The notes under the pieces were generated by a model. It worked only from the letters and a program-made list of their open reading frames with translations, did no database searches and was not told the origin of the DNA. Made by a program: the position numbers and the translations under genes. This document shows, piece after piece, positions 1 through 33,581 of a stretch of DNA of 33,581 nucleotides. Location of the stretch: positions 1-33,581 of the forward strand of contig CAZWKM010000002.1 of the NCBI GenBank assembly GCA_964634165.1, in the 5' to 3' direction. This DNA comes from an uncultured Pirellulales bacterium. Lineage in GTDB: Bacteria > Planctomycetota > Phycisphaerae > Sedimentisphaerales > Anaerobacaceae. Numbering within the stretch: the first letter of the stretch is position 1; each line of letters starts with the position of its first letter.

Positions 1-3000
1 CTTTAGGGTCGGGGTCGGTAATTTTCTCAAGAACTTGGCCGAGAATCTGTATCCGGGGATTAAGGAATCCAGCAGCGGCGATGATTGCAGCCATAACGGG
101 ATTTGAGCCTCTTTGCGCGAAATAACCAGTTGCTTTATCATATGCCAATTCTCTCCGCGATTCGCTTTCGCTCTTTTTCTCTGCATATTCATAAGCACCT
201 TCGCGGGGCAGTTCTTCTGTAAGAGCAGAAGCATACCTGCTTCCAAGTATCCAATTTTTAATATCCAAAGGCTTGAGACCCAGTGCCACAAGCTGGCCTG
301 GTATTTCTTCAATTTTCTCTAATGTTGATAACTTTGTCCAGTTTTTGGGGGCTATATCTTGGGCCAACATATTACCGAATGATTGAACAACTGTACGATG
401 GCTGTCCTTCATCAACTCATCAAGCCTTTTGCTCATCAATTCCGTTGCCACTTTGCTTGCTTTTGATTTTCCGGTAATTCTATTAAGCACGCCTAGCGCC
501 AGATTGTAGGCGGGTATGTATGCCTGAGGCCCGCCTTCTGCCAACAATTGCCCTGTCGTGATGTCGCGGGGTATGTTTCTAACACCAAACGCCGGCTTTT
601 GCGTTTTTGTCCGTTTCCACGGGCGAGTCATTCCCATCAGCACCCTGGTGATATGCTTCGTTACATCGCCGGGTATTCTCTGCCGGGCGTACATCCTGAA
701 AATGTACGGGTCGGGAACTTGGAAAAAGTGGCGGTTCCCATCCTCTCCCCAGAGCGAAAGAACCCGGACGGCATTTGGTTTCTTCATCCGCCATATATCG
801 GTGTGGTTTTGACAAACTGCCACATCGTCCGGCTGAGTCGGCTCGTCGAGTTCCTCGACCTTCAACCCCGCTTGGTCGGCTTGCTGCTTGTTAAGGTAGT
901 CAGCTATGACAACTTGCATTTCGTGTTCTGTTAGCTTGGCAACCTTTTTTGGCTCTAAACGCAAGGGTATCATTAGACGATTCAGCAACATTCGGGCATC
1001 GAGGGGCATATCCTTTCGCTTATTTGCTTCCTCGGCCATCCTCACCATAGACCACGCAAACCTGTGCCAGTAGTAACTATCAAATGCTCGGCGGGTACGG
1101 AAGCGAACCGAATCATCCAGCGTTTTTAAGGGCAATGCTGAACCAAAAGCGGAGTATATTCCGCTGCTTTTTGCGCTTGTGATTCCACCCGCACCACCCG
1201 GCTTTCCTTCGATTTGACGCTGTAAGGGCCAATAATCTTCCCACGCCTTGATGATAGTGACGAACTCCCCTGGTGTTTTCTCGCCTGCCAACAAGGGCAC
1301 TAATAGCAGATGATTCATAAACTGATTGACTTCTTTGAAGTAGCCGTCCCATTCCGGGTGCGAGGACTCCTGCTCACGAATAAACTTCTCCAAATCAGCA
1401 GGCGTAAGACCTTCCGTCCGACCTGCGTACTCGTGTCCTTTCTTCTTGGCTCTTTCGAGAGAAGCCCTTGCCTGGCCGTAGGTGCAAAAATCTTCCCAGT
1501 CCTTCAATCCTACTTCGTGCTTGATGGTGTTCAGCGATTTGGGATACAATCGCATACTGTTTCCGTGTCCCGGATTCAGGTTCTCCGGCAGAGTAACCAC
1601 TTCTCGCAGCAAACTTAACTCTTGCTTTGAAAACCGCTCGAAGCCCTTGCCCGTTGCTTTGACAACAATACCATCACCTTCGCCCTTGGCCCCGTTTATC
1701 GCCGCATCAAACGCCTGTGGCACTCTAAGCAAGTCATTTCTTGCTGCGTCCGTGTCCGCCGGCGTATCCTCGATGTGCTTTTTCCAGTCCCTTGCCAATT
1801 TTAATTGTGAGCGATAGTCTTTGTTTATCCAGCTTTTAGCTACCCCATACACACCGAAAACATCCAAAAAACCGAGTCGGTTCTGAGCGGCAATCGCATT
1901 AAAAGTCCGCCGATGAACCCTGTGTACTATCATTGAGTCGCCAATCGCGTTTTGCAAAAGCCCCCAAGCCATATTCGAGACTTGCTCTGGCGTATTTATG
2001 CCCTTTGGCTTGTCGTGTACCTGAGTTTGCAACTGTTCCATCACCGGCCTTGACTTCTGGAACACATAAGCCCTGTGAGCATCTCGCAGACCGGCAAGCA
2101 GTTCCGGCCTTAATTCTTTGAGTACGCTCTCAAATTGCGCCTTTAAGGCGTCTGGTATCTTGCCGGGGTCGGTGATATACAATCTGACTAACTCCGCCAT
2201 ACCCTCTTCCGGTGTTTGCGCTGAGGCCATTGTGTCTGGGCCAGTGAGTTCGATGAGCATTTTGCTGATATGCGCAAACCACGCTGGGTTTTCGTCTCCA
2301 ATTAAAGCCGACAGAGCGTGCCCCGCCTCGTGAAAATTTAATTGCCACGTGCCGGATTTCGTTCGTATGGTATGCGGGCCTGGCTCAAAGTGGGCGGGGC
2401 TGCGCCTCGTCGTCTGCGTTTTGCCGACAAGCATCAGAGCTTTCACCTGCTCATTGACAAAATCGACTATCGAACGCAGACCAACTTTCTTTTTGCCCTT
2501 CTGTTTCGTATCGCGTCTGAGCTTGTCCAGCAAGCTCTTGCCTTTTTTCGTCTCCGGTGGTTCAGAAGAATAGGAAGCAGCGATTTCCTCGCTCTCCTCC
2601 GTTATCCTTGGCCGTGCTCCTTTGTGAATATTCAGAGCAGAAGTATCCGCCGAAGTTATGTCCCTGACAACCTTGTGGTCTCTCAAGAGCCGGCCAACAA
2701 CCGATTCAGCCGCTCGCCCTATCGCAAACCATCTCCGTTTGTACCGAATAACCTCATCGAGAAAACCATAGGATTGCAAAGCCGAAGCATAGTCCCGGGT
2801 CCCGGAAGGCAGAAGTTCGATTACCTTGTCTCCGCTTATCGCAGATTCTGTGAGTTGCCAGCCGTTGTCAAGTTCAAGAACTGCTCCGTCTTTCACCAGG
2901 GCGATTGTCTCACTTGCCGTTAACTCAACCAGTTTGTTGCCTATACCTAATCGCTGTCTAATCTGCGCCACTTCTGTTGTTTTCAGACCCAACCCGACAA

Positions 3001-6000
3001 TGCCACGTCCGTCCTTCAGAGTCGCTCGTTGAATTCGCTTATTACGCAGGCCGGAACGGCCCATAATCTTGTCGTAGATTGAGAAAATAGGCCCAGACAA
3101 AATGACAAATCGCTTTGGTCGGAAAGCGGGTGTTTTGGCGTAGGTGGTGTCCCACCACACCTTGGCCTCTCCACCCAAAACCTTCTCATATTTCTCGTGC
3201 AGTTCGTTCGTGCTTACTGCGTGCGTCTCAGCTCTGACGTTACGCAAGTGAAGAGCATTAGAAGAAGTCGCCAGTGGATTTTCGTTTTTCTGGACAGCGT
3301 AGATATGGCCACTTTTCTTATTCTTATAGAAACCTCTGGACGCAAAGCGAGTTGCTTGGTCAAAATTGATTTTGTGAACTGCTACATCGCCTTCAAGTTC
3401 ATACAGCTTTGTTTGGGCGCCTGATGCTTCGTCTGTATGGACAACGGTTGGTTCACCGACCACCTTGAGATTAGTAGCGTGAATTTGCTCTACGCCGAAA
3501 TCAAACGCTCCCGTCTCCTTCGCTCGCGCTATTATCTCCTGGTAATTGCCGTAGAATATCTCGAAGATTCCGTTCTGTATATCGACCGGCAAAGCCATAA
3601 TACGATTAAGGAAACGGTCAACGTTCTCTGTATTTTGTCGAGCCAAATCGCCTTCTTCGTTAAGCAATCCCATTTGCTCGATTACAGCACGGCCCACTCC
3701 TTGATTCGCGTATTCCCCCATCATTATACCGTTATAGGTTGCCGTCAAAGCGGCCACGCCATACGAGTCCGTTAAGTCCTCGACGTTAAACATACTGCCG
3801 CCAAGAGCACTCCGCTCGCCTTTAGTAATCGCGCCCAGGGCAGCCAGCCGCCTCGACACAGCATTCGTAAGCCGCATTTGCCCCGCTAGGTTGAGTGTCA
3901 CCGGCCTGATGATAGGAGCTGTCGCCTGAAACGACCTATGAACCCTGCCAAAAGATTGCATCTGCGTATCCGCTGACCACGATAACTGAAAGGCATAGAA
4001 AACCCTACGCTGCTGATTTTTTTTGGTCAAGTCGGCGTGCAAGCTGATGCCTGTCGAGCCAGCCCCCGAAATGATAGCTATCCGTTTCTTGCCCTGTTGG
4101 AATAATTCGGTCTCGTGTTCATTGAGTTGTGTTTGCTTAACTCCCTTGATTTTCCTGCGAACATATTTACCGTTCTCCATCCTGCGAGTACGGCCCGTGA
4201 TTTCAGCCACCCTGCCGGCCCCGAAATGTTCTATCAAAGCGTCAAGTGGGTTGGTAGGCAAACTCATATCTGCTATTTGCGCCAACAGTTCTTCTTGTTT
4301 GCGGAGATTTTGCCTATTTATAACCGGATTGCCCGCACCGTCAAGAATCCGTTCTCTGCGAGTTCTGCCAGTCTGTGGGTCAGTTACTTCCTCATACTGT
4401 TCAAGCGGAAAGTGTCTTTTCACCAAATCAACAAGCATTTGCCTTGGCGAAAACTCCATCTCATCAAGCGATACACCCTCCTCCAAAGCATCATTTACTA
4501 ATCGTTTCGTCACGGTTTCGTTGGTATTGTAAAGGTTGACAACGGCCGACCGGCCTTCCGACAAATCCTTTTCGATGGCCTTGACAACCGATGGTAGCTC
4601 GTACCCCATCATCAATTGCAAAAAGAACCGCTGCTGCGCAGAGTAGAAACTACTAAAATGTCCCAACGCCCTCCGACTGGCGTTTCTGTTGGCTTCCTCA
4701 AAAGCTTTGTTCAGTTCACCCCAAAAGTTCGCAATTTCATCAAATTGCTTTGTCTCGTTACCAGAGAGTCCGTATTCCAACGGTGCGTATTCCACGCCTT
4801 CGTAGCTGATAGTTCTGGCAACTACCTTGCCGAGCAGTTTGAGTTCACGCGATAACATTTCCATATTAGCCACGCCACCCTGCTGCATAGCATTGGCAAA
4901 AGCTATAAAGTTTGGAAACGCGGCCCTTTCCCCCCAAAGTCCTAACCGTTCAAGGGGGATAAGATGTCGTACTTCAGATGCACCTGTCGCGGACACATAA
5001 AGTATTCGGGCTTTCGGGAATAACCTTTGCAGTTCAATCCCCATATTACCTTGTTGCGTACCTTGCCCCGCAGTGTATCCGCCCCCTTGTGTTGTAGCGG
5101 CCGCGTTCTTCATCTTGTGGGTCTCATCAAAAGCTATCACGCCATCAAAGTCGGGGCCAAGCCAGTCGCATAATTGCTTAAATCGCTCCTTGCCTTTCGT
5201 GTAGCCCTTTGCCAGCATACCATAGGTGGTAAAGAAAACTCCCTCGTCTGCTGTTATGTTGGCGTTCTTATGAAACGGTTTCTGGTGAATCAGCTTTAAG
5301 GGTACACCGACGCCATCTTTATCTCGTTGAGCGTCCGCAACAAGCTGGTGACTGGCTGATATATGAACTGCTTTTTTCCGGCCTTGCTTCAAATTGTCAA
5401 GTATGACAGCGTAAATCTCGCGGCCTTTACCCAAACCAGTACCATCCCCTATCCAAAATCCCGCCCTTTTGCCGTCCGGCAGTATTGTCTGATGGGTTTG
5501 GCCAGCATATACGACAGCTTCTAATTGAACGTCCGACACCCTGCCTTCCGTGACGATTTCCTTTGGTAAATGATGTTTGTATGTAATATCGGGTGGCGTC
5601 ACAGACGACATTACCGTGGATTCGACAATATCGGCGGGATGCAGCTGCGAACCTTTCACGGTTGCCTTCTGAACTTGATATGTGCTATAAGGCGTCCCCT
5701 CCTCCACTTCGGAGGGCGTGGTTTCTTTTACGCTTTCTTCCGATTGCGTTTCTTCAATAACGGCGTCACTGTCCAGTCCCCAATCCGAATGTTTCTGCCG
5801 AATATTTTGATATATCTTTGCCAGATAAGGCCGAAACTTCTCGTCCATCCCCTCCATTATTCGTGCAGACCAGTCCGCGAAAGACCTTATCCCCGCTTCT
5901 GCGTACATCGCTCCGAGCTTAACGCCATCAAGCAGTAGGGCAGGGTCTATACCAGAGTACAATCCTTTTTTGCCGGTGAGGGTGTCGTTGATTTTCTTTT

Positions 6001-9000
6001 TGAGGCGATTTATTTCGGCTTGCTTTTCAGGAGAGAGGTGCTCGGTGAGCTTTTTCTTTACTCGTCTATTACCAAGCTCGCTAACTCCGCCGCCCACAGG
6101 GGGAGTTCCTTCTGACTCAACGGCAGGGATATTTCTTCTCTGTCCACTATCCGGTCCACCAGTTGGTCGAGGTTCCCCCGGCTCTTCCACAGGTCGTACC
6201 ACTCTTGGTCCGTGATTGGCACTTGTGTCGGCGGTTCCAGGTTCCCGTGTGGGTGAAGTACCACCTCCACCAGTTGCACCAACGGATTCCCCTGTCTTTG
6301 CGGCTCCCCCAACTCGGCCAGCAACTTCGCCGCCCTCGTCTTGGCTCGCTGTGCGTATCCGCTCATTTACATTCTCCTTAGATAAAGGCCCTAAAACTTT
6401 CAGAGCTTCCTGCGGCGACAGGTCTGCTCCTGTAACAATTTGGCCTTCACTTTTGGTCGCACCATCATTATCTATTATAACGATTTGGTTGCCAAAAGTT
6501 GTGCCAAATTTACCATAATCCTTGCCGGACATACCGATATTGGCCCGAACATTGTATTTTTCTTCGATTTTTCCCCACCAATCACGGAAATTGGCCCTGT
6601 CAAGGGCCATTCCTTGTCCAACAATAGCCACTAATCGCCCACCTTTTTTCAGGCGAAACAGCGCTTGCTCAACGTGCCTTGCACCGAATTTCGTTTTATG
6701 GGCTTTCACTCTCCCGCCAGTCGCCGAGAATGGAGGATTCATCACGATAACATCATACTCCTTGCCGGGTTCGAGTAGGTTATCGAGTTGCTCGGCATTA
6801 ACATTGTACGCCTTGAAGCCCAGCGACTCTAAAAGACTACGCCTTCGAGCATCAATCTCGTTTGTTTCCACCCAGGCGCCCGCTAATCGCATCAGGGTAG
6901 CGATGTTGCCTGTCCCCGCACTTGGCTCGAGTGCCGACATCCCCGGCTTGATAGCGGCTGCCCTGACAGCCACATACGCTTCTGCCGGCGGCGTACTGAA
7001 TTGCTGTAATTCGACTTGCATCTCATCCCGGCGATTCTGCCGTGGCATCCTGTCAGTGATAGCCAATAATTGTGCAAGAGCACTTTCCGGCCTTTTGAGG
7101 TCTATCCCTGACTCAGTGATATGTTTGTTCATCCCGGCTTCGACAGCATCGTAGGTATCACGAGCGTTGCCGGCCGCCGCTCCGTAAACTTCTCTGGCAA
7201 GAGCATTGACAACAGCATTGGTTATTTTGGTTTCAGGATTGTCCCGCAGCAACGCCGCTACCTTATTGACTACCTGCTCATACTGCTCGCTTTTGGCTTT
7301 GACGCCCTTGTTTTCCCCCTCTGCGGCGGGCTTGGCCTTCAAGCCCTTGCTTTTCGGAAAAGCGATTTCTTCTGTGCCGAACGCCATCTCGACAGCTTTC
7401 TTGACCGCATCCTCATAATCCCATTGCTCTATCCCAACCGGGCCTCGCTGACGGCGCAAGCCGCCTTTCTCGATTTGGACGTAGAAGCCATTCCCGTCGT
7501 TTTTGGCTACAACTGTGTATCGTTCCCCTTCCGATGTCGTGGCTTGCCCTGTGTTGTCCAGAGTAGTCTCGAAATTTTGCCTCGAAATCTTTACACCCTT
7601 GCTTTTCGGCGCCGCCGTTGCCTTTCTTCTGGCCAATTCCTCGACCGCCATCCTGTATGTCTCGGCCATCTCCGGCTCATCTGCCGTAACATCGGCGAGT
7701 ATCTGCAAGTGCTCGGTCTCAGCATCTCTTATCTTCGCGGCAATCTCCTCTGGCCGCTCTGCTACCGCCTCGGCAAGAGAAGTCGCGCCAGCGGGCGTCT
7801 CTGGGCCTGGAATCGGCTCTGTGGCGGGCGGTTGGCCTATCTCTCTCGCTTCGGCTTCCAGCCTTGCTTTCTCATCGTCCCGTAAACGTACTTGTCCAGG
7901 CGCTTGCCCTTCAATCCCTTCCGCCGCCCCTCCCGCAGCAATTTCCTGTGCAGCTCTTTCGGCATTTTCTTTCTCCTTCAACCGTTGCTCTTCATAGGTC
8001 AAAAGTCCAAGAGGGTGAACATTCATCTCTCGGCGCCTTCGCTCCAATTCCTGTTTGGCGACAACATCACCCTGCTCGGCCTTTTCTCTCAATTCAGCAA
8101 AATCGGCCTTCTCGGCTGTCCTTTGCTGAAACATATATTCCTCTTGGACCCGCTCAATCACCCTCTCGGTTTGCATCAACTGTTCTTGATTGTTCAACGC
8201 ATCCTTGAGCAATCCGGCGAACTTGCTGCGTTCCTCTGCAGACCAGCCGGCGATACCCAGTTCCTTGAGGTCTTTACGGCTCGGTTCCTTTTTCTCCGCT
8301 ATCCGGGCAGAAACACCTGGCGAGAGAGCCGCTACTTGCATAGCCCCTTCCGGCGTCAGGGCGACATCCTTAAACTTCCCCTTGTCCTGAATGTCTAAGC
8401 GTCCGGGATATGCCTTGCCCTGCATTTTCGCGGCTGCTCGGTTTGCAAGGCTAACCGTCGCACCACCGCCAAAACCTACAAGCGACATTGCTCCGGCAAC
8501 AACAAACTCTTGCGCCCGCTGGTCGATGAATCCTATAACACCATCCGGCCCGATTATGGGCTTGTCGTAAACCAACTTCGCAGTTACCGCTTGCCACGAA
8601 CCTTGCGTAATCTCCTCTGCTCCCTCGCCAACGAAGCCGAGCAGGACGTCTTTCGTCAAAGCAGCAGCACCTCGCTTTGCGACATACTCTCCCGCTTCTT
8701 TTGTGACTTTACGGCGTAGCGCCCGCCAACCAATCTTGCCGAGCTTCAGAGCTAACGCTGTCTGTGCAAACTCAAGAATTGCAGCTACTGACCCATAAAT
8801 GACTTTGGCTTGCTGGGCTTGCTCCTCGGTCGCCCCATCCTGAATTGCCTGCCGGTATGCCTCCTGCCCCTCGGCCTCGAACATAATCGCCATTGCTATC
8901 TGTGGCTGGCCTCCCGCTATAGCTACGCCACTGGCTATCATTACAGGCATTGACGGAGCAATCGCACTTGACAATTTGGTCGGGCTGGTAATTAAATCCC

Positions 9001-9337
9001 AGAAATTCTTAGGCTGTTCGTTTTGCCATTCCGGGTGACGTGCAATCAGGTCGTCAACTTTTTCTCCGAATTCCTCTCCGGGCAGCGTCCAGTTCATCCC
9101 CGCTGTTACATTTATCTCTTTCCTCATAGACTCAGGCGGCCCGACATACTCGAATAGGCCGGAAACGGCTTTTGCTAAGTTCAATCCCCCAATCCGCCAC
9201 GCATCTATGTTGGATTTCCAAAACCCCTTCTTCGCCTTCTCTTTTGGAGTGTATGGCTCTATTTGTTGGACAAGGTCAAGCAGCGATACTCTCTGAGGCG
9301 GCTCGACTTGCTCTGCTATGTCGGCAAGAAGGCCCAT
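1..9337 (-). CDS. Giant polyvalent virion-module protein, partial (more than 3,112 codons; 3' end beyond the window). Contains a methyltransferase, an Sbno-type helicase, an HExxH module and a long unassigned C-terminal region.
   Basis: Absent from the supplied ORF track because it has no stop in the window. The minus frame with codon first bases at coordinates = 1 mod 3 opens at ATG 9337-9335. An in-frame TAA lies just upstream at 9355-9353. The ATG overlaps the TAA of the upstream gene as TAATG. I hand-translated about 35 of the 156 sequence lines spread over 1-9337; all read as ordinary protein with no stop. The track lists no ORF in this frame and nothing above 102 aa on the minus strand in 1-9336, which requires this frame to stay open throughout. 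N-terminus: MGLLADIAEQVEPPQRVSLLDLVQQIEPYTPK. Last in-window residues: ...FLNPRIQILGQVLEKITDPDPK. Confidence 0.85.
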   Translation of the reverse strand, partial: MGLLADIAEQVEPPQRVSLLDLVQQIEPYTPKEKAKKGFWKSNIDAWRIGGLNLAKAVSGLFEYVGPPESMRKEINVTAGMNWTLPGEEFGEKVDDLIARHPEWQNEQPKNFWDLITSPTKLSSAIAPSMPVMIASGVAIAGGQPQIAMAIMFEAEGQEAYRQAIQDGATEEQAQQAKVIYGSVAAILEFAQTALALKLGKIGWRALRRKVTKEAGEYVAKRGAAALTKDVLLGFVGEGAEEITQGSWQAVTAKLVYDKPIIGPDGVIGFIDQRAQEFVVAGAMSLVGFGGGATVSLANRAAAKMQGKAYPGRLDIQDKGKFKDVALTPEGAMQVAALSPGVSARIAEKKEPSRKDLKELGIAGWSAEERSKFAGLLKDALNNQEQLMQTERVIERVQEEYMFQQRTAEKADFAELREKAEQGDVVAKQELERRRREMNVHPLGLLTYEEQRLKEKENAERAAQEIAAGGAAEGIEGQAPGQVRLRDDEKARLEAEAREIGQPPATEPIPGPETPAGATSLAEAVAERPEEIAAKIRDAETEHLQILADVTADEPEMAETYRMAVEELARRKATAAPKSKGVKISRQNFETTLDNTGQATTSEGERYTVVAKNDGNGFYVQIEKGGLRRQRGPVGIEQWDYEDAVKKAVEMAFGTEEIAFPKSKGLKAKPAAEGENKGVKAKSEQYEQVVNKVAALLRDNPETKITNAVVNALAREVYGAAAGNARDTYDAVEAGMNKHITESGIDLKRPESALAQLLAITDRMPRQNRRDEMQVELQQFSTPPAEAYVAVRAAAIKPGMSALEPSAGTGNIATLMRLAGAWVETNEIDARRRSLLESLGFKAYNVNAEQLDNLLEPGKEYDVIVMNPPFSATGGRVKAHKTKFGARHVEQALFRLKKGGRLVAIVGQGMALDRANFRDWWGKIEEKYNVRANIGMSGKDYGKFGTTFGNQIVIIDNDGATKSEGQIVTGADLSPQEALKVLGPLSKENVNERIRTASQDEGGEVAGRVGGAAKTGESVGATGGGGTSPTREPGTADTSANHGPRVVRPVEEPGEPRPTGGPDSGQRRNIPAVESEGTPPVGGGVSELGNRRVKKKLTEHLSPEKQAEINRLKKKINDTLTGKKGLYSGIDPALLLDGVKLGAMYAEAGIRSFADWSARIMEGMDEKFRPYLAKIYQNIRQKHSDWGLDSDAVIEETQSEESVKETTPSEVEEGTPYSTYQVQKATVKGSQLHPADIVESTVMSSVTPPDITYKHHLPKEIVTEGRVSDVQLEAVVYAGQTHQTILPDGKRAGFWIGDGTGLGKGREIYAVILDNLKQGRKKAVHISASHQLVADAQRDKDGVGVPLKLIHQKPFHKNANITADEGVFFTTYGMLAKGYTKGKERFKQLCDWLGPDFDGVIAFDETHKMKNAAATTQGGGYTAGQGTQQGNMGIELQRLFPKARILYVSATGASEVRHLIPLERLGLWGERAAFPNFIAFANAMQQGGVANMEMLSRELKLLGKVVARTISYEGVEYAPLEYGLSGNETKQFDEIANFWGELNKAFEEANRNASRRALGHFSSFYSAQQRFFLQLMMGYELPSVVKAIEKDLSEGRSAVVNLYNTNETVTKRLVNDALEEGVSLDEMEFSPRQMLVDLVKRHFPLEQYEEVTDPQTGRTRRERILDGAGNPVINRQNLRKQEELLAQIADMSLPTNPLDALIEHFGAGRVAEITGRTRRMENGKYVRRKIKGVKQTQLNEHETELFQQGKKRIAIISGAGSTGISLHADLTKKNQQRRVFYAFQLSWSADTQMQSFGRVHRSFQATAPIIRPVTLNLAGQMRLTNAVSRRLAALGAITKGERSALGGSMFNVEDLTDSYGVAALTATYNGIMMGEYANQGVGRAVIEQMGLLNEEGDLARQNTENVDRFLNRIMALPVDIQNGIFEIFYGNYQEIIARAKETGAFDFGVEQIHATNLKVVGEPTVVHTDEASGAQTKLYELEGDVAVHKINFDQATRFASRGFYKNKKSGHIYAVQKNENPLATSSNALHLRNVRAETHAVSTNELHEKYEKVLGGEAKVWWDTTYAKTPAFRPKRFVILSGPIFSIYDKIMGRSGLRNKRIQRATLKDGRGIVGLGLKTTEVAQIRQRLGIGNKLVELTASETIALVKDGAVLELDNGWQLTESAISGDKVIELLPSGTRDYASALQSYGFLDEVIRYKRRWFAIGRAAESVVGRLLRDHKVVRDITSADTSALNIHKGARPRITEESEEIAASYSSEPPETKKGKSLLDKLRRDTKQKGKKKVGLRSIVDFVNEQVKALMLVGKTQTTRRSPAHFEPGPHTIRTKSGTWQLNFHEAGHALSALIGDENPAWFAHISKMLIELTGPDTMASAQTPEEGMAELVRLYITDPGKIPDALKAQFESVLKELRPELLAGLRDAHRAYVFQKSRPVMEQLQTQVHDKPKGINTPEQVSNMAWGLLQNAIGDSMIVHRVHRRTFNAIAAQNRLGFLDVFGVYGVAKSWINKDYRSQLKLARDWKKHIEDTPADTDAARNDLLRVPQAFDAAINGAKGEGDGIVVKATGKGFERFSKQELSLLREVVTLPENLNPGHGNSMRLYPKSLNTIKHEVGLKDWEDFCTYGQARASLERAKKKGHEYAGRTEGLTPADLEKFIREQESSHPEWDGYFKEVNQFMNHLLLVPLLAGEKTPGEFVTIIKAWEDYWPLQRQIEGKPGGAGGITSAKSSGIYSAFGSALPLKTLDDSVRFRTRRAFDSYYWHRFAWSMVRMAEEANKRKDMPLDARMLLNRLMIPLRLEPKKVAKLTEHEMQVVIADYLNKQQADQAGLKVEELDEPTQPDDVAVCQNHTDIWRMKKPNAVRVLSLWGEDGNRHFFQVPDPYIFRMYARQRIPGDVTKHITRVLMGMTRPWKRTKTQKPAFGVRNIPRDITTGQLLAEGGPQAYIPAYNLALGVLNRITGKSKASKVATELMSKRLDELMKDSHRTVVQSFGNMLAQDIAPKNWTKLSTLEKIEEIPGQLVALGLKPLDIKNWILGSRYASALTEELPREGAYEYAEKKSESESRRELAYDKATGYFAQRGSNPVMAAIIAAAGFLNPRIQILGQVLEKITDPDPK
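2318..2332 (-). other. HEAGH (HExxH) zincin-like metallopeptidase motif within the giant ORF
   Basis: Hand translation gives TWQLNFHEAGHALSALIGDENPAW (first His is residue ~2336). An EEGMAELVRLY segment about 45 aa downstream could supply a third ligand Glu. This is a motif only; no fold-level evidence is available to me. Confidence 0.45.
3847..5590 (-). other. Strawberry-notch (Sbno)-type superfamily-2 helicase module within the giant ORF
   Basis: Hand translation gives FWIGDGTGLGKGREI (5417-5449), IAFDETHKMKN (DETH = 5117-5128), IAIISGAGSTGISLHAD (4031-4081) and LSWSADTQMQSFGRVHRSFQ (QSFGRVHRS = 3932-3958). From memory these match the diagnostic Sbno motifs GDGxGxGKGR, DEcHkaKN, StGiSLhAD and WSAd..Q.fGRtHRsnQ. 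Borders are approximate. Confidence 0.8.
6058..6366 (-). CDS. Candidate nested (overprinted) 102-aa ORF in an alternative frame of the giant gene
   Basis: This ORF is in the supplied track. Its ATG at 6366-6364 is preceded by AAGGAG (6379-6374) with a 7-nt spacer. Its translation (…ITDQEWYDLWKSRGNLDQLVDRIVDREEISLPLSQKELPLWAAELASLVIDE) is compositionally protein-like, unlike the other four off-frame minus ORFs inside the giant gene. It overlaps exactly the low-complexity Gly/Pro/Thr linker between the methyltransferase and helicase modules. Confidence 0.3.
   Translation of the reverse strand: MSGYAQRAKTRAAKLLAELGEPQRQGNPLVQLVEVVLHPHGNLEPPTQVPITDQEWYDLWKSRGNLDQLVDRIVDREEISLPLSQKELPLWAAELASLVIDE
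6458..7030 (-). other. N6-adenine-type (amino) DNA methyltransferase domain within the giant ORF
   Basis: Hand translation gives motif I LEPSAGTGNIATLM (EPSAGTGN = 6905-6928, residue ~804). Motif IV is DVIVMNPPFSA (NPPF = 6728-6739, residue ~867). This is followed by HVEQALFRLKKGGRLVAIVGQG. The order motif I then motif IV with ~55-aa spacing is typical of gamma-class amino-methyltransferases. Domain borders are approximate. Confidence 0.8.
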
Positions 9338-10410
9338 TAAATGACCCCCAATTTATGCAAGGCGTTGGCGATTACCTGTTCGTTTCCACTGTCAACGATG
9401 TATTGCCATTCCGCCGCCGTCTGCGCGCCGTATTCCTTGCGTACCCAATTGGCGTCGAAGTCTCCTGCCTTAACCTGCTCGATAATATGTTTGGCACGTT
9501 CGTCCAGTTTTTTCAAATCCACCTCGGCCACAACCTCTCGCTTTGCCGGCTTGACGGTTTTGTCGGTTTCAAGTTTGCTCAGGTGGCCTCCGCCTTCACC
9601 GCCGCCCCTCCCTTGGCCTCCGCCTTCACCGCCGGCCCTCATCCTCGCATATCTACCCATTATATTTGCAACCTGAGCTTCAACGGCCGCGTAGTCCGTT
9701 ATGTCAATGCCTTCCATAGTTTGCTTGAACATTGCTTTTAATGTATCAGTGTAGAGCTTGCCATACTCTGGAAAGCTAATCTCCCCCGGCAGTTCTTTGA
9801 CATTGCCCTTATCATCCATAATTCCCCTTATACCGGTTACGGGGTCGGTTACTATTCGGCTATTATATATCTCTTGCGGCTTCGGTTCATCGTGATAGAC
9901 CTGCGAGGGGGTAATAGAATGGAACTGCTGCTGTAACTGTCTTTCCGCTTCCTCTCCCTGCTCTGGCGTCCAATCCCCCTTCGACACCTGCTCTCGTACC
10001 CAAGCAATTGCGTCTTGAAGTTTACCCATCTTGTCTTTTTGTTGCTGAGTGTATTCCCACTTAAAATTGTCCCGTAAGATTTTCTGCTGCTGCAAGGCCG
10101 CTTCAAGGGCACGTCCGGGGGCCTCCTCATACTCTCGCATCCGAAACGCACGGTCGGCTTCCCTTCCTTCCTGCAAGCCTTTTGCTTCCTCGGTCCTCTG
10201 GTCAACGGCGCGGTTGTAGTAGCTCAGTCTCCCCTGCGCAAGTTCTTTCCGGTCAATCCTTTCCCATTCCCGCATACGCAATTGAGCGTTAAGCGCAGCC
10301 ATTCGTATGGCTCTGTCGATGTCTCGCTCGCGTCTCTGGCCTCGACCCGCCGTGTATGCAACGCCGCCCATTGCTTCTGCAGACGGCGCGTGTTTGACTG
10401 TAATAGGCAT
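9337..10410 (-). CDS. Coiled-coil-rich virion protein (internal/ejection-protein candidate), 357 aa
   Basis: Track ORF. TAATG overlaps with both neighbours. The sequence is rich in charged heptad-like segments (…RMREWERIDRKELAQGRL…) and has a GGEGGGQGRGGGEGGG linker. Its position between the tail fiber and the giant protein parallels the podovirus internal-protein block. Function is inferred from position only. Confidence 0.5.
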   Translation of the reverse strand: MPITVKHAPSAEAMGGVAYTAGRGQRRERDIDRAIRMAALNAQLRMREWERIDRKELAQGRLSYYNRAVDQRTEEAKGLQEGREADRAFRMREYEEAPGRALEAALQQQKILRDNFKWEYTQQQKDKMGKLQDAIAWVREQVSKGDWTPEQGEEAERQLQQQFHSITPSQVYHDEPKPQEIYNSRIVTDPVTGIRGIMDDKGNVKELPGEISFPEYGKLYTDTLKAMFKQTMEGIDITDYAAVEAQVANIMGRYARMRAGGEGGGQGRGGGEGGGHLSKLETDKTVKPAKREVVAEVDLKKLDERAKHIIEQVKAGDFDANWVRKEYGAQTAAEWQYIVDSGNEQVIANALHKLGVI

Positions 10411-11036
10411 TATGCGTTCCCTAATTGATTCATCAGTTGGACGTACAAGCTCTCGCTCGGATAATCATCGGTACGCCTCTCCATAAAGTCGAGCATCTCC
10501 CTGCTCATACCCGTGCTGTAACCAAGCTGTTCCCGGCGAAGTTGCTCATTCAATAAAGCCATCGACCGGGCCTGCGCCTCTGCGTTTTGGGATTGAACCG
10601 CAGGGGCGATTGTGGTCGAATACAGACCCCTGTTGACCATTGCCTGATTCGCCGCCGCCCCCGACCTCGCGTAACCTCTCTCAACATCGGCTCTGGCGGC
10701 TCCGCCAAGACCCTCTAACTGGCCCATCGCATTGCTGTATCGAGTTTCATAGCGGCCAAGAATATCCTCATAACGCTCCTCGTTTGCGGCCTTTGCCTCG
10801 TCATAGGCGGTCTGATATTCAGTCGTGAGGGTATTTTTCTTGGCTTCCATGATAGCTTGCTGGACTTGTGATAACTTCTGCTGGCTTACTGCTTGTTGAT
10901 AATTGTAGAAGCGGCGGGTAGCCTGATTATCACGCCCTACGTCCCATCCACTGAGAGTTGGCGCACCTCCGTATGAACGGTTCAGTGCATCAATGTAGTC
11001 TTGGACACTGCTGTATTTTGAGTAATCTTGCGCCAT
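10410..11036 (-). CDS. Virion protein (internal-protein candidate), 208 aa
   Basis: Track ORF. AAGGAG lies 7 nt upstream of ATG 11036. Its stop overlaps the next start as TAATG at 10410. The sequence is Gln/Ala-rich and looks helical. I recognise no motif. Confidence 0.5.
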   Translation of the reverse strand: MAQDYSKYSSVQDYIDALNRSYGGAPTLSGWDVGRDNQATRRFYNYQQAVSQQKLSQVQQAIMEAKKNTLTTEYQTAYDEAKAANEERYEDILGRYETRYSNAMGQLEGLGGAARADVERGYARSGAAANQAMVNRGLYSTTIAPAVQSQNAEAQARSMALLNEQLRREQLGYSTGMSREMLDFMERRTDDYPSESLYVQLMNQLGNA

Positions 11037-11047
11037 TGCAATTCTCC

Positions 11048-12679
11048 TTACGATTTTATGATGCTAAGACATTTCGCTCGGCCCCACCATCCTTGAACAG
11101 AAGCATATACATTCCCTGCTCCCGTGGTTCTTTTTAGGGCTATGCCGACCTTATAGGTTTGAGCTACGGGTATGCCTTCGTCTTTCAAATTGATTCCGTG
11201 CTCTGTAAAAGTATCAGGGTTGCCGGAAAGCGCTGTAGAAGAGACGGGAGTGGATTCCCACACTTTTGTCCCACCTTGGTTCTTTACATACAACACAACA
11301 GAAAGTTCATTCCCGCCGCCATCTACCCACACTGCCGCATCAAAGTCCACTTCTATTGCGGGACCATCTAACGTAAACGAAGCACTATCATAATCAACGT
11401 AACTTGTGCTGGTCGTGATATGATAAAGGTCGCATTTTTCCCTGTATGCAATGACATCATCAGAATCGAGACCCACGGATTCTCCCGTGTCGTAAGAATC
11501 AAAGGACAAGTGAACTTCGTTGCCGGATATGTCGATTATTTTCCGCCACCCAGAGTTATAGCTTGTCCCGGAACCGGATTCCGTATCAGACCACGCCGGC
11601 AAAGCTGAACCCCTCCACCTGCCGTAAAGACCTGTTCCATCGAGTTTAATCTGGTATCTGGCAAGGGCTTCTGTCGTGGGTGAACCATCAAGGCCAGAGA
11701 GCTTGAGTTGCCCGGCAGTAATGTTACCCAAGTCAGCGTTTATGGCCGCAAGTGTAGAAGTCTTGATAACGCCAGCCAATACAACCTTGTGCGTAGCTGC
11801 CGGTATTGCCGCTCCTGAATTATTTACACAGACAACCCAGTTCCCGGCGGCTATGGCGGTTGCAAGGTCGTCTGTGGTCTTGAAGGTCGTTGTCGAATCA
11901 TCATCGTCCCAGTAGATATAAGTGTCGGTACTGCCGTCATCGACCGCCTTAGCGACAATGTTATACGGTGTGCCTCCGAAATCCAGCGTCCCGGCAGTCC
12001 AGCCGACTTTGCCTGAGCCGGTATTGCCGATAAACGTAATGCCTGTCAAAAAGGGCACATCATCCGAAAGACCGCCGCCGTCAACGCCGTCCTGAACGTC
12101 CACAAGCGTAATAGTATCCAAAGGAGTCCCCTCCGTGCCGTCTTTGAGGGTAATGACCTTGCTGCCGTCAATATCGCCCGAATCCAGAACACCCGTATAG
12201 CCATCGCTGCCCGTTGCGTATCCGTTTGCTTCCGTCACTTCATTATTGTTTGGGTCATAGAGTTTAATCGTGCCGGAACTGAGCAGGGTATCGCTGCCAC
12301 CTGCTATCTTGTGCGCCTCTATCGTAAGCGTGCCTGTACTGTTATGGATAGCCGTCCCATCGGTGGGCTTGATGTAATAGACGACCGCATCGTCGCCGTT
12401 CTCGCCGGGCAGCCCGCGAATCGCTATCGGATTACTCCACGTCCCCTGCGTGTCTAACAAAGCTGTTTTGGTGCTCATCCAGTTATCGCCGGTAGCGAAG
12501 GTTCTATGCCAACCGCCCGTTGTTCCGTCACCTGTGGGATTAGACGGTGTAGAGTCGAGGTCGGATGCGTGGTATGTTATAAAGACGTTCAGACCGTCAT
12601 CGCCATCGGCCCCATCTACCGCCGCTTGGAGCTTTTGCATCCACTGCCGTATCCTGATTAGGTCGTTTTCTGTTGACAT
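11048..12679 (-). CDS. Tail fiber / receptor-binding protein candidate, 543 aa
   Basis: Track ORF. The N-terminal helix is followed by Gly/Asp/Thr-rich beta-type sequence (…GLPGENGDDAVVYYIKPTDGTAIHNSTGTLTIEAHKIAGG…), typical of fibers. It follows the large tail protein, and its start overlaps that gene's TAA at 12679. Confidence 0.55.
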   Translation of the reverse strand: MSTENDLIRIRQWMQKLQAAVDGADGDDGLNVFITYHASDLDSTPSNPTGDGTTGGWHRTFATGDNWMSTKTALLDTQGTWSNPIAIRGLPGENGDDAVVYYIKPTDGTAIHNSTGTLTIEAHKIAGGSDTLLSSGTIKLYDPNNNEVTEANGYATGSDGYTGVLDSGDIDGSKVITLKDGTEGTPLDTITLVDVQDGVDGGGLSDDVPFLTGITFIGNTGSGKVGWTAGTLDFGGTPYNIVAKAVDDGSTDTYIYWDDDDSTTTFKTTDDLATAIAAGNWVVCVNNSGAAIPAATHKVVLAGVIKTSTLAAINADLGNITAGQLKLSGLDGSPTTEALARYQIKLDGTGLYGRWRGSALPAWSDTESGSGTSYNSGWRKIIDISGNEVHLSFDSYDTGESVGLDSDDVIAYREKCDLYHITTSTSYVDYDSASFTLDGPAIEVDFDAAVWVDGGGNELSVVLYVKNQGGTKVWESTPVSSTALSGNPDTFTEHGINLKDEGIPVAQTYKVGIALKRTTGAGNVYASVQGWWGRAKCLSIIKS

Positions 12680-15072
12680 TATTTTGCTCTACCCGCAGGC
12701 AAGATGTTCACAAGCACCCGTTCCAGTCCCCACGTCTCATCTGCTGTGTTATTACCGAGCCGTATTCCAAGAAATATCCCCTTCGCTCTGCGCCTTAGCC
12801 GATTGTGTTTGCCCGGCCCCGTTATCGTGCCGTCAAACAAAGCTCTGGTATTTATTGCAACAGGGTTTCCCTTGTAGTTTGAGTCTACACCCGGCTGGTA
12901 TTTTCCAATACATAAAGCCGTTGTACTCAGCCAACCATCGAGATAGCTTCCCTTCGATGGGCCAAGGTTGTATGTTCCAGCCGTACTCGACCACGAAATA
13001 TAATAATCGTGTGTCGAATTGTGCCAACATCGGTGTCCATCATACTCATCAGTCTCGATGTAAACGCCCGTTGCATCCGGGTCTGAGTCGCCGAGCACTA
13101 TTATTCTGTCGCCCAGTTCTCCCCAATCCACCATTTCCATTATCTCCTCAGCGGTTTCGGCCACGAAGATTTCATAGTCAATATCGTCCGAATCAGGAAT
13201 AGAACCGCCGGCCCCTCCGCCCGCCGAAACAACAGACAAAGAGTTTGTCTTGCCGTTATAGTCGTGGTCTTTCCCTATCATCACCGGGCCTAACAGGACG
13301 AAGCTATCTATTGCCTCGCTCGTCGGCGAAGCAATCGTGCCGGTGTCATCGCTTTTAGCCGAATTGTCCATCACCCTGATATGGCCATCGTAACACCCCA
13401 ACAATAACTGTCTGTTGACGGGGTCATCGGCGTTGTAGAAGTGAGAACACATCACGCCGTCTTCTTCTGGGTAACTCTCCGGGAAGAACCCTTGGGACTG
13501 CAAATCATACCAGTAGTTAGCGTTTGTCCCTGTCTCGATGTCCGTAACACATATCTGTATCCCGTATTTGTTCGGGTCAAAGGCCAGCGTAATACGCTGC
13601 GTTTCAGGATTCAAGTTAAGGTCTGAGATGAAGTTCGGGATGACATCACTCGTTAGCGGCTCTGGTTGCGAGAGTCCTCCTTGTATTCTGTAAAGGCCCT
13701 TCAAGTCGAGAACATAGAGGTTGCTCTTGTCGTCCCACGTCCAGGCGTCCGGCGAGATTATGCCCACCTTCTCATTGAACATATCCAAACTACCTTCTGA
13801 CGCCGCATCCCCTCTAAGCAAATATATCGAGCCAATCGAGCCGTATATCAGGAAGTCATCGCTGTAGGGTATCTGAGCAGTAATAATATCCCCGACCTTG
13901 CCTGCATCTGCGTCCGTACCTGCAACTGGTGATTGGGCGTCGTCGGCGGCGTATTTCCAGTCATAGGGGTTTGCTTGTCTCGAATGATACCACTGGTGCG
14001 GGTCCGCAGAATTGCCGGTTACCGCCCCCCTCCCTCGGTAATTGCAACCCATTGTCAATCTTGCAGGCATTTCGCCGAATTCATCCTCGCCTGTAACGTC
14101 TTCATATACTCCCCAGTCGTAGTGATGGGGCGTTGTCGGCTCGACTACGTCTGTCGGATAAAGCGTTGTGGGCCTCAAGGTATCCCCGGAAAGAGTGTCT
14201 TGCCTGAGAGCGGAACCTGTCTGCGATGAAGTATATGTTGCTGTTACATTGAATTTGTCACCATCCACCGAGTTGATTTCGTATGTATCATTGTAATCGG
14301 TAGTTCCCGAAATTATTACTGTATCGCCTGTAGAGAATATATGCCCAGCCGCCGTAACATCGATAGTACCCTCTCCACCATCCGCTATGGCTGTAATAGT
14401 GGCAAGCGGGGTGGTGAATGTGCCCGAAATAACCCTGCCGTAGATTACCGTGTCAATACCCTTGGCAACGTAATCCACAATCATCTGCGCGCCGGAATTA
14501 AGTTGCGAGATAGTGTATCCCCGTCTCGGCGGGGCGGTCATACTGCCGGAAAGCGTGAGCTTCGTGTTGACAAAATCGACCACCTTCTTAATCGCATCGT
14601 TGACGATATAGACCTTCTGCTGCAATTCAAACATCTGCAATGGAGAGCTGGTGTCCAAGGTCAGGCCGGAAAGCTCCACAAGTTTCGGCGGAGAGTCGTC
14701 ATTCTCATACCAGAAGGCATCGTCCGCTGCCGCACAAAGTCTCTTTCTGTAGTTTTTCGCATCAGGCAAGGCGTCATTTTCTGATATGACCGTGAAAGAC
14801 CACAAGGCGCTGTCAACATCATCCTCTCCTTCCTTGACTGCGGTAATCAGCCAGAAATACTCCGCTCCGTAGGCAAGCGATATGCGGGGGTCGTATGCCT
14901 TCTCATACACAATGCCGCGATAGACGTTGGTGTTCTTGTCGGTAACTTCGGTTTCGTTCGTACCGAAATAGACCTTGTAGTAATCGCTTTCGATACTGTC
15001 CGCCCACGACAACGTTGCGCTGTTGGCGACATTGGTAGCGTCATCGGCAGGACTCGGCGTTGACAAACTCAT
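12679..15072 (-). CDS. Large tail (nozzle/tubular-B-like) protein with N-terminal Ig/FN3-like domain, ~797 aa
   Basis: Track ORF 12679..15102. I prefer ATG 15072 (MSLSTPSP…) because GGAGG lies 8 nt upstream and the ATG overlaps the upstream stop as TAATG. The N-terminus (ATLSWADSIESDYYKVYFGTNETEV) looks FN3/Ig-like. The size and beta-rich sequence resemble ~800-aa podovirus nozzle proteins. The assignment is analogy only. Confidence 0.5.
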   Translation of the reverse strand: MSLSTPSPADDATNVANSATLSWADSIESDYYKVYFGTNETEVTDKNTNVYRGIVYEKAYDPRISLAYGAEYFWLITAVKEGEDDVDSALWSFTVISENDALPDAKNYRKRLCAAADDAFWYENDDSPPKLVELSGLTLDTSSPLQMFELQQKVYIVNDAIKKVVDFVNTKLTLSGSMTAPPRRGYTISQLNSGAQMIVDYVAKGIDTVIYGRVISGTFTTPLATITAIADGGEGTIDVTAAGHIFSTGDTVIISGTTDYNDTYEINSVDGDKFNVTATYTSSQTGSALRQDTLSGDTLRPTTLYPTDVVEPTTPHHYDWGVYEDVTGEDEFGEMPARLTMGCNYRGRGAVTGNSADPHQWYHSRQANPYDWKYAADDAQSPVAGTDADAGKVGDIITAQIPYSDDFLIYGSIGSIYLLRGDAASEGSLDMFNEKVGIISPDAWTWDDKSNLYVLDLKGLYRIQGGLSQPEPLTSDVIPNFISDLNLNPETQRITLAFDPNKYGIQICVTDIETGTNANYWYDLQSQGFFPESYPEEDGVMCSHFYNADDPVNRQLLLGCYDGHIRVMDNSAKSDDTGTIASPTSEAIDSFVLLGPVMIGKDHDYNGKTNSLSVVSAGGGAGGSIPDSDDIDYEIFVAETAEEIMEMVDWGELGDRIIVLGDSDPDATGVYIETDEYDGHRCWHNSTHDYYISWSSTAGTYNLGPSKGSYLDGWLSTTALCIGKYQPGVDSNYKGNPVAINTRALFDGTITGPGKHNRLRRRAKGIFLGIRLGNNTADETWGLERVLVNILPAGRAK

Positions 15073-15299
15073 TAAGACACCTCCACTGTCGTCACGGAAC
15101 AAATAGCCACAACAGGCCCATTACCGCCGCCTATCTGCTGATTATATGCCTTGGCAAAGCCCGGGCGCTGTCCTCCTCTGGCCCTGTATTCAAGTACATC
15201 TCTCGGGCGCACATTGTTCATACGCGGAGACGTAAATCGCGGCTGGGTGGTAGCCGCAAAGTTCGTATTTTTGCCCACCATTGGGAACTGGAGTTTCAT
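15072..15299 (-). CDS. Small virion-module protein, 75 aa
   Basis: Track ORF. AAGGAG lies 6 nt upstream of ATG 15299, directly after the upstream TAA. Its stop overlaps the next ATG. Confidence 0.5.
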   Translation of the reverse strand: MKLQFPMVGKNTNFAATTQPRFTSPRMNNVRPRDVLEYRARGGQRPGFAKAYNQQIGGGNGPVVAICSVTTVEVS

Positions 15300-15308
15300 C
15301 TCGTCTCC

Positions 15309-15623
15309 TTATATGTCTATTGGCAGACCTAAAAGAGCCGAACCCGTCCAGCGTACCCTCTTGCCCAATTTCACTTCATCGGTATCCGCCGGCGAAGCGG
15401 CATCATAAAACAGCAGGTCGTATTCGCCGGCAGGCAGAGCGGCAGGGATTGTCACCGGGATACCGCCGATATAACTGTTCTTCGTCAGGGCAATGTCGGT
15501 ATCCCCCCAGGTTGGAGCAGCAGCTAATCCCTCATTCGTTACATCCCAAACATTCCCGTCACAAATCCTCACTAATCGGGCGTAAGGATTCGTCAAACTG
15601 CGATACACTATAAGGTGATACAT
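15309..15623 (-). CDS. Small virion-module protein, ~104 aa
   Basis: Track ORF 15309..15635. ATG 15623 (MYHLIVYRS…) has GGAGG 5 nt upstream. The ATG at 15635 overlaps the upstream TGA and remains an alternative start. Confidence 0.55.
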   Translation of the reverse strand: MYHLIVYRSLTNPYARLVRICDGNVWDVTNEGLAAAPTWGDTDIALTKNSYIGGIPVTIPAALPAGEYDLLFYDAASPADTDEVKLGKRVRWTGSALLGLPIDI

Positions 15624-15634
15624 ATTAACCTCCA

Positions 15635-16093
15635 TCAGTAAAGAGAATTGCCGCTTCCCGTTCCCGCCTCACTTGCGGAAATATCGTTAAGGTCATCAAG
15701 CGTATTTTTCGTGCCGGCAATGCCGCCGACATTGCCGGTTACACTTGCCGCAACGGGACTTGCCGTGTCAAGGTCAAATGCGTGTTCGGCGGAGGCGTGT
15801 CCGTAGGTTTCGATAATGAGGCATTGGTCTTCAAATACCTTTGTCTCGCTCTGGTCAACTATGCTTAGAATGATTTTGGCGGCTTGCATTTCCGCTACCG
15901 AAAGGGTGAGCTTGTACATCCCTTGCCCGATTTCGTCTATATCGACATCAGTCGTATTGTTCGCAGCTCCTCCATCTTTCGATATTTTTATATCCCCCGC
16001 TGCCGTAGTCGCTCCAGTTACGAAATCTAATGTCCCTCTCTCGACTAACGGGAAAACGATTGTTGTCGATACGCCGTATTTTCGTAGAATCAT
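15635..16093 (-). CDS. Virion structural protein, 152 aa (function unknown)
   Basis: Track ORF within the tail/fiber block. The beta-rich sequence (…DIKISKDGGAANNTTDVDIDEIGQGMYKLTLSVAEM…) resembles small Ig-like phage structural proteins. Confidence 0.5.
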   Translation of the reverse strand: MILRKYGVSTTIVFPLVERGTLDFVTGATTAAGDIKISKDGGAANNTTDVDIDEIGQGMYKLTLSVAEMQAAKIILSIVDQSETKVFEDQCLIIETYGHASAEHAFDLDTASPVAASVTGNVGGIAGTKNTLDDLNDISASEAGTGSGNSLY

Positions 16094-16938
16094 CGTACTA
16101 CTCCTCGTACTACTCCTCGTAAGACGCCCTTGTCTAATCCCTTACTGAACGTTTCCGGGTCTTGGCCGCAAAAGTCCACTTCGTATATTCTAAGATTCTG
16201 ATTCATTACTTGATTGGTAAGCCGAATCTTCGTTACGGTCTGGGCGGTGAAAGTAATTTTCACCCAAACATTCTCAGAAAGAACACCGTCCCATATCTCC
16301 GTCCAGGACAAACCGTCATAGATTTCAATCTTTACATCCGGCCCATCACCTTCGGCATAATTATCTTCACAGTAAATCCGCATCGCCTCTGAGTCGCTGG
16401 TGAAAGCTGCCGGAGCCAACAGGGTTACGGGGTAGGGGTCATTGAAACCAATGCCGCCGTAATTTTCTATGTCATCATCGTACATATTCGCTATGTTTGA
16501 CCAGTTCGTCCCGTCCTCGTATCCCACGGGGCTTACCCAAATAGCGTGAAATTGAGCTTCGTAAAATTGGAAATTATAACCGGCCCCGCCATAGCTAATT
16601 CCAATTTTCTCTATATCAACGGGCATAGATGAACCAACGCTAAATTCGTGCCAAACCATACCGGTCAACGAACCCTCGTGTAAAGTATGCCATTCGCTGT
16701 TCCAATAAACTTCTACCATACATTCGCTCACGTCACCGCCGTTATTAGCAACCATAACCCTGATATGCGTCCCGTATCTCTGGCCGGCCTGCCCCGTAAT
16801 CTCTAAACGCTCTCCCGCATAGCTTTCATCCACAGTCGCGCATGTGCCATCATTGCCATCGTAAGCATTGGCAGTATTAACCCAATGAGCGGCCCCATTG
16901 TCGCTCGCACCCTTGACGTATGTTCGTTCAAATGGCAT
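16090..16938 (-). CDS. Tandem carbohydrate-binding-module-like (galactose-binding/discoidin-like) protein, 282 aa
   Basis: Track ORF. It has an internal duplication: AHWVNTANAYDGNDGT… and TNWSNIANMYDDDIEN…. Each half ends in a beta-sandwich-like segment (…IRLTNQVMNQNLRIYEVDF). The C-terminal GVLRGVVRGVVR comes from a 12-nt tandem repeat. Confidence 0.5.
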   Translation of the reverse strand: MPFERTYVKGASDNGAAHWVNTANAYDGNDGTCATVDESYAGERLEITGQAGQRYGTHIRVMVANNGGDVSECMVEVYWNSEWHTLHEGSLTGMVWHEFSVGSSMPVDIEKIGISYGGAGYNFQFYEAQFHAIWVSPVGYEDGTNWSNIANMYDDDIENYGGIGFNDPYPVTLLAPAAFTSDSEAMRIYCEDNYAEGDGPDVKIEIYDGLSWTEIWDGVLSENVWVKITFTAQTVTKIRLTNQVMNQNLRIYEVDFCGQDPETFSKGLDKGVLRGVVRGVVR

Positions 16939-16939
16939 A

Positions 16940-17914
16940 TCAGTAAATCCGATTCATTGCTCTTTTCATCTCCTTTTTTACCGCATCCATATGCCCGACG
17001 CCGCCGTGTGCGATTGTGCCAGAAGATGTGTCGTATGCACAACCGTTGACAACCAATCGACCGGCACTTTGATACAAGTCATACGGACCAAGAGAAGGCG
17101 TGCCAGCCGCCAAAGTTCTTATAACACAATTATTCAGAACAACATTAGAATCTGCATTTGCTACATAAACTCCCAAAACGTAATCCTCTGCTAAAGCACC
17201 TGCAGATACATACACAACACAATTATTATAGGTAACATAACAAGCCGCTTGATGATACAGCCCATAAGCACTTACACCAGCAGCGTTACGCGGGATTACA
17301 TAGAACTGGCAGTTATCGAACACGCCGTTATCGCATTGATAAATCGCCCGGTAATCTGTAGATGTTGCGTGCTCTCCGGTCGAGTAAAAAATTGTATTCT
17401 CACAGACAAGCCGTTCGACTCCAGTGAAATTCGCCGCATCATATTGTCCTCGAATCCTACAATTAGAAATAAAGATGTCATCTGAACCATCAGCAGCGAG
17501 TTTAATACCATCCATATTGCCGTAGATGTCACAATCCTCGATAACGATATTCGTGCGGGCAACCGCTGTGCCATCAATCCCGTATTTGTCCGCCCCAATC
17601 GCCTCTATCGACAAGTTCTTAACGACACAATTAGAACCGATGTCGATACCATCGGCAGCGGCGGGTACGATTTTCGAGCCGCTCCGCGAAGTGCCTATCA
17701 AGGTCAGGGCCTTGGCGGATATATCGACATTCTCAGCGTAATCGCCCGGCCAAATGATAATCGTATCGCCCGCGGCGGCGGCTGTTACAGCCGCACCTAT
17801 CGTCAATTTCGCATCGGCGGCAAGGGCAATCGGATATTGCTGTGCGTGCCCGCCGTTGGCATCGTCTCCGGTTTTCGCTACGTGCCATACGTGCGCAGAG
17901 TCAAAAAGATTCAT
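16940..17914 (-). CDS. Right-handed parallel beta-helix (pectate-lyase-fold) protein; tailspike/depolymerase candidate, 324 aa
   Basis: Track ORF. The N-terminus WHVAKTGDDANGG…TIGAAVTAAAAGDTIIIWPGDYAENV is the classic beta-helix entry motif. It is followed by repeated N/C/I-rich coils (…NCVVKNLSIEA…IEDCDIYG…ISNCRIRG…). Confidence 0.7.
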   Translation of the reverse strand: MNLFDSAHVWHVAKTGDDANGGHAQQYPIALAADAKLTIGAAVTAAAAGDTIIIWPGDYAENVDISAKALTLIGTSRSGSKIVPAAADGIDIGSNCVVKNLSIEAIGADKYGIDGTAVARTNIVIEDCDIYGNMDGIKLAADGSDDIFISNCRIRGQYDAANFTGVERLVCENTIFYSTGEHATSTDYRAIYQCDNGVFDNCQFYVIPRNAAGVSAYGLYHQAACYVTYNNCVVYVSAGALAEDYVLGVYVANADSNVVLNNCVIRTLAAGTPSLGPYDLYQSAGRLVVNGCAYDTSSGTIAHGGVGHMDAVKKEMKRAMNRIY

Positions 17915-18894
17915 TATGTTTCCCCGTTATATGTAACCAAAAATGTTTGAGGGTGTCGTCTCAATCCGCTATCCCTGTCGGCATTGTCCGAATTATCACC
18001 GTTGTACCCAAGAAACTCCGCCTGATACGCTCTTTTGTCAAGGGCTATACTTGCCGTCAATCGCTCCATAAAGTAATCGTGTTTCGGCCCTTTCTTCTCA
18101 TCCTCTTGCAATTCGGCTACCGCAAGGCAACTCGCCTCGATGGTTTCCGCGTGCACCGCCCCGCCGTATGGGTACTTGATTGAATCAGTCAACGCATCGG
18201 GCAGGATATTCATCCTGAACTTCAGCACATACTCAACGCTCGGTATCGGGAAGAGCATAATCTCGAAACGCTGCCCTGTGGCAGTACCGGCACATTCTTT
18301 TGGCCTTACAGCAGCAAAATAGGGATACGTCCTTGCTTTTTGGCTATTGCGAAGACTGCGAATCTTGCCTTCCCCTACTATCACGATGTCCGGTTTGTTC
18401 CTGGATTCGTATGTTATAACGCCTTCAATCCCGCCGAAATCTTCATCGAGGTCATAGTTACCATTATGGCCGAGGGTATAGGAGGCGCCTGCATCGACAT
18501 CATCGCCGACCACCGTAAGCTCCGTATCGCCATCTCGCGAGCTTATGGTGTATTCGGTTGTGCCTATGGTAAGTGTGCCGTTTGTTTTCGCCCACGTTGG
18601 CCAAGTGCCGTCCGAAAGCGTACAGGTTCCAGATGATACCTCTACTGTCCCGGTCGAATATGTCGCCACTGTCGTCAAGGTCGCTATCGGTTTCAGGAAG
18701 CTCCACTCGTGCGGCATTTCCCTATCATAGACCTTTGGCGGGTAATAGAATTGCCTCAGTCCCCGCTTGATAATCATAGTGATAACCGCCGCCTGGTGCG
18801 TAGTCCATTTGGCAGAATCCAGGCCGTGACCCAGGTAGTGAGCCACGGCCTTCTGTAAATCGCTATATTGAGAAGAAAGCGTTGATTCTGTCAT
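17914..18894 (-). CDS. Head-tail adaptor / tail-proximal structural protein candidate, 326 aa
   Basis: Track ORF with TAATG overlaps at both ends. It lies between the capsid block and the tail/receptor block. The assignment rests on position only. Confidence 0.35.
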   Translation of the reverse strand: MTESTLSSQYSDLQKAVAHYLGHGLDSAKWTTHQAAVITMIIKRGLRQFYYPPKVYDREMPHEWSFLKPIATLTTVATYSTGTVEVSSGTCTLSDGTWPTWAKTNGTLTIGTTEYTISSRDGDTELTVVGDDVDAGASYTLGHNGNYDLDEDFGGIEGVITYESRNKPDIVIVGEGKIRSLRNSQKARTYPYFAAVRPKECAGTATGQRFEIMLFPIPSVEYVLKFRMNILPDALTDSIKYPYGGAVHAETIEASCLAVAELQEDEKKGPKHDYFMERLTASIALDKRAYQAEFLGYNGDNSDNADRDSGLRRHPQTFLVTYNGET

Positions 18895-19397
18895 TACTCA
18901 ACCTCGATTTCGTCTCGCGTAACCAGAATTGCTCCGTCTCGGCCATCAACCTCGACTTGGTATTTGACCGTGGAGCCGTCCGATTGCTGTCCCACGACCT
19001 TGCCCTTCAATATCTCATCACCTTGGAAGACTTCCACCTGCATCCCTGGGGTGATTTCCTCCTCGCCGATGTCCACCGTCTTTTCGACTTCATCCTTTGG
19101 TGACGGTTCCTCTGCTTCCGGCGCCGGCAAATCCGGTTTCTCCTCCTCCTGTTCATCCGCTGGTATTTCCGAAGACTCTTCATCTTCCGCTGGCTTCTCC
19201 GGTTTCTTTGACACATAGTCTTGGTAATCGAGCACCATCCCCGCCAAGCAAACGATAGTCAACCTGCCGTCCACCTTATCAACCAACCGCTTGATTCTGA
19301 AATACTGCTCGACAACACTGTCCGGCACTTTTTCAACGCCCAACATCCGGCAGAACATATCCTTGTGGACATCCGTCATTCTTTCTGACATTTCCAT
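18894..19397 (-). CDS. Hypothetical head-associated protein with acidic linker and C-terminal small beta-barrel (SH3/Tudor-like), 167 aa
   Basis: Track ORF. A GAGAGGTG Shine-Dalgarno-like sequence precedes ATG 19397. The central linker is EDEESSEIPADEQEEEKPDLPAPEAEEPSPKDE. The C-terminus is QVEVFQGDEILKGKVVGQQSDGSTVKYQVEVDG. Confidence 0.55.
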   Translation of the reverse strand: MEMSERMTDVHKDMFCRMLGVEKVPDSVVEQYFRIKRLVDKVDGRLTIVCLAGMVLDYQDYVSKKPEKPAEDEESSEIPADEQEEEKPDLPAPEAEEPSPKDEVEKTVDIGEEEITPGMQVEVFQGDEILKGKVVGQQSDGSTVKYQVEVDGRDGAILVTRDEIEVE

Positions 19398-19452
19398 AAT
19401 ACACCTCTCTGTAAAGGTTTTGCTGAAAAAAGCTCCACAGCAGAGCTTTTAT

Positions 19453-19677
19453 TTATGCAGCAGCTACAGTGACTAAGTTGAAGTCACAAGAAGTCAATGT
19501 CCCCTCGTTGACATACAACGCGTCACCGTCGCCGCCGTCCGTATGCTGAAACAGACAGCCAATTGCATACCCGGACTCCTCATCGGAGGGCACGGTCGGC
19601 CCCCACGCTCTGAGTATGCCGACACCGGGTACATATTCCGTCCTGTCTCGGCCAAACTTTACATCTCCACTTCCCAT
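19453..19677 (-). CDS. Small capsid-module protein, 74 aa
   Basis: Track ORF. AAAGGGAAA lies upstream of ATG 19677. It sits directly after the stem-loop that follows the 386-aa gene. Confidence 0.45.
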   Translation of the reverse strand: MGSGDVKFGRDRTEYVPGVGILRAWGPTVPSDEESGYAIGCLFQHTDGGDGDALYVNEGTLTSCDFNLVTVAAA

Positions 19678-19697
19678 TATATTTCCCTTTCGCTATT

Positions 19698-19732
19698 GTT
19701 GCGGAAGCCCGGCGAACCGGGACTTCCGCAAC
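19698..19732 (-). promoter_or_regulatory. Stable 15-bp RNA stem-loop with UUCG tetraloop (minus-strand transcript), downstream of the capsid genes
   Basis: The plus-strand sequence is GTTGCGGAAGCCCGG-CGAA-CCGGGACTTCCGCAAC, with one bulged A. On the minus transcript the loop is UUCG. There is no U-tract 3' of the stem on the minus strand, so it looks more like an attenuator or RNA-stability element than a canonical intrinsic terminator. Confidence 0.5.
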
Positions 19733-19753
19733 AAAACCCAAGCCGATTTCAAT

Positions 19754-20905
19754 TTATGCTAACGCAACGCCCGTGTCGGACACTCCGGTAACCTGCCAGC
19801 ACCCAGTAGATGCCGGACCAAACTGATGCCATACCATAGTTGCCCACTCGCCAGCGGTGCACATCTCGATTGTCGAGAGAAGCCCTCCAGCTATTGCGGC
19901 CCCGGACAGCGTATAACCACTGGTGATGTCCCACAGCATCTCTTTTGTGGTCAACCCGCCGAGCATATAGAAGCCTTTTCGCTGTCCATCCACCGTGCCG
20001 TCCGCAACAACCGCATCATCATCGGCTGCCATTGTGAGGCCGCCGAGGACAATCGATGTGCCTGATGTCATAGGACTGTCTGTAGCTGCTGTCTCCGGCA
20101 GGAAGTAGTCGCAAAGACCGGATTCCTCACCGTCGCAAAGATATGCCAGCTTGAGCAGGTCTTTCTTCACGAGACTTATTGTCAATGCACCGTCTCCCGT
20201 ATCGCCTACGACAGTGTATGTGGTCGCTCCCGTTGCCTGATACACGGGATAAATGCCGGAAGGACATCTCTCCGTCGTGGAATCAGCAGCAGTAGCGCCG
20301 CCCCAGACGATTGCTTCGTAGCCGCTTGCGTCAACCGCTTCATCGACATAGCCGAGGTCTGTACCAGGTGTACCTGCCGCGCCCGTAATAGTGGTAAGCC
20401 CTGTCCCAGAGTCATAAACCGATGTTCCCACACCGGTTAATTCCTGGTCGGCAATATCACCTGCTGCCGCTGGCGTTACCGTTTCCAACGGAATTGCCGA
20501 ACCCCTGCCTTTGAATCCGCCATATCCGAAAACGCCGGCAATGCCAGTACCAACAGCGCAGGTTATTAAACCTGTATTGATGGTAGAAGCTACCTTCTGA
20601 GCGACCATCGCGCAACCACCCGGAAGAGCAAGCTCCACCAACTGATAGCCGGACGCTCTGGCCGGATAGTCCTGAGTCAAAACGCCTGCGAAGGCGCTGT
20701 TGTTGGTAAGACTGGGTTTCTCGACCGTCTTGAGGCCGCGAGCACCGAATGGGTCGGTAGCCTTCTCGCCTGTTTCGGTAGTCAGATAGTCCAGGTCAAA
20801 GCACATACCGTAACCCTTTTTTAGGGCCGTCGTGCCGCGATAGACGAACAGTGCCTTGCGAGCGTAAGCCTGCTTCATATACTGTGTCAAGTTTGTCATA
20901 CTCAT
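19754..20905 (-). CDS. Capsid-associated structural protein (decoration/cement or second shell protein candidate), ~383 aa
   Basis: Track ORF 19754..20914 starts at a GTG. ATG 20905 (MSMTNLTQY…) has GGAG 8 nt upstream. The sequence is Gly/Thr/Ala-rich and beta-type. The gene lies immediately after the putative major capsid gene and before the stem-loop. Confidence 0.45.
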   Translation of the reverse strand: MSMTNLTQYMKQAYARKALFVYRGTTALKKGYGMCFDLDYLTTETGEKATDPFGARGLKTVEKPSLTNNSAFAGVLTQDYPARASGYQLVELALPGGCAMVAQKVASTINTGLITCAVGTGIAGVFGYGGFKGRGSAIPLETVTPAAAGDIADQELTGVGTSVYDSGTGLTTITGAAGTPGTDLGYVDEAVDASGYEAIVWGGATAADSTTERCPSGIYPVYQATGATTYTVVGDTGDGALTISLVKKDLLKLAYLCDGEESGLCDYFLPETAATDSPMTSGTSIVLGGLTMAADDDAVVADGTVDGQRKGFYMLGGLTTKEMLWDITSGYTLSGAAIAGGLLSTIEMCTAGEWATMVWHQFGPASTGCWQVTGVSDTGVALA

Positions 20906-20948
20906 GATTTTCACTCCATTTCTTTTAGGTATTTTCCTAAAACTTCAG

Positions 20949-22010
20949 TTACTTACTGATGACCCAGTTGTTGCGCCGGTTCGAGCATATCGTCTGGTGT
21001 TTGTGGTCGAGATGTGCAACGAACACTCTATGCTGATTCGGTGCTTTGGCGAAATCGCCGAGTCGCATATTGTCGCCCTGCTTGGTGAGAGCGTGGAAAG
21101 TCATCATATCCAAGCCGTATACCGGGTCGCTCGTGTCACTGTCAAGCGATTCGGCATAGATGATTGGCTTTCTCTTGAAGACAATCTCGCCATCCGAATC
21201 TCTTTTCAAGCCCGTACCCGCCGTGTAAGGTGCAAGGTCTCTGCCGAGATTCTCATTCTGGGCCTCGCCGATGTTCTCGAAGCCTTCGAGAGTATCCTCA
21301 TTGCAGAGAATGATACGCCTGTCGCTTGAATCGCCCTCGAACTGCTTCATTTTCTTCGGAGACTTCCACTGGGTTCTCCGGTGCGCCCGGCGCATCTTCG
21401 TGATGAGGTCGGCCTTGCTGATGGCGGCGTAAGTGTCGGTGTAGTTCTTGAACTGCGGCACATTCGTCAAGTTGATATTGGCGATTCTGGTGAACCCTAT
21501 TGGATACCCGCCGTAGTGGCCTGTCTGCGCGTTCTTCACAATCCAGTATTTCAGGCCCCAAGGTGACAAGTCGTCCTCGGCGTTCGGAAGCTCAAAGAAC
21601 TTCTCTTCCATCGTCTCTGCCATACGAAGATACATTGCTCTTCGCCGTGGCAGGATGACATTGTTGATGCGCTCTTCCCCCCTGTTATCCAGAATCTCCG
21701 ACCTTGTATAGGCCAAAGAATCCGTACAGAGAGTGAAAAACAGTCTCATCTTCTTCAGGTGGTCAATGACCACAATGACGTCTTCATCATATTCGCCGAC
21801 GAAACGCGAACGTCCCCCGTGCTCGACCATCAGAGTCTCTTCAATCCCAACACCGCCTTTTTTGACGAGCAACCCGCCTCGCTGCGTCAGGAAATAAGGG
21901 ACAACGATGTAGTCGTGCAATTCCTGCGAAAGGTCTATAAACTTTCCGCGAGGAATGGTGTTGTAGGTAGTCGTCAGCAAATCACTTATGTCTTTGTCTG
22001 TGATTGGCAT
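20949..22010 (-). CDS. Major capsid protein candidate (HK97-fold, lambda-E-like impression), 353 aa
   Basis: Track ORF. It directly follows the scaffold gene, and its size is typical. The segment …LPRRRAMYLRMAETMEEKFF… is reminiscent of lambda gpE …YRRRRIIMQNMRDEE…. This similarity is from memory and was not aligned. Confidence 0.6.
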   Translation of the reverse strand: MPITDKDISDLLTTTYNTIPRGKFIDLSQELHDYIVVPYFLTQRGGLLVKKGGVGIEETLMVEHGGRSRFVGEYDEDVIVVIDHLKKMRLFFTLCTDSLAYTRSEILDNRGEERINNVILPRRRAMYLRMAETMEEKFFELPNAEDDLSPWGLKYWIVKNAQTGHYGGYPIGFTRIANINLTNVPQFKNYTDTYAAISKADLITKMRRAHRRTQWKSPKKMKQFEGDSSDRRIILCNEDTLEGFENIGEAQNENLGRDLAPYTAGTGLKRDSDGEIVFKRKPIIYAESLDSDTSDPVYGLDMMTFHALTKQGDNMRLGDFAKAPNQHRVFVAHLDHKHQTICSNRRNNWVISK

Positions 22011-22045
22011 AATTCTTTCCTTTCTTTCTATAGAACAGAAAGGCT

Positions 22046-23098
22046 TTACTTATCAATCTTTGCGTCAAAGTCTTTTTGAGCCTGTAATGCCTTATCTGTT
22101 CCTGCTGAAGCAGAGCCGCGAGAACCTCGACCGACAGTTTGCGAAGCTCGCTGTTTGAGCTTTGCTGCGGTCTCGGCGTTCGCCGCCCGCTTCACTTCGT
22201 CACCAAAAGTGTTATTTATTGCTCTCTCAAAGACCTTCTTCTTCGAAGGCAGCGCTTTGCCGGTTTTCTGATAACCGGCTACGATGGCAGCCATCTCACT
22301 ATCAACTGCGGCCCTGTTTTTGAACTGCTTGCTATCCTTTGAAATGTCTCCAAATTTGCCTTTGCCGAGGACGTCTTTGAATTCCTCACCCAATCCATTG
22401 AACTGGTCGTCAAGCCAAGAAGTATGTTCTCCGATGCTTCTTTCCTCGCTGTCTTTTTGAAAAGCGAGCTTGTCGGCTTCGAGTTTGTTTATTCTCGATA
22501 CCAACGAATTGCCCATCTTGTTGATAGAATCTACGAGGGCATCATCGTACTCATCCTTGGATAATCCGCAGTCGAAAGGTTTTTCTCCGCCGGTTTCTTT
22601 ATCGCCCGCAGCATCCTTTTTGTCCGCAGTGTCTCCTGGTTCTGTGGATTGAGCCGCCTCGAAAATGCCCAGGGCCGCTTCGAGGTCTTTGGGGTCACTG
22701 AAGGACTTGGCCTGCGCTAATGTCAGACCAGCCTTCGCAGCACGCTCAAGAAGGTTCGTATCAAAGACTTTGTCATCTTCCTGAGTGCCTTTTTCGCCGG
22801 CTTTCTCTTCGGCTTCTTTTTCGGCCTTCTCTTTAGCTTCGGCGGCCTTTGCATCTTGTTCAGCTTTCGCCTTAGCTTCGATTTCGGCCTTTTCATCGGC
22901 GGTATCTGTTTCTTCGCCGTTAGGTTCTTCCTCGACTTTCTTGTCGAATTCGCTATTCGCATCGAGCACCTGCTGCGAAATCTGAGGTTCTTGTTGCTCT
23001 TTCTGTTCGACCTCCTTCTGTTTCTGGTCGGTTGTCTGCTCAGTCTGCTTTTGGGTCTCGGTTTTTTCGTCCGGTTCGGTTTTTGTTTCAGTTGTCAT
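22046..23098 (-). CDS. Scaffolding protein, 350 aa
   Basis: Track ORF. The sequence is highly charged Glu/Lys/Ala/Gln-rich helical low complexity (…KAEIEAKAKAEQDAKAAEAKEKAEKEAEEKAGEK…). It is located between the portal and capsid genes. Confidence 0.7.
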   Translation of the reverse strand: MTTETKTEPDEKTETQKQTEQTTDQKQKEVEQKEQQEPQISQQVLDANSEFDKKVEEEPNGEETDTADEKAEIEAKAKAEQDAKAAEAKEKAEKEAEEKAGEKGTQEDDKVFDTNLLERAAKAGLTLAQAKSFSDPKDLEAALGIFEAAQSTEPGDTADKKDAAGDKETGGEKPFDCGLSKDEYDDALVDSINKMGNSLVSRINKLEADKLAFQKDSEERSIGEHTSWLDDQFNGLGEEFKDVLGKGKFGDISKDSKQFKNRAAVDSEMAAIVAGYQKTGKALPSKKKVFERAINNTFGDEVKRAANAETAAKLKQRASQTVGRGSRGSASAGTDKALQAQKDFDAKIDK

Positions 23099-23123
23099 TT
23101 TGGTACTCCTTTAGGTTTTGTTG

Positions 23124-23489
23124 TTATCGATTTGCAGGAACAGGGTCACTGTATCCTGCGCTCCGGTCGTAAAGGCCGTGTGCTTCACAGTATTTCCTGC
23201 GATGTTTCGCGCTGGTAAAAACAGGGTCGCCGTCCGGCGTATAGTCTGTTGGCACGTTATGCTCCCGGTCGAACTTTCTGGATTCGGGTATTTCCTCCGG
23301 GGCAATACCGGCTGCGTAAGAAGCCATCGGCCAAGTATCGCAGCGATGCCTGCCTCCCATCTCCGCCTGATAATCTCTCTGCATAACAAAGCCGTCTATG
23401 TCGCACAATTCGGGCCGTTTGTATTCGGACATCGGCTTAGAGACTTCCTTTTTCGCTCCACAGGATGGACATTTATAACAATAAATCAT
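23124..23489 (-). CDS. Zinc-ribbon protein (FmdB-like CxxC N-terminus), 121 aa
   Basis: Track ORF. The N-terminus is MIYCYKCPSCGAKKEVSKPMSEYKRPELCDIDG. Confidence 0.55.
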   Translation of the reverse strand: MIYCYKCPSCGAKKEVSKPMSEYKRPELCDIDGFVMQRDYQAEMGGRHRCDTWPMASYAAGIAPEEIPESRKFDREHNVPTDYTPDGDPVFTSAKHRRKYCEAHGLYDRSAGYSDPVPANR

Positions 23490-23493
23490 CTTC

Positions 23494-23691
23494 TTATCTC
23501 ACATACTGAAGTAGCCAACCGATAATCAATGTCAGTATGGCGAAAATAACCGTGGCATAGTTTGGTAACCGGCTGCGGATTTTCTCCATAAGCTCAAAAA
23601 TGGTTACAATGTCCTCTTTGTTCCTTTTGGTGCTTTCCGTGTTCGCTTTCATTTGCACCATACAGTCGGTATGTTCCTTGCAATGTTCCAT
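23494..23691 (-). CDS. Small membrane protein with C-terminal transmembrane helix (XhlA/holin-like?), 65 aa
   Basis: Track ORF. It has a charged N-terminal half followed by YATVIFAILTLIIGWLLQYV. Confidence 0.4.
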   Translation of the reverse strand: MEHCKEHTDCMVQMKANTESTKRNKEDIVTIFELMEKIRSRLPNYATVIFAILTLIIGWLLQYVR

Positions 23692-23697
23692 AATTCT

Positions 23698-25509
23698 TTA
23701 TCCCGTAGCTCTCATAAGAGAAGACATTTCGCTGTTTTGCGGCTTGCCGCCGAACAGGGCCTGTTGGAGTATTTGCGATTTTCCCTGATTCGTTGCGCCC
23801 GGCCTGTTTACTCTTTCATATCTCCGCGTAGTGACGGGAGCTTTCTGTGGCATCTGTCCGACAGGTTGTCCCTCACGCGAGGAATCGGCGTAGATGAGGA
23901 TGTCGTTGAGTTCCGGCAGGTTCCCCAACTTGGCTATGTTTCGGAAAAGGGCTTCCATGTCGATTGTCACGCCCTGCGCCTGCATTAAAGGAATTAAAGG
24001 TGTAACAAATTCGGCAAAAACAGTTCTAAGTCCCAGCAGCTTGGACTCCGGTGTCTGGTGTTGCATCGAGTAGGGTTCAATCAGGATGTTGTACTGAAGG
24101 AAATCGTCCTCCCTTTGCTCCGGCCCAAACGGCACTGTTATCACAACGTCCTCGTATCCCTTGACGCGCTTCGTTACGGGTAGGTTTATGTAGGGGTCGT
24201 TCCACAAGTAACTCGAAAGGTCTTCTACCACTCCCTGGGTAAAACTGAATGTTTCCTTCTGCATCTTCTGTATTCGCATCGATGCTGAAGCACTGAGGAG
24301 CCTGTCCTGGCCCAATGTCTCCGATTGCGGGCCTAACCCGCCGAGCATATCGAGATTGCCGGCCATATAGCTGAACAGGTCTTTAACTCCGAGGAAAAAG
24401 GCCAGAGTCTCCTGCGATATTCCCCCATAGCGATGTTCCTGGGCGGAAGCAGGGTTGTCCATAGAGACAGCTTCGCCGTCATTGGCGTCAATGACATGCC
24501 TGCCGTCTTTGCCGCTGCCCGTTTGAACGCCGAGGATTGTTTTTTCCCGCTCTGCCTGCCTGCCAAGTTTTCTGAAAAGTGCATTGGTGAGTTCGTGAAG
24601 GTCTTGCCAGAGCATAGCCGGGGCAAGCGGCATTGTGTTGTTCTCGATTTTGGAAAATCCGAGTTCGTGATACGGGCCTCGCTCCGGGCCGGCCCACTCG
24701 ATTATATTCAACACGTCCCCGATAGGGTCGGTGTCGTCGTCAGAAGCCTGACATTGTAGAATTAGCTTTTGCTTAGGTAGCCACAGGTCGAGACACCGTA
24801 TCGTTGCTCGGAATTCTTGTCTTTGGGTTGCCTGCCCCTCTGAAACACTATGGTCTTTTTCGATAGGAGGCTGTTCGTCTTGCGGAATCAGTTTATTGTG
24901 CACTTTTTCGGGGAATATCTGGAGTGCTTCATCTATGGTAGGATAATAGAAATTGCCTTTATACTGGGCATTCTCCATCTTGTCCACCGTCATATCGTGT
25001 ACCCAGTCATCCAGTGATATGTGGTCGGCAAACGGCTGTCCGCTGTCGTGGAGTACCCCTCCCACTTCGACTTGCGTCCGATTCAGGCCAACCTTGACTG
25101 TTCCCATCGAGAACATCGCACCAATCACTGCTAGTTCAAGTGTACCCCCGAGGTCTATTTCCTGAATTAGGTGATTGACTGCCAGTTCAAAGCGATTGCT
25201 TATTTCTTTGAGTTTTTTGTACTTGGTGGTGACAGATACTGCTGGGGCTTTGGCGACAAGACGCTGCAAATAGATATTCATCGCCAATTCGATGAGGTCA
25301 ACCGGGACTTTGTCGCTTGCTCCGTTTGAGTAATGACTTCCTACGTATTGGCGAATCAGTTGCATCCGGTTACCGCGGAAGGTCTTTAGAACCTTCCTGC
25401 TGTAGCCAACCGCCTTGGAAAGCTGAGCAACGTTTTGTGCGTTTTTTGGATTAAAACCCATCTTTTCCGCCGGTGGGCAAAAGAAATAGACAAGCCAGTG
25501 AGTCAGCAC
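23698..25509 (-). CDS. Portal protein, ~587-603 aa
   Basis: Track ORF with a GTG start at 25509; ATG 25461 (MGFNPKNAQN…) is the alternative start. The size and its position just downstream of the large terminase and upstream of the scaffold are typical of portals. Confidence 0.7.
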   Translation of the reverse strand: MLTHWLVYFFCPPAEKMGFNPKNAQNVAQLSKAVGYSRKVLKTFRGNRMQLIRQYVGSHYSNGASDKVPVDLIELAMNIYLQRLVAKAPAVSVTTKYKKLKEISNRFELAVNHLIQEIDLGGTLELAVIGAMFSMGTVKVGLNRTQVEVGGVLHDSGQPFADHISLDDWVHDMTVDKMENAQYKGNFYYPTIDEALQIFPEKVHNKLIPQDEQPPIEKDHSVSEGQATQRQEFRATIRCLDLWLPKQKLILQCQASDDDTDPIGDVLNIIEWAGPERGPYHELGFSKIENNTMPLAPAMLWQDLHELTNALFRKLGRQAEREKTILGVQTGSGKDGRHVIDANDGEAVSMDNPASAQEHRYGGISQETLAFFLGVKDLFSYMAGNLDMLGGLGPQSETLGQDRLLSASASMRIQKMQKETFSFTQGVVEDLSSYLWNDPYINLPVTKRVKGYEDVVITVPFGPEQREDDFLQYNILIEPYSMQHQTPESKLLGLRTVFAEFVTPLIPLMQAQGVTIDMEALFRNIAKLGNLPELNDILIYADSSREGQPVGQMPQKAPVTTRRYERVNRPGATNQGKSQILQQALFGGKPQNSEMSSLMRATG

Positions 25510-25636
25510 TGACTTGCCTATTCTTTTCTTACGTTGACGTCAGACCAGCCAAAGTCCTTGGTCAAGCCCAGTTTTAACAAAGAACAATTAACGAAAGTCT
25601 CATCGGCTTTTTCCGAAACCTTCCATACCGAAACTG

Positions 25637-25798
25637 TCAGCCATCTTTTTGCGCATCATCCAAACCATCGTTCACCTCCAGCAATTCTTTCTTCAATCGG
25701 CTAATCGTTTTCTCCATATCGTTCAGGTTGCCCATAGCTATAAGTATCTGCCGATGCAACTCCTGAATCCTTTCCGTGTCTGTTTGCTCAATACACAT
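25637..25798 (-). CDS. Small coiled-coil protein, 53 aa
   Basis: Track ORF 25637..25858 overlaps the end of terL. ATG 25798 lies 5 nt after the terL TGA and gives MCIEQTDTERIQELHRQILIAMGNLNDMEKTISRLKKELLEV…. Confidence 0.4.
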   Translation of the reverse strand: MCIEQTDTERIQELHRQILIAMGNLNDMEKTISRLKKELLEVNDGLDDAQKDG

Positions 25799-25802
25799 TT
25801 TT

Positions 25803-27698
25803 TCACCACAATTTTGTCTCCTTGAGCTTTTGTTCGTATTCTCTACGTCGAGCGGCATAGCAATTTTCGGGTACCGTTTCGCTCACTTCGGGTTGGATAT
25901 TGCCCAAAAGCTCAAGGGCTTTATTCGCAAGCGCATCGGCAATTACTCTGTCCCCGTGATTGTCCCCTGCCCCGGATGGGTCAACTGAGTTTGCCGCCGC
26001 GCTGTGTTCGATACTATTGCGAGTCGTGAAGATATAAGAAAGACATTCCTGATTAGCTTCGCTACTGCGCTGAATGAACGTCCTTCCTTTCAATGCCCGG
26101 CGATACGCTCCCAAAACGGATTTCTTCTCCTCTGTATTGAGAAAACAGCCCGGTATGTCGGATACTTTTTTGGCAAGCGTCTTTTCGTTGCGGCGATAGT
26201 AGATATTCCTATAACCCAATTTGATTACCGTGTCTCCGAAGATTCTACCCATCCCGGCTCCGTCCCAAATCATATATGCACTATTGAAATACTTGCACAA
26301 AGCAATGCACAGTTTTGCATATGCCTCTGGCATTATCCACGGGTTGGCGTACTCTGCTATCTTCTCTCCCGTCTTCAGATTGACAAACGTGGCAGCCGAG
26401 TTGCTTGCGCCCGTGCCGGCAGAAATGTCTGCACCGCACCCGACCGACAAGTCCTCTGGAAAATGACCATAAGCATCTGGATTTATCCATAATCTCAAAT
26501 GGCCGTTCTCGCCCGACACAAAATCTAACGGGTCAAGCGTGTCTTCATCGTATTCGAGAACTCCCTCTGAGTAGGGCGGCCTCACGTTTTCCTTCTCGAT
26601 TGCCTGAATCATATCCCCGTCAAAATACTGAAAGTCCGAGGCGAACGGGTCCATATCAAGCTCTTGCGCTATCTCCATCGGGTGAACCGCTCGGTCACAT
26701 TCGTTATCGTACCAGGGCGAACGCAACTTGCCGTCAAGTCTGAACGGGTACTCTTCCGGAAACACATAGCGAATCCCATTGACGACTACCGTCCCCTTGA
26801 AGTCCTTGTCGTGAATGACAAGTTTGTTCTCCCGGGAATAGTACAACCCTCTCGATTTGAGCGGGTGCAGCGACCAATGCAGTACCAACTTGCGAATCTT
26901 GCCTAAGCTCAACCGATAAAAGGCCGTCCCCGCCCCCTGGTGAGTCGAGTTAAACAGACGGCAGTGGGTCACGTCTCGCGTAGCCCGCAGCATACCGTCG
27001 CCGTCAGGAACCGCCGCAAATTCGTCCGGCAACATCGCAGTACAACGACCGCCTCTGGCCGCATCGCTGGTCGTTGTACATCCGCCAATAGTCGAACCGT
27101 TATCCAAATTGACCAAATTCAAGTGTACTTTGTTGTATCGAGGCTGCAAAAACTTCGGCAAGTGCTCTATCAAAAACATCGCCTTCCAAAACAACGCATC
27201 CGGGTCATCACTCTTGTCAACCAGATTTTCATTACGAGAAATCATCCTGAATGCTGTGTATGGGCGAAAAAGCCAGAACCAAACGAACACCGAAAGGTAC
27301 ATCCACGAGGCCCCCATATCCCTTGACTTCTCCGTCAACTCATCGAAACCAATCTCTATTGCGTCTCGTATCTCGTCAAAAGACACGTCCTGATACAGGT
27401 AAGTGATGAAGGGGATAACAGTCGATGCCGGCGTGAGTCGTGGGTCATACGTCATCGCAAACGTATTGATGAAAAACAAAAGGTCTCGCGAGCACATCCT
27501 CCATAATTGCTCCTGAACCTCTTTGTTGCCCGCCGCCTCGCGAATACATTTCGACCTGAACCTGATATTGCCCGCAAGCGTCTTATACCCCGGCCACTCT
27601 CGGCAGCAACGGTCATAAAACGGATACCGGCTCCGCAGCTTCTTCGCTCTGGTCGAGTATTCGGTCAAGCAAGTCAAGATTTGCTCTACCGTCATCAT
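25803..27698 (-). CDS. terL: Terminase large subunit, 631 aa
   Basis: Track ORF. It has a Walker-A-like LTEKSRDMGASW and a Walker B TAMLPDEFAAV. The length and its position before the portal fit a large terminase. Confidence 0.88.
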   Translation of the reverse strand: MMTVEQILTCLTEYSTRAKKLRSRYPFYDRCCREWPGYKTLAGNIRFRSKCIREAAGNKEVQEQLWRMCSRDLLFFINTFAMTYDPRLTPASTVIPFITYLYQDVSFDEIRDAIEIGFDELTEKSRDMGASWMYLSVFVWFWLFRPYTAFRMISRNENLVDKSDDPDALFWKAMFLIEHLPKFLQPRYNKVHLNLVNLDNGSTIGGCTTTSDAARGGRCTAMLPDEFAAVPDGDGMLRATRDVTHCRLFNSTHQGAGTAFYRLSLGKIRKLVLHWSLHPLKSRGLYYSRENKLVIHDKDFKGTVVVNGIRYVFPEEYPFRLDGKLRSPWYDNECDRAVHPMEIAQELDMDPFASDFQYFDGDMIQAIEKENVRPPYSEGVLEYDEDTLDPLDFVSGENGHLRLWINPDAYGHFPEDLSVGCGADISAGTGASNSAATFVNLKTGEKIAEYANPWIMPEAYAKLCIALCKYFNSAYMIWDGAGMGRIFGDTVIKLGYRNIYYRRNEKTLAKKVSDIPGCFLNTEEKKSVLGAYRRALKGRTFIQRSSEANQECLSYIFTTRNSIEHSAAANSVDPSGAGDNHGDRVIADALANKALELLGNIQPEVSETVPENCYAARRREYEQKLKETKLW

Positions 27699-28281
27699 TG
27701 AACTTTGTTAGATTCTCCACCTGTGATTTGCTTGGTATGATTCGAGGATAAACCTTCGTGAAAAAATCCACCTTGTTGTCATTGCTGTTCTGGATAAACT
27801 TCAAATGGGCATACGCGCCCGCACTCGGCGCATCCGCCGGCTTCACATCCCGTATCGCTATGTTGTTGTATATCCACGTCAAGTCCCGTATCGGGTCAAT
27901 CTCGACATCTTCCCCAAACTCCGACCGGTCCCGCAAAAAAGCATCTTCAGCCTTCGCCGCCCGCTCCTTTTCCTCCTTCACCCCCGGCGGCTCCGGTAAC
28001 GATATGGGCTCACCCTTCGACTTCCGTAGCAAATATGTGTCTATCCGCTTCTCCGCTATCCGTGTAGCAAGCCTATGGTCAATATAGCCCGTGTCATCCG
28101 TACACTCCACCCTGTAATATGACCGCAATCGCGTAAACGCCGTCCACACCTCCTGCTCACGATACGTCCGCTTCTTTATGTCGTATCCGTAATCCCGCGC
28201 AGCGATAAACTTCCCTACTCCACGGTCTGTTAAATCCTGTTCCGTCAAATCTGCCATACTAAAAGTAATCGGCCAATTCAA
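27613..28281 (-). CDS. Terminase small subunit candidate, 222 aa
   Basis: Track ORF. TTG 28281 has GAGGAG 5 nt upstream. It is the first gene of the late operon and overlaps terL by 86 nt. The assignment rests on position and size only. Confidence 0.45.
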   Translation of the reverse strand: MNWPITFSMADLTEQDLTDRGVGKFIAARDYGYDIKKRTYREQEVWTAFTRLRSYYRVECTDDTGYIDHRLATRIAEKRIDTYLLRKSKGEPISLPEPPGVKEEKERAAKAEDAFLRDRSEFGEDVEIDPIRDLTWIYNNIAIRDVKPADAPSAGAYAHLKFIQNSNDNKVDFFTKVYPRIIPSKSQVENLTKFNDDGRANLDLLDRILDQSEEAAEPVSVL

Positions 28282-28335
28282 AAATCTCCTCTATCGTCCG
28301 CAACACTGCCAGTATCAAGCAAAGCAAACCAATCC

Positions 28336-28375
28336 GTCACTTCTCGTCACTTCTCGTCACTTTCCGTGACTTACC
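28336..28375. repeat. Four tandem 10-bp repeats (GTCACTTCTC x2, GTCACTTTCC, GTGACTTACC) in the divergent control region
   Basis: Read directly from the sequence. The period equals one helical turn. The array lies 55 bp from the terS-candidate start (28281) and 21 bp from the HTH gene start (28396). Confidence 0.9.
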
Positions 28376-28395
28376 GGTTCATCGTCTCTGCTTAA

Positions 28396-28602
28396 TTGGT
28401 CGAAAAGACCGATATGGAAAGACATCTGATAGACATCAGGACATTGTCATATCGGTCGCGGCTACCAGTCGCTTGGCTTAATCGAGAAGCAACCGCCAAA
28501 AGAATACCGTCTTTGAAAGTTGGGGATGGGTTCTTCTTCGATTATGACGCTGTCGAAAAAGCCCTTCTCGAGCGTGCCCAGAAAAATCTCACCAATGAAT
28601 AA
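28396..28602 (+). CDS. Excisionase/AlpA-family helix-turn-helix DNA-binding protein, 62-68 aa
   Basis: Track ORF with a TTG start at 28396; the alternative ATG is at 28414. The segment …RLPVAWLNREATAKRIPSLKVGDGFFFDYDAVEKALLE fits the HTH_17 pattern (…IP..K.G.…F….L..WL). Confidence 0.6.
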   Translation: MVEKTDMERHLIDIRTLSYRSRLPVAWLNREATAKRIPSLKVGDGFFFDYDAVEKALLERAQKNLTNE

Positions 28603-28774
28603 TCTTACGGAGGCGGTTCCGCTTCAGACGGGGAAAGTGATGAGCTGCACCCCGCAACCAGTTGACAGGTACAACTTGCCTATCTTAACCGTGCGAGACC
28701 ATTTGAAATCCGGTGTCGCCGGGGGAGAGGTGAGTAAGGTACTTGCGGGCGCGAAGGGGGCGGGGGCATGGTAA
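28595..28774 (+). CDS. Possible small protein, 59 aa
   Basis: ATG 28595 overlaps the end of the HTH gene by 8 nt and is in the frame of track ORF 28520..28774. A terminator-like hairpin follows. The composition is unremarkable and I recognise no motif. Confidence 0.3.
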   Translation: MNNLTEAVPLQTGKVMSCTPQPVDRYNLPILTVRDHLKSGVAGGEVSKVLAGAKGAGAW

Positions 28775-28783
28775 AGATTCTGA

Positions 28784-28811
28784 GGAAGTAGGAGTCCCAC
28801 TTTCTTTTTTT
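28784..28811 (+). terminator. Intrinsic terminator candidate
   Basis: The left arm GGAAGU(A)GG and right arm CCACUUUC form 8 bp with one bulge and one G-U pair around an AGUC loop. The stem is followed immediately by seven U (28805-28811). Confidence 0.5.
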
Positions 28812-28870
28812 ATGCTCACCCGCCTACCTCGGACGATGACTGGTTGCACCTGCTCACGCACCCTGCCTTG

Positions 28871-29467
28871 ACGCTAACGCTATTATAACGCTGTTAAACC
28901 CCTATTCCGGGCCTATTCTGGCTGGGATGGTGCGACACACACCAACCCAAACGCCCTTGCCCCGCCTGCCCGCCGAGCCGAGCACCAGCACCACAAGCCG
29001 CCGTTAAAATGTAACGTCCACCCCGCCGACATCCTGCCGCCGCCCACCCATCACGAGTCAGCCCTTCCCCCAGAAGTTTTGCATTGCGGTCGCGGTGTCT
29101 CGCGGTCGCCGCTCTGTCGCAGCGGCTGGCAAGTGAGCCGATGAGCAAGCCAGTGAGCCAGTGAACTTTGAGCACAGCCCGGCACAAGGCCGCAAGGGCG
29201 GCACACGCCGCACGGGCGGCACAAGGTCGAAGGGTCTGTCCTATACTCTATACAGAGCACTACTGCGGTAATTAGGCCATAACGCCGGTTTCTCCGGTTC
29301 TTTTGCCTTTCATCCACGACAGTGGGCGTGGTTGCGGGCGTGCGGCGCGGGTGCGGCGCGGTTGCCGTCCAGTGGGCGTGGTACGGCGGGCAGGGCCGCG
29401 AGACGCTACGCTGTACCGTACTAACAGCAACAAGGCGGTGAATAGACCAAGAATAGGCAGAAATAGC
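28871..29467. repeat. ORF-free GC-rich island densely packed with short direct, tandem and inverted repeats
   Basis: Repeats read directly from the sequence:
- AACGCT x3 (28871-28892).
- CCTATTC x2 (28901-07, 28912-18), mirrored by GAATAGA / GAATAGG / AAATAGC (29440-46, 29451-57, 29461-67).
- An 11-nt perfect inverted pair: CCTGCCCGCCG (28965-75) and CGGCGGGCAGG (29384-94).
- CCAGTGA x2 (29150-64).
- CGCA(A/C)GGGCGGCACA x2 (29191-205, 29209-23).
- CCGGTT(T)CT tandem (29285-301).
- CAGTGGGCGTGGT x2 (29320-32, 29370-82).
- GTGCGGCGCGG tandem (29340-61). Confidence 0.85.
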
Positions 29468-29528
29468 GGTTTATTAGCGTACAAACCCTGTTTCCCTGCT
29501 CTTTTCAGCACCGATTACAGCCGTTTGT

Positions 29529-29588
29529 AAAAAAAAATTAAAAATTTTGTATTTTTCTCTTGACACGTTTGCCGATGAGACGTATATT
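29529..29588 (+). promoter_or_regulatory. Near-consensus sigma70 promoter with A/T-rich UP-like element
   Basis: TTGACA (29560-65), a 17-nt spacer and TATATT (29583-88). Upstream lies AAAAAAAATTAAAAATTTTGTATTTTT (29529-56). Confidence 0.7.
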
Positions 29589-29642
29589 GGGATTATGGAT
29601 ACCGATGAACCCGGACATAGAAAGTAGTGAAAGGAGCTAAAA

Positions 29643-29693
29643 ATGGAAATCATTGAACTAACAGCCGAATGGTCTGAAAGGGTAAAAAAATGA
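29643..29693 (+). CDS. 16-codon leader ORF (MEIIELTAEWSERVKK) translationally coupled to the next gene
   Basis: AGGAG lies 6 nt upstream of the ATG. Its TGA (29691-93) overlaps ATG 29690 of the 210-aa gene as ATGA. The first 10 codons are paralogous to the start of the gene at 30417 (MEMIIEVTAEW). Confidence 0.45.
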   Translation: MEIIELTAEWSERVKK

Positions 29694-30322
29694 AAAACTA
29701 TGAACTGACAAAAACGCAAACCGATTTACTGAGGCGAATCGAAGAAATAGATTACAAGGCTGCTTGGTGGGGGCCAAATTCGCATGCAACCAGAATTTAT
29801 TTGAGGTTTCGCAAAGACGTGAAGTGCTGGCTCGAATTTGATGACCCTGAAAACTGTGAAGGGGTTACGCTGAAGGTGTACATTGACGATTGTGGCCAGC
29901 ACCCCAATTGGTATAAAGGTCAGCGGGCAAAAGTCAAGGGGTGGGCGGCGGATGCTCTTCAAGAAGCTGTTGGTCAGAGGTCAGTTGAGCAACTACCTAC
30001 CGCCGTCATCGAATCCCAAGCCGAATTGTTACAACCCGACAGCCATGTGCAATTTCTCACCGGTGGCCAACCGGGCGAGGATAATGATGAGCGAGCCATA
30101 ACAGGCACGATTGTCAGTGTTCGTCGCCAACCGGCGCCAACTGGCACAATCGGCGATGCCGAAGAAGTAATTGTCACCTTGCATCCAGATGATAACTCGA
30201 GCGATTATAACCTCTACACCTGGCGAGGAGTCCTTCGGTATGGCAGTGGGGCACAAATCGTGCGGTGGGCAAAAGTTGTGGTGAATTCTCCCAATTCGCG
30301 AAAGGCCGCGAGAGAAATTTAA
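29690..30322 (+). CDS. Early orphan protein, 210 aa
   Basis: Track ORF. It is the first long gene behind the strong promoter and is followed by a GC-rich hairpin. I recognise no motif. Confidence 0.65.
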   Translation: MKNYELTKTQTDLLRRIEEIDYKAAWWGPNSHATRIYLRFRKDVKCWLEFDDPENCEGVTLKVYIDDCGQHPNWYKGQRAKVKGWAADALQEAVGQRSVEQLPTAVIESQAELLQPDSHVQFLTGGQPGEDNDERAITGTIVSVRRQPAPTGTIGDAEEVIVTLHPDDNSSDYNLYTWRGVLRYGSGAQIVRWAKVVVNSPNSRKAAREI

Positions 30323-30334
30323 GAAGTATTTTTT

Positions 30335-30378
30335 ACCCTTCGGTCCGGTGCCGCACGGCCCGGGCCGAAGGGTTCTTT
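30335..30378 (+). terminator. GC-rich hairpin, intrinsic terminator/attenuator candidate
   Basis: ACCCTTCGGTCCGG pairs with CCGGGCCGAAGGGT over 14 bp (one G-U), plus an inner 3-bp stem with a GCAC loop. The following tract TCTTT is only a weak U-tract. Confidence 0.5.
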
Positions 30379-30416
30379 GGGTAAAATCTAACCGTTGAAA
30401 CTTTTTTTGAAAGGAC

Positions 30417-30845
30417 ATGGAAATGATTATTGAAGTGACAGCAGAATGGGGCGCAGAGATTACAATCTGCACGAACAGTGAGACATATGACACCAGTGAC
30501 CCGCGAGTTAAGGGCGAGGTTGTTGACGACGATGTTATGCGGCCCGCGGTGGCAAAGGCACAGGATGTTATCTTTGACGCCCTCGGCAGCTTCGCCGAGG
30601 AGAACAGCTTCTTTCGCGACTGGCACGGTGGCAAGCTGTCTTGTTCCGAGAGGATTAAAGTCGAATGGTACCGCCGCCCAATCGCCCAGGACGCCGAGGA
30701 AATTGAAGAATTCGGCGACGTGGCATACGGGAAATGGGAGTGGATGAAGCCAGAAGAAGTGCCGCAGATTTTGCGGCGAGGGATGGACTCGATAATCGAG
30801 GGAGCCGCAGAAGTGCGAGACAGTTTACTGTACCGAGAAAATTGA
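30417..30845 (+). CDS. Early orphan protein, 140-142 aa
   Basis: Track ORF. The GAAAGGA Shine-Dalgarno sequence is better spaced for the second ATG at 30423. The protein is acidic and I recognise no motif. Confidence 0.65.
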   Translation: MEMIIEVTAEWGAEITICTNSETYDTSDPRVKGEVVDDDVMRPAVAKAQDVIFDALGSFAEENSFFRDWHGGKLSCSERIKVEWYRRPIAQDAEEIEEFGDVAYGKWEWMKPEEVPQILRRGMDSIIEGAAEVRDSLLYREN

Positions 30846-30910
30846 CGATTTGCACCCTGGCCTTGTACGCGGGTCCGGGCTATGAACCGTTTAACTGAAA
30901 GGAGCTAACA

Positions 30911-31354
30911 ATGTACTCAGCACGTTATCGCAAGGGCTTCCGGGACGGATACAATAATCCCTCCCAGTACGCTCACCTTAACCTCAACGCACCCGTCAAG
31001 GATGACAAGTTAGCTGGGATTATTGCGGGCTGTCTGCAATACCACAAAGACGAGGAGGATGGGACGGCCACACGTTTTATCACGTCAAAGGCCGCCCTCG
31101 ACGCAAAGCTAAAGAAGAAATCCAAAATGACTGTTCGAGACGTCTATCTCAAGTGGAACGCTATTGTGCTGTTCCCGTGGACGCCAGCAAAGCTTAGACA
31201 AGCGGGCTACGAACCACAGACGGCGCTACAGGGGATTACGAAAGACTTGAAACACGCGAGCGATGCGTCAAGAAGACAAGCGACTATCGACCAAATTATA
31301 GCGAAGGTTGAAGAAGGTATAAAGCTGGGCGGGGCAGAAAACGAAAGGAGCTGA
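30911..31354 (+). CDS. Early orphan protein, 147 aa
   Basis: Track ORF. It is preceded by TGAAAGGAGCTAA, a 13-mer identical to the one before the leader ORF (29628-40 and 30896-908). Confidence 0.65.
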   Translation: MYSARYRKGFRDGYNNPSQYAHLNLNAPVKDDKLAGIIAGCLQYHKDEEDGTATRFITSKAALDAKLKKKSKMTVRDVYLKWNAIVLFPWTPAKLRQAGYEPQTALQGITKDLKHASDASRRQATIDQIIAKVEEGIKLGGAENERS

Positions 31355-31496
31355 TAAAGACCGTAGTAATGTACCCCCTTGCTCCGAGAACGCCGTTCCT
31401 GAGACGGCTGAAAACGCTGTTTTGAGCGCTTCCTCCGGCAAAACGGCTGAAAAACGAAAATAATAGTGGAATGAAATATCTGGAAAGGATAAAAAA

Positions 31497-31715
31497 ATGA
31501 AAGACCAAAATTGTGGAAATTGCAAATCGTGGATTCGAGGCCAATGCCATAAACATTGTCCCCTTGTACTACCTGATATGCAAAACAGCCAAAATGCTTA
31601 CGACCCGCAACCAATAGTAGTAACCGATGGGTTTCGCACTATGTGGCCGGAAACCAACAAGGATGAGTGGTGTGGCGAGTTTGAGGCAAAAGAATGCGAA
31701 ACAAAAAGCCAATGA
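31497..31715 (+). CDS. Small Cys-rich (putative zinc-binding) protein, 72 aa
   Basis: Track ORF. The N-terminus is MKDQNCGNCKSWIRGQCHKHC…, and a further …WCGEFEAKEC occurs near the C-terminus. An AGGA Shine-Dalgarno sequence lies 7 nt upstream. Confidence 0.6.
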   Translation: MKDQNCGNCKSWIRGQCHKHCPLVLPDMQNSQNAYDPQPIVVTDGFRTMWPETNKDEWCGEFEAKECETKSQ

Positions 31716-31793
31716 GCAACGCAGAAAAAGAACGGGCAACCGACCTCTTACTCAAATTCATTTTTGGTGAGCTTGTAGAAAGTGAGGAGCACA

Positions 31794-32435
31794 ATGCAGC
31801 TTTACGAACAATATCGACCAAAAACGTGGGACGAAGTGATAGCACAGGACAAGGCAAAGGCGCAGATTGAGCATCTGCGTCAACGCGGATTAGCAGGCCG
31901 GGCCTACTGGATAGCAGGTGCGTCCGGGACGGGCAAGACAACCATCGCCAAACTGTTGGCTGGTGAGATAGCAGACCCGGACTTCGTAGATGAGCTTGAC
32001 GCAACGAACCTGACGCCCAACCGACTACGACACATCGAGCAGGAGATGATAACGTATGGCTGGGGTAAGAAGGGTAGGGCCTACATCATAAACGAGGCGC
32101 ACGGGCTGAGCAAGGCCGCCATACGGCAACTGCTGGTGTTGTTAGAAAGGATACCATCGCACGTTATGGTTATCTTCACCACGACCAGCGAAGGGCAGGA
32201 GAGCTTGTTCGAGGACAACATCGATTCGCACCCATTGTTGAGCCGGTGTCAGGAAATACAGCTATCCCGGCGAGACCTTGCCAAGCCGTTCGCCGAGCGA
32301 GCCAAGCAAATAGCACAAGCCGAGAACCTTGACGGCAGGCCGGAAGCCGAGTATCTCAAACTGGTACGCAGACACAAAAACAATCTACGGGCCGTCTTGC
32401 AAGTGATAGAAGCGGGAGGTATGAACAATGAATAA
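31794..32435 (+). CDS. Clamp-loader-clade AAA+ ATPase (DnaX/RFC-like), short form, ~213 aa
   Basis: Track ORF 31782..32435. ATG 31794 has GAGGAG 4 nt upstream. Motifs: YEQYRPKTWDEVIAQ (the RFC/DnaX box), Walker A GASGTGKTT, Walker B YIINEAHGLS (Asn instead of Asp; codon aac read directly), and SRC-like LLSRCQ. Confidence 0.8.
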   Translation: MQLYEQYRPKTWDEVIAQDKAKAQIEHLRQRGLAGRAYWIAGASGTGKTTIAKLLAGEIADPDFVDELDATNLTPNRLRHIEQEMITYGWGKKGRAYIINEAHGLSKAAIRQLLVLLERIPSHVMVIFTTTSEGQESLFEDNIDSHPLLSRCQEIQLSRRDLAKPFAERAKQIAQAENLDGRPEAEYLKLVRRHKNNLRAVLQVIEAGGMNNE

Positions 32436-33168
32436 AACAACGAATAAAAGCGCAATACTTTACGCAAGGTTCAGCCCCCGGCCCAACGCCCCGGACTGCG
32501 ATAGTGTCGAGCGTCAAATCTGGGATATGCGGCGGTGGGCCAAGCGGAACAAGTACACGATTGTCGCCGAGTATAGCGACAAGGCCCTGTCCGGGTCAGA
32601 CGCCGACCGGCCCGGCCTGTGGGACGCCATATACTCTCTCAAGCGGGGCTATGTGCTTATGGTCAGGACGTGGGACAGACTTGCGAGAGACAGTTACTTA
32701 GGTGAGGTAATCCAGCAGCAGTGCAAGAAGAAGGGTTGCCGGGTCCTCGCTATCCAGCAGACCGAATCGAGCAAGGATGGGCCTGAATCGAAGCTCATCA
32801 GGACAATCCTTCTGGCGTTGGCCGAGTACCAGCGACAAATCATCCGGGCACGCACACGAGCCGCAATGCGTCGCCATCAATCCGAAGGCAGGCGGATGAG
32901 CCATCGACTGCCTTACGGTTGGAGGCCGGACCCGAAAGATGATGCGCGGATGCTGCCGAATCCATACGAACAAGAGGTAATCAAGCGGGTGATGTTGCTG
33001 CATAAGCACGATTTCGGCCATCGGGCAATCGCCCGGCAATTAGCCATCGAGGGTTACGAACCCCGGAAGATTGAGAAGAGATGGAAGAACGGCAGGATTG
33101 GCTACAAGGCCGGAAAGTGGACTCACAAGTTAGTGGGAGCAATTCTAAGACGTGCCGAAAGCACATAA
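32428..33168 (+). CDS. Serine recombinase (resolvase catalytic domain plus partial 'recombinase' domain), 246 aa
   Basis: Track ORF. Motifs: AILYARFSPRP…VERQ (catalytic Ser motif), VRTWDRLARD, and a C-terminal PYGWRP…EQEVIKRVMLLH…GHRAIARQLAIEGY…KWTHKLVGAILRR. There is no zinc-ribbon or coiled-coil region. It overlaps the AAA+ gene by 8 nt. Confidence 0.85.
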   Translation: MNKTTNKSAILYARFSPRPNAPDCDSVERQIWDMRRWAKRNKYTIVAEYSDKALSGSDADRPGLWDAIYSLKRGYVLMVRTWDRLARDSYLGEVIQQQCKKKGCRVLAIQQTESSKDGPESKLIRTILLALAEYQRQIIRARTRAAMRRHQSEGRRMSHRLPYGWRPDPKDDARMLPNPYEQEVIKRVMLLHKHDFGHRAIARQLAIEGYEPRKIEKRWKNGRIGYKAGKWTHKLVGAILRRAEST

Positions 33169-33483
33169 TCAAAGACCAAATTCTGCCAAGAAGCGAGCCA
33201 TTCTTTCGGAGTCCACGCCGGCGATTTTCTTTTTGAGGTCTCGCGCTCGACCATAATCTTTGGCCTCCATTAACGTCTTCAGTATCCCCTTCGCGGCCCT
33301 TACCGTAAGATGTACCCGCCCAGCCCCATCCAAAGCATCCAGCCGGCAGATTTCATCGAACAGGGCGCGGTTGGTCTCTGCCAGCAGCACCAATGTTTCC
33401 TGTCGCCTTTTGAGACCGGCTTCAAAGCCGCGTTCATAAATCTGTTGCTTGTCTTTACTGCTTGGCATTGTTGGCACGCTCAA
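33169..33483 (-). CDS. Hypothetical protein, ~100-104 aa
   Basis: Track ORF. TTG 33483 directly follows the TGA of an upstream partial ORF; ATG 33468 is an alternative start. Its stop abuts the recombinase stop with no spacer. Confidence 0.5.
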   Translation of the reverse strand: MSVPTMPSSKDKQQIYERGFEAGLKRRQETLVLLAETNRALFDEICRLDALDGAGRVHLTVRAAKGILKTLMEAKDYGRARDLKKKIAGVDSERMARFLAEFGL

Positions 33484-33581
33484 TCATATCTCCACGACAT
33501 TGCCGCTCGGCTTCTTGTTTGCATTGCATAATTCTCTAAACGCCTTTTCCGCCTGCTGCTGCACAACACCGTTGCCTAAGA
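33484..33581 (-). CDS. 3' end of an ORF entering from beyond the right window edge
   Basis: Hand translation gives …LGNGVVQQQAEKAFRELCNANKKPSGNVVEI, ending in TGA at 33486-33484. It is too short to classify. Confidence 0.3.
   Translation of the reverse strand, partial: LGNGVVQQQAEKAFRELCNANKKPSGNVVEI

Follow-up and report, generated by a model that had tools for sequence, protein, structure and literature searches.

Positions 1-9337 of the window, the whole stretch of 33,581 nucleotides that was analysed, hold on the minus strand the first part of one real phage gene, whose complete product is a giant protein with a predicted mass of 385 kDa. It belongs to the polyvalent proteins, a class defined by Iyer, Burroughs, Anand, de Souza & Aravind (2017, J Bacteriol, PMC5512222), and judged from its methyltransferase, Sbno ATPase and HExxH zincin motif it combines at least two domains of disparate activity, as that class does. 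On balance, we favour the explanation that the protein is packaged in the capsid and injected with the DNA, and that its methylase-Sbno pair shields the incoming DNA as has been suggested for DarB. The giant protein is an unusual example of a described class and not a new kind of system.

Reading frame and complete gene product

Direct translation of 9337..1 on the minus strand yielded 3,112 codons with zero stops, for which the probability by chance at 51% GC is negligible (about 0.953^3112). The frame takes up about 28% of the window, which appeared empty in the ORF track because the ORF tool omits reading frames running off the source. The ATG at 9337-9335 is the first start after an in-frame TAA (9355-9353). 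It is preceded by a GGGGG run and overlaps the stop codon of the upstream gene (TAATG), and the N-terminus MGLLADI is kept in orthologs. A reading made earlier from the sequence alone had described a single uninterrupted minus-strand frame that leaves the window. This description is confirmed, and re-translation from the ATG at 9337 showed none of the stop codons that the sequence-only reading had named as contrary evidence. It had further regarded the full length as unknown, which no longer holds: the complete protein (P0001) of 3,489 residues was found on three public contigs, one of which matches the window at 99.995%. P0001 is 100% identical over the part encoded in the window; the final 377 codons of the gene are located past window position 1. 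The gene amounts to about a quarter of the ~43.5-kb phage contig. Orthologs P0002, P0003 and P0005 are 53-56% identical to the giant protein (blastp); P0003 is collinear from end to end, P0002 and P0005 everywhere but the linker. An artefactual ORF was ruled out by these conserved orthologs. For the right end of the window, an origin from a circularly permuted contig (Ga0111034_1012853) was considered and rejected, as blastn gave no match. The parts of the gene are as follows, with the basis of each assignment in brackets.

1..9337, minus strand: polyvalent protein gene, codons 1-3112 of 3,489 (stop-free frame; full-length P0001 on three contigs; orthologs)
8165..9337, minus strand: N-terminal module (N-module), aa 1-391 (common to other proteins; hydropathy)
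7229..8164, minus strand: charged variable linker, aa 392-703 (composition; orthologs unalignable)
6338..7228, minus strand: helical lead-in in an LPD36-like position and gamma-class N6-adenine DNA methyltransferase, aa 704-1000 (Pfam, PHROG, PADLOC, motifs)
6038..6337, minus strand: Gly/Pro-rich linker, aa 1001-1100 (G+P 33% of residues)
5723..6025, minus strand: small helical domain, aa ~1105-1205 (phrog_10089; blastp)
2648..5710, minus strand: Sbno-type SF2 ATPase unit with C-terminal extension, aa 1210-2230 (Pfam; homologs; motifs)
2..2524, minus strand: aa 2272-3112 of a C-terminal module (C-module) of ~1,200 aa, as far as it lies in the window (homologs, AF2, BFVD, profile)

Genome context and host

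The giant gene is the last of a late operon and is followed by a tyrosine integrase gene. Upstream of it lie the following genes.

9337..10410, minus strand: 357-aa gene of the same late operon, its stop overlapping the giant start (TAATG) (order kept in L001-L003)
10410..27698, minus strand: late (virion) genes (PHROG, Pfam), among them the next four
16940-17914: beta-helix protein (Beta_helix, 4.7e-11)
20949-22010: major head protein (PHROG, 8.9e-6)
23698-25509: putative portal (a guess from size and position only)
25803-27698: large terminase (PHROG, 6.7e-16; Pfam Terminase_6N)

PHROG and Pfam scans of the 20 neighbouring genes gave no assignment for most of them. The putative portal had no match in PHROG, Pfam, the PDB or, by tblastn, 50,697 deposited phage records, and nothing significant was returned when the dyad (see below) and two tail-region proteins were compared with PDB sequences. 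The query alignment of the genome scan comprised 9 sequences; every relative located in a genome points to Planctomycetota. A prophage relative lies in the cultured 'Anaerohalosphaeraceae bacterium U12dextr' (locus L011). A planctomycete is the probable host, and we are aware of few phages described from this phylum. In other phages the same gene position is held by ortholog P0004 and by the C-module protein P0053. Polyvalent genes are described as lying beside late genes, and injection of their products with the DNA has been predicted (Iyer 2017, PMC5512222); the giant gene is likewise found among or next to late virion genes, as the phage-type class requires.

Methylase and Sbno motor

PHROG DNA-methyltransferase families matched the giant protein with E values from 1.6e-23 to 4e-16. 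Pfam MTS matched marginally at aa 807-911 (E 4e-5; 23.8 bits against a cut-off of 23), PADLOC returned mad2 (1.9e-13) and an orphan MTase, both as methylase-domain matches only, and NCBIfam gave sub-threshold methylase matches only. The motifs QQFSTPP (aa 778), EPSAGTG (aa 804) and NPPF (aa 867) are present. In the methylase-helicase dyad, of which DarB is the archetype, the methylase is an EcoKI/TaqI-like gamma-class N6-adenine enzyme with an N-terminal TP motif and NPP(Y/F), and an LPD36 domain with a GxGU motif stands N-terminal to it (Iyer 2017, PMC5512222). Going by its TP motif and NPPF, the methylase of the giant protein fits this DarB-like definition. Residues 704-775 can be aligned with the corresponding region of further dyad proteins (blastp), and the giant protein reads YGAAAGNA where relatives have GGTRGxG. 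Downstream of the Gly/Pro-rich linker, phrog_10089 ('DarB-like antirestriction') matched at aa 1105-1225 (E 4.7e-14) and residues 1126-1180 matched many polyvalent proteins (blastp); this small helical domain recurs in methylase-helicase polyvalent proteins.

The motor was recovered with both of its lobes, as Pfam AAA_34 at aa 1233-1533 (E 1.8e-102; 342.8 bits, cut-off 27) and Helicase_C_4 at aa 1696-1950 (E 6e-73; 246.3 bits, cut-off 30.5), while the Pfam SBNO alpha/beta domain stayed below its cut-off (14 bits vs 24). Walker A (GDGTGLGKGRE, aa 1297), the DExH box (DETH, aa 1404) and motif VI (FGRVHRS, aa 1796) are intact, which places the protein among the Sbno ATPases. The block is also conserved in P0006-P0024 (blastp), and the catalytic motifs of methylase, ATPase and zincin are kept in all five orthologs (5/5). 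The Sbno module stands C-terminal to the methylase, which gives the dyad architecture in a minor, Sbno variant; Sbno helicases have been described in polyvalent proteins only 'in a few instances' (Iyer 2017, PMC5512222). The sequence-only reading had proposed a gamma-class methyltransferase and a strawberry-notch helicase and had named the recovery of both by profiles as a test. Pfam found both, and the PHROG families and the three motifs support the former beside the marginal MTS match. For the helicase, AAA_34 and Helicase_C_4 uphold the identification but not the extent, as the unit spans aa 1210-2230 and is thus wider than claimed.

Terminal modules and linkers

The N-module is all-helical, with the conserved polar motifs EGQEAY, GATEEQA and EGxEExxQGxWQ. 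Its three Ala/Gly-rich hydrophobic helices (aa 122-140, 179-197 and 279-297) correspond to the hydrophobic N-terminal region noticed earlier, which is borne out; the Kyte-Doolittle values of the hydrophobic helices of the giant protein (1.6-1.8) are marginal only. The module is common to P0028, P0029, P0039, P0200 and P0201, and P0028 (2,005 aa) has it together with neither methylase nor helicase. Only two proteins came out of a word-index homolog search with the N-module, comparison with other phage proteins showed no significant relation, and no Pfam or PHROG model matched. Its AF2 model was poor (pLDDT 53), and Foldseek with this poor model gave no significant match. The two linkers also agree with what had been read from the sequence: a long charged region, with 41% charged residues at aa 400-500, and the Gly/Pro-rich stretch at aa 1001-1100. 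Residues ~432-668 are unalignable with orthologs that are 53-56% identical elsewhere.

The C-module holds a putative zincin, behind which stands a large helical body. The HEAGH motif noted earlier lies at aa 2336-2340 (window 2318-2332), with EEGMAE at aa 2377, and proved to be a conserved, zincin-like motif: of the 19 family members with sequence in this region, 17-19 keep HExxH and the downstream E-G-x-A-E. A three-stranded sheet, the HExxH helix and a downstream helix with Glu make up the zincin (Iyer 2017, PMC5512222), and the AF2 model of the C-module (pLDDT 82, pTM 0.80) places three strands before the HExxH helix. No Pfam peptidase model matched the zincin region, and its best PDB fold match, anthrax lethal factor, was weak (Foldseek E 0.4, probability 0.91). 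Beyond the window, LPD38 (PF18857) matched at aa 3175-3308 with 31.6 bits (cut-off 27) and in ortholog P0004 with 34.9 bits. LPD38 is restricted to the phage type (Iyer 2017, PMC5512222), so that the part of the protein outside the window has, by this profile match, a phage-type-only domain.

The C-module was found in 341 representative proteins at E<=1e-3 and is C-terminal in all of them, ending a median of 18.5 residues before the C-terminus of carrier proteins of 1,000-5,250 aa. Among 115 long members, 93 share nothing else with the giant protein and 14 carry Sbno; prophage C-module proteins have a classical SNF2 helicase in its stead. In BFVD the fold matched C-terminal parts of large polyvalent proteins from many phages, cultured ones among them (E 3e-22, TM ~0.5), while neither the C-module profile against PDB sequences nor Foldseek against the PDB gave anything significant. 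The 780 residues in which nothing had been recognised before hence belong to a conserved C-terminal module that includes LPD38.

Comparison with known systems

DarB of phage P1 is a 2,255-aa antirestriction protein that is packaged in the head and protects incoming DNA in cis; P1 is a myovirus, and other Dar proteins help to package DarB. Like the giant protein, DarB is a large polypeptide in which an SF2 ATPase comes after an N6-adenine methylase. Similarity to a DarB-like PHROG is confined to the helical domain of ~120 aa (phrog_10089, E 4.7e-14), and the DarB helicase is, by description, of another, SWI2/SNF2-related family (Iyer 2017, PMC5512222), whereas that of the giant protein is Sbno. 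With the phage-type class of Iyer et al. the giant protein shares several enzymes, the dyad, the HExxH motif of a putative zincin, LPD38 and the late-gene neighbourhood; it differs in its rarer Sbno helicase, an N-module that no Pfam or PHROG model recognises, the absence of a MuF domain and its likely planctomycete host.

A link to a virion protein came from the C-module profile, which matched the product of phi24B gene vb_24B_48 (2,807 aa; E 3.9e-13); the match covers the C-terminal ~500 aa of that protein and the distal half of the C-module only. In phi24B, a 2,811-aa protein, gp47, was abundant in virions by mass spectrometry and was proposed to be a capsid-packaged ejection protein, itself an inference of that work (bioRxiv 10.64898/2026.04.10.717836). 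We tentatively equated the vb_24B_48 product with gp47 because of its size and because no other gene in the record is as long. This Stx phage resembles the present case in being temperate and in having the giant gene last on the map, with LPD38 and a metallopeptidase. Unlike the giant protein, gp47 is described in the preprint with LPD5, LPD1 and MuF-C, and no methylase or helicase is mentioned there (bioRxiv 10.64898/2026.04.10.717836).

The Pseudomonas phage phiC725A (Hollowayvirus) has a 3,787-aa giant gene late in its virion block, as well as an integrase and an att site. Its product has a methylase domain homologous to ours (149 aa, 42% identity) and, like our protein, carries LPD domains; the N-terminal likeness is weak (pairwise E 0.015). 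In contrast to our protein it has LPD23, LPD3 and no Sbno, the C-module is not detectable (profile E 2), and unlike in the window, lysis and tail-fibre genes lie between giant gene and integrase. The label of the phiC725A gene, 'putative internal virion polymerase', raised a virion RNA polymerase as a candidate, which was rejected, as the giant protein has no polymerase domain. The virion RNA polymerase of phage N4, gp50, has ~3,500 aa, is packaged in a podovirus capsid and is injected. It also has a zincin domain (Iyer 2017, PMC5512222), as the giant protein probably does, and is of similar size, but differs in its RNA polymerase domain, of which Pfam and PHROG found none here. Foldseek of the C-module against N4 gp50 (9pnt, 9pnr) gave probabilities of 0.02-0.04, which are not meaningful.

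Profiles, homologs and the structure model thus back the earlier proposal of a polyvalent protein after the DarB paradigm, including its domain order. The added remark that such a gene at the end of a virion operon is not a textbook arrangement does not stand, given the precedents in Iyer et al. and, late in the virion block and near the integrase or att site, the 2,807-aa gene of phi24B and the 3,787-aa gene of phiC725A. What stands out in the giant protein is the plasmid-type Sbno unit and the probable planctomycete host.

Distribution in phages and plasmids

Megablast of the whole giant gene against the 50,697 deposited phage records gave no match. In tblastn searches of the same records, the N-module, the C-module, the Sbno unit and the major head protein found none, and the sole match of the giant protein was to its methylase domain. 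The Sbno unit occurs in 553 plasmid records vs 0 of the 50,697 phage records, and 303 of the 553 plasmids with the homologous block are predicted to be conjugative. In these proteins the block corresponding to aa 704-2230 is homologous as a unit, with 33-36% identity over more than 90% of the Sbno part. Unlike the giant gene, the plasmid genes have no adjoining virion genes, and we know of no plasmid Sbno/methyltransferase protein that carries the phage N- and C-modules. Some metagenomic relatives of the methylase-Sbno block carry ArdC-N and primase domains.

Proposed function and alternatives

According to the explanation that we favour, the giant polypeptide would be made late in infection, packed inside the capsid, and ejected together with the DNA when the next cell is infected. 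We infer packaging because the C-module is homologous to the phi24B protein equated with the virion-detected gp47. The helical N-module and the ~1,200-aa C-module would form a packaging and ejection 'chassis', and the cargo between them would be the N6-adenine methylase coupled to an Sbno-type translocase. The motor may track along the incoming phage DNA while the methylase modifies it in cis, a modification that would protect against restriction as proposed for P1 DarB; the methylase could also have a target other than incoming phage DNA. For zincins in polyvalent proteins a processing role has been put forward (Iyer 2017, PMC5512222), and the zincin of the giant protein may likewise cut the polyprotein into working pieces.

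The two terminal modules also invite a different emphasis, namely that the protein serves above all a structural purpose, in ejection or as a conduit, its N- and C-modules forming an envelope channel like T7 gp14/15/16 or the ejection proteins of P22, with the enzymes secondary and the zincin digesting cell wall or envelope proteins. All five hydrophobic helices fall within these modules. Whereas the cargo changes or is missing, the C-module is a conserved and constant part, and it exists alone in P0049, P0057, P0064 and P0072. The authors of the phi24B study propose the same role for gp47 (bioRxiv 10.64898/2026.04.10.717836), and PHROG and Pfam found no tape-measure or other ejection-protein family in the operon. 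However, the AF2 model of the C-module buries its hydrophobic helices in a soluble helical bundle, and no solved ejection protein was matched by sequence or fold. We regard a mainly structural role as rather unlikely; it is compatible with packaging and injection of a DNA-shielding enzyme pair and differs from it in emphasis only.

Alternatively, the protein might act unpackaged in the producing cell, late or from the prophage, methylating progeny or prophage DNA or remodelling host DNA in the manner of a motor-bearing orphan phage methylase. That methylase-Sbno proteins are common on plasmids outside any virion context (553 records) would agree with this, as would the PADLOC matches, which are methylases (mad2, orphan MTase), and the position of the gene beside the integrase at the prophage end, a frequent moron site. 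We nevertheless consider it improbable: the gene is co-oriented and translationally coupled with virion genes, LPD38 and the C-module are confined to phage-type polyvalent proteins, the C-module is homologous to the phi24B protein equated with virion-detected gp47, and a 3,489-aa fusion seems implausibly costly for a housekeeping methylase. A prophage defence or superinfection-exclusion system, either a single-polypeptide, restriction-modification-like enzyme of type ISP or one like DISARM or BREX, was rejected for want of an effector component and has very little probability: methylases combined with SF2 helicases do occur in defence systems, and hosts may capture polyvalent proteins against incoming elements (Iyer 2017, PMC5512222), but Pfam found no nuclease, PLD or other effector domain, PADLOC matched no system-specific helicase or effector model, and the gene is part of the late operon rather than of a lysogeny module.

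Significance

Returning to packaging and injection with a protective methylase-Sbno pair, we tentatively put forward a broader idea, which we hold to be possible and somewhat less probable than its opposite: the N-module and the zincin/LPD38 C-module may constitute a modular cargo-delivery platform of short-tailed temperate phages that here captured a methylase-Sbno antirestriction unit of conjugative plasmids, one with no match in the 50,697 deposited phage records. Such a platform may be likened to the Rhs/PAAR cargo carriers of secretion systems. If true, almost any enzyme could be spliced between the N- and C-modules for injection with the genome, and in the present gene a counter-defence weapon that is injected would have passed directly from plasmid to phage, probably in Planctomycetota phages. 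The C-module would mark injected giant proteins across many phages and could be used for systematic searches for such proteins and their cargo. The giant gene extends, and does not change, the existing picture of polyvalent proteins: on a phage chassis it carries the Sbno methylase-motor unit, which until now had been seen on plasmids. At about a quarter of its contig, the gene would show how far phages go to bring ready-made counter-defence enzymes into the next host.

The giant gene and its full length

The minus-strand frame from window position 9337 to 1 contained no stop across 3,112 codons, as the sequence-only reading had maintained for a single frame leaving the window. This 28% of the window had looked empty because the ORF lister leaves out ORFs that run off their source. 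The first start after an in-frame TAA (9355-9353) is the ATG at 9337-9335, which shares bases with the stop codon of the preceding gene (TAATG) and comes after a GGGGG run, suggesting that the two genes are translationally coupled. The full length, unknown to the sequence-only reading because the window cuts the gene, was obtained by homolog search: the complete protein P0001 comprises 3,489 aa and is identical (100%) over the window part. Three public contigs, two from JGI metagenomes and one from a Logan assembly, carry its gene, and one of them matched the window at 99.995% over 19.3 kb. Among its orthologs, P0003 (3,454 aa; 53% identity) aligned over its whole length, P0002 and P0005 showed 54–56% identity throughout, linker excepted, and P0004, which has the same Pfam domain set, showed 46% over its N-terminal part, the portion aligned here. 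With orthologs conserved in this way, the giant ORF is a real, selected gene.

Two differences between assemblies were seen. In one phage contig (L002, 9258-9281), an indel relative to window 10058-10111 breaks the neighbouring 357-aa gene, which lies directly upstream of the giant one, into ORFs of 118 and 216 aa. By coordinate arithmetic, the right end of the window (28281-33581) passes the start of the matching 43.5-kb contig (position 1 = window ~28363), and it had no match in the distal portion of that contig with which it was compared; the window thus derives from an assembly of the same phage with other boundaries.

Domain architecture

Features of the giant protein (minus strand; codons 1-3112 lie in the window)
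aa 1-391: N-module, helical; three of its helices are hydrophobic and Ala/Gly-rich, and it has polar motifs that are conserved
aa 392-703: charged linker, its centre unalignable even among close orthologs
aa 704-1000: helical lead-in and gamma-class N6-adenine methylase (Pfam, PHROG, motifs)
aa 1001-1100: Gly/Pro linker
aa 1105-1225: helical domain matching a 'DarB-like antirestriction' PHROG
aa 1210-2230: strawberry-notch-type (Sbno) ATPase (AAA_34, 1.8e-102; Helicase_C_4, 6e-73)
aa 2272-3489: C-module (putative zincin and LPD38), starting with HEAGH...EEGMAE; LPD38 at aa 3175-3308, outside the window

The hydrophobic Ala/Gly N-terminal region, the Gly/Pro linker and the HEAGH motif, all named beforehand from the DNA, were found again in this analysis. 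The proposed methyltransferase was recovered marginally by Pfam MTS (23.8 bits vs 23) but clearly by PHROG methylase families (down to 1.6e-23), and its motifs QQFSTPP, EPSAGTG and NPPF agree with the definition of Iyer et al. 2017 (PMC5512222). Profile search likewise bore out the Sbno helicase, in which the Walker A, DETH and motif VI sequences are all intact. The N-module is common to giant proteins without the enzymatic middle (P0028, 2,005 aa; P0029; P0039); its structure model was poor, and where it resembles the N-terminal segments of further polyvalent proteins the similarity is no more than suggestive. The linker centre (aa ~432-668, window ~7330-8040, minus strand) did not align with orthologs that are 53–56% identical elsewhere, and is a hypervariable or replaced segment within a conserved giant gene.

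The C-module

The most informative part of the protein is its tail, which the sequence-only reading had not recognised and which turned out to be a conserved module with LPD38 and many relatives. When 1,200 aa of the C-module served as query in an exhaustive phmmer search, 341 representative proteins matched at E ≤ 1e-3, and 169 of these did so at E ≤ 1e-30. In the members collected here (about 1,000 to 5,250 aa, some consisting of the C-module only), the median gap between module end and C-terminus was 18.5 residues. The content upstream of it is variable: 93 of the 115 long members share nothing else with the giant protein; the methylase occurs in 20 and the Sbno unit in 14 of the 115, and Phycisphaerae prophage copies carry a classical SNF2/ResIII helicase in place of Sbno. 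The AlphaFold2 model (34-sequence alignment) is confident (pLDDT 82, pTM 0.80) and mainly helical, with three strands and then the HExxH helix at its start. Comparison with solved structures gave nothing significant, the best match being the zincin anthrax lethal factor (E 0.4). Predicted viral structures yielded 55 matches at E ≤ 1e-3 (best 3e-22, TM about 0.5 over 1,100-1,300 columns), all of them C-terminal portions of proteins labelled 'large polyvalent protein associated domain-containing'; Escherichia phage PTXU04, Ralstonia phage Alix and Cellulophaga phage phi46:3 are among the phages represented. A conserved leader, (Y/F)xxEPAETKxGxKLLxxLxxD..KKVGLRSIV, immediately precedes the putative zincin (aa ~2260-2290, window ~2470-2560, minus strand) and recurs in the distant C-module proteins P0050, P0055, P0025 and P0053. 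This leader might function in autoprocessing or as a docking site.

Genomic position and comparison phages

The giant gene ends a co-oriented late operon with large terminase, major head protein and beta-helix protein. On longer contigs, a small ORF and a tyrosine integrase come next, with RecT, PD-(D/E)XK, SMC-like and SNF2 genes beyond them, and the same position was found for ortholog P0004 and C-module protein P0053 in other phage contigs. The beta-helix protein (window 16940-17914, minus strand; 324 aa, right-handed, Pfam Beta_helix, 4.7e-11) is a candidate tailspike or depolymerase. At window 31782-33168 (plus strand), the gene for a 217-aa AAA ATPase comes ahead of one for a serine recombinase (Resolvase, 4.5e-28); with the tyrosine integrase just past the giant gene (contig L001), the element thus has two different recombinases. 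A related phage (L005, 807-5456) encodes a 2,043-aa C-module protein and, in the same late operon, another large protein, of 1,549 aa, with a faint ART-PolyVal match, so some relatives may carry two polyvalent proteins.

Comparable layouts occur in two cultured phages. In Pseudomonas phage phiC725A (Hollowayvirus), the gene for a protein of 3,787 aa annotated as 'putative internal virion polymerase' precedes lysis genes, tail-fibre genes and integrase; this product has a methylase domain homologous to that of the giant protein and also carries LPD23 and LPD3. In Stx phage phi24B, a 2,807-aa gene (GenBank vb_24B_48) is last on the map. The C-module profile matched its product over the last ~500 aa (E 3.9e-13). 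By size only, we equated this product with phi24B gp47 (2,811 aa; LPD5, LPD1, LPD38, MuF-C peptidase). According to a 2026 preprint, mass spectrometry showed gp47 to be abundant in virions although it was invisible in cryo-EM, and its authors propose that it is a capsid-packaged ejection protein (bioRxiv 10.64898/2026.04.10.717836).

Proposed function

The arrangement had been judged not to be textbook. Every element of it is already within the polyvalent-protein description of Iyer et al. 2017, who named Sbno-type ATPases 'in a few instances' and described LPD38 as phage-specific (PMC5512222); the giant protein thus belongs to a described class. The analysis shows the gene, its position and the domains, motifs and homologies of its product, whereas packaging, injection, processing and antirestriction are inferred. 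The best-supported reading, which we consider probable, is a capsid-packaged, co-injected polyvalent protein, as Iyer et al. 2017 (PMC5512222) propose for the class. The terminal modules would serve packaging and ejection, their hydrophobic helices perhaps engaging the envelope, and the putative zincin might process the polyprotein. The methylase–Sbno pair would translocate on the entering DNA and methylate it, which would shield that DNA in cis in the manner suggested for P1 DarB. A purely structural conduit role is compatible with this reading, differing in emphasis, and seems to us a possible though distinctly less likely account. An intracellular, non-packaged methylase is improbable and a defence system very improbable; these two readings fit poorly with the late-operon position, the LPD38 module and the absence of any effector.

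Plasmid affinity and likely host

In tblastn, 553 plasmid records matched the Sbno unit (window 2648-5710, minus strand), and 303 of these are predicted conjugative; the 50,697 deposited phage records gave 0 matches. The unit is nevertheless present in at least 14 metagenomic C-module clusters. It thus looks plasmid-borne, its phage copy looks like a module that conjugative elements also use, and this distribution points to an exchange of weaponry between plasmids and phages. For the major head protein (20949-22010, minus strand) and putative portal (23698-25509, minus strand), tblastn against the 50,697 phage records gave no match, and no PHROG or Pfam family was found for most of the late genes; the lineage of this phage is very divergent. 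All six bacterial genome loci with the C-module belong to Planctomycetota (Phycisphaerae, Anaerohalosphaeraceae, Sedimentisphaerales and Pirellulales MAGs and one record without a MAG label, 'Anaerohalosphaeraceae bacterium U12dextr', possibly a cultured isolate); the phage probably infects Planctomycetota. What is less ordinary about this giant protein is thus the plasmid-borne look of its Sbno unit, along with the likely planctomycete host.

Follow-up and report, generated by a model that had tools for sequence, protein, structure and literature searches.

Why should the late operon of a phage end in a single giant gene whose product joins a DNA methylase, a helicase-type ATPase and a HExxH domain, and where in the infection cycle would such a protein act? 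We addressed this question in a window of 33,581 nucleotides, the whole stretch of DNA analysed here, which matches its source contig (L001) at 99.995% identity over 19.3 kb. The evidence suggests that the giant is probably, though by no means certainly, a virion-borne "polyvalent" ejection protein that would deliver an anti-restriction cassette together with the DNA. A preliminary description of the locus had proposed a packaged, injected anti-restriction cargo and presented it as a new variation. The claim to novelty falls, since the strategy has already been published (Hardies et al. 2016, PMC4819975; Iyer et al. 2017, PMC5512222); the proposal is a further example of a described strategy and mostly re-derives published ideas.

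The structural operon and its final cistron

The giant open reading frame exists as first described: a stop-free minus-strand frame runs from 9337 to position 1 (Table 1), where the window cuts it, and the full gene is present on the source contig. The complete product (P0001) comprises 3,489 aa, of which the last 377 lie beyond window position 1 and include an LPD38 domain recognised by Pfam (aa 3175-3308; 2.2e-07, 31.6 bits, cutoff 27). The gene is the final cistron of a tightly packed late operon that starts with terminase and capsid genes; downstream of it come a small ORF and then an integrase, with recombination genes also beyond.

Translational coupling links the giant gene to the end of the structural operon. 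TAATG overlaps, said in the preliminary description to form all junctions, are found at both junctions inside positions 1-11036 but not throughout the operon: successive spacings from a 167-aa gene to the giant gene are -1, -1, +1, -4, -1, +9, -1, -1, +11, -1 and -1 nt, and the upstream capsid genes are separated by gaps of 25-76 nt with hairpins. In the 19.4 kb leading to position 1, promoter- and terminator-like sites were no more frequent than expected by chance.

The functional labels originally attached to this gene order derived mostly from size and position. Profile searches uphold the large terminase (PHROG 6.7e-16) and, weakly, the major capsid protein (PHROG 8.9e-06), and a beta-helix protein is recognisable in the block (Pfam 4.7e-11); the portal, scaffold and adaptor labels are unsupported, as no profile matched any of them. 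About nine ORFs that separate the capsid gene from the gene for the 797-aa protein had been passed over. The sole nozzle signal is a weak hhalign match of the 797-aa protein to the P22 gp10 family (23%, E 9e-4). With portal, adaptor and nozzle lacking profile identification, we infer a short-tailed morphology from gene content.

The two proteins encoded directly before the giant are indeed helix-rich, with a fraction of helix-forming residues of 0.52 against 0.27-0.36 in the beta-rich tail proteins, and neither contains a hydrophobic segment. Family searches returned no match for the 357-aa protein, and the 208-aa protein matched neither T7 gp14 nor P22 gp7. We regard the former as a candidate partner ejection or internal-core protein and the latter as a candidate small ejection or internal-core protein. 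Homologues of the 357-aa protein are encoded directly upstream of the giant gene in the relatives L004 (439 aa) and L005 (557 aa), and homologues of the 208-aa protein occur in L004 (236 aa), L005 (227 aa) and L007 (inside a 717-aa protein). The trio formed by these two genes and the giant gene is syntenic in divergent relatives, and the order 797-543 (fibre)-208-357-giant is conserved in L004, L005 and L007, so that the 797-aa gene is part of the same conserved block as the giant. The 543-aa protein has a conserved N-terminus and a variable remainder, with partial homology to a 605-aa protein of L004.

Table 1. Features of the giant gene and its upstream neighbours, in window coordinates
Feature	Position	Strand	Basis
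Giant ORF, aa 1-3112 of P0001	1..9337	-	stop-free translation, 3,112 codons from ATG at 9337
C-terminal module, window part, aa ~2566-3112	1..1642	-	hhalign, local jackhmmer, hydropathy
HExxH domain, aa 2261-2480	1898..2557	-	invariant columns, alignment A3
Strawberry-notch-type SF2 ATPase/translocase	3488..5641	-	Pfam AAA_34 1.8e-102, Helicase_C_4 6e-73
Helical pre-helicase region, aa 1105-1225	5663..6025	-	phrog_10089 4.7e-14
Gly/Pro/Thr-rich low-complexity linker, aa ~970-1100	6038..6430	-	sequence
N6-adenine-type DNA methyltransferase domain, aa ~780-960	6458..7000	-	Pfam MTS 4e-05
Charged Glu/Lys/Ala-rich spacer, aa ~380-560	7658..8200	-	sequence; BLAST coverage gaps
N-terminal module, aa ~3-330	8348..9331	-	hydropathy, alignment, profile search
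357-aa helix-rich protein, Gly-rich run	9337..10410	-	TAATG overlap with giant gene start
208-aa helix-rich protein	10410..11036	-	TAATG overlap with 357-aa gene
543-aa fibre-like protein	11048..12679	-	phrog_25032 5.1e-11
797-aa beta-rich tail protein, nozzle candidate	12679..15072	-	homologues in L004, L005, L007

A terminal frame and its enzymatic cargo

The size of the giant varies from 2,005 aa in L005, through 3,489-3,506 aa here and in L004, to 4,423 aa in L007, and the L005 protein has the same frame with neither methylase nor helicase. The giant is a modular frame with variable cargo, of which relatives retain the frame and swap the cargo. The Glu/Lys/Ala-rich spacer is weakly conserved among relatives.

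At one end of this frame stands the N-terminal module, predicted to be all-helical, with three hydrophobic helices at aa 122-140, 179-197 and 279-297 (window positions 8918-8974, 8747-8803 and 8447-8503) and invariant residues P131, E156, G157, E189, E238, E242 and Q245 (alignment A1). A profile search with the module recovered 757 protein clusters, in which the match was always N-terminal and the median protein length was 1,315 aa. Homology to the N-terminal regions of the F116-group giants (Bcep22 gp75, phiC725A and Klebsiella ZX1) is probable, judging from an hhalign probability of 94.6% (E 6.5e-8); the BA3 group reached 82%, and the controls (T7 gp12, gp14, gp15 and gp16; P22 gp7, gp16, gp20 and portal) all remained below 1%. 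Its AF2 model is helical and of low confidence (pLDDT 56). We propose that this module serves as a virion-incorporation or ejection-conduit anchor.

The C-terminal module extends to about aa 3310 and is followed by a basic tail to aa 3489. It has two hydrophobic helices, at aa 3081-3099 (window 41-97) and at aa 3122-3140 (outside the window), and, on profile comparison, shares homology with the C-terminal ends of the giants from the P22-like phages BA3 and Vibrio 1.183.O (hhalign 96.5%, E 8.8e-10, 621 columns). Both terminal modules appear related to proteins that others have assigned to extended IVP-D/gp16 families, namely those of the F116 group and BA3 (PMC4819975, Table 2). When compared directly with T7 gp14, gp15 and gp16 and P22 gp7, gp20 and gp16 by hmmsearch and hhalign, both modules scored probabilities below 1%.

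The catalytic motifs NPPF (aa 867), GLGKG (1301), DETH (1404) and HEAGH (2336) are all present in P0001 and conserved in homologues. In the methylase domain, motif I (EPSAGTG, aa 804-810) lies upstream of motif IV (NPPF, aa 867-870, window 6728-6739), the arrangement of EcoKI/TaqI-like (gamma-type) N6-adenine methyltransferases (xPxxGxG upstream of NPPF/Y). The domain matches PHROG DNA-methyltransferase families (best 1.6e-23) and the PADLOC models mad2 (1.9e-13) and orphan MTase. Among the models for helicases or effectors of defence systems, none matched the giant. The pre-helicase region is common to the Bcep22 gp75-type "DarB-like" giants (BLASTP of P0001 aa 1072-1215 against gp75 1327-1454, E 7e-9). 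The ATPase has the features of the Strawberry-notch (Sno) family, with AAA_34 at aa 1233-1533 and Helicase_C_4 at aa 1696-1950, and its Walker A (GDGTGLGKGRE), motif II (DETH) and motif VI (QSFGRVHR) are intact. Methylase and helicase motifs are invariant across 18 homologues at 32-56% overall identity, and every recovered homologue with the ATPase has it joined to a methylase.

The HExxH domain is probably a zincin-like metallopeptidase: HEAGH (aa 2336-2340, window 2318-2332) is followed about 37 residues downstream by EEGxAE, containing the expected third-ligand Glu, and both are invariant in eight sequences. No Pfam metallopeptidase and no PDB sequence matched the domain. Its AF2 model (pLDDT 73, pTM 0.72) has a low-confidence beta-strand region and yielded no significant fold match in the PDB (best E 0.46; anthrax lethal factor E 2.2); among viral folds, the top match was to a further protein with polyvalent domains (E 0.064, probability 0.99, TMq 0.48). 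Neither this model nor that of the N-terminal module matched a solved structure.

Such a combination recalls the injected polyvalent proteins of Iyer et al. (2017), in which a methylase-helicase dyad occurs with a processing metallopeptidase and is preceded by an LPD36 domain (PMC5512222). Methylase, Strawberry-notch ATPase and HExxH domain are here found in one polypeptide, encoded in phage fashion beside late/virion genes, and the full-length protein contains LPD38 outside the window; in a Pfam scan at E<=5, LPD38 was the sole LPD family reported in P0001, alongside the methylase-helicase dyad. [quoted passage not shown] The cassette is conserved across very different protein contexts.

Proposed role and competing explanations

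Delivery of the cassette by the virion is the best-supported explanation because the gene shows translational coupling to the structural operon's end, because the trio is syntenic in divergent relatives, because the termini appear homologous to ejection-slot giants of cultured podophages, because the Bcep22 gp75/JC1 gp69 family has been detected in virions (PMC9144972), because the enzymatic motifs are intact, and because published models match (PMC4819975, PMC5512222). Weighing against it, the phage is uncultivated and known here from genes alone, homology to T7 gp14/15/16 and P22 gp7/20/16 was not detected, and similarity to P1 DarB is marginal. Also on that side stand the HExxH domain, with neither a Pfam metallopeptidase match nor a significant zincin fold match, the portal, adaptor and nozzle without profile identification, the low-confidence N-module model, the absence of a solved structure matching either AF2 model, and the position of the gene beside the integrase.

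For the giant we infer packaging, ejection, membrane insertion, a methylation target, anti-restriction and autoprocessing, in the following scheme. The protein would be made late, as the final cistron of the tail/ejection operon, and built into the particle alongside the 208- and 357-aa proteins, incorporation being mediated by the N-module with its three hydrophobic helices and the C-module with its two hydrophobic helices and LPD38. On infection it would exit the capsid before the DNA or together with it, and its terminal modules would join an envelope-spanning conduit. The central cassette would thereby arrive in the cytoplasm, where the Strawberry-notch ATPase may track along the incoming double-stranded DNA, with its fused NPPF methylase modifying adenines in cis; ahead of any phage gene expression, this would shield the genome against BREX-like systems or restriction of type I/III-like character. 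The HExxH domain would most likely cleave the polyprotein, freeing the cassette from its structural frame.

The gene adjoins the integrase at the prophage end, a typical and common site for non-structural accessory genes, and the giant might accordingly be a non-virion protein, a late- or lysogen-expressed cytoplasmic enzyme whose position after the tail genes is incidental and which methylates progeny or prophage DNA or acts as a prophage-borne defence or superinfection-exclusion factor. The defence-model matches of the methylase, and the capture of polyvalent proteins by hosts for defence noted by Iyer et al. (PMC5512222), are consistent with this. We nevertheless consider it unlikely: a one-base TAATG overlap joins the gene to a conserved upstream gene with no promoter or terminator signal above chance between them, no defence-system helicase or effector model was matched, and some 1,600 aa of non-enzymatic helical/hydrophobic frame would be purposeless in a cytoplasmic enzyme. 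Moreover, the N- and C-modules are common to structural-operon giants of cultured lytic and temperate podophages, and one such family has been found in virions (PMC9144972).

It is rather unlikely that the giant, although packaged and ejected, serves principally as a genome-import motor, in which a conduit-anchored Strawberry-notch translocase pulls the genome in and methylation is incidental or secondary. An SF2 ATPase of the dsDNA-translocase type, with motifs intact, does sit inside a frame with five hydrophobic helices, and in N4 gp50 an ejection-protein homologue is already known to contain an enzyme (PMC4819975, PMC11445570), the N4 virion RNA polymerase and T7 gp16-controlled entry being comparable. 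Relatives with the same frame bear other enzymes or none, so the cassette is an add-on and may serve a role other than anti-restriction. However, in the L005 relative the frame is present and the ATPase is missing, so import in this lineage would be independent of such a motor; the ATPase is always methylase-fused in recovered homologues, and the same cassette occurs in the conjugative-type P0007 and P0010, where a type IV secretion system performs import. A combined scheme, in which a conduit-held Strawberry-notch translocase acts as an ATP-driven import motor, methylates the threading DNA and is then released by the HExxH protease, seems to us decidedly unlikely. If true, the genome would reach the cytoplasm already modified, by a protein-only, transcription-independent mechanism of DNA internalisation for short-tailed phages.

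That the giant is purely structural, a tape-measure-like or conduit protein with decayed enzymatic relics, is very improbable: its large helical regions and hydrophobic segments do recall those of tape-measure and ejection proteins, but the catalytic motifs are all invariant despite the divergence of the homologues, the cassette persists in very different protein contexts, and no tail genes follow the giant gene, as would be expected after a tape measure.

Giant enzyme-loaded ejection proteins occupy about a quarter of some small phage genomes, and this locus shows how one is built: a conserved N- and C-terminal "delivery frame", represented in hundreds of unannotated protein clusters, into which a methylase-translocase cassette also used by conjugative elements has been inserted. 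The case could inform how a large, so far unannotated family is annotated, which culturable models (BA3, Vibrio 1.183.O, JC1) are chosen for testing anti-restriction by injected enzymes, and how phages are engineered to deliver protein cargo.

Comparison with known giants and ejection proteins

The parallel originally drawn with T7 gp14-gp15-gp16 probably stands as regards gene-order logic, which is also that of P22 gp7-gp20-gp16 and N4 gp50: helical proteins of small, intermediate and large size follow the nozzle, for which the candidate here is the 797-aa protein. As regards homology, tested against the three T7 proteins, none was found. The giant also differs in having no lytic transglycosylase domain.

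P1 DarB (2,255 aa) likewise combines a methylase and an SF2 helicase in a single polypeptide, and our proposed mechanism takes it as functional archetype. To our knowledge, no other member of this theme has a demonstrated function, which for DarB is anti-restriction. Carried in the phage head, DarB guards incoming DNA in cis against type I restriction (PMC5512222, PMC9144972). The parallel holds for domain class and stops at the methylase motifs in sequence: pairwise BLASTP aligned these only (29% over 123 aa, E 0.001), helicase motif VI reached E 0.24, and P1 was absent among 166 phage records matched by tblastn. Membership of the giant in the DarB family by sequence was rejected, homology across methylase and helicase not being detected and the helicase family being different. 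P1 is a myovirus with darB outside any tail or ejection operon, and DarB has no counterpart of the N- or C-module.

A large ejection protein can bear enzymatic passengers: Hardies et al. (2016) described T7-gp16-type internal virion proteins as carrying cytoplasm-destined passenger domains and the F116-group giant as a T7 IVP-D homologue whose intracellular passenger domain is a methylase (PMC4819975). Giants of this group (H66 gp60; phiC725A PF725A_0054, 3,787 aa; Klebsiella ZX1 "PLxRFG protein", 3,867 aa) resemble P0001 in being the product of the last structural-module gene of a temperate podophage, with an overlapping start, and in having a central NPPF methylase, 42% identical to that of P0001. 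They differ in lacking the Strawberry-notch helicase and in a C-terminus with a PLxRFG motif, for which no NCBIfam domain model matched P0001; the ZX1 giant has an extra N-terminal transglycosylase-like segment.

In the P22-like marine podophages Thalassomonas BA3 (BA3_0002, 2,631 aa) and Vibrio phage 1.183.O (2,706 aa), the giants stand at the end of the ejection-protein block, a few genes after the P22 gp10 homologue. They share with P0001 an NPPF methylase (~40% identical) and the C-terminal ~650 aa, including the LPD38 region, but are ~800 aa shorter, and neither helicase nor HExxH domain was detected in them by similarity.

Bcep22 gp75 and JC1 gp69, annotated as "DarB-like antirestriction protein" (4,515-4,602 aa) in temperate Lessievirus podophages, differ in being longer (gp75 by ~1,100 aa), in a helicase of another SF2 family (GAGKT/DEFH in gp75) and in the marginal similarity of the gp75 C-terminus to that of the giant (E 0.009; group hhalign 14.6%). 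Like the giant, they are encoded by the terminal gene of the virion-morphogenesis module and account for roughly one-fifth to one-quarter of the genome, and gp75 presents the same motif order: NPPF, Walker A, DExH, HExxH. For JC1 gp69, the orthologue of gp75, mass spectrometry identified 51 unique peptides in CsCl-purified virions (PMC9144972).

The giant gene and the late operon

On the minus strand, the reading frame is open in translation from an ATG at 9337 to window position 1 (3,112 codons), and its start overlaps the stop of the preceding gene, which encodes a 357-aa protein, in a TAATG. The window edge severs this giant gene; the identical full-length protein on public contigs measures 3,489 aa (P0001), and its final 377 residues, together with the LPD38 domain, fall outside the window. 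A 43.5-kb JGI contig, 99.995% identical to the window across the shared 19.3 kb, carries the gene (about 24% of the contig), followed on the 3' side by a 78-aa ORF, a tyrosine integrase and, past the integrase, genes for RecT, a PD-(D/E)xK nuclease, an SMC-like ATPase, and an SNF2 helicase. This integrase and recombination gene content identifies the element as a temperate phage, with the giant gene closing its late operon. A serine recombinase (Resolvase, 4.5e-28) is encoded at the window's far end, directly after an AAA+ ATPase gene; counting the tyrosine integrase just past the giant gene, one element of ~43.5 kb has two site-specific recombinases.

The structural block includes a recognisable large terminase (PHROG, 6.7e-16), a weakly recognisable major capsid protein (PHROG, 8.9e-06), and a right-handed beta-helix protein (Pfam, 4.7e-11). 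For the remaining proteins of the block, Pfam, PHROG, and NCBIfam scans returned almost nothing; PDB sequence searches with the 797-, 603-, and 326-aa proteins gave nothing significant, and the portal candidate had no tblastn match in GenBank phages. The observations of the preliminary description are largely real, with two parts standing only partially. Its portal, scaffold, adaptor, and nozzle labels were guesses from size; hhalign adds weak support for the nozzle alone, matching the 797-aa family to P22 gp10 (23%, E 9e-4). Its claim that all junctions are TAATG overlaps is borne out at two junctions, both within positions 1-11036, and fails elsewhere: from the 167-aa gene (19397) to the giant gene, successive genes are spaced by -1, -1, +1, -4, -1, +9, -1, -1, +11, -1, and -1 nt. 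Promoter- and terminator-like sites are no commoner in the operon than in shuffled sequence, which together with the tight spacings fits a single, translationally coupled late transcript. A siphovirus reading, with the 152-, 108-, 75-, and 797-aa ORFs as tail tube, chaperones, and tape measure, was rejected on two grounds: the 797-aa protein has an FN3-like start and is beta-rich rather than helical, and no tail genes lie beyond the giant gene. A long-tailed morphology is unlikely.

Several further features of the block were recorded. Two hairpins, one with a T-run directly after the 74-aa ORF and one GC-rich after the 386-aa ORF, resemble attenuating terminators that would separate the highly expressed capsid genes from the tail/ejection operon; both are absent from the listing of the consensus scan. 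The 386-aa Gly/Thr/Ala-rich and 74-aa proteins themselves, encoded directly 3' of the major capsid gene and without a family match, are candidates for a second capsid or decoration pair. A 121-aa zinc-ribbon protein (CxxC...C; Pfam Zn_ribbon_8, 0.0021) is encoded, unusually for this position, between the scaffold gene and the portal candidate. The candidate small-terminase ORF and the longest large-terminase ORF have 86 nt in common, and the true large-terminase start is probably a downstream ATG. In two divergent relatives the first ~57 residues of the free-standing 75-aa protein form the N-terminus of another protein: a Laminin_G_3 protein in L005 (70% identity) and the 797-aa homologue in L007 (34% identity). 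They resemble a portable N-terminal anchor, either fused or separate, of tail or receptor-binding proteins. In L002, a contig from a second sample that is otherwise identical, the Gly-rich run of the 357-aa gene carries an indel that splits the gene into two ORFs (118 and 216 aa). The length of this run may truly vary, or the repetitive GGN tract may have been misassembled.

Features of the giant protein (residues) and of the late operon and its relatives (window positions unless a contig is named)
Feature	Residues (aa)	Position (strand)	Details
N-module	~3-330		three hydrophobic helices; window 8348-9331 (-)
Charged spacer	~380-560
Adenine-methylase domain	780-960		EPSAGTG, NPPF
Gly/Pro-rich linker	~970-1100
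Segment common to Bcep22-type giants	1105-1225
Strawberry-notch ATPase	1233-1950		AAA_34 1.8e-102; Helicase_C_4 6e-73
HExxH domain	2261-2480		invariant HEAGH and EEGxAE
C-module	~2570-3310		two more hydrophobic helices; Pfam LPD38 match
Basic tail	3340-3489
357-aa gene, Gly-rich run		~10058-10111 (-)
357-aa gene in L002		L002 8960-10001	indel
75-aa protein		15072-15299 (-)
Laminin_G_3 protein		L005 969-1871
797-aa homologue		L007 762-3413
Hairpins after the 74-aa and 386-aa ORFs		~19400-19450, ~19680-19750 (-)
386-aa and 74-aa proteins		19453-20914 (-)
121-aa zinc-ribbon protein		23124-23489 (-)
Terminase ORF overlap		27613-27698 (-)
AAA+ ATPase and serine recombinase		31782-33168 (+)	tyrosine integrase on the source contig: L001 20760-21863

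A proposed delivery frame and its exchangeable cargo

The motifs of the methylase and helicase are invariant across 18 homologues whose overall identity is only 32-56%, a degree of conservation suggesting that both enzymes are very probably active. The HExxH domain is a putative metallopeptidase, judged by its invariant motifs. Pfam, PDB sequence (profile), and fold searches with this domain were negative or insignificant, and its AF2 model had no significant solved-structure match in Foldseek. Among viral folds, the top match (E 0.064, probability 0.99, TMq 0.48) was a further "large polyvalent protein associated domain" protein, and a word-indexed homologue search with the region returned two proteins only. 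One fragment with 48% identity is from a Planctomycetota MAG.

Mapped by BLAST, the first 49 homologues divide the giant protein into three separable parts. Many giant proteins contain the methylase-helicase cassette (aa ~700-2230) at 35-43% identity; some are of conjugative type and also carry ArdC, primase, and RadC domains. The N-module is also found in proteins of 2,005 and 2,434 aa without a recognisable enzyme domain, and the C-module in a protein of 4,423 aa whose N-terminus differs; the LPD38-containing end of the C-module lies near the C-terminus of several N-module proteins. Three divergent relatives share the gene order 797-aa homologue, variable fibre, 208-aa homologue, 357-aa homologue, giant, and differ in the middle of the giant. 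The giant protein would be a delivery frame with exchangeable cargo. The closest cassette outside the immediate family (41% identity) belongs to P0006, a 5,109-aa protein from an Acidobacteria MAG, which adds sigma-70 region 2 and a DNA polymerase III beta-clamp, an unusual cargo combination.

A word-indexed search with the N-module found two proteins only, and it was an exhaustive profile search that revealed the family: at least 757 protein clusters, with the match always N-terminal and a median carrier length of 1,315 aa among the matches listed (about 1,300 aa for the 144 new ones, P0053-P0196). Among 36 N-module proteins scanned there was almost no Pfam or PHROG annotation, and no model of either database covers the module, which probably outnumbers any other unannotated "large ejection protein" N-terminus of metagenomic podophages. 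Its AF2 model is all-helical at low confidence (pLDDT 56), with no significant solved-structure match in Foldseek.

Relation to known injected proteins

By tblastn against GenBank phages, neither the N-module nor the C-module had a match, and coverage of the methylase-helicase query was at most 15% in every record; no GenBank phage record therefore contains the Strawberry-notch part. The methylase domain does match giants at the structural-module ends of several phages: those of the F116 group, e.g. phiC725A ("putative internal virion polymerase"), Klebsiella phage ZX1 ("PLxRFG protein"), and the P22-like phages BA3 and Vibrio 1.183.O. In hhalign comparisons, the N-module aligned with the N-terminal regions of phiC725A, ZX1, and Bcep22 gp75 (probability 94.6%, E 6.5e-8) and with BA3/Vibrio 1.183.O (82%, E 1e-5), and the C-module with the C-termini of BA3/Vibrio 1.183.O (96.5%, E 8.8e-10, 621 columns); as controls, either module scored below 1% against T7 gp12/14/15/16 or P22 gp7/16/20 and portal. 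Tests for homology to T7 gp14-16 and P22 gp7/20/16 were negative, as were those that compared the 208- and 357-aa proteins with T7 gp14/15, P22 gp7/20, or BA3 0005/0006. Bcep22 gp75 shares with the giant protein the motif order NPPF, Walker A, DExH, HExxH.

The preliminary description proposed a packaged, injected anti-restriction or host-takeover enzyme and called it a new variation. The first part correctly re-derives a published concept and is the best available reading; the novelty is lost to Hardies et al. and Iyer et al. (2017). We infer that the protein would be packaged and ejected, would methylate with some specificity, counter restriction, and process itself. It is improbable that the anchored translocase is itself a genome-import motor, methylating DNA on entry. 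Orthology to P1 DarB was rejected, the homology being marginal (E 0.001, methylase motifs), as was a known defence system, PADLOC matching the methylase domain only. No NCBIfam PLxRFG model matched the giant protein.

The locus is of the giant polyvalent ejection-protein kind. Polyvalent proteins are injected multi-enzyme proteins of phages and conjugative elements, in which a methylase-SF2 helicase dyad (archetype DarB) occasionally has a Strawberry-notch version, zincin-like peptidases process the protein, and LPD38 is a phage-only domain (Iyer et al. 2017, PMC5512222). Hardies et al. (2016, PMC4819975) described T7-gp16-type internal virion proteins with passenger domains destined for the cytoplasm; they give as examples the N4 virion RNA polymerase and the F116-group giant that bears a methylase, and list the Bcep22-type giant and BA3 0002 among IVP-D/gp16-type proteins. 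The DarB-like protein of JC1 (4,515 aa) was present in CsCl-purified virions with 51 unique peptides (PMC9144972), and putative ejection proteins are sometimes very large (PMC8402733, on P22). Within this company, the giant protein is distinguished by a Strawberry-notch-type helicase that tblastn found in no GenBank phage, by a private HExxH domain family, and by how clearly it displays an N-terminal delivery module that is widespread and unannotated.

Follow-up and report, generated by a model that had tools for sequence, protein, structure and literature searches.

A gene-free, GC-rich stretch beside a conserved prophage-end element in a phage of probable Planctomycetota host: a possible attachment and early-regulatory region

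The window analysed here is a 33,581-nt (33.6-kb) stretch of phage DNA, and the gene-free, GC-rich stretch of 0.7 kb at its positions 28812-29528 (hereafter the island) is a real feature of that phage, whose host probably belongs to Planctomycetota. The phage itself was found only in the assembled contigs of one marine-sediment study, and in no run outside that study. The GC content of the island, 0.605 against 0.510 for the whole window, is the highest of any 717-nt stretch, about 3.5 sd above the mean. A first-pass annotation had described coding density close to 100% elsewhere and an ORF-free island with shadow ORFs only, and both statements hold; the codon-usage log-odds in six frames do not exceed 0.04 bits per codon over about 28690-29580, compared with 0.2-0.5 in the flanking genes. 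The ORF-free extent had been drawn too small: the actual zone spans 28603-29689, or 28775-29689 if an 84-aa ORF at 28520-28774, a gene call from one source, is real. The count of 49 G+C in the 60 positions at 29341-29400 was exact on recount. The proposed switch of the plus strand from C-rich to G-rich at about 29075 survives on its left side, where the GC skew is -0.26 to -0.38 (28800-29100), and only partly on its right side, where the skew is around 0 (29100-29340) and rises to +0.31 only in 29340-29400. The lower-GC core next to the 18-nt repeats has 46% GC. Features and coordinates are collected in Table 1.

Table 1. Features of the non-coding region and its neighbours (positions in the window).
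Feature	Position	Strand	Remarks
Four 10-nt phased repeats CGTCACTTCT	28334-28376		between terS-like start codon and orf68
orf68, predicted small winged-helix DNA-binding protein (MerR/Xis/BldC/Par type)	28414-28602	+	62 aa from ATG
Conserved non-coding prophage-end element	28702-28811	+	left boundary of island
Left flank	28812-28900		GCCTTGA..GCTAT (28865-28883) resembles GCCTTGAtcttgttgGCTAT flank of "group A" relatives; TAACGCTATTA x2 at 28875-28896
Two GAATAGG boxes (CCTATTC on + strand)	28901-28918	-	11-nt phase; inverted relative to right-hand boxes; inverted CCTATT boxes also in L004, L017
Imperfect palindrome TGGGATGGTGCG[aca]CACACCAACCCA	28923-28949		10/12 arm positions pair; candidate crossover or operator site
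C-rich, T-poor block	28950-29075	+	over 28920-29075 C 71, G 33, skew -0.37; + strand RNA would fold poorly
T-poor block with short tandem duplications	29076-29235		AGCCAGTG x2.1 (29148-29164); 18-nt unit x2.4 (29180-29223)
Lower-GC core	29240-29290		CCTATAC and TCTATAC (inverted box-like), then AATTAGGCCATAACGCCGGTT
Terminator-like hairpin GCCGGtttctCCGGT, then TCTTTTGCCT	29284-29308	+	such sites no commoner than in shuffles
G-rich, A-poor block	29311-29400	+	G 45, C 25, A 7 of 90; GC 0.78; carries CAGTGGGCGTGGT x2 and GTGCGGCGCGG x2.4
Three direct boxes GAATAGA, GAATAGG, AAATAG	29440-29466	+	10-11-nt phase; kept in L004 (AATAGGCC x3), L017, L008
CAAACCCT motif	29482-29489	+	upstream of -35 by ~70 nt in window, ~50 nt in L075; looser CAAACgCCCT in L004
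AT-rich tract and early promoter TTGACA-17-TATATT	29528-29588	+	GCCGATGA in spacer; right boundary; promoter kept in L075, L008
Serine recombinase	32428-33168		246 aa; Pfam Resolvase 4.5e-28; PHROG integrase 7e-39

The island starts at the base right after the T-run (28805-28811) that closes the prophage-end element, a non-coding sequence of about 110 nt that hardly varies among the more than 60 related contigs carrying it, several of which are Planctomycetota MAGs. Its parts follow one another in the order TTTGAAAT..GAGGT(A/G)AGTAAGG, a variable hairpin, GGGGCGGGGGnnTGGTAAAGATTCTG, GTAGGAGTCCC and the T-run. An nhmmer search with the element gave 77 matches at E<=1e-3, weak ones and copies of the same contigs included, and matched the window at 28725-28798; a consensus RNA structure was found neither with 5 nor with 24 sequences. 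The right end of the island is likewise conserved and consists of a module of AATAG boxes, CAAACCCT, the AT-rich tract and the promoter (TTGACA..GCCGATG), the box, CAAACCCT and promoter parts being common to the relatives L004, L017, L008 and L075. The strongly AT-rich tract at 29528-29558 belongs to this promoter. On the other side, orf68 has a weak coding signal by codon usage, and its sequence matches no family in Pfam, PDB sequences or a set of 5.8 billion proteins. Its AF2 model (pLDDT 86) has the topology b-a-a-b-b-a; Foldseek matches to Xis/MerR-like folds are weak (E 0.1-1), and the winged helix superposes on the DNA-binding domain of pSK1 Par with an rmsd of 1.9.

Short direct repeats are packed in the island as first described, and beyond chance: at k=9 there are 13 pairs versus 2.3 expected, a number equalled in 3/500 block-wise dinucleotide shuffles. 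The two copies of CAGTGGGCGTGGT are spaced 50 nt apart, and those of GTGCGGCGCGG stand in tandem. Inverted repeats across the island show no overall enrichment over composition-matched shuffles, and the perfect 11-nt inverted pair (28965-75 and 29384-94) that had been singled out exists, but an equal or longer match occurs in 145/500 such shuffles. The CCTATTC boxes on the left and the GAATAG-type boxes on the right were confirmed at 28901 and 28912 and at 29440, 29451 and 29461, in inverted orientation and with a spacing of 10-11 nt; exact GAATAGG occurs six times in the window, with three of the six inside the island. The picture of a non-coding, GC-rich, repeat-enriched and boxed region stands; its 11-nt inverted pair is no more than chance would give, and its strand switch holds in part. 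The palindrome at 28923-28949 is not significant alone (background 0.42 per kb), and a second copy, half-site included, was sought in the window and is absent; it can be likened to the palindrome AGTGCTAATGCC[gg]GGCATTAACGCT of L075. The core of the island contains decayed copies of promoter, box and prophage-end-element motifs: positions 29127-29145 are a degenerate copy of the -35 region of the early promoter (29561-29579), and AATTAGGCCATAACGCCGGTT repeats part of the L004 box region AAATAGGCCATAAACGCCGGTT a second time.

The slot that the island occupies is filled differently in related phages, whose hosts are Planctomycetota according to the MAG titles. After the prophage-end element, some relatives have a conserved arm of about 130 nt, varying tRNA 3' fragments (a tRNA model score of 29.4 bits) and then unrelated host genes; in others, the gene that follows within about 60-210 nt encodes a tyrosine recombinase or a homologue (247 aa) of the serine recombinase in the window. 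A sister lineage shares the window's layout, and there L075 and L086 are near-identical to L117 and L007 over 330 nt and then diverge totally. The breakpoint between L075 and L117 lies in the corresponding intergenic region, directly behind a 12+2+12 palindrome, and both forms coexist in one run; this breakpoint could reflect a filler insertion instead of a host junction. The tail of L117 is C/A-rich like the window's filler, and no extension of it was obtained. That this tail is the far end of an invertible segment was considered and rejected, as it is absent from L075. At the same place, L050 has an insert of about 215 nt bordered by the copies of a duplicated 26-mer. The first early gene, p210, gave no relatives in IMG/VR; a search with its protein gave 16 homologues, and three contigs that were fetched had other contexts or were cut just upstream, with the island in none of them. 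A scan of IMG/VR for the box pattern proved too unspecific and gave unrelated arrays (L191/L215 and L211).

The first-pass annotation had offered a replication origin, an attachment or inversion substrate, a partition site and a structured RNA without choosing among them. Because the island fills the slot directly after the prophage-end element, and this slot in relatives holds host junctions or recombinase genes, the comparative evidence favours attachment, as does the recombination-like breakpoint in the sister lineage. Inversion and structured RNA are unsupported. We propose, with a probability of roughly 0.45, that the island is an attP and early-regulatory region in which the boxes would be at work and the core would be an expanded spacer, and that it is not a new kind of element. 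The island would then not be one device, but the expanded middle of a non-coding region of about 1.1 kb reaching from the prophage-end element (28702-28811) to the early promoter (29560-29588). The phage would be temperate, and in its family the slot would mark both the point at which the genome is broken and linked to host DNA and the location of recombinase genes. The phage recombinase, the small winged-helix protein or a regulator may bind the left flank, the phased GAATAGG/CCTATTC boxes, the palindrome and the right flank up to the promoter; together these pieces would form putative attP arms and a control region upstream of the early operon. The strand-skewed composition of the core could also keep transcripts from passing between the late and early operons and, in the lysogen, the host. 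What the analysis shows directly is the position, conservation pattern, composition and repeat statistics of the region, together with its lack of coding and RNA signals.

Attachment regions of the lambda, P2 and L5 type carry arm-type and accessory sites, and integration beside tRNA genes is found among them. Like these, the island is non-coding, lies beside a recombination module and has boxes phased at 10-11 nt, a small protein predicted to be Xis-like and winged-helix is encoded adjacent to it, and tRNA-fragment junctions occur in the slot of relatives. Unlike them, the window has no tyrosine integrase and no host-shared core was identified, and the island is several times longer than usual, mostly GC-rich filler absent from relatives. 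A recombinase is present on the same element, and the position of the island is that of the prophage/host junction in integrated relatives; what speaks against attP is that this serine recombinase is resolvase/invertase-sized, lies 2.9 kb off and is a putative integrase. The island holds no tRNA-like segment, and the assembled contigs of four runs contain no host junction, split contig, alternative joint or loose end inside it for this phage. The filamentous Ralstonia phages RSM/RSS reportedly use a small serine recombinase as their integrase (PMC3816273); the likeness lies in a phage-borne recombinase of resolvase size, with homologues beside the prophage end in relatives, and the difference in the distance of the window's gene from the island and in the putative nature of integration by its product.

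The best solved relatives of this recombinase are Gin invertase and the gamma-delta and Tn3 resolvases, its catalytic domain being closest to Gin and the resolvases, and short boxes stand in opposite orientation at either end of the island; both features recall Hin/Gin/Cin segments. That the enzyme flips a segment bounded by these boxes, or by the 11-nt inverted pair, is nevertheless highly improbable. Inverted repeats do not exceed chance, the boxes show none of the dyad symmetry of sites of about 26 bp, paired crossover sites of that symmetry are absent, and the half-site of the single palindrome has no second copy. The contigs of the four runs, which can hide rare forms, show one orientation only and no strand-switch joints. 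About as improbable is a structured non-coding RNA, to which a GC-rich, ORF-free region with a terminator-like hairpin (29284-29308) might point: Rfam gives no match beyond noise even at E<=10, tRNAs are absent, and the fold z-scores of neither strand stand out (island as a whole -1.97 and -0.77; 150-nt windows +1.9 to -2.4). With no homologue for an alignment there is no covariation either, which also counts against a structured RNA. The repeats invite a further reading as a replication origin, with the 18-nt repeats as iterons, the lower-GC 29240-29310 as unwinding region and the minimum of the cumulative GC skew as initiation point. Iteron-type origins and parC-type centromeres carry arrays of 10-11-bp or 17-22-bp direct repeats, and the phased boxes, the 18-nt tandem unit adjoining the lower-GC core and the predicted winged helix of orf68, which superposes on that of pSK1 Par, recall them; the window's cumulative skew does bottom at 28500-29500, and the adjacent operon has an AAA+ clamp-loader-like gene. 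An origin is still distinctly unlikely, since the skew minimum falls where the genes change orientation, which is sufficient alone to explain it, and the best array has 2.4 copies of its unit, where at least three phased iterons beside an AT-rich unwinding region would be expected. No truly AT-rich tract lies inside the island, relatives that share the backbone lack the repeats, and none of the window's proteins could be recognised as an initiator, helicase or primase; only the AAA+ protein was recognised, four early proteins having no family. Unlike iteron origins and parC sites, moreover, the clusters have 2-3 copies each, the 18-nt unit is unconserved, and the window has no recognisable gene for a partner ATPase or initiator. 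No repeat array stands beside parA/parB or parM/parR, and no partition family was matched in Pfam (20 window proteins) or in PHROGs (the ten nearest the island) in this incomplete genome.

The GC-rich core (about 28950-29435, some 490 nt) is most likely lineage-specific filler, that is, an expanded spacer; it may have been built through local duplications, decayed copies of neighbouring functional motifs included, and probably has no sequence-specific role beyond spacing. It has no homologue, as DNA or translated, in INPHARED, IMG/VR loci or metagenome loci. The island as a whole gave nothing significant against 240 fetched loci (blastn, tblastx) and no similarity to deposited phages in near or distant mode. 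Some apparent leads were discarded: 9-mers shared with the slots of relatives were chance matches, probably in coding regions; a likeness of the L237 spacer to the core was seen by eye only and lay below every blastn threshold; and descent from a decayed integrase gene had as its best match 12/35 residues of the L072 tyrosine recombinase. Relatives have fillers of their own, unrelated in sequence and ranging in length from about 50 to over 420 nt (L017 has none), and all of them, like the window's, are A-poor on one strand (A 3-13%). A reading of the fillers as genes for Cys-rich membrane proteins was rejected: a 153-aa ORF is present in L008, but the frame is inconsistent across relatives, and A-poor strands lack stop codons because of composition alone. 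Capture of host or other foreign DNA beside the attachment site, by imprecise excision or illegitimate recombination, followed by reshaping through slippage and without function, would suit a core that sits in the att slot with a GC content some 10-25 points above the phage and without homologue in relatives, as well as the unrelated inserts at the same place in other relatives such as L050. This origin is improbable for a core that has no tRNA fragment or host gene remnant, has parts clearly copied from the phage's own motifs and has no match in any run outside the phage's own study. Neutral filler, for its part, leaves unexplained that GC enrichment and strand skew recur in the fillers of several relatives, which hints at selection on composition. 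It is conceivable, if rather unlikely, that such GC-enriched, one-strand A-poor fillers (in the window, L004, L008, L010 and L013) form a functional class with selected composition and unselected sequence; between conserved boxes near the prophage-end element, they could act as orientation-dependent insulators or nuclease-attenuating tracts that shield the end of the prophage and the beginning of the late operon. Similarly doubtful is a two-way transcription insulator of Rho type, in which C-rich, G-poor RNA from either side would load Rho and read-through among the late operon, the early operon and host DNA would be stopped. Rut sites are C-rich and G-poor, and by composition the RNA entering the island from either side resembles them, with poorly structured stretches of 90-155 nt (at least about 80 nt is expected) and a C:G of about 2. 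From the left, the plus-strand RNA of 28812-29075 has a C:G of 71:33 over 28920-29075, and in the left block its folding is no stronger than in shuffled sequence (z +0.4 to +1.2); from the right, the minus-strand RNA of 29400-29311 has 45:25 over 29311-29400. Leftward transcripts of the fillers in L008, L010, L013 and L004 would all be rich in C/A and poor in U. The middle (29100-29340), however, has no skew, L017 and L075 do without such a block, the composition could be a mutational by-product, and Rho dependence in the host is putative; the recurrent feature in relatives is, unlike in rut sites, the A-poverty of one strand and not C-richness as such. Very unlikely, finally, is a role in packaging or end protection, with G/T-rich, oriented GGCTGT-like motifs near terS as a terminase recognition series or as Chi-like nuclease-attenuating sites. 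The region does lie upstream of terS, TerL belongs to the T4-type N-terminal family, and (T)GGCTGT(G) is enriched 5-7 fold in pooled fillers, in 4 or 5 of 6, against a null of mononucleotide shuffles only; the window's filler, however, is poorer in the motif and carries it mostly in the opposite orientation.

If the attachment and early-regulatory reading is true, the island marks the point of recombination between phage and host and a control point of the early operon, and it offers a concrete place to seek attB and the site targeted by a serine recombinase of unusually small size. The sequence of the island itself probably has little general interest. The wider pattern is perhaps more useful: a near-invariant element stands at prophage ends, some of which belong to several Planctomycetota MAGs, cassettes with tyrosine or serine recombinases are swapped beside it, and strand-skewed fillers lie between conserved boxes, all of which helps to delimit prophages in a phylum with almost no phage genetics. 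The fillers also raise the question whether base composition alone can be a selected property of a phage spacer. As a minor observation on the prophage-end element, its conserved core is echoed by GGGCGTGGT in the G-rich block of the island.

The reading that best fits the island (28812–29528) is an attP/early-control region in a temperate phage; its conserved flanks and the boxes (short GAATAGG-type motifs) would be the working parts and its GC-rich centre would be an expanded, lineage-specific spacer. It occupies the divergent intergenic region separating the minus-strand structural genes, a terS-like gene (27613–28281) followed by TerL (with a T4-type N-terminal domain), portal and the giant open frame, from the plus-strand early genes. 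A search of deposited phages with the window gave no close relative; identical copies of the island region are present in three other assemblies. The first-pass annotation had described the island as ORF-free, GC-rich and packed with repeats, and this description holds. Codon-usage scoring, with the genes of the window as training set, gave no sign of coding over ~28690–29580 in any frame, and the GC content of 0.605 (vs. 0.510 for the window) makes the island the top 717-nt stretch of the window, with the count of 49 G+C among the 60 nucleotides of 29341–29400 being exact. All the repeats named are present, and direct repeats exceed those of composition-matched shuffles (13 pairs of 9-mers vs. 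2.3, attained in 3 of 500 shuffles). The CCTATTC and GAATAG(A/G) boxes lie where they had been placed, in 10–11-nt phase, and half of the six exact GAATAGG copies of the window fall within the island. The 84-aa ORF to the left overlaps the conserved element, shows no coding signal, is not kept in relatives and is probably not a gene.

Positions of the features discussed (window coordinates unless a related locus is named)
Feature	Position	Strand	Remarks
Giant single open frame	2–9352	minus	>3117 aa; exits the window at base 1
Four 10-nt phased CGTCACTTCT repeats	28334–28376		between the terS-like start and the orf68 gene (28414–28602), just upstream of orf68
84-aa ORF	28520–28774		one source, L001, calls it a gene
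Conserved element	28702–28811		order: TTTGAAAT; GAGGT(A/G)AGTAAGG; variable hairpin; GGGGCGGGGGnnTGGTAAAGATTCTG; GTAGGAGTCCC; T-run
Near-consensus promoter TTGACA-17-TATATT	29560–29588
Early genes	from 29690	plus	include a clamp-loader-like AAA+ protein and the serine recombinase
Serine recombinase, 246 aa	32428–33168	plus	early block
Fillers of relatives	L008 (locus 7130–7500); L010 1–466; L013 (locus 7500–7750); L004 100–150		non-coding, between conserved box clusters

Beyond the identical copies, more distant relatives found through TerL form a main group (L004–L018, 44%–72% identity) and a more remote one (L019–L022, about 31%–34%). These relatives lack the island and share the stretch just to its left, a conserved element whose T-run ends directly 5' of the island's first base, 28812. 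A pattern derived from this stretch retrieved about 50 true relatives in metagenomes, and 8 of 11 genome-scan matches also carry it; the titles of most of these eight name Planctomycetota, Phycisphaerae, Sedimentisphaerales or Pirellulales, and single bins with the element are labelled WWE3, Nitrospiraceae and Victivallales. The host of the window's phage is probably a member of the Planctomycetota. An HMM of the element core gave 77 matches at E ≤ 1e-3, weak ones and same-contig copies counted in. The ~110-nt non-coding element was seen in the window, L004, L010, L030, L043–L119 (about 50 loci) and L232–L242; its core GGGGCGGGGGnnTGGTAAAGATTCTG is nearly invariant, and its conservation exceeds that of the adjacent proteins. 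The motif GGAGTCCC stands 5' of the core in some loci and 3' in others. RNAalifold returned no consensus structure for the element. One IS-ridden prophage (L089) has two inverted element copies (original coordinates 10866–10940 minus and 6878–6926 plus) flanking an early module that includes a serine recombinase; each of the other long loci has a single copy.

The attachment reading draws on what surrounds the element, which lies no more than a few hundred nucleotides from prophage/host junctions or recombinase genes, on contigs including several Planctomycetota MAGs. Four situations were found 3' of it. In the junction type, a conserved ~130-nt arm with a hairpin and two AAATGGCG repeats is followed by differing tRNA 3' portions (Met-CAU-like and others read as Arg-UCU- or Lys-UUU-like) and then by unrelated host-like genes, on contigs some of which reach 77–127 kb; these arrangements are prophage/host junctions. 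In two further types, the element is followed after ~60 nt by a 220-aa tyrosine recombinase gene, or after about 150–210 nt by a 247-aa homologue of the window's serine recombinase. Within the first 1 kb after the element, tyrosine (L072, L107) and serine (L044, L103, L094) recombinases occupy one slot with a common 35-nt flank, and because the same short flank accompanies both, the integration enzyme seems to be exchanged as a cassette. All the serine enzymes are small, about 243–252 aa, far below classical serine integrases. The fourth, window-like layout (the sister lineage L075/L086) consists of the element, ~470 nt of non-coding DNA, a promoter, ~100 nt and the early genes; the recombinase lies further downstream. 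In this sister lineage, L075/L086 and L117/L007 show 4 differences over 330 positions and then diverge completely just 3' of AGTGCTAATGCC[GG/AG]GGCATTAACGCT, a 12+2+12 imperfect palindrome. One sediment run contains both forms, at depths of about 32 and 10. The L117 tail is found nowhere else in L075, which excludes a local inversion, and the breakpoint could represent either an attP/attR pair or the insertion of a filler. For the window's own phage we infer the attachment function from synteny only; contigs of the few runs containing the island displayed no host junction. The attachment arm of L050 contains, in the 330 nt that follow the element, a ~215-nt GC-rich, repeat-rich insert with one of two direct copies of GGGGGTTGCGGACAGTCCGCAACGTG at each end, and L057 has a different insert at this position.

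The right boundary is conserved, like the left. The window has GAATAGA, GAATAGG and AAATAGC there; its relatives have three AATAGGCC copies in 11-nt phase (L004), GAATAGGGCC and AAATAGCGGG preceded by inverted CCCTATTT (L017), or two AATAG boxes (L008). Downstream of the boxes follow CAAACCCT, an AT-rich tract and the promoter, which with TTGACA and GCCGATG is common to the window, L075 and L008. What varies is the filler between inverted and direct boxes: absent in L017 (gap of about 90 nt), about 50 nt in L004, 300 in L008, 350 in L013, at least 420 in L010 and about 490 in the window. No two fillers could be aligned, and each has one strand that is strongly A-poor (3%–13% A). In L004, L008, L010 and L013 the A-poor strand is G/T-rich and GC is raised relative to their own genomes (0.59 vs. 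0.45 in L008). Long open frames are expected in such tracts, since a stop codon requires A on one strand and T on the opposite one; the relatives' fillers share no reading frame. A (T)GGCTGT(G)-like motif is enriched 5–7 fold across fillers against mononucleotide shuffles, a weak control. In the window, the A-poor strand is minus over 28920–29240 and plus over 29311–29400, and these opposite polarities are the strand switch reported earlier, of which G-richness of the plus strand stands for 29340–29400 only, the skew being ~0 over 29100–29340. Window 29127–29145 resembles the promoter −35 region (29561–29579), 29270–29290 resembles the box region of L004, and two GGGCGTGGT copies echo the element core. 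These are decayed copies of neighbouring motifs, and thus point to growth of the window core by local duplication. Neutrality does not explain the recurrent skew of the fillers, and they may have an insulator-type role.

Little or no support was obtained for reading the island as an origin, a packaging region, an invertible segment or an RNA. A structured RNA had been proposed and has no support: Rfam gave nothing at gathering thresholds and noise only at E ≤ 10, no tRNA was found in the island, whole-island fold z-scores were −1.97 (plus) and −0.77 (minus), with 150-nt windows spanning +1.9 to −2.4, and the sequence turned up in no RNA run. The perfect 11-nt inverted pair is a chance product of C-rich/G-rich composition, inverted matches at least as long arising in 145 of 500 shuffles.

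A candidate box-binding protein is the 62-aa product of orf68 (28396/28414–28602), the codon-usage score of which is weakly positive. No sequence family was found for it; its confident model (pLDDT 86) is a winged helix with the b-a-a-b-b-a order seen in MerR/Xis-type proteins. E-values from Foldseek were weak (0.1–1), as expected for only 62 residues, and the compact matches were BldC, RacA, the pSK1 Par DNA-binding domain (rmsd 1.9), mycobacteriophage Xis and SoxR. Winged-helix proteins of this type bind arrays of phased direct repeats; the four CGTCACTTCT repeats and the GAATAGG boxes are candidate arrays for orf68, and the former could serve as an operator or in packaging recognition. In the window's recombinase, the catalytic domain is nearest to Gin and the gamma-delta and Tn3 resolvases, and PHROGs aligns the protein with the N-terminal portion of serine integrases.

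An unrelated viral contig (L211 1–800), retrieved solely because its units contain AATAGGC, opens with about 25 tandem 11-nt units (GGCGAGGAATA / GGCGGGTGAAT) and has a second array of GAATGAC-type units, with a shared ~40-nt sequence after each array. A homologue of p210, the first early gene, lies in an NCBI assembly (L230 1851–5549) beside genes matching the Pfam families Csf1 and, weakly, Csf3, which belong to type IV CRISPR-Cas systems.
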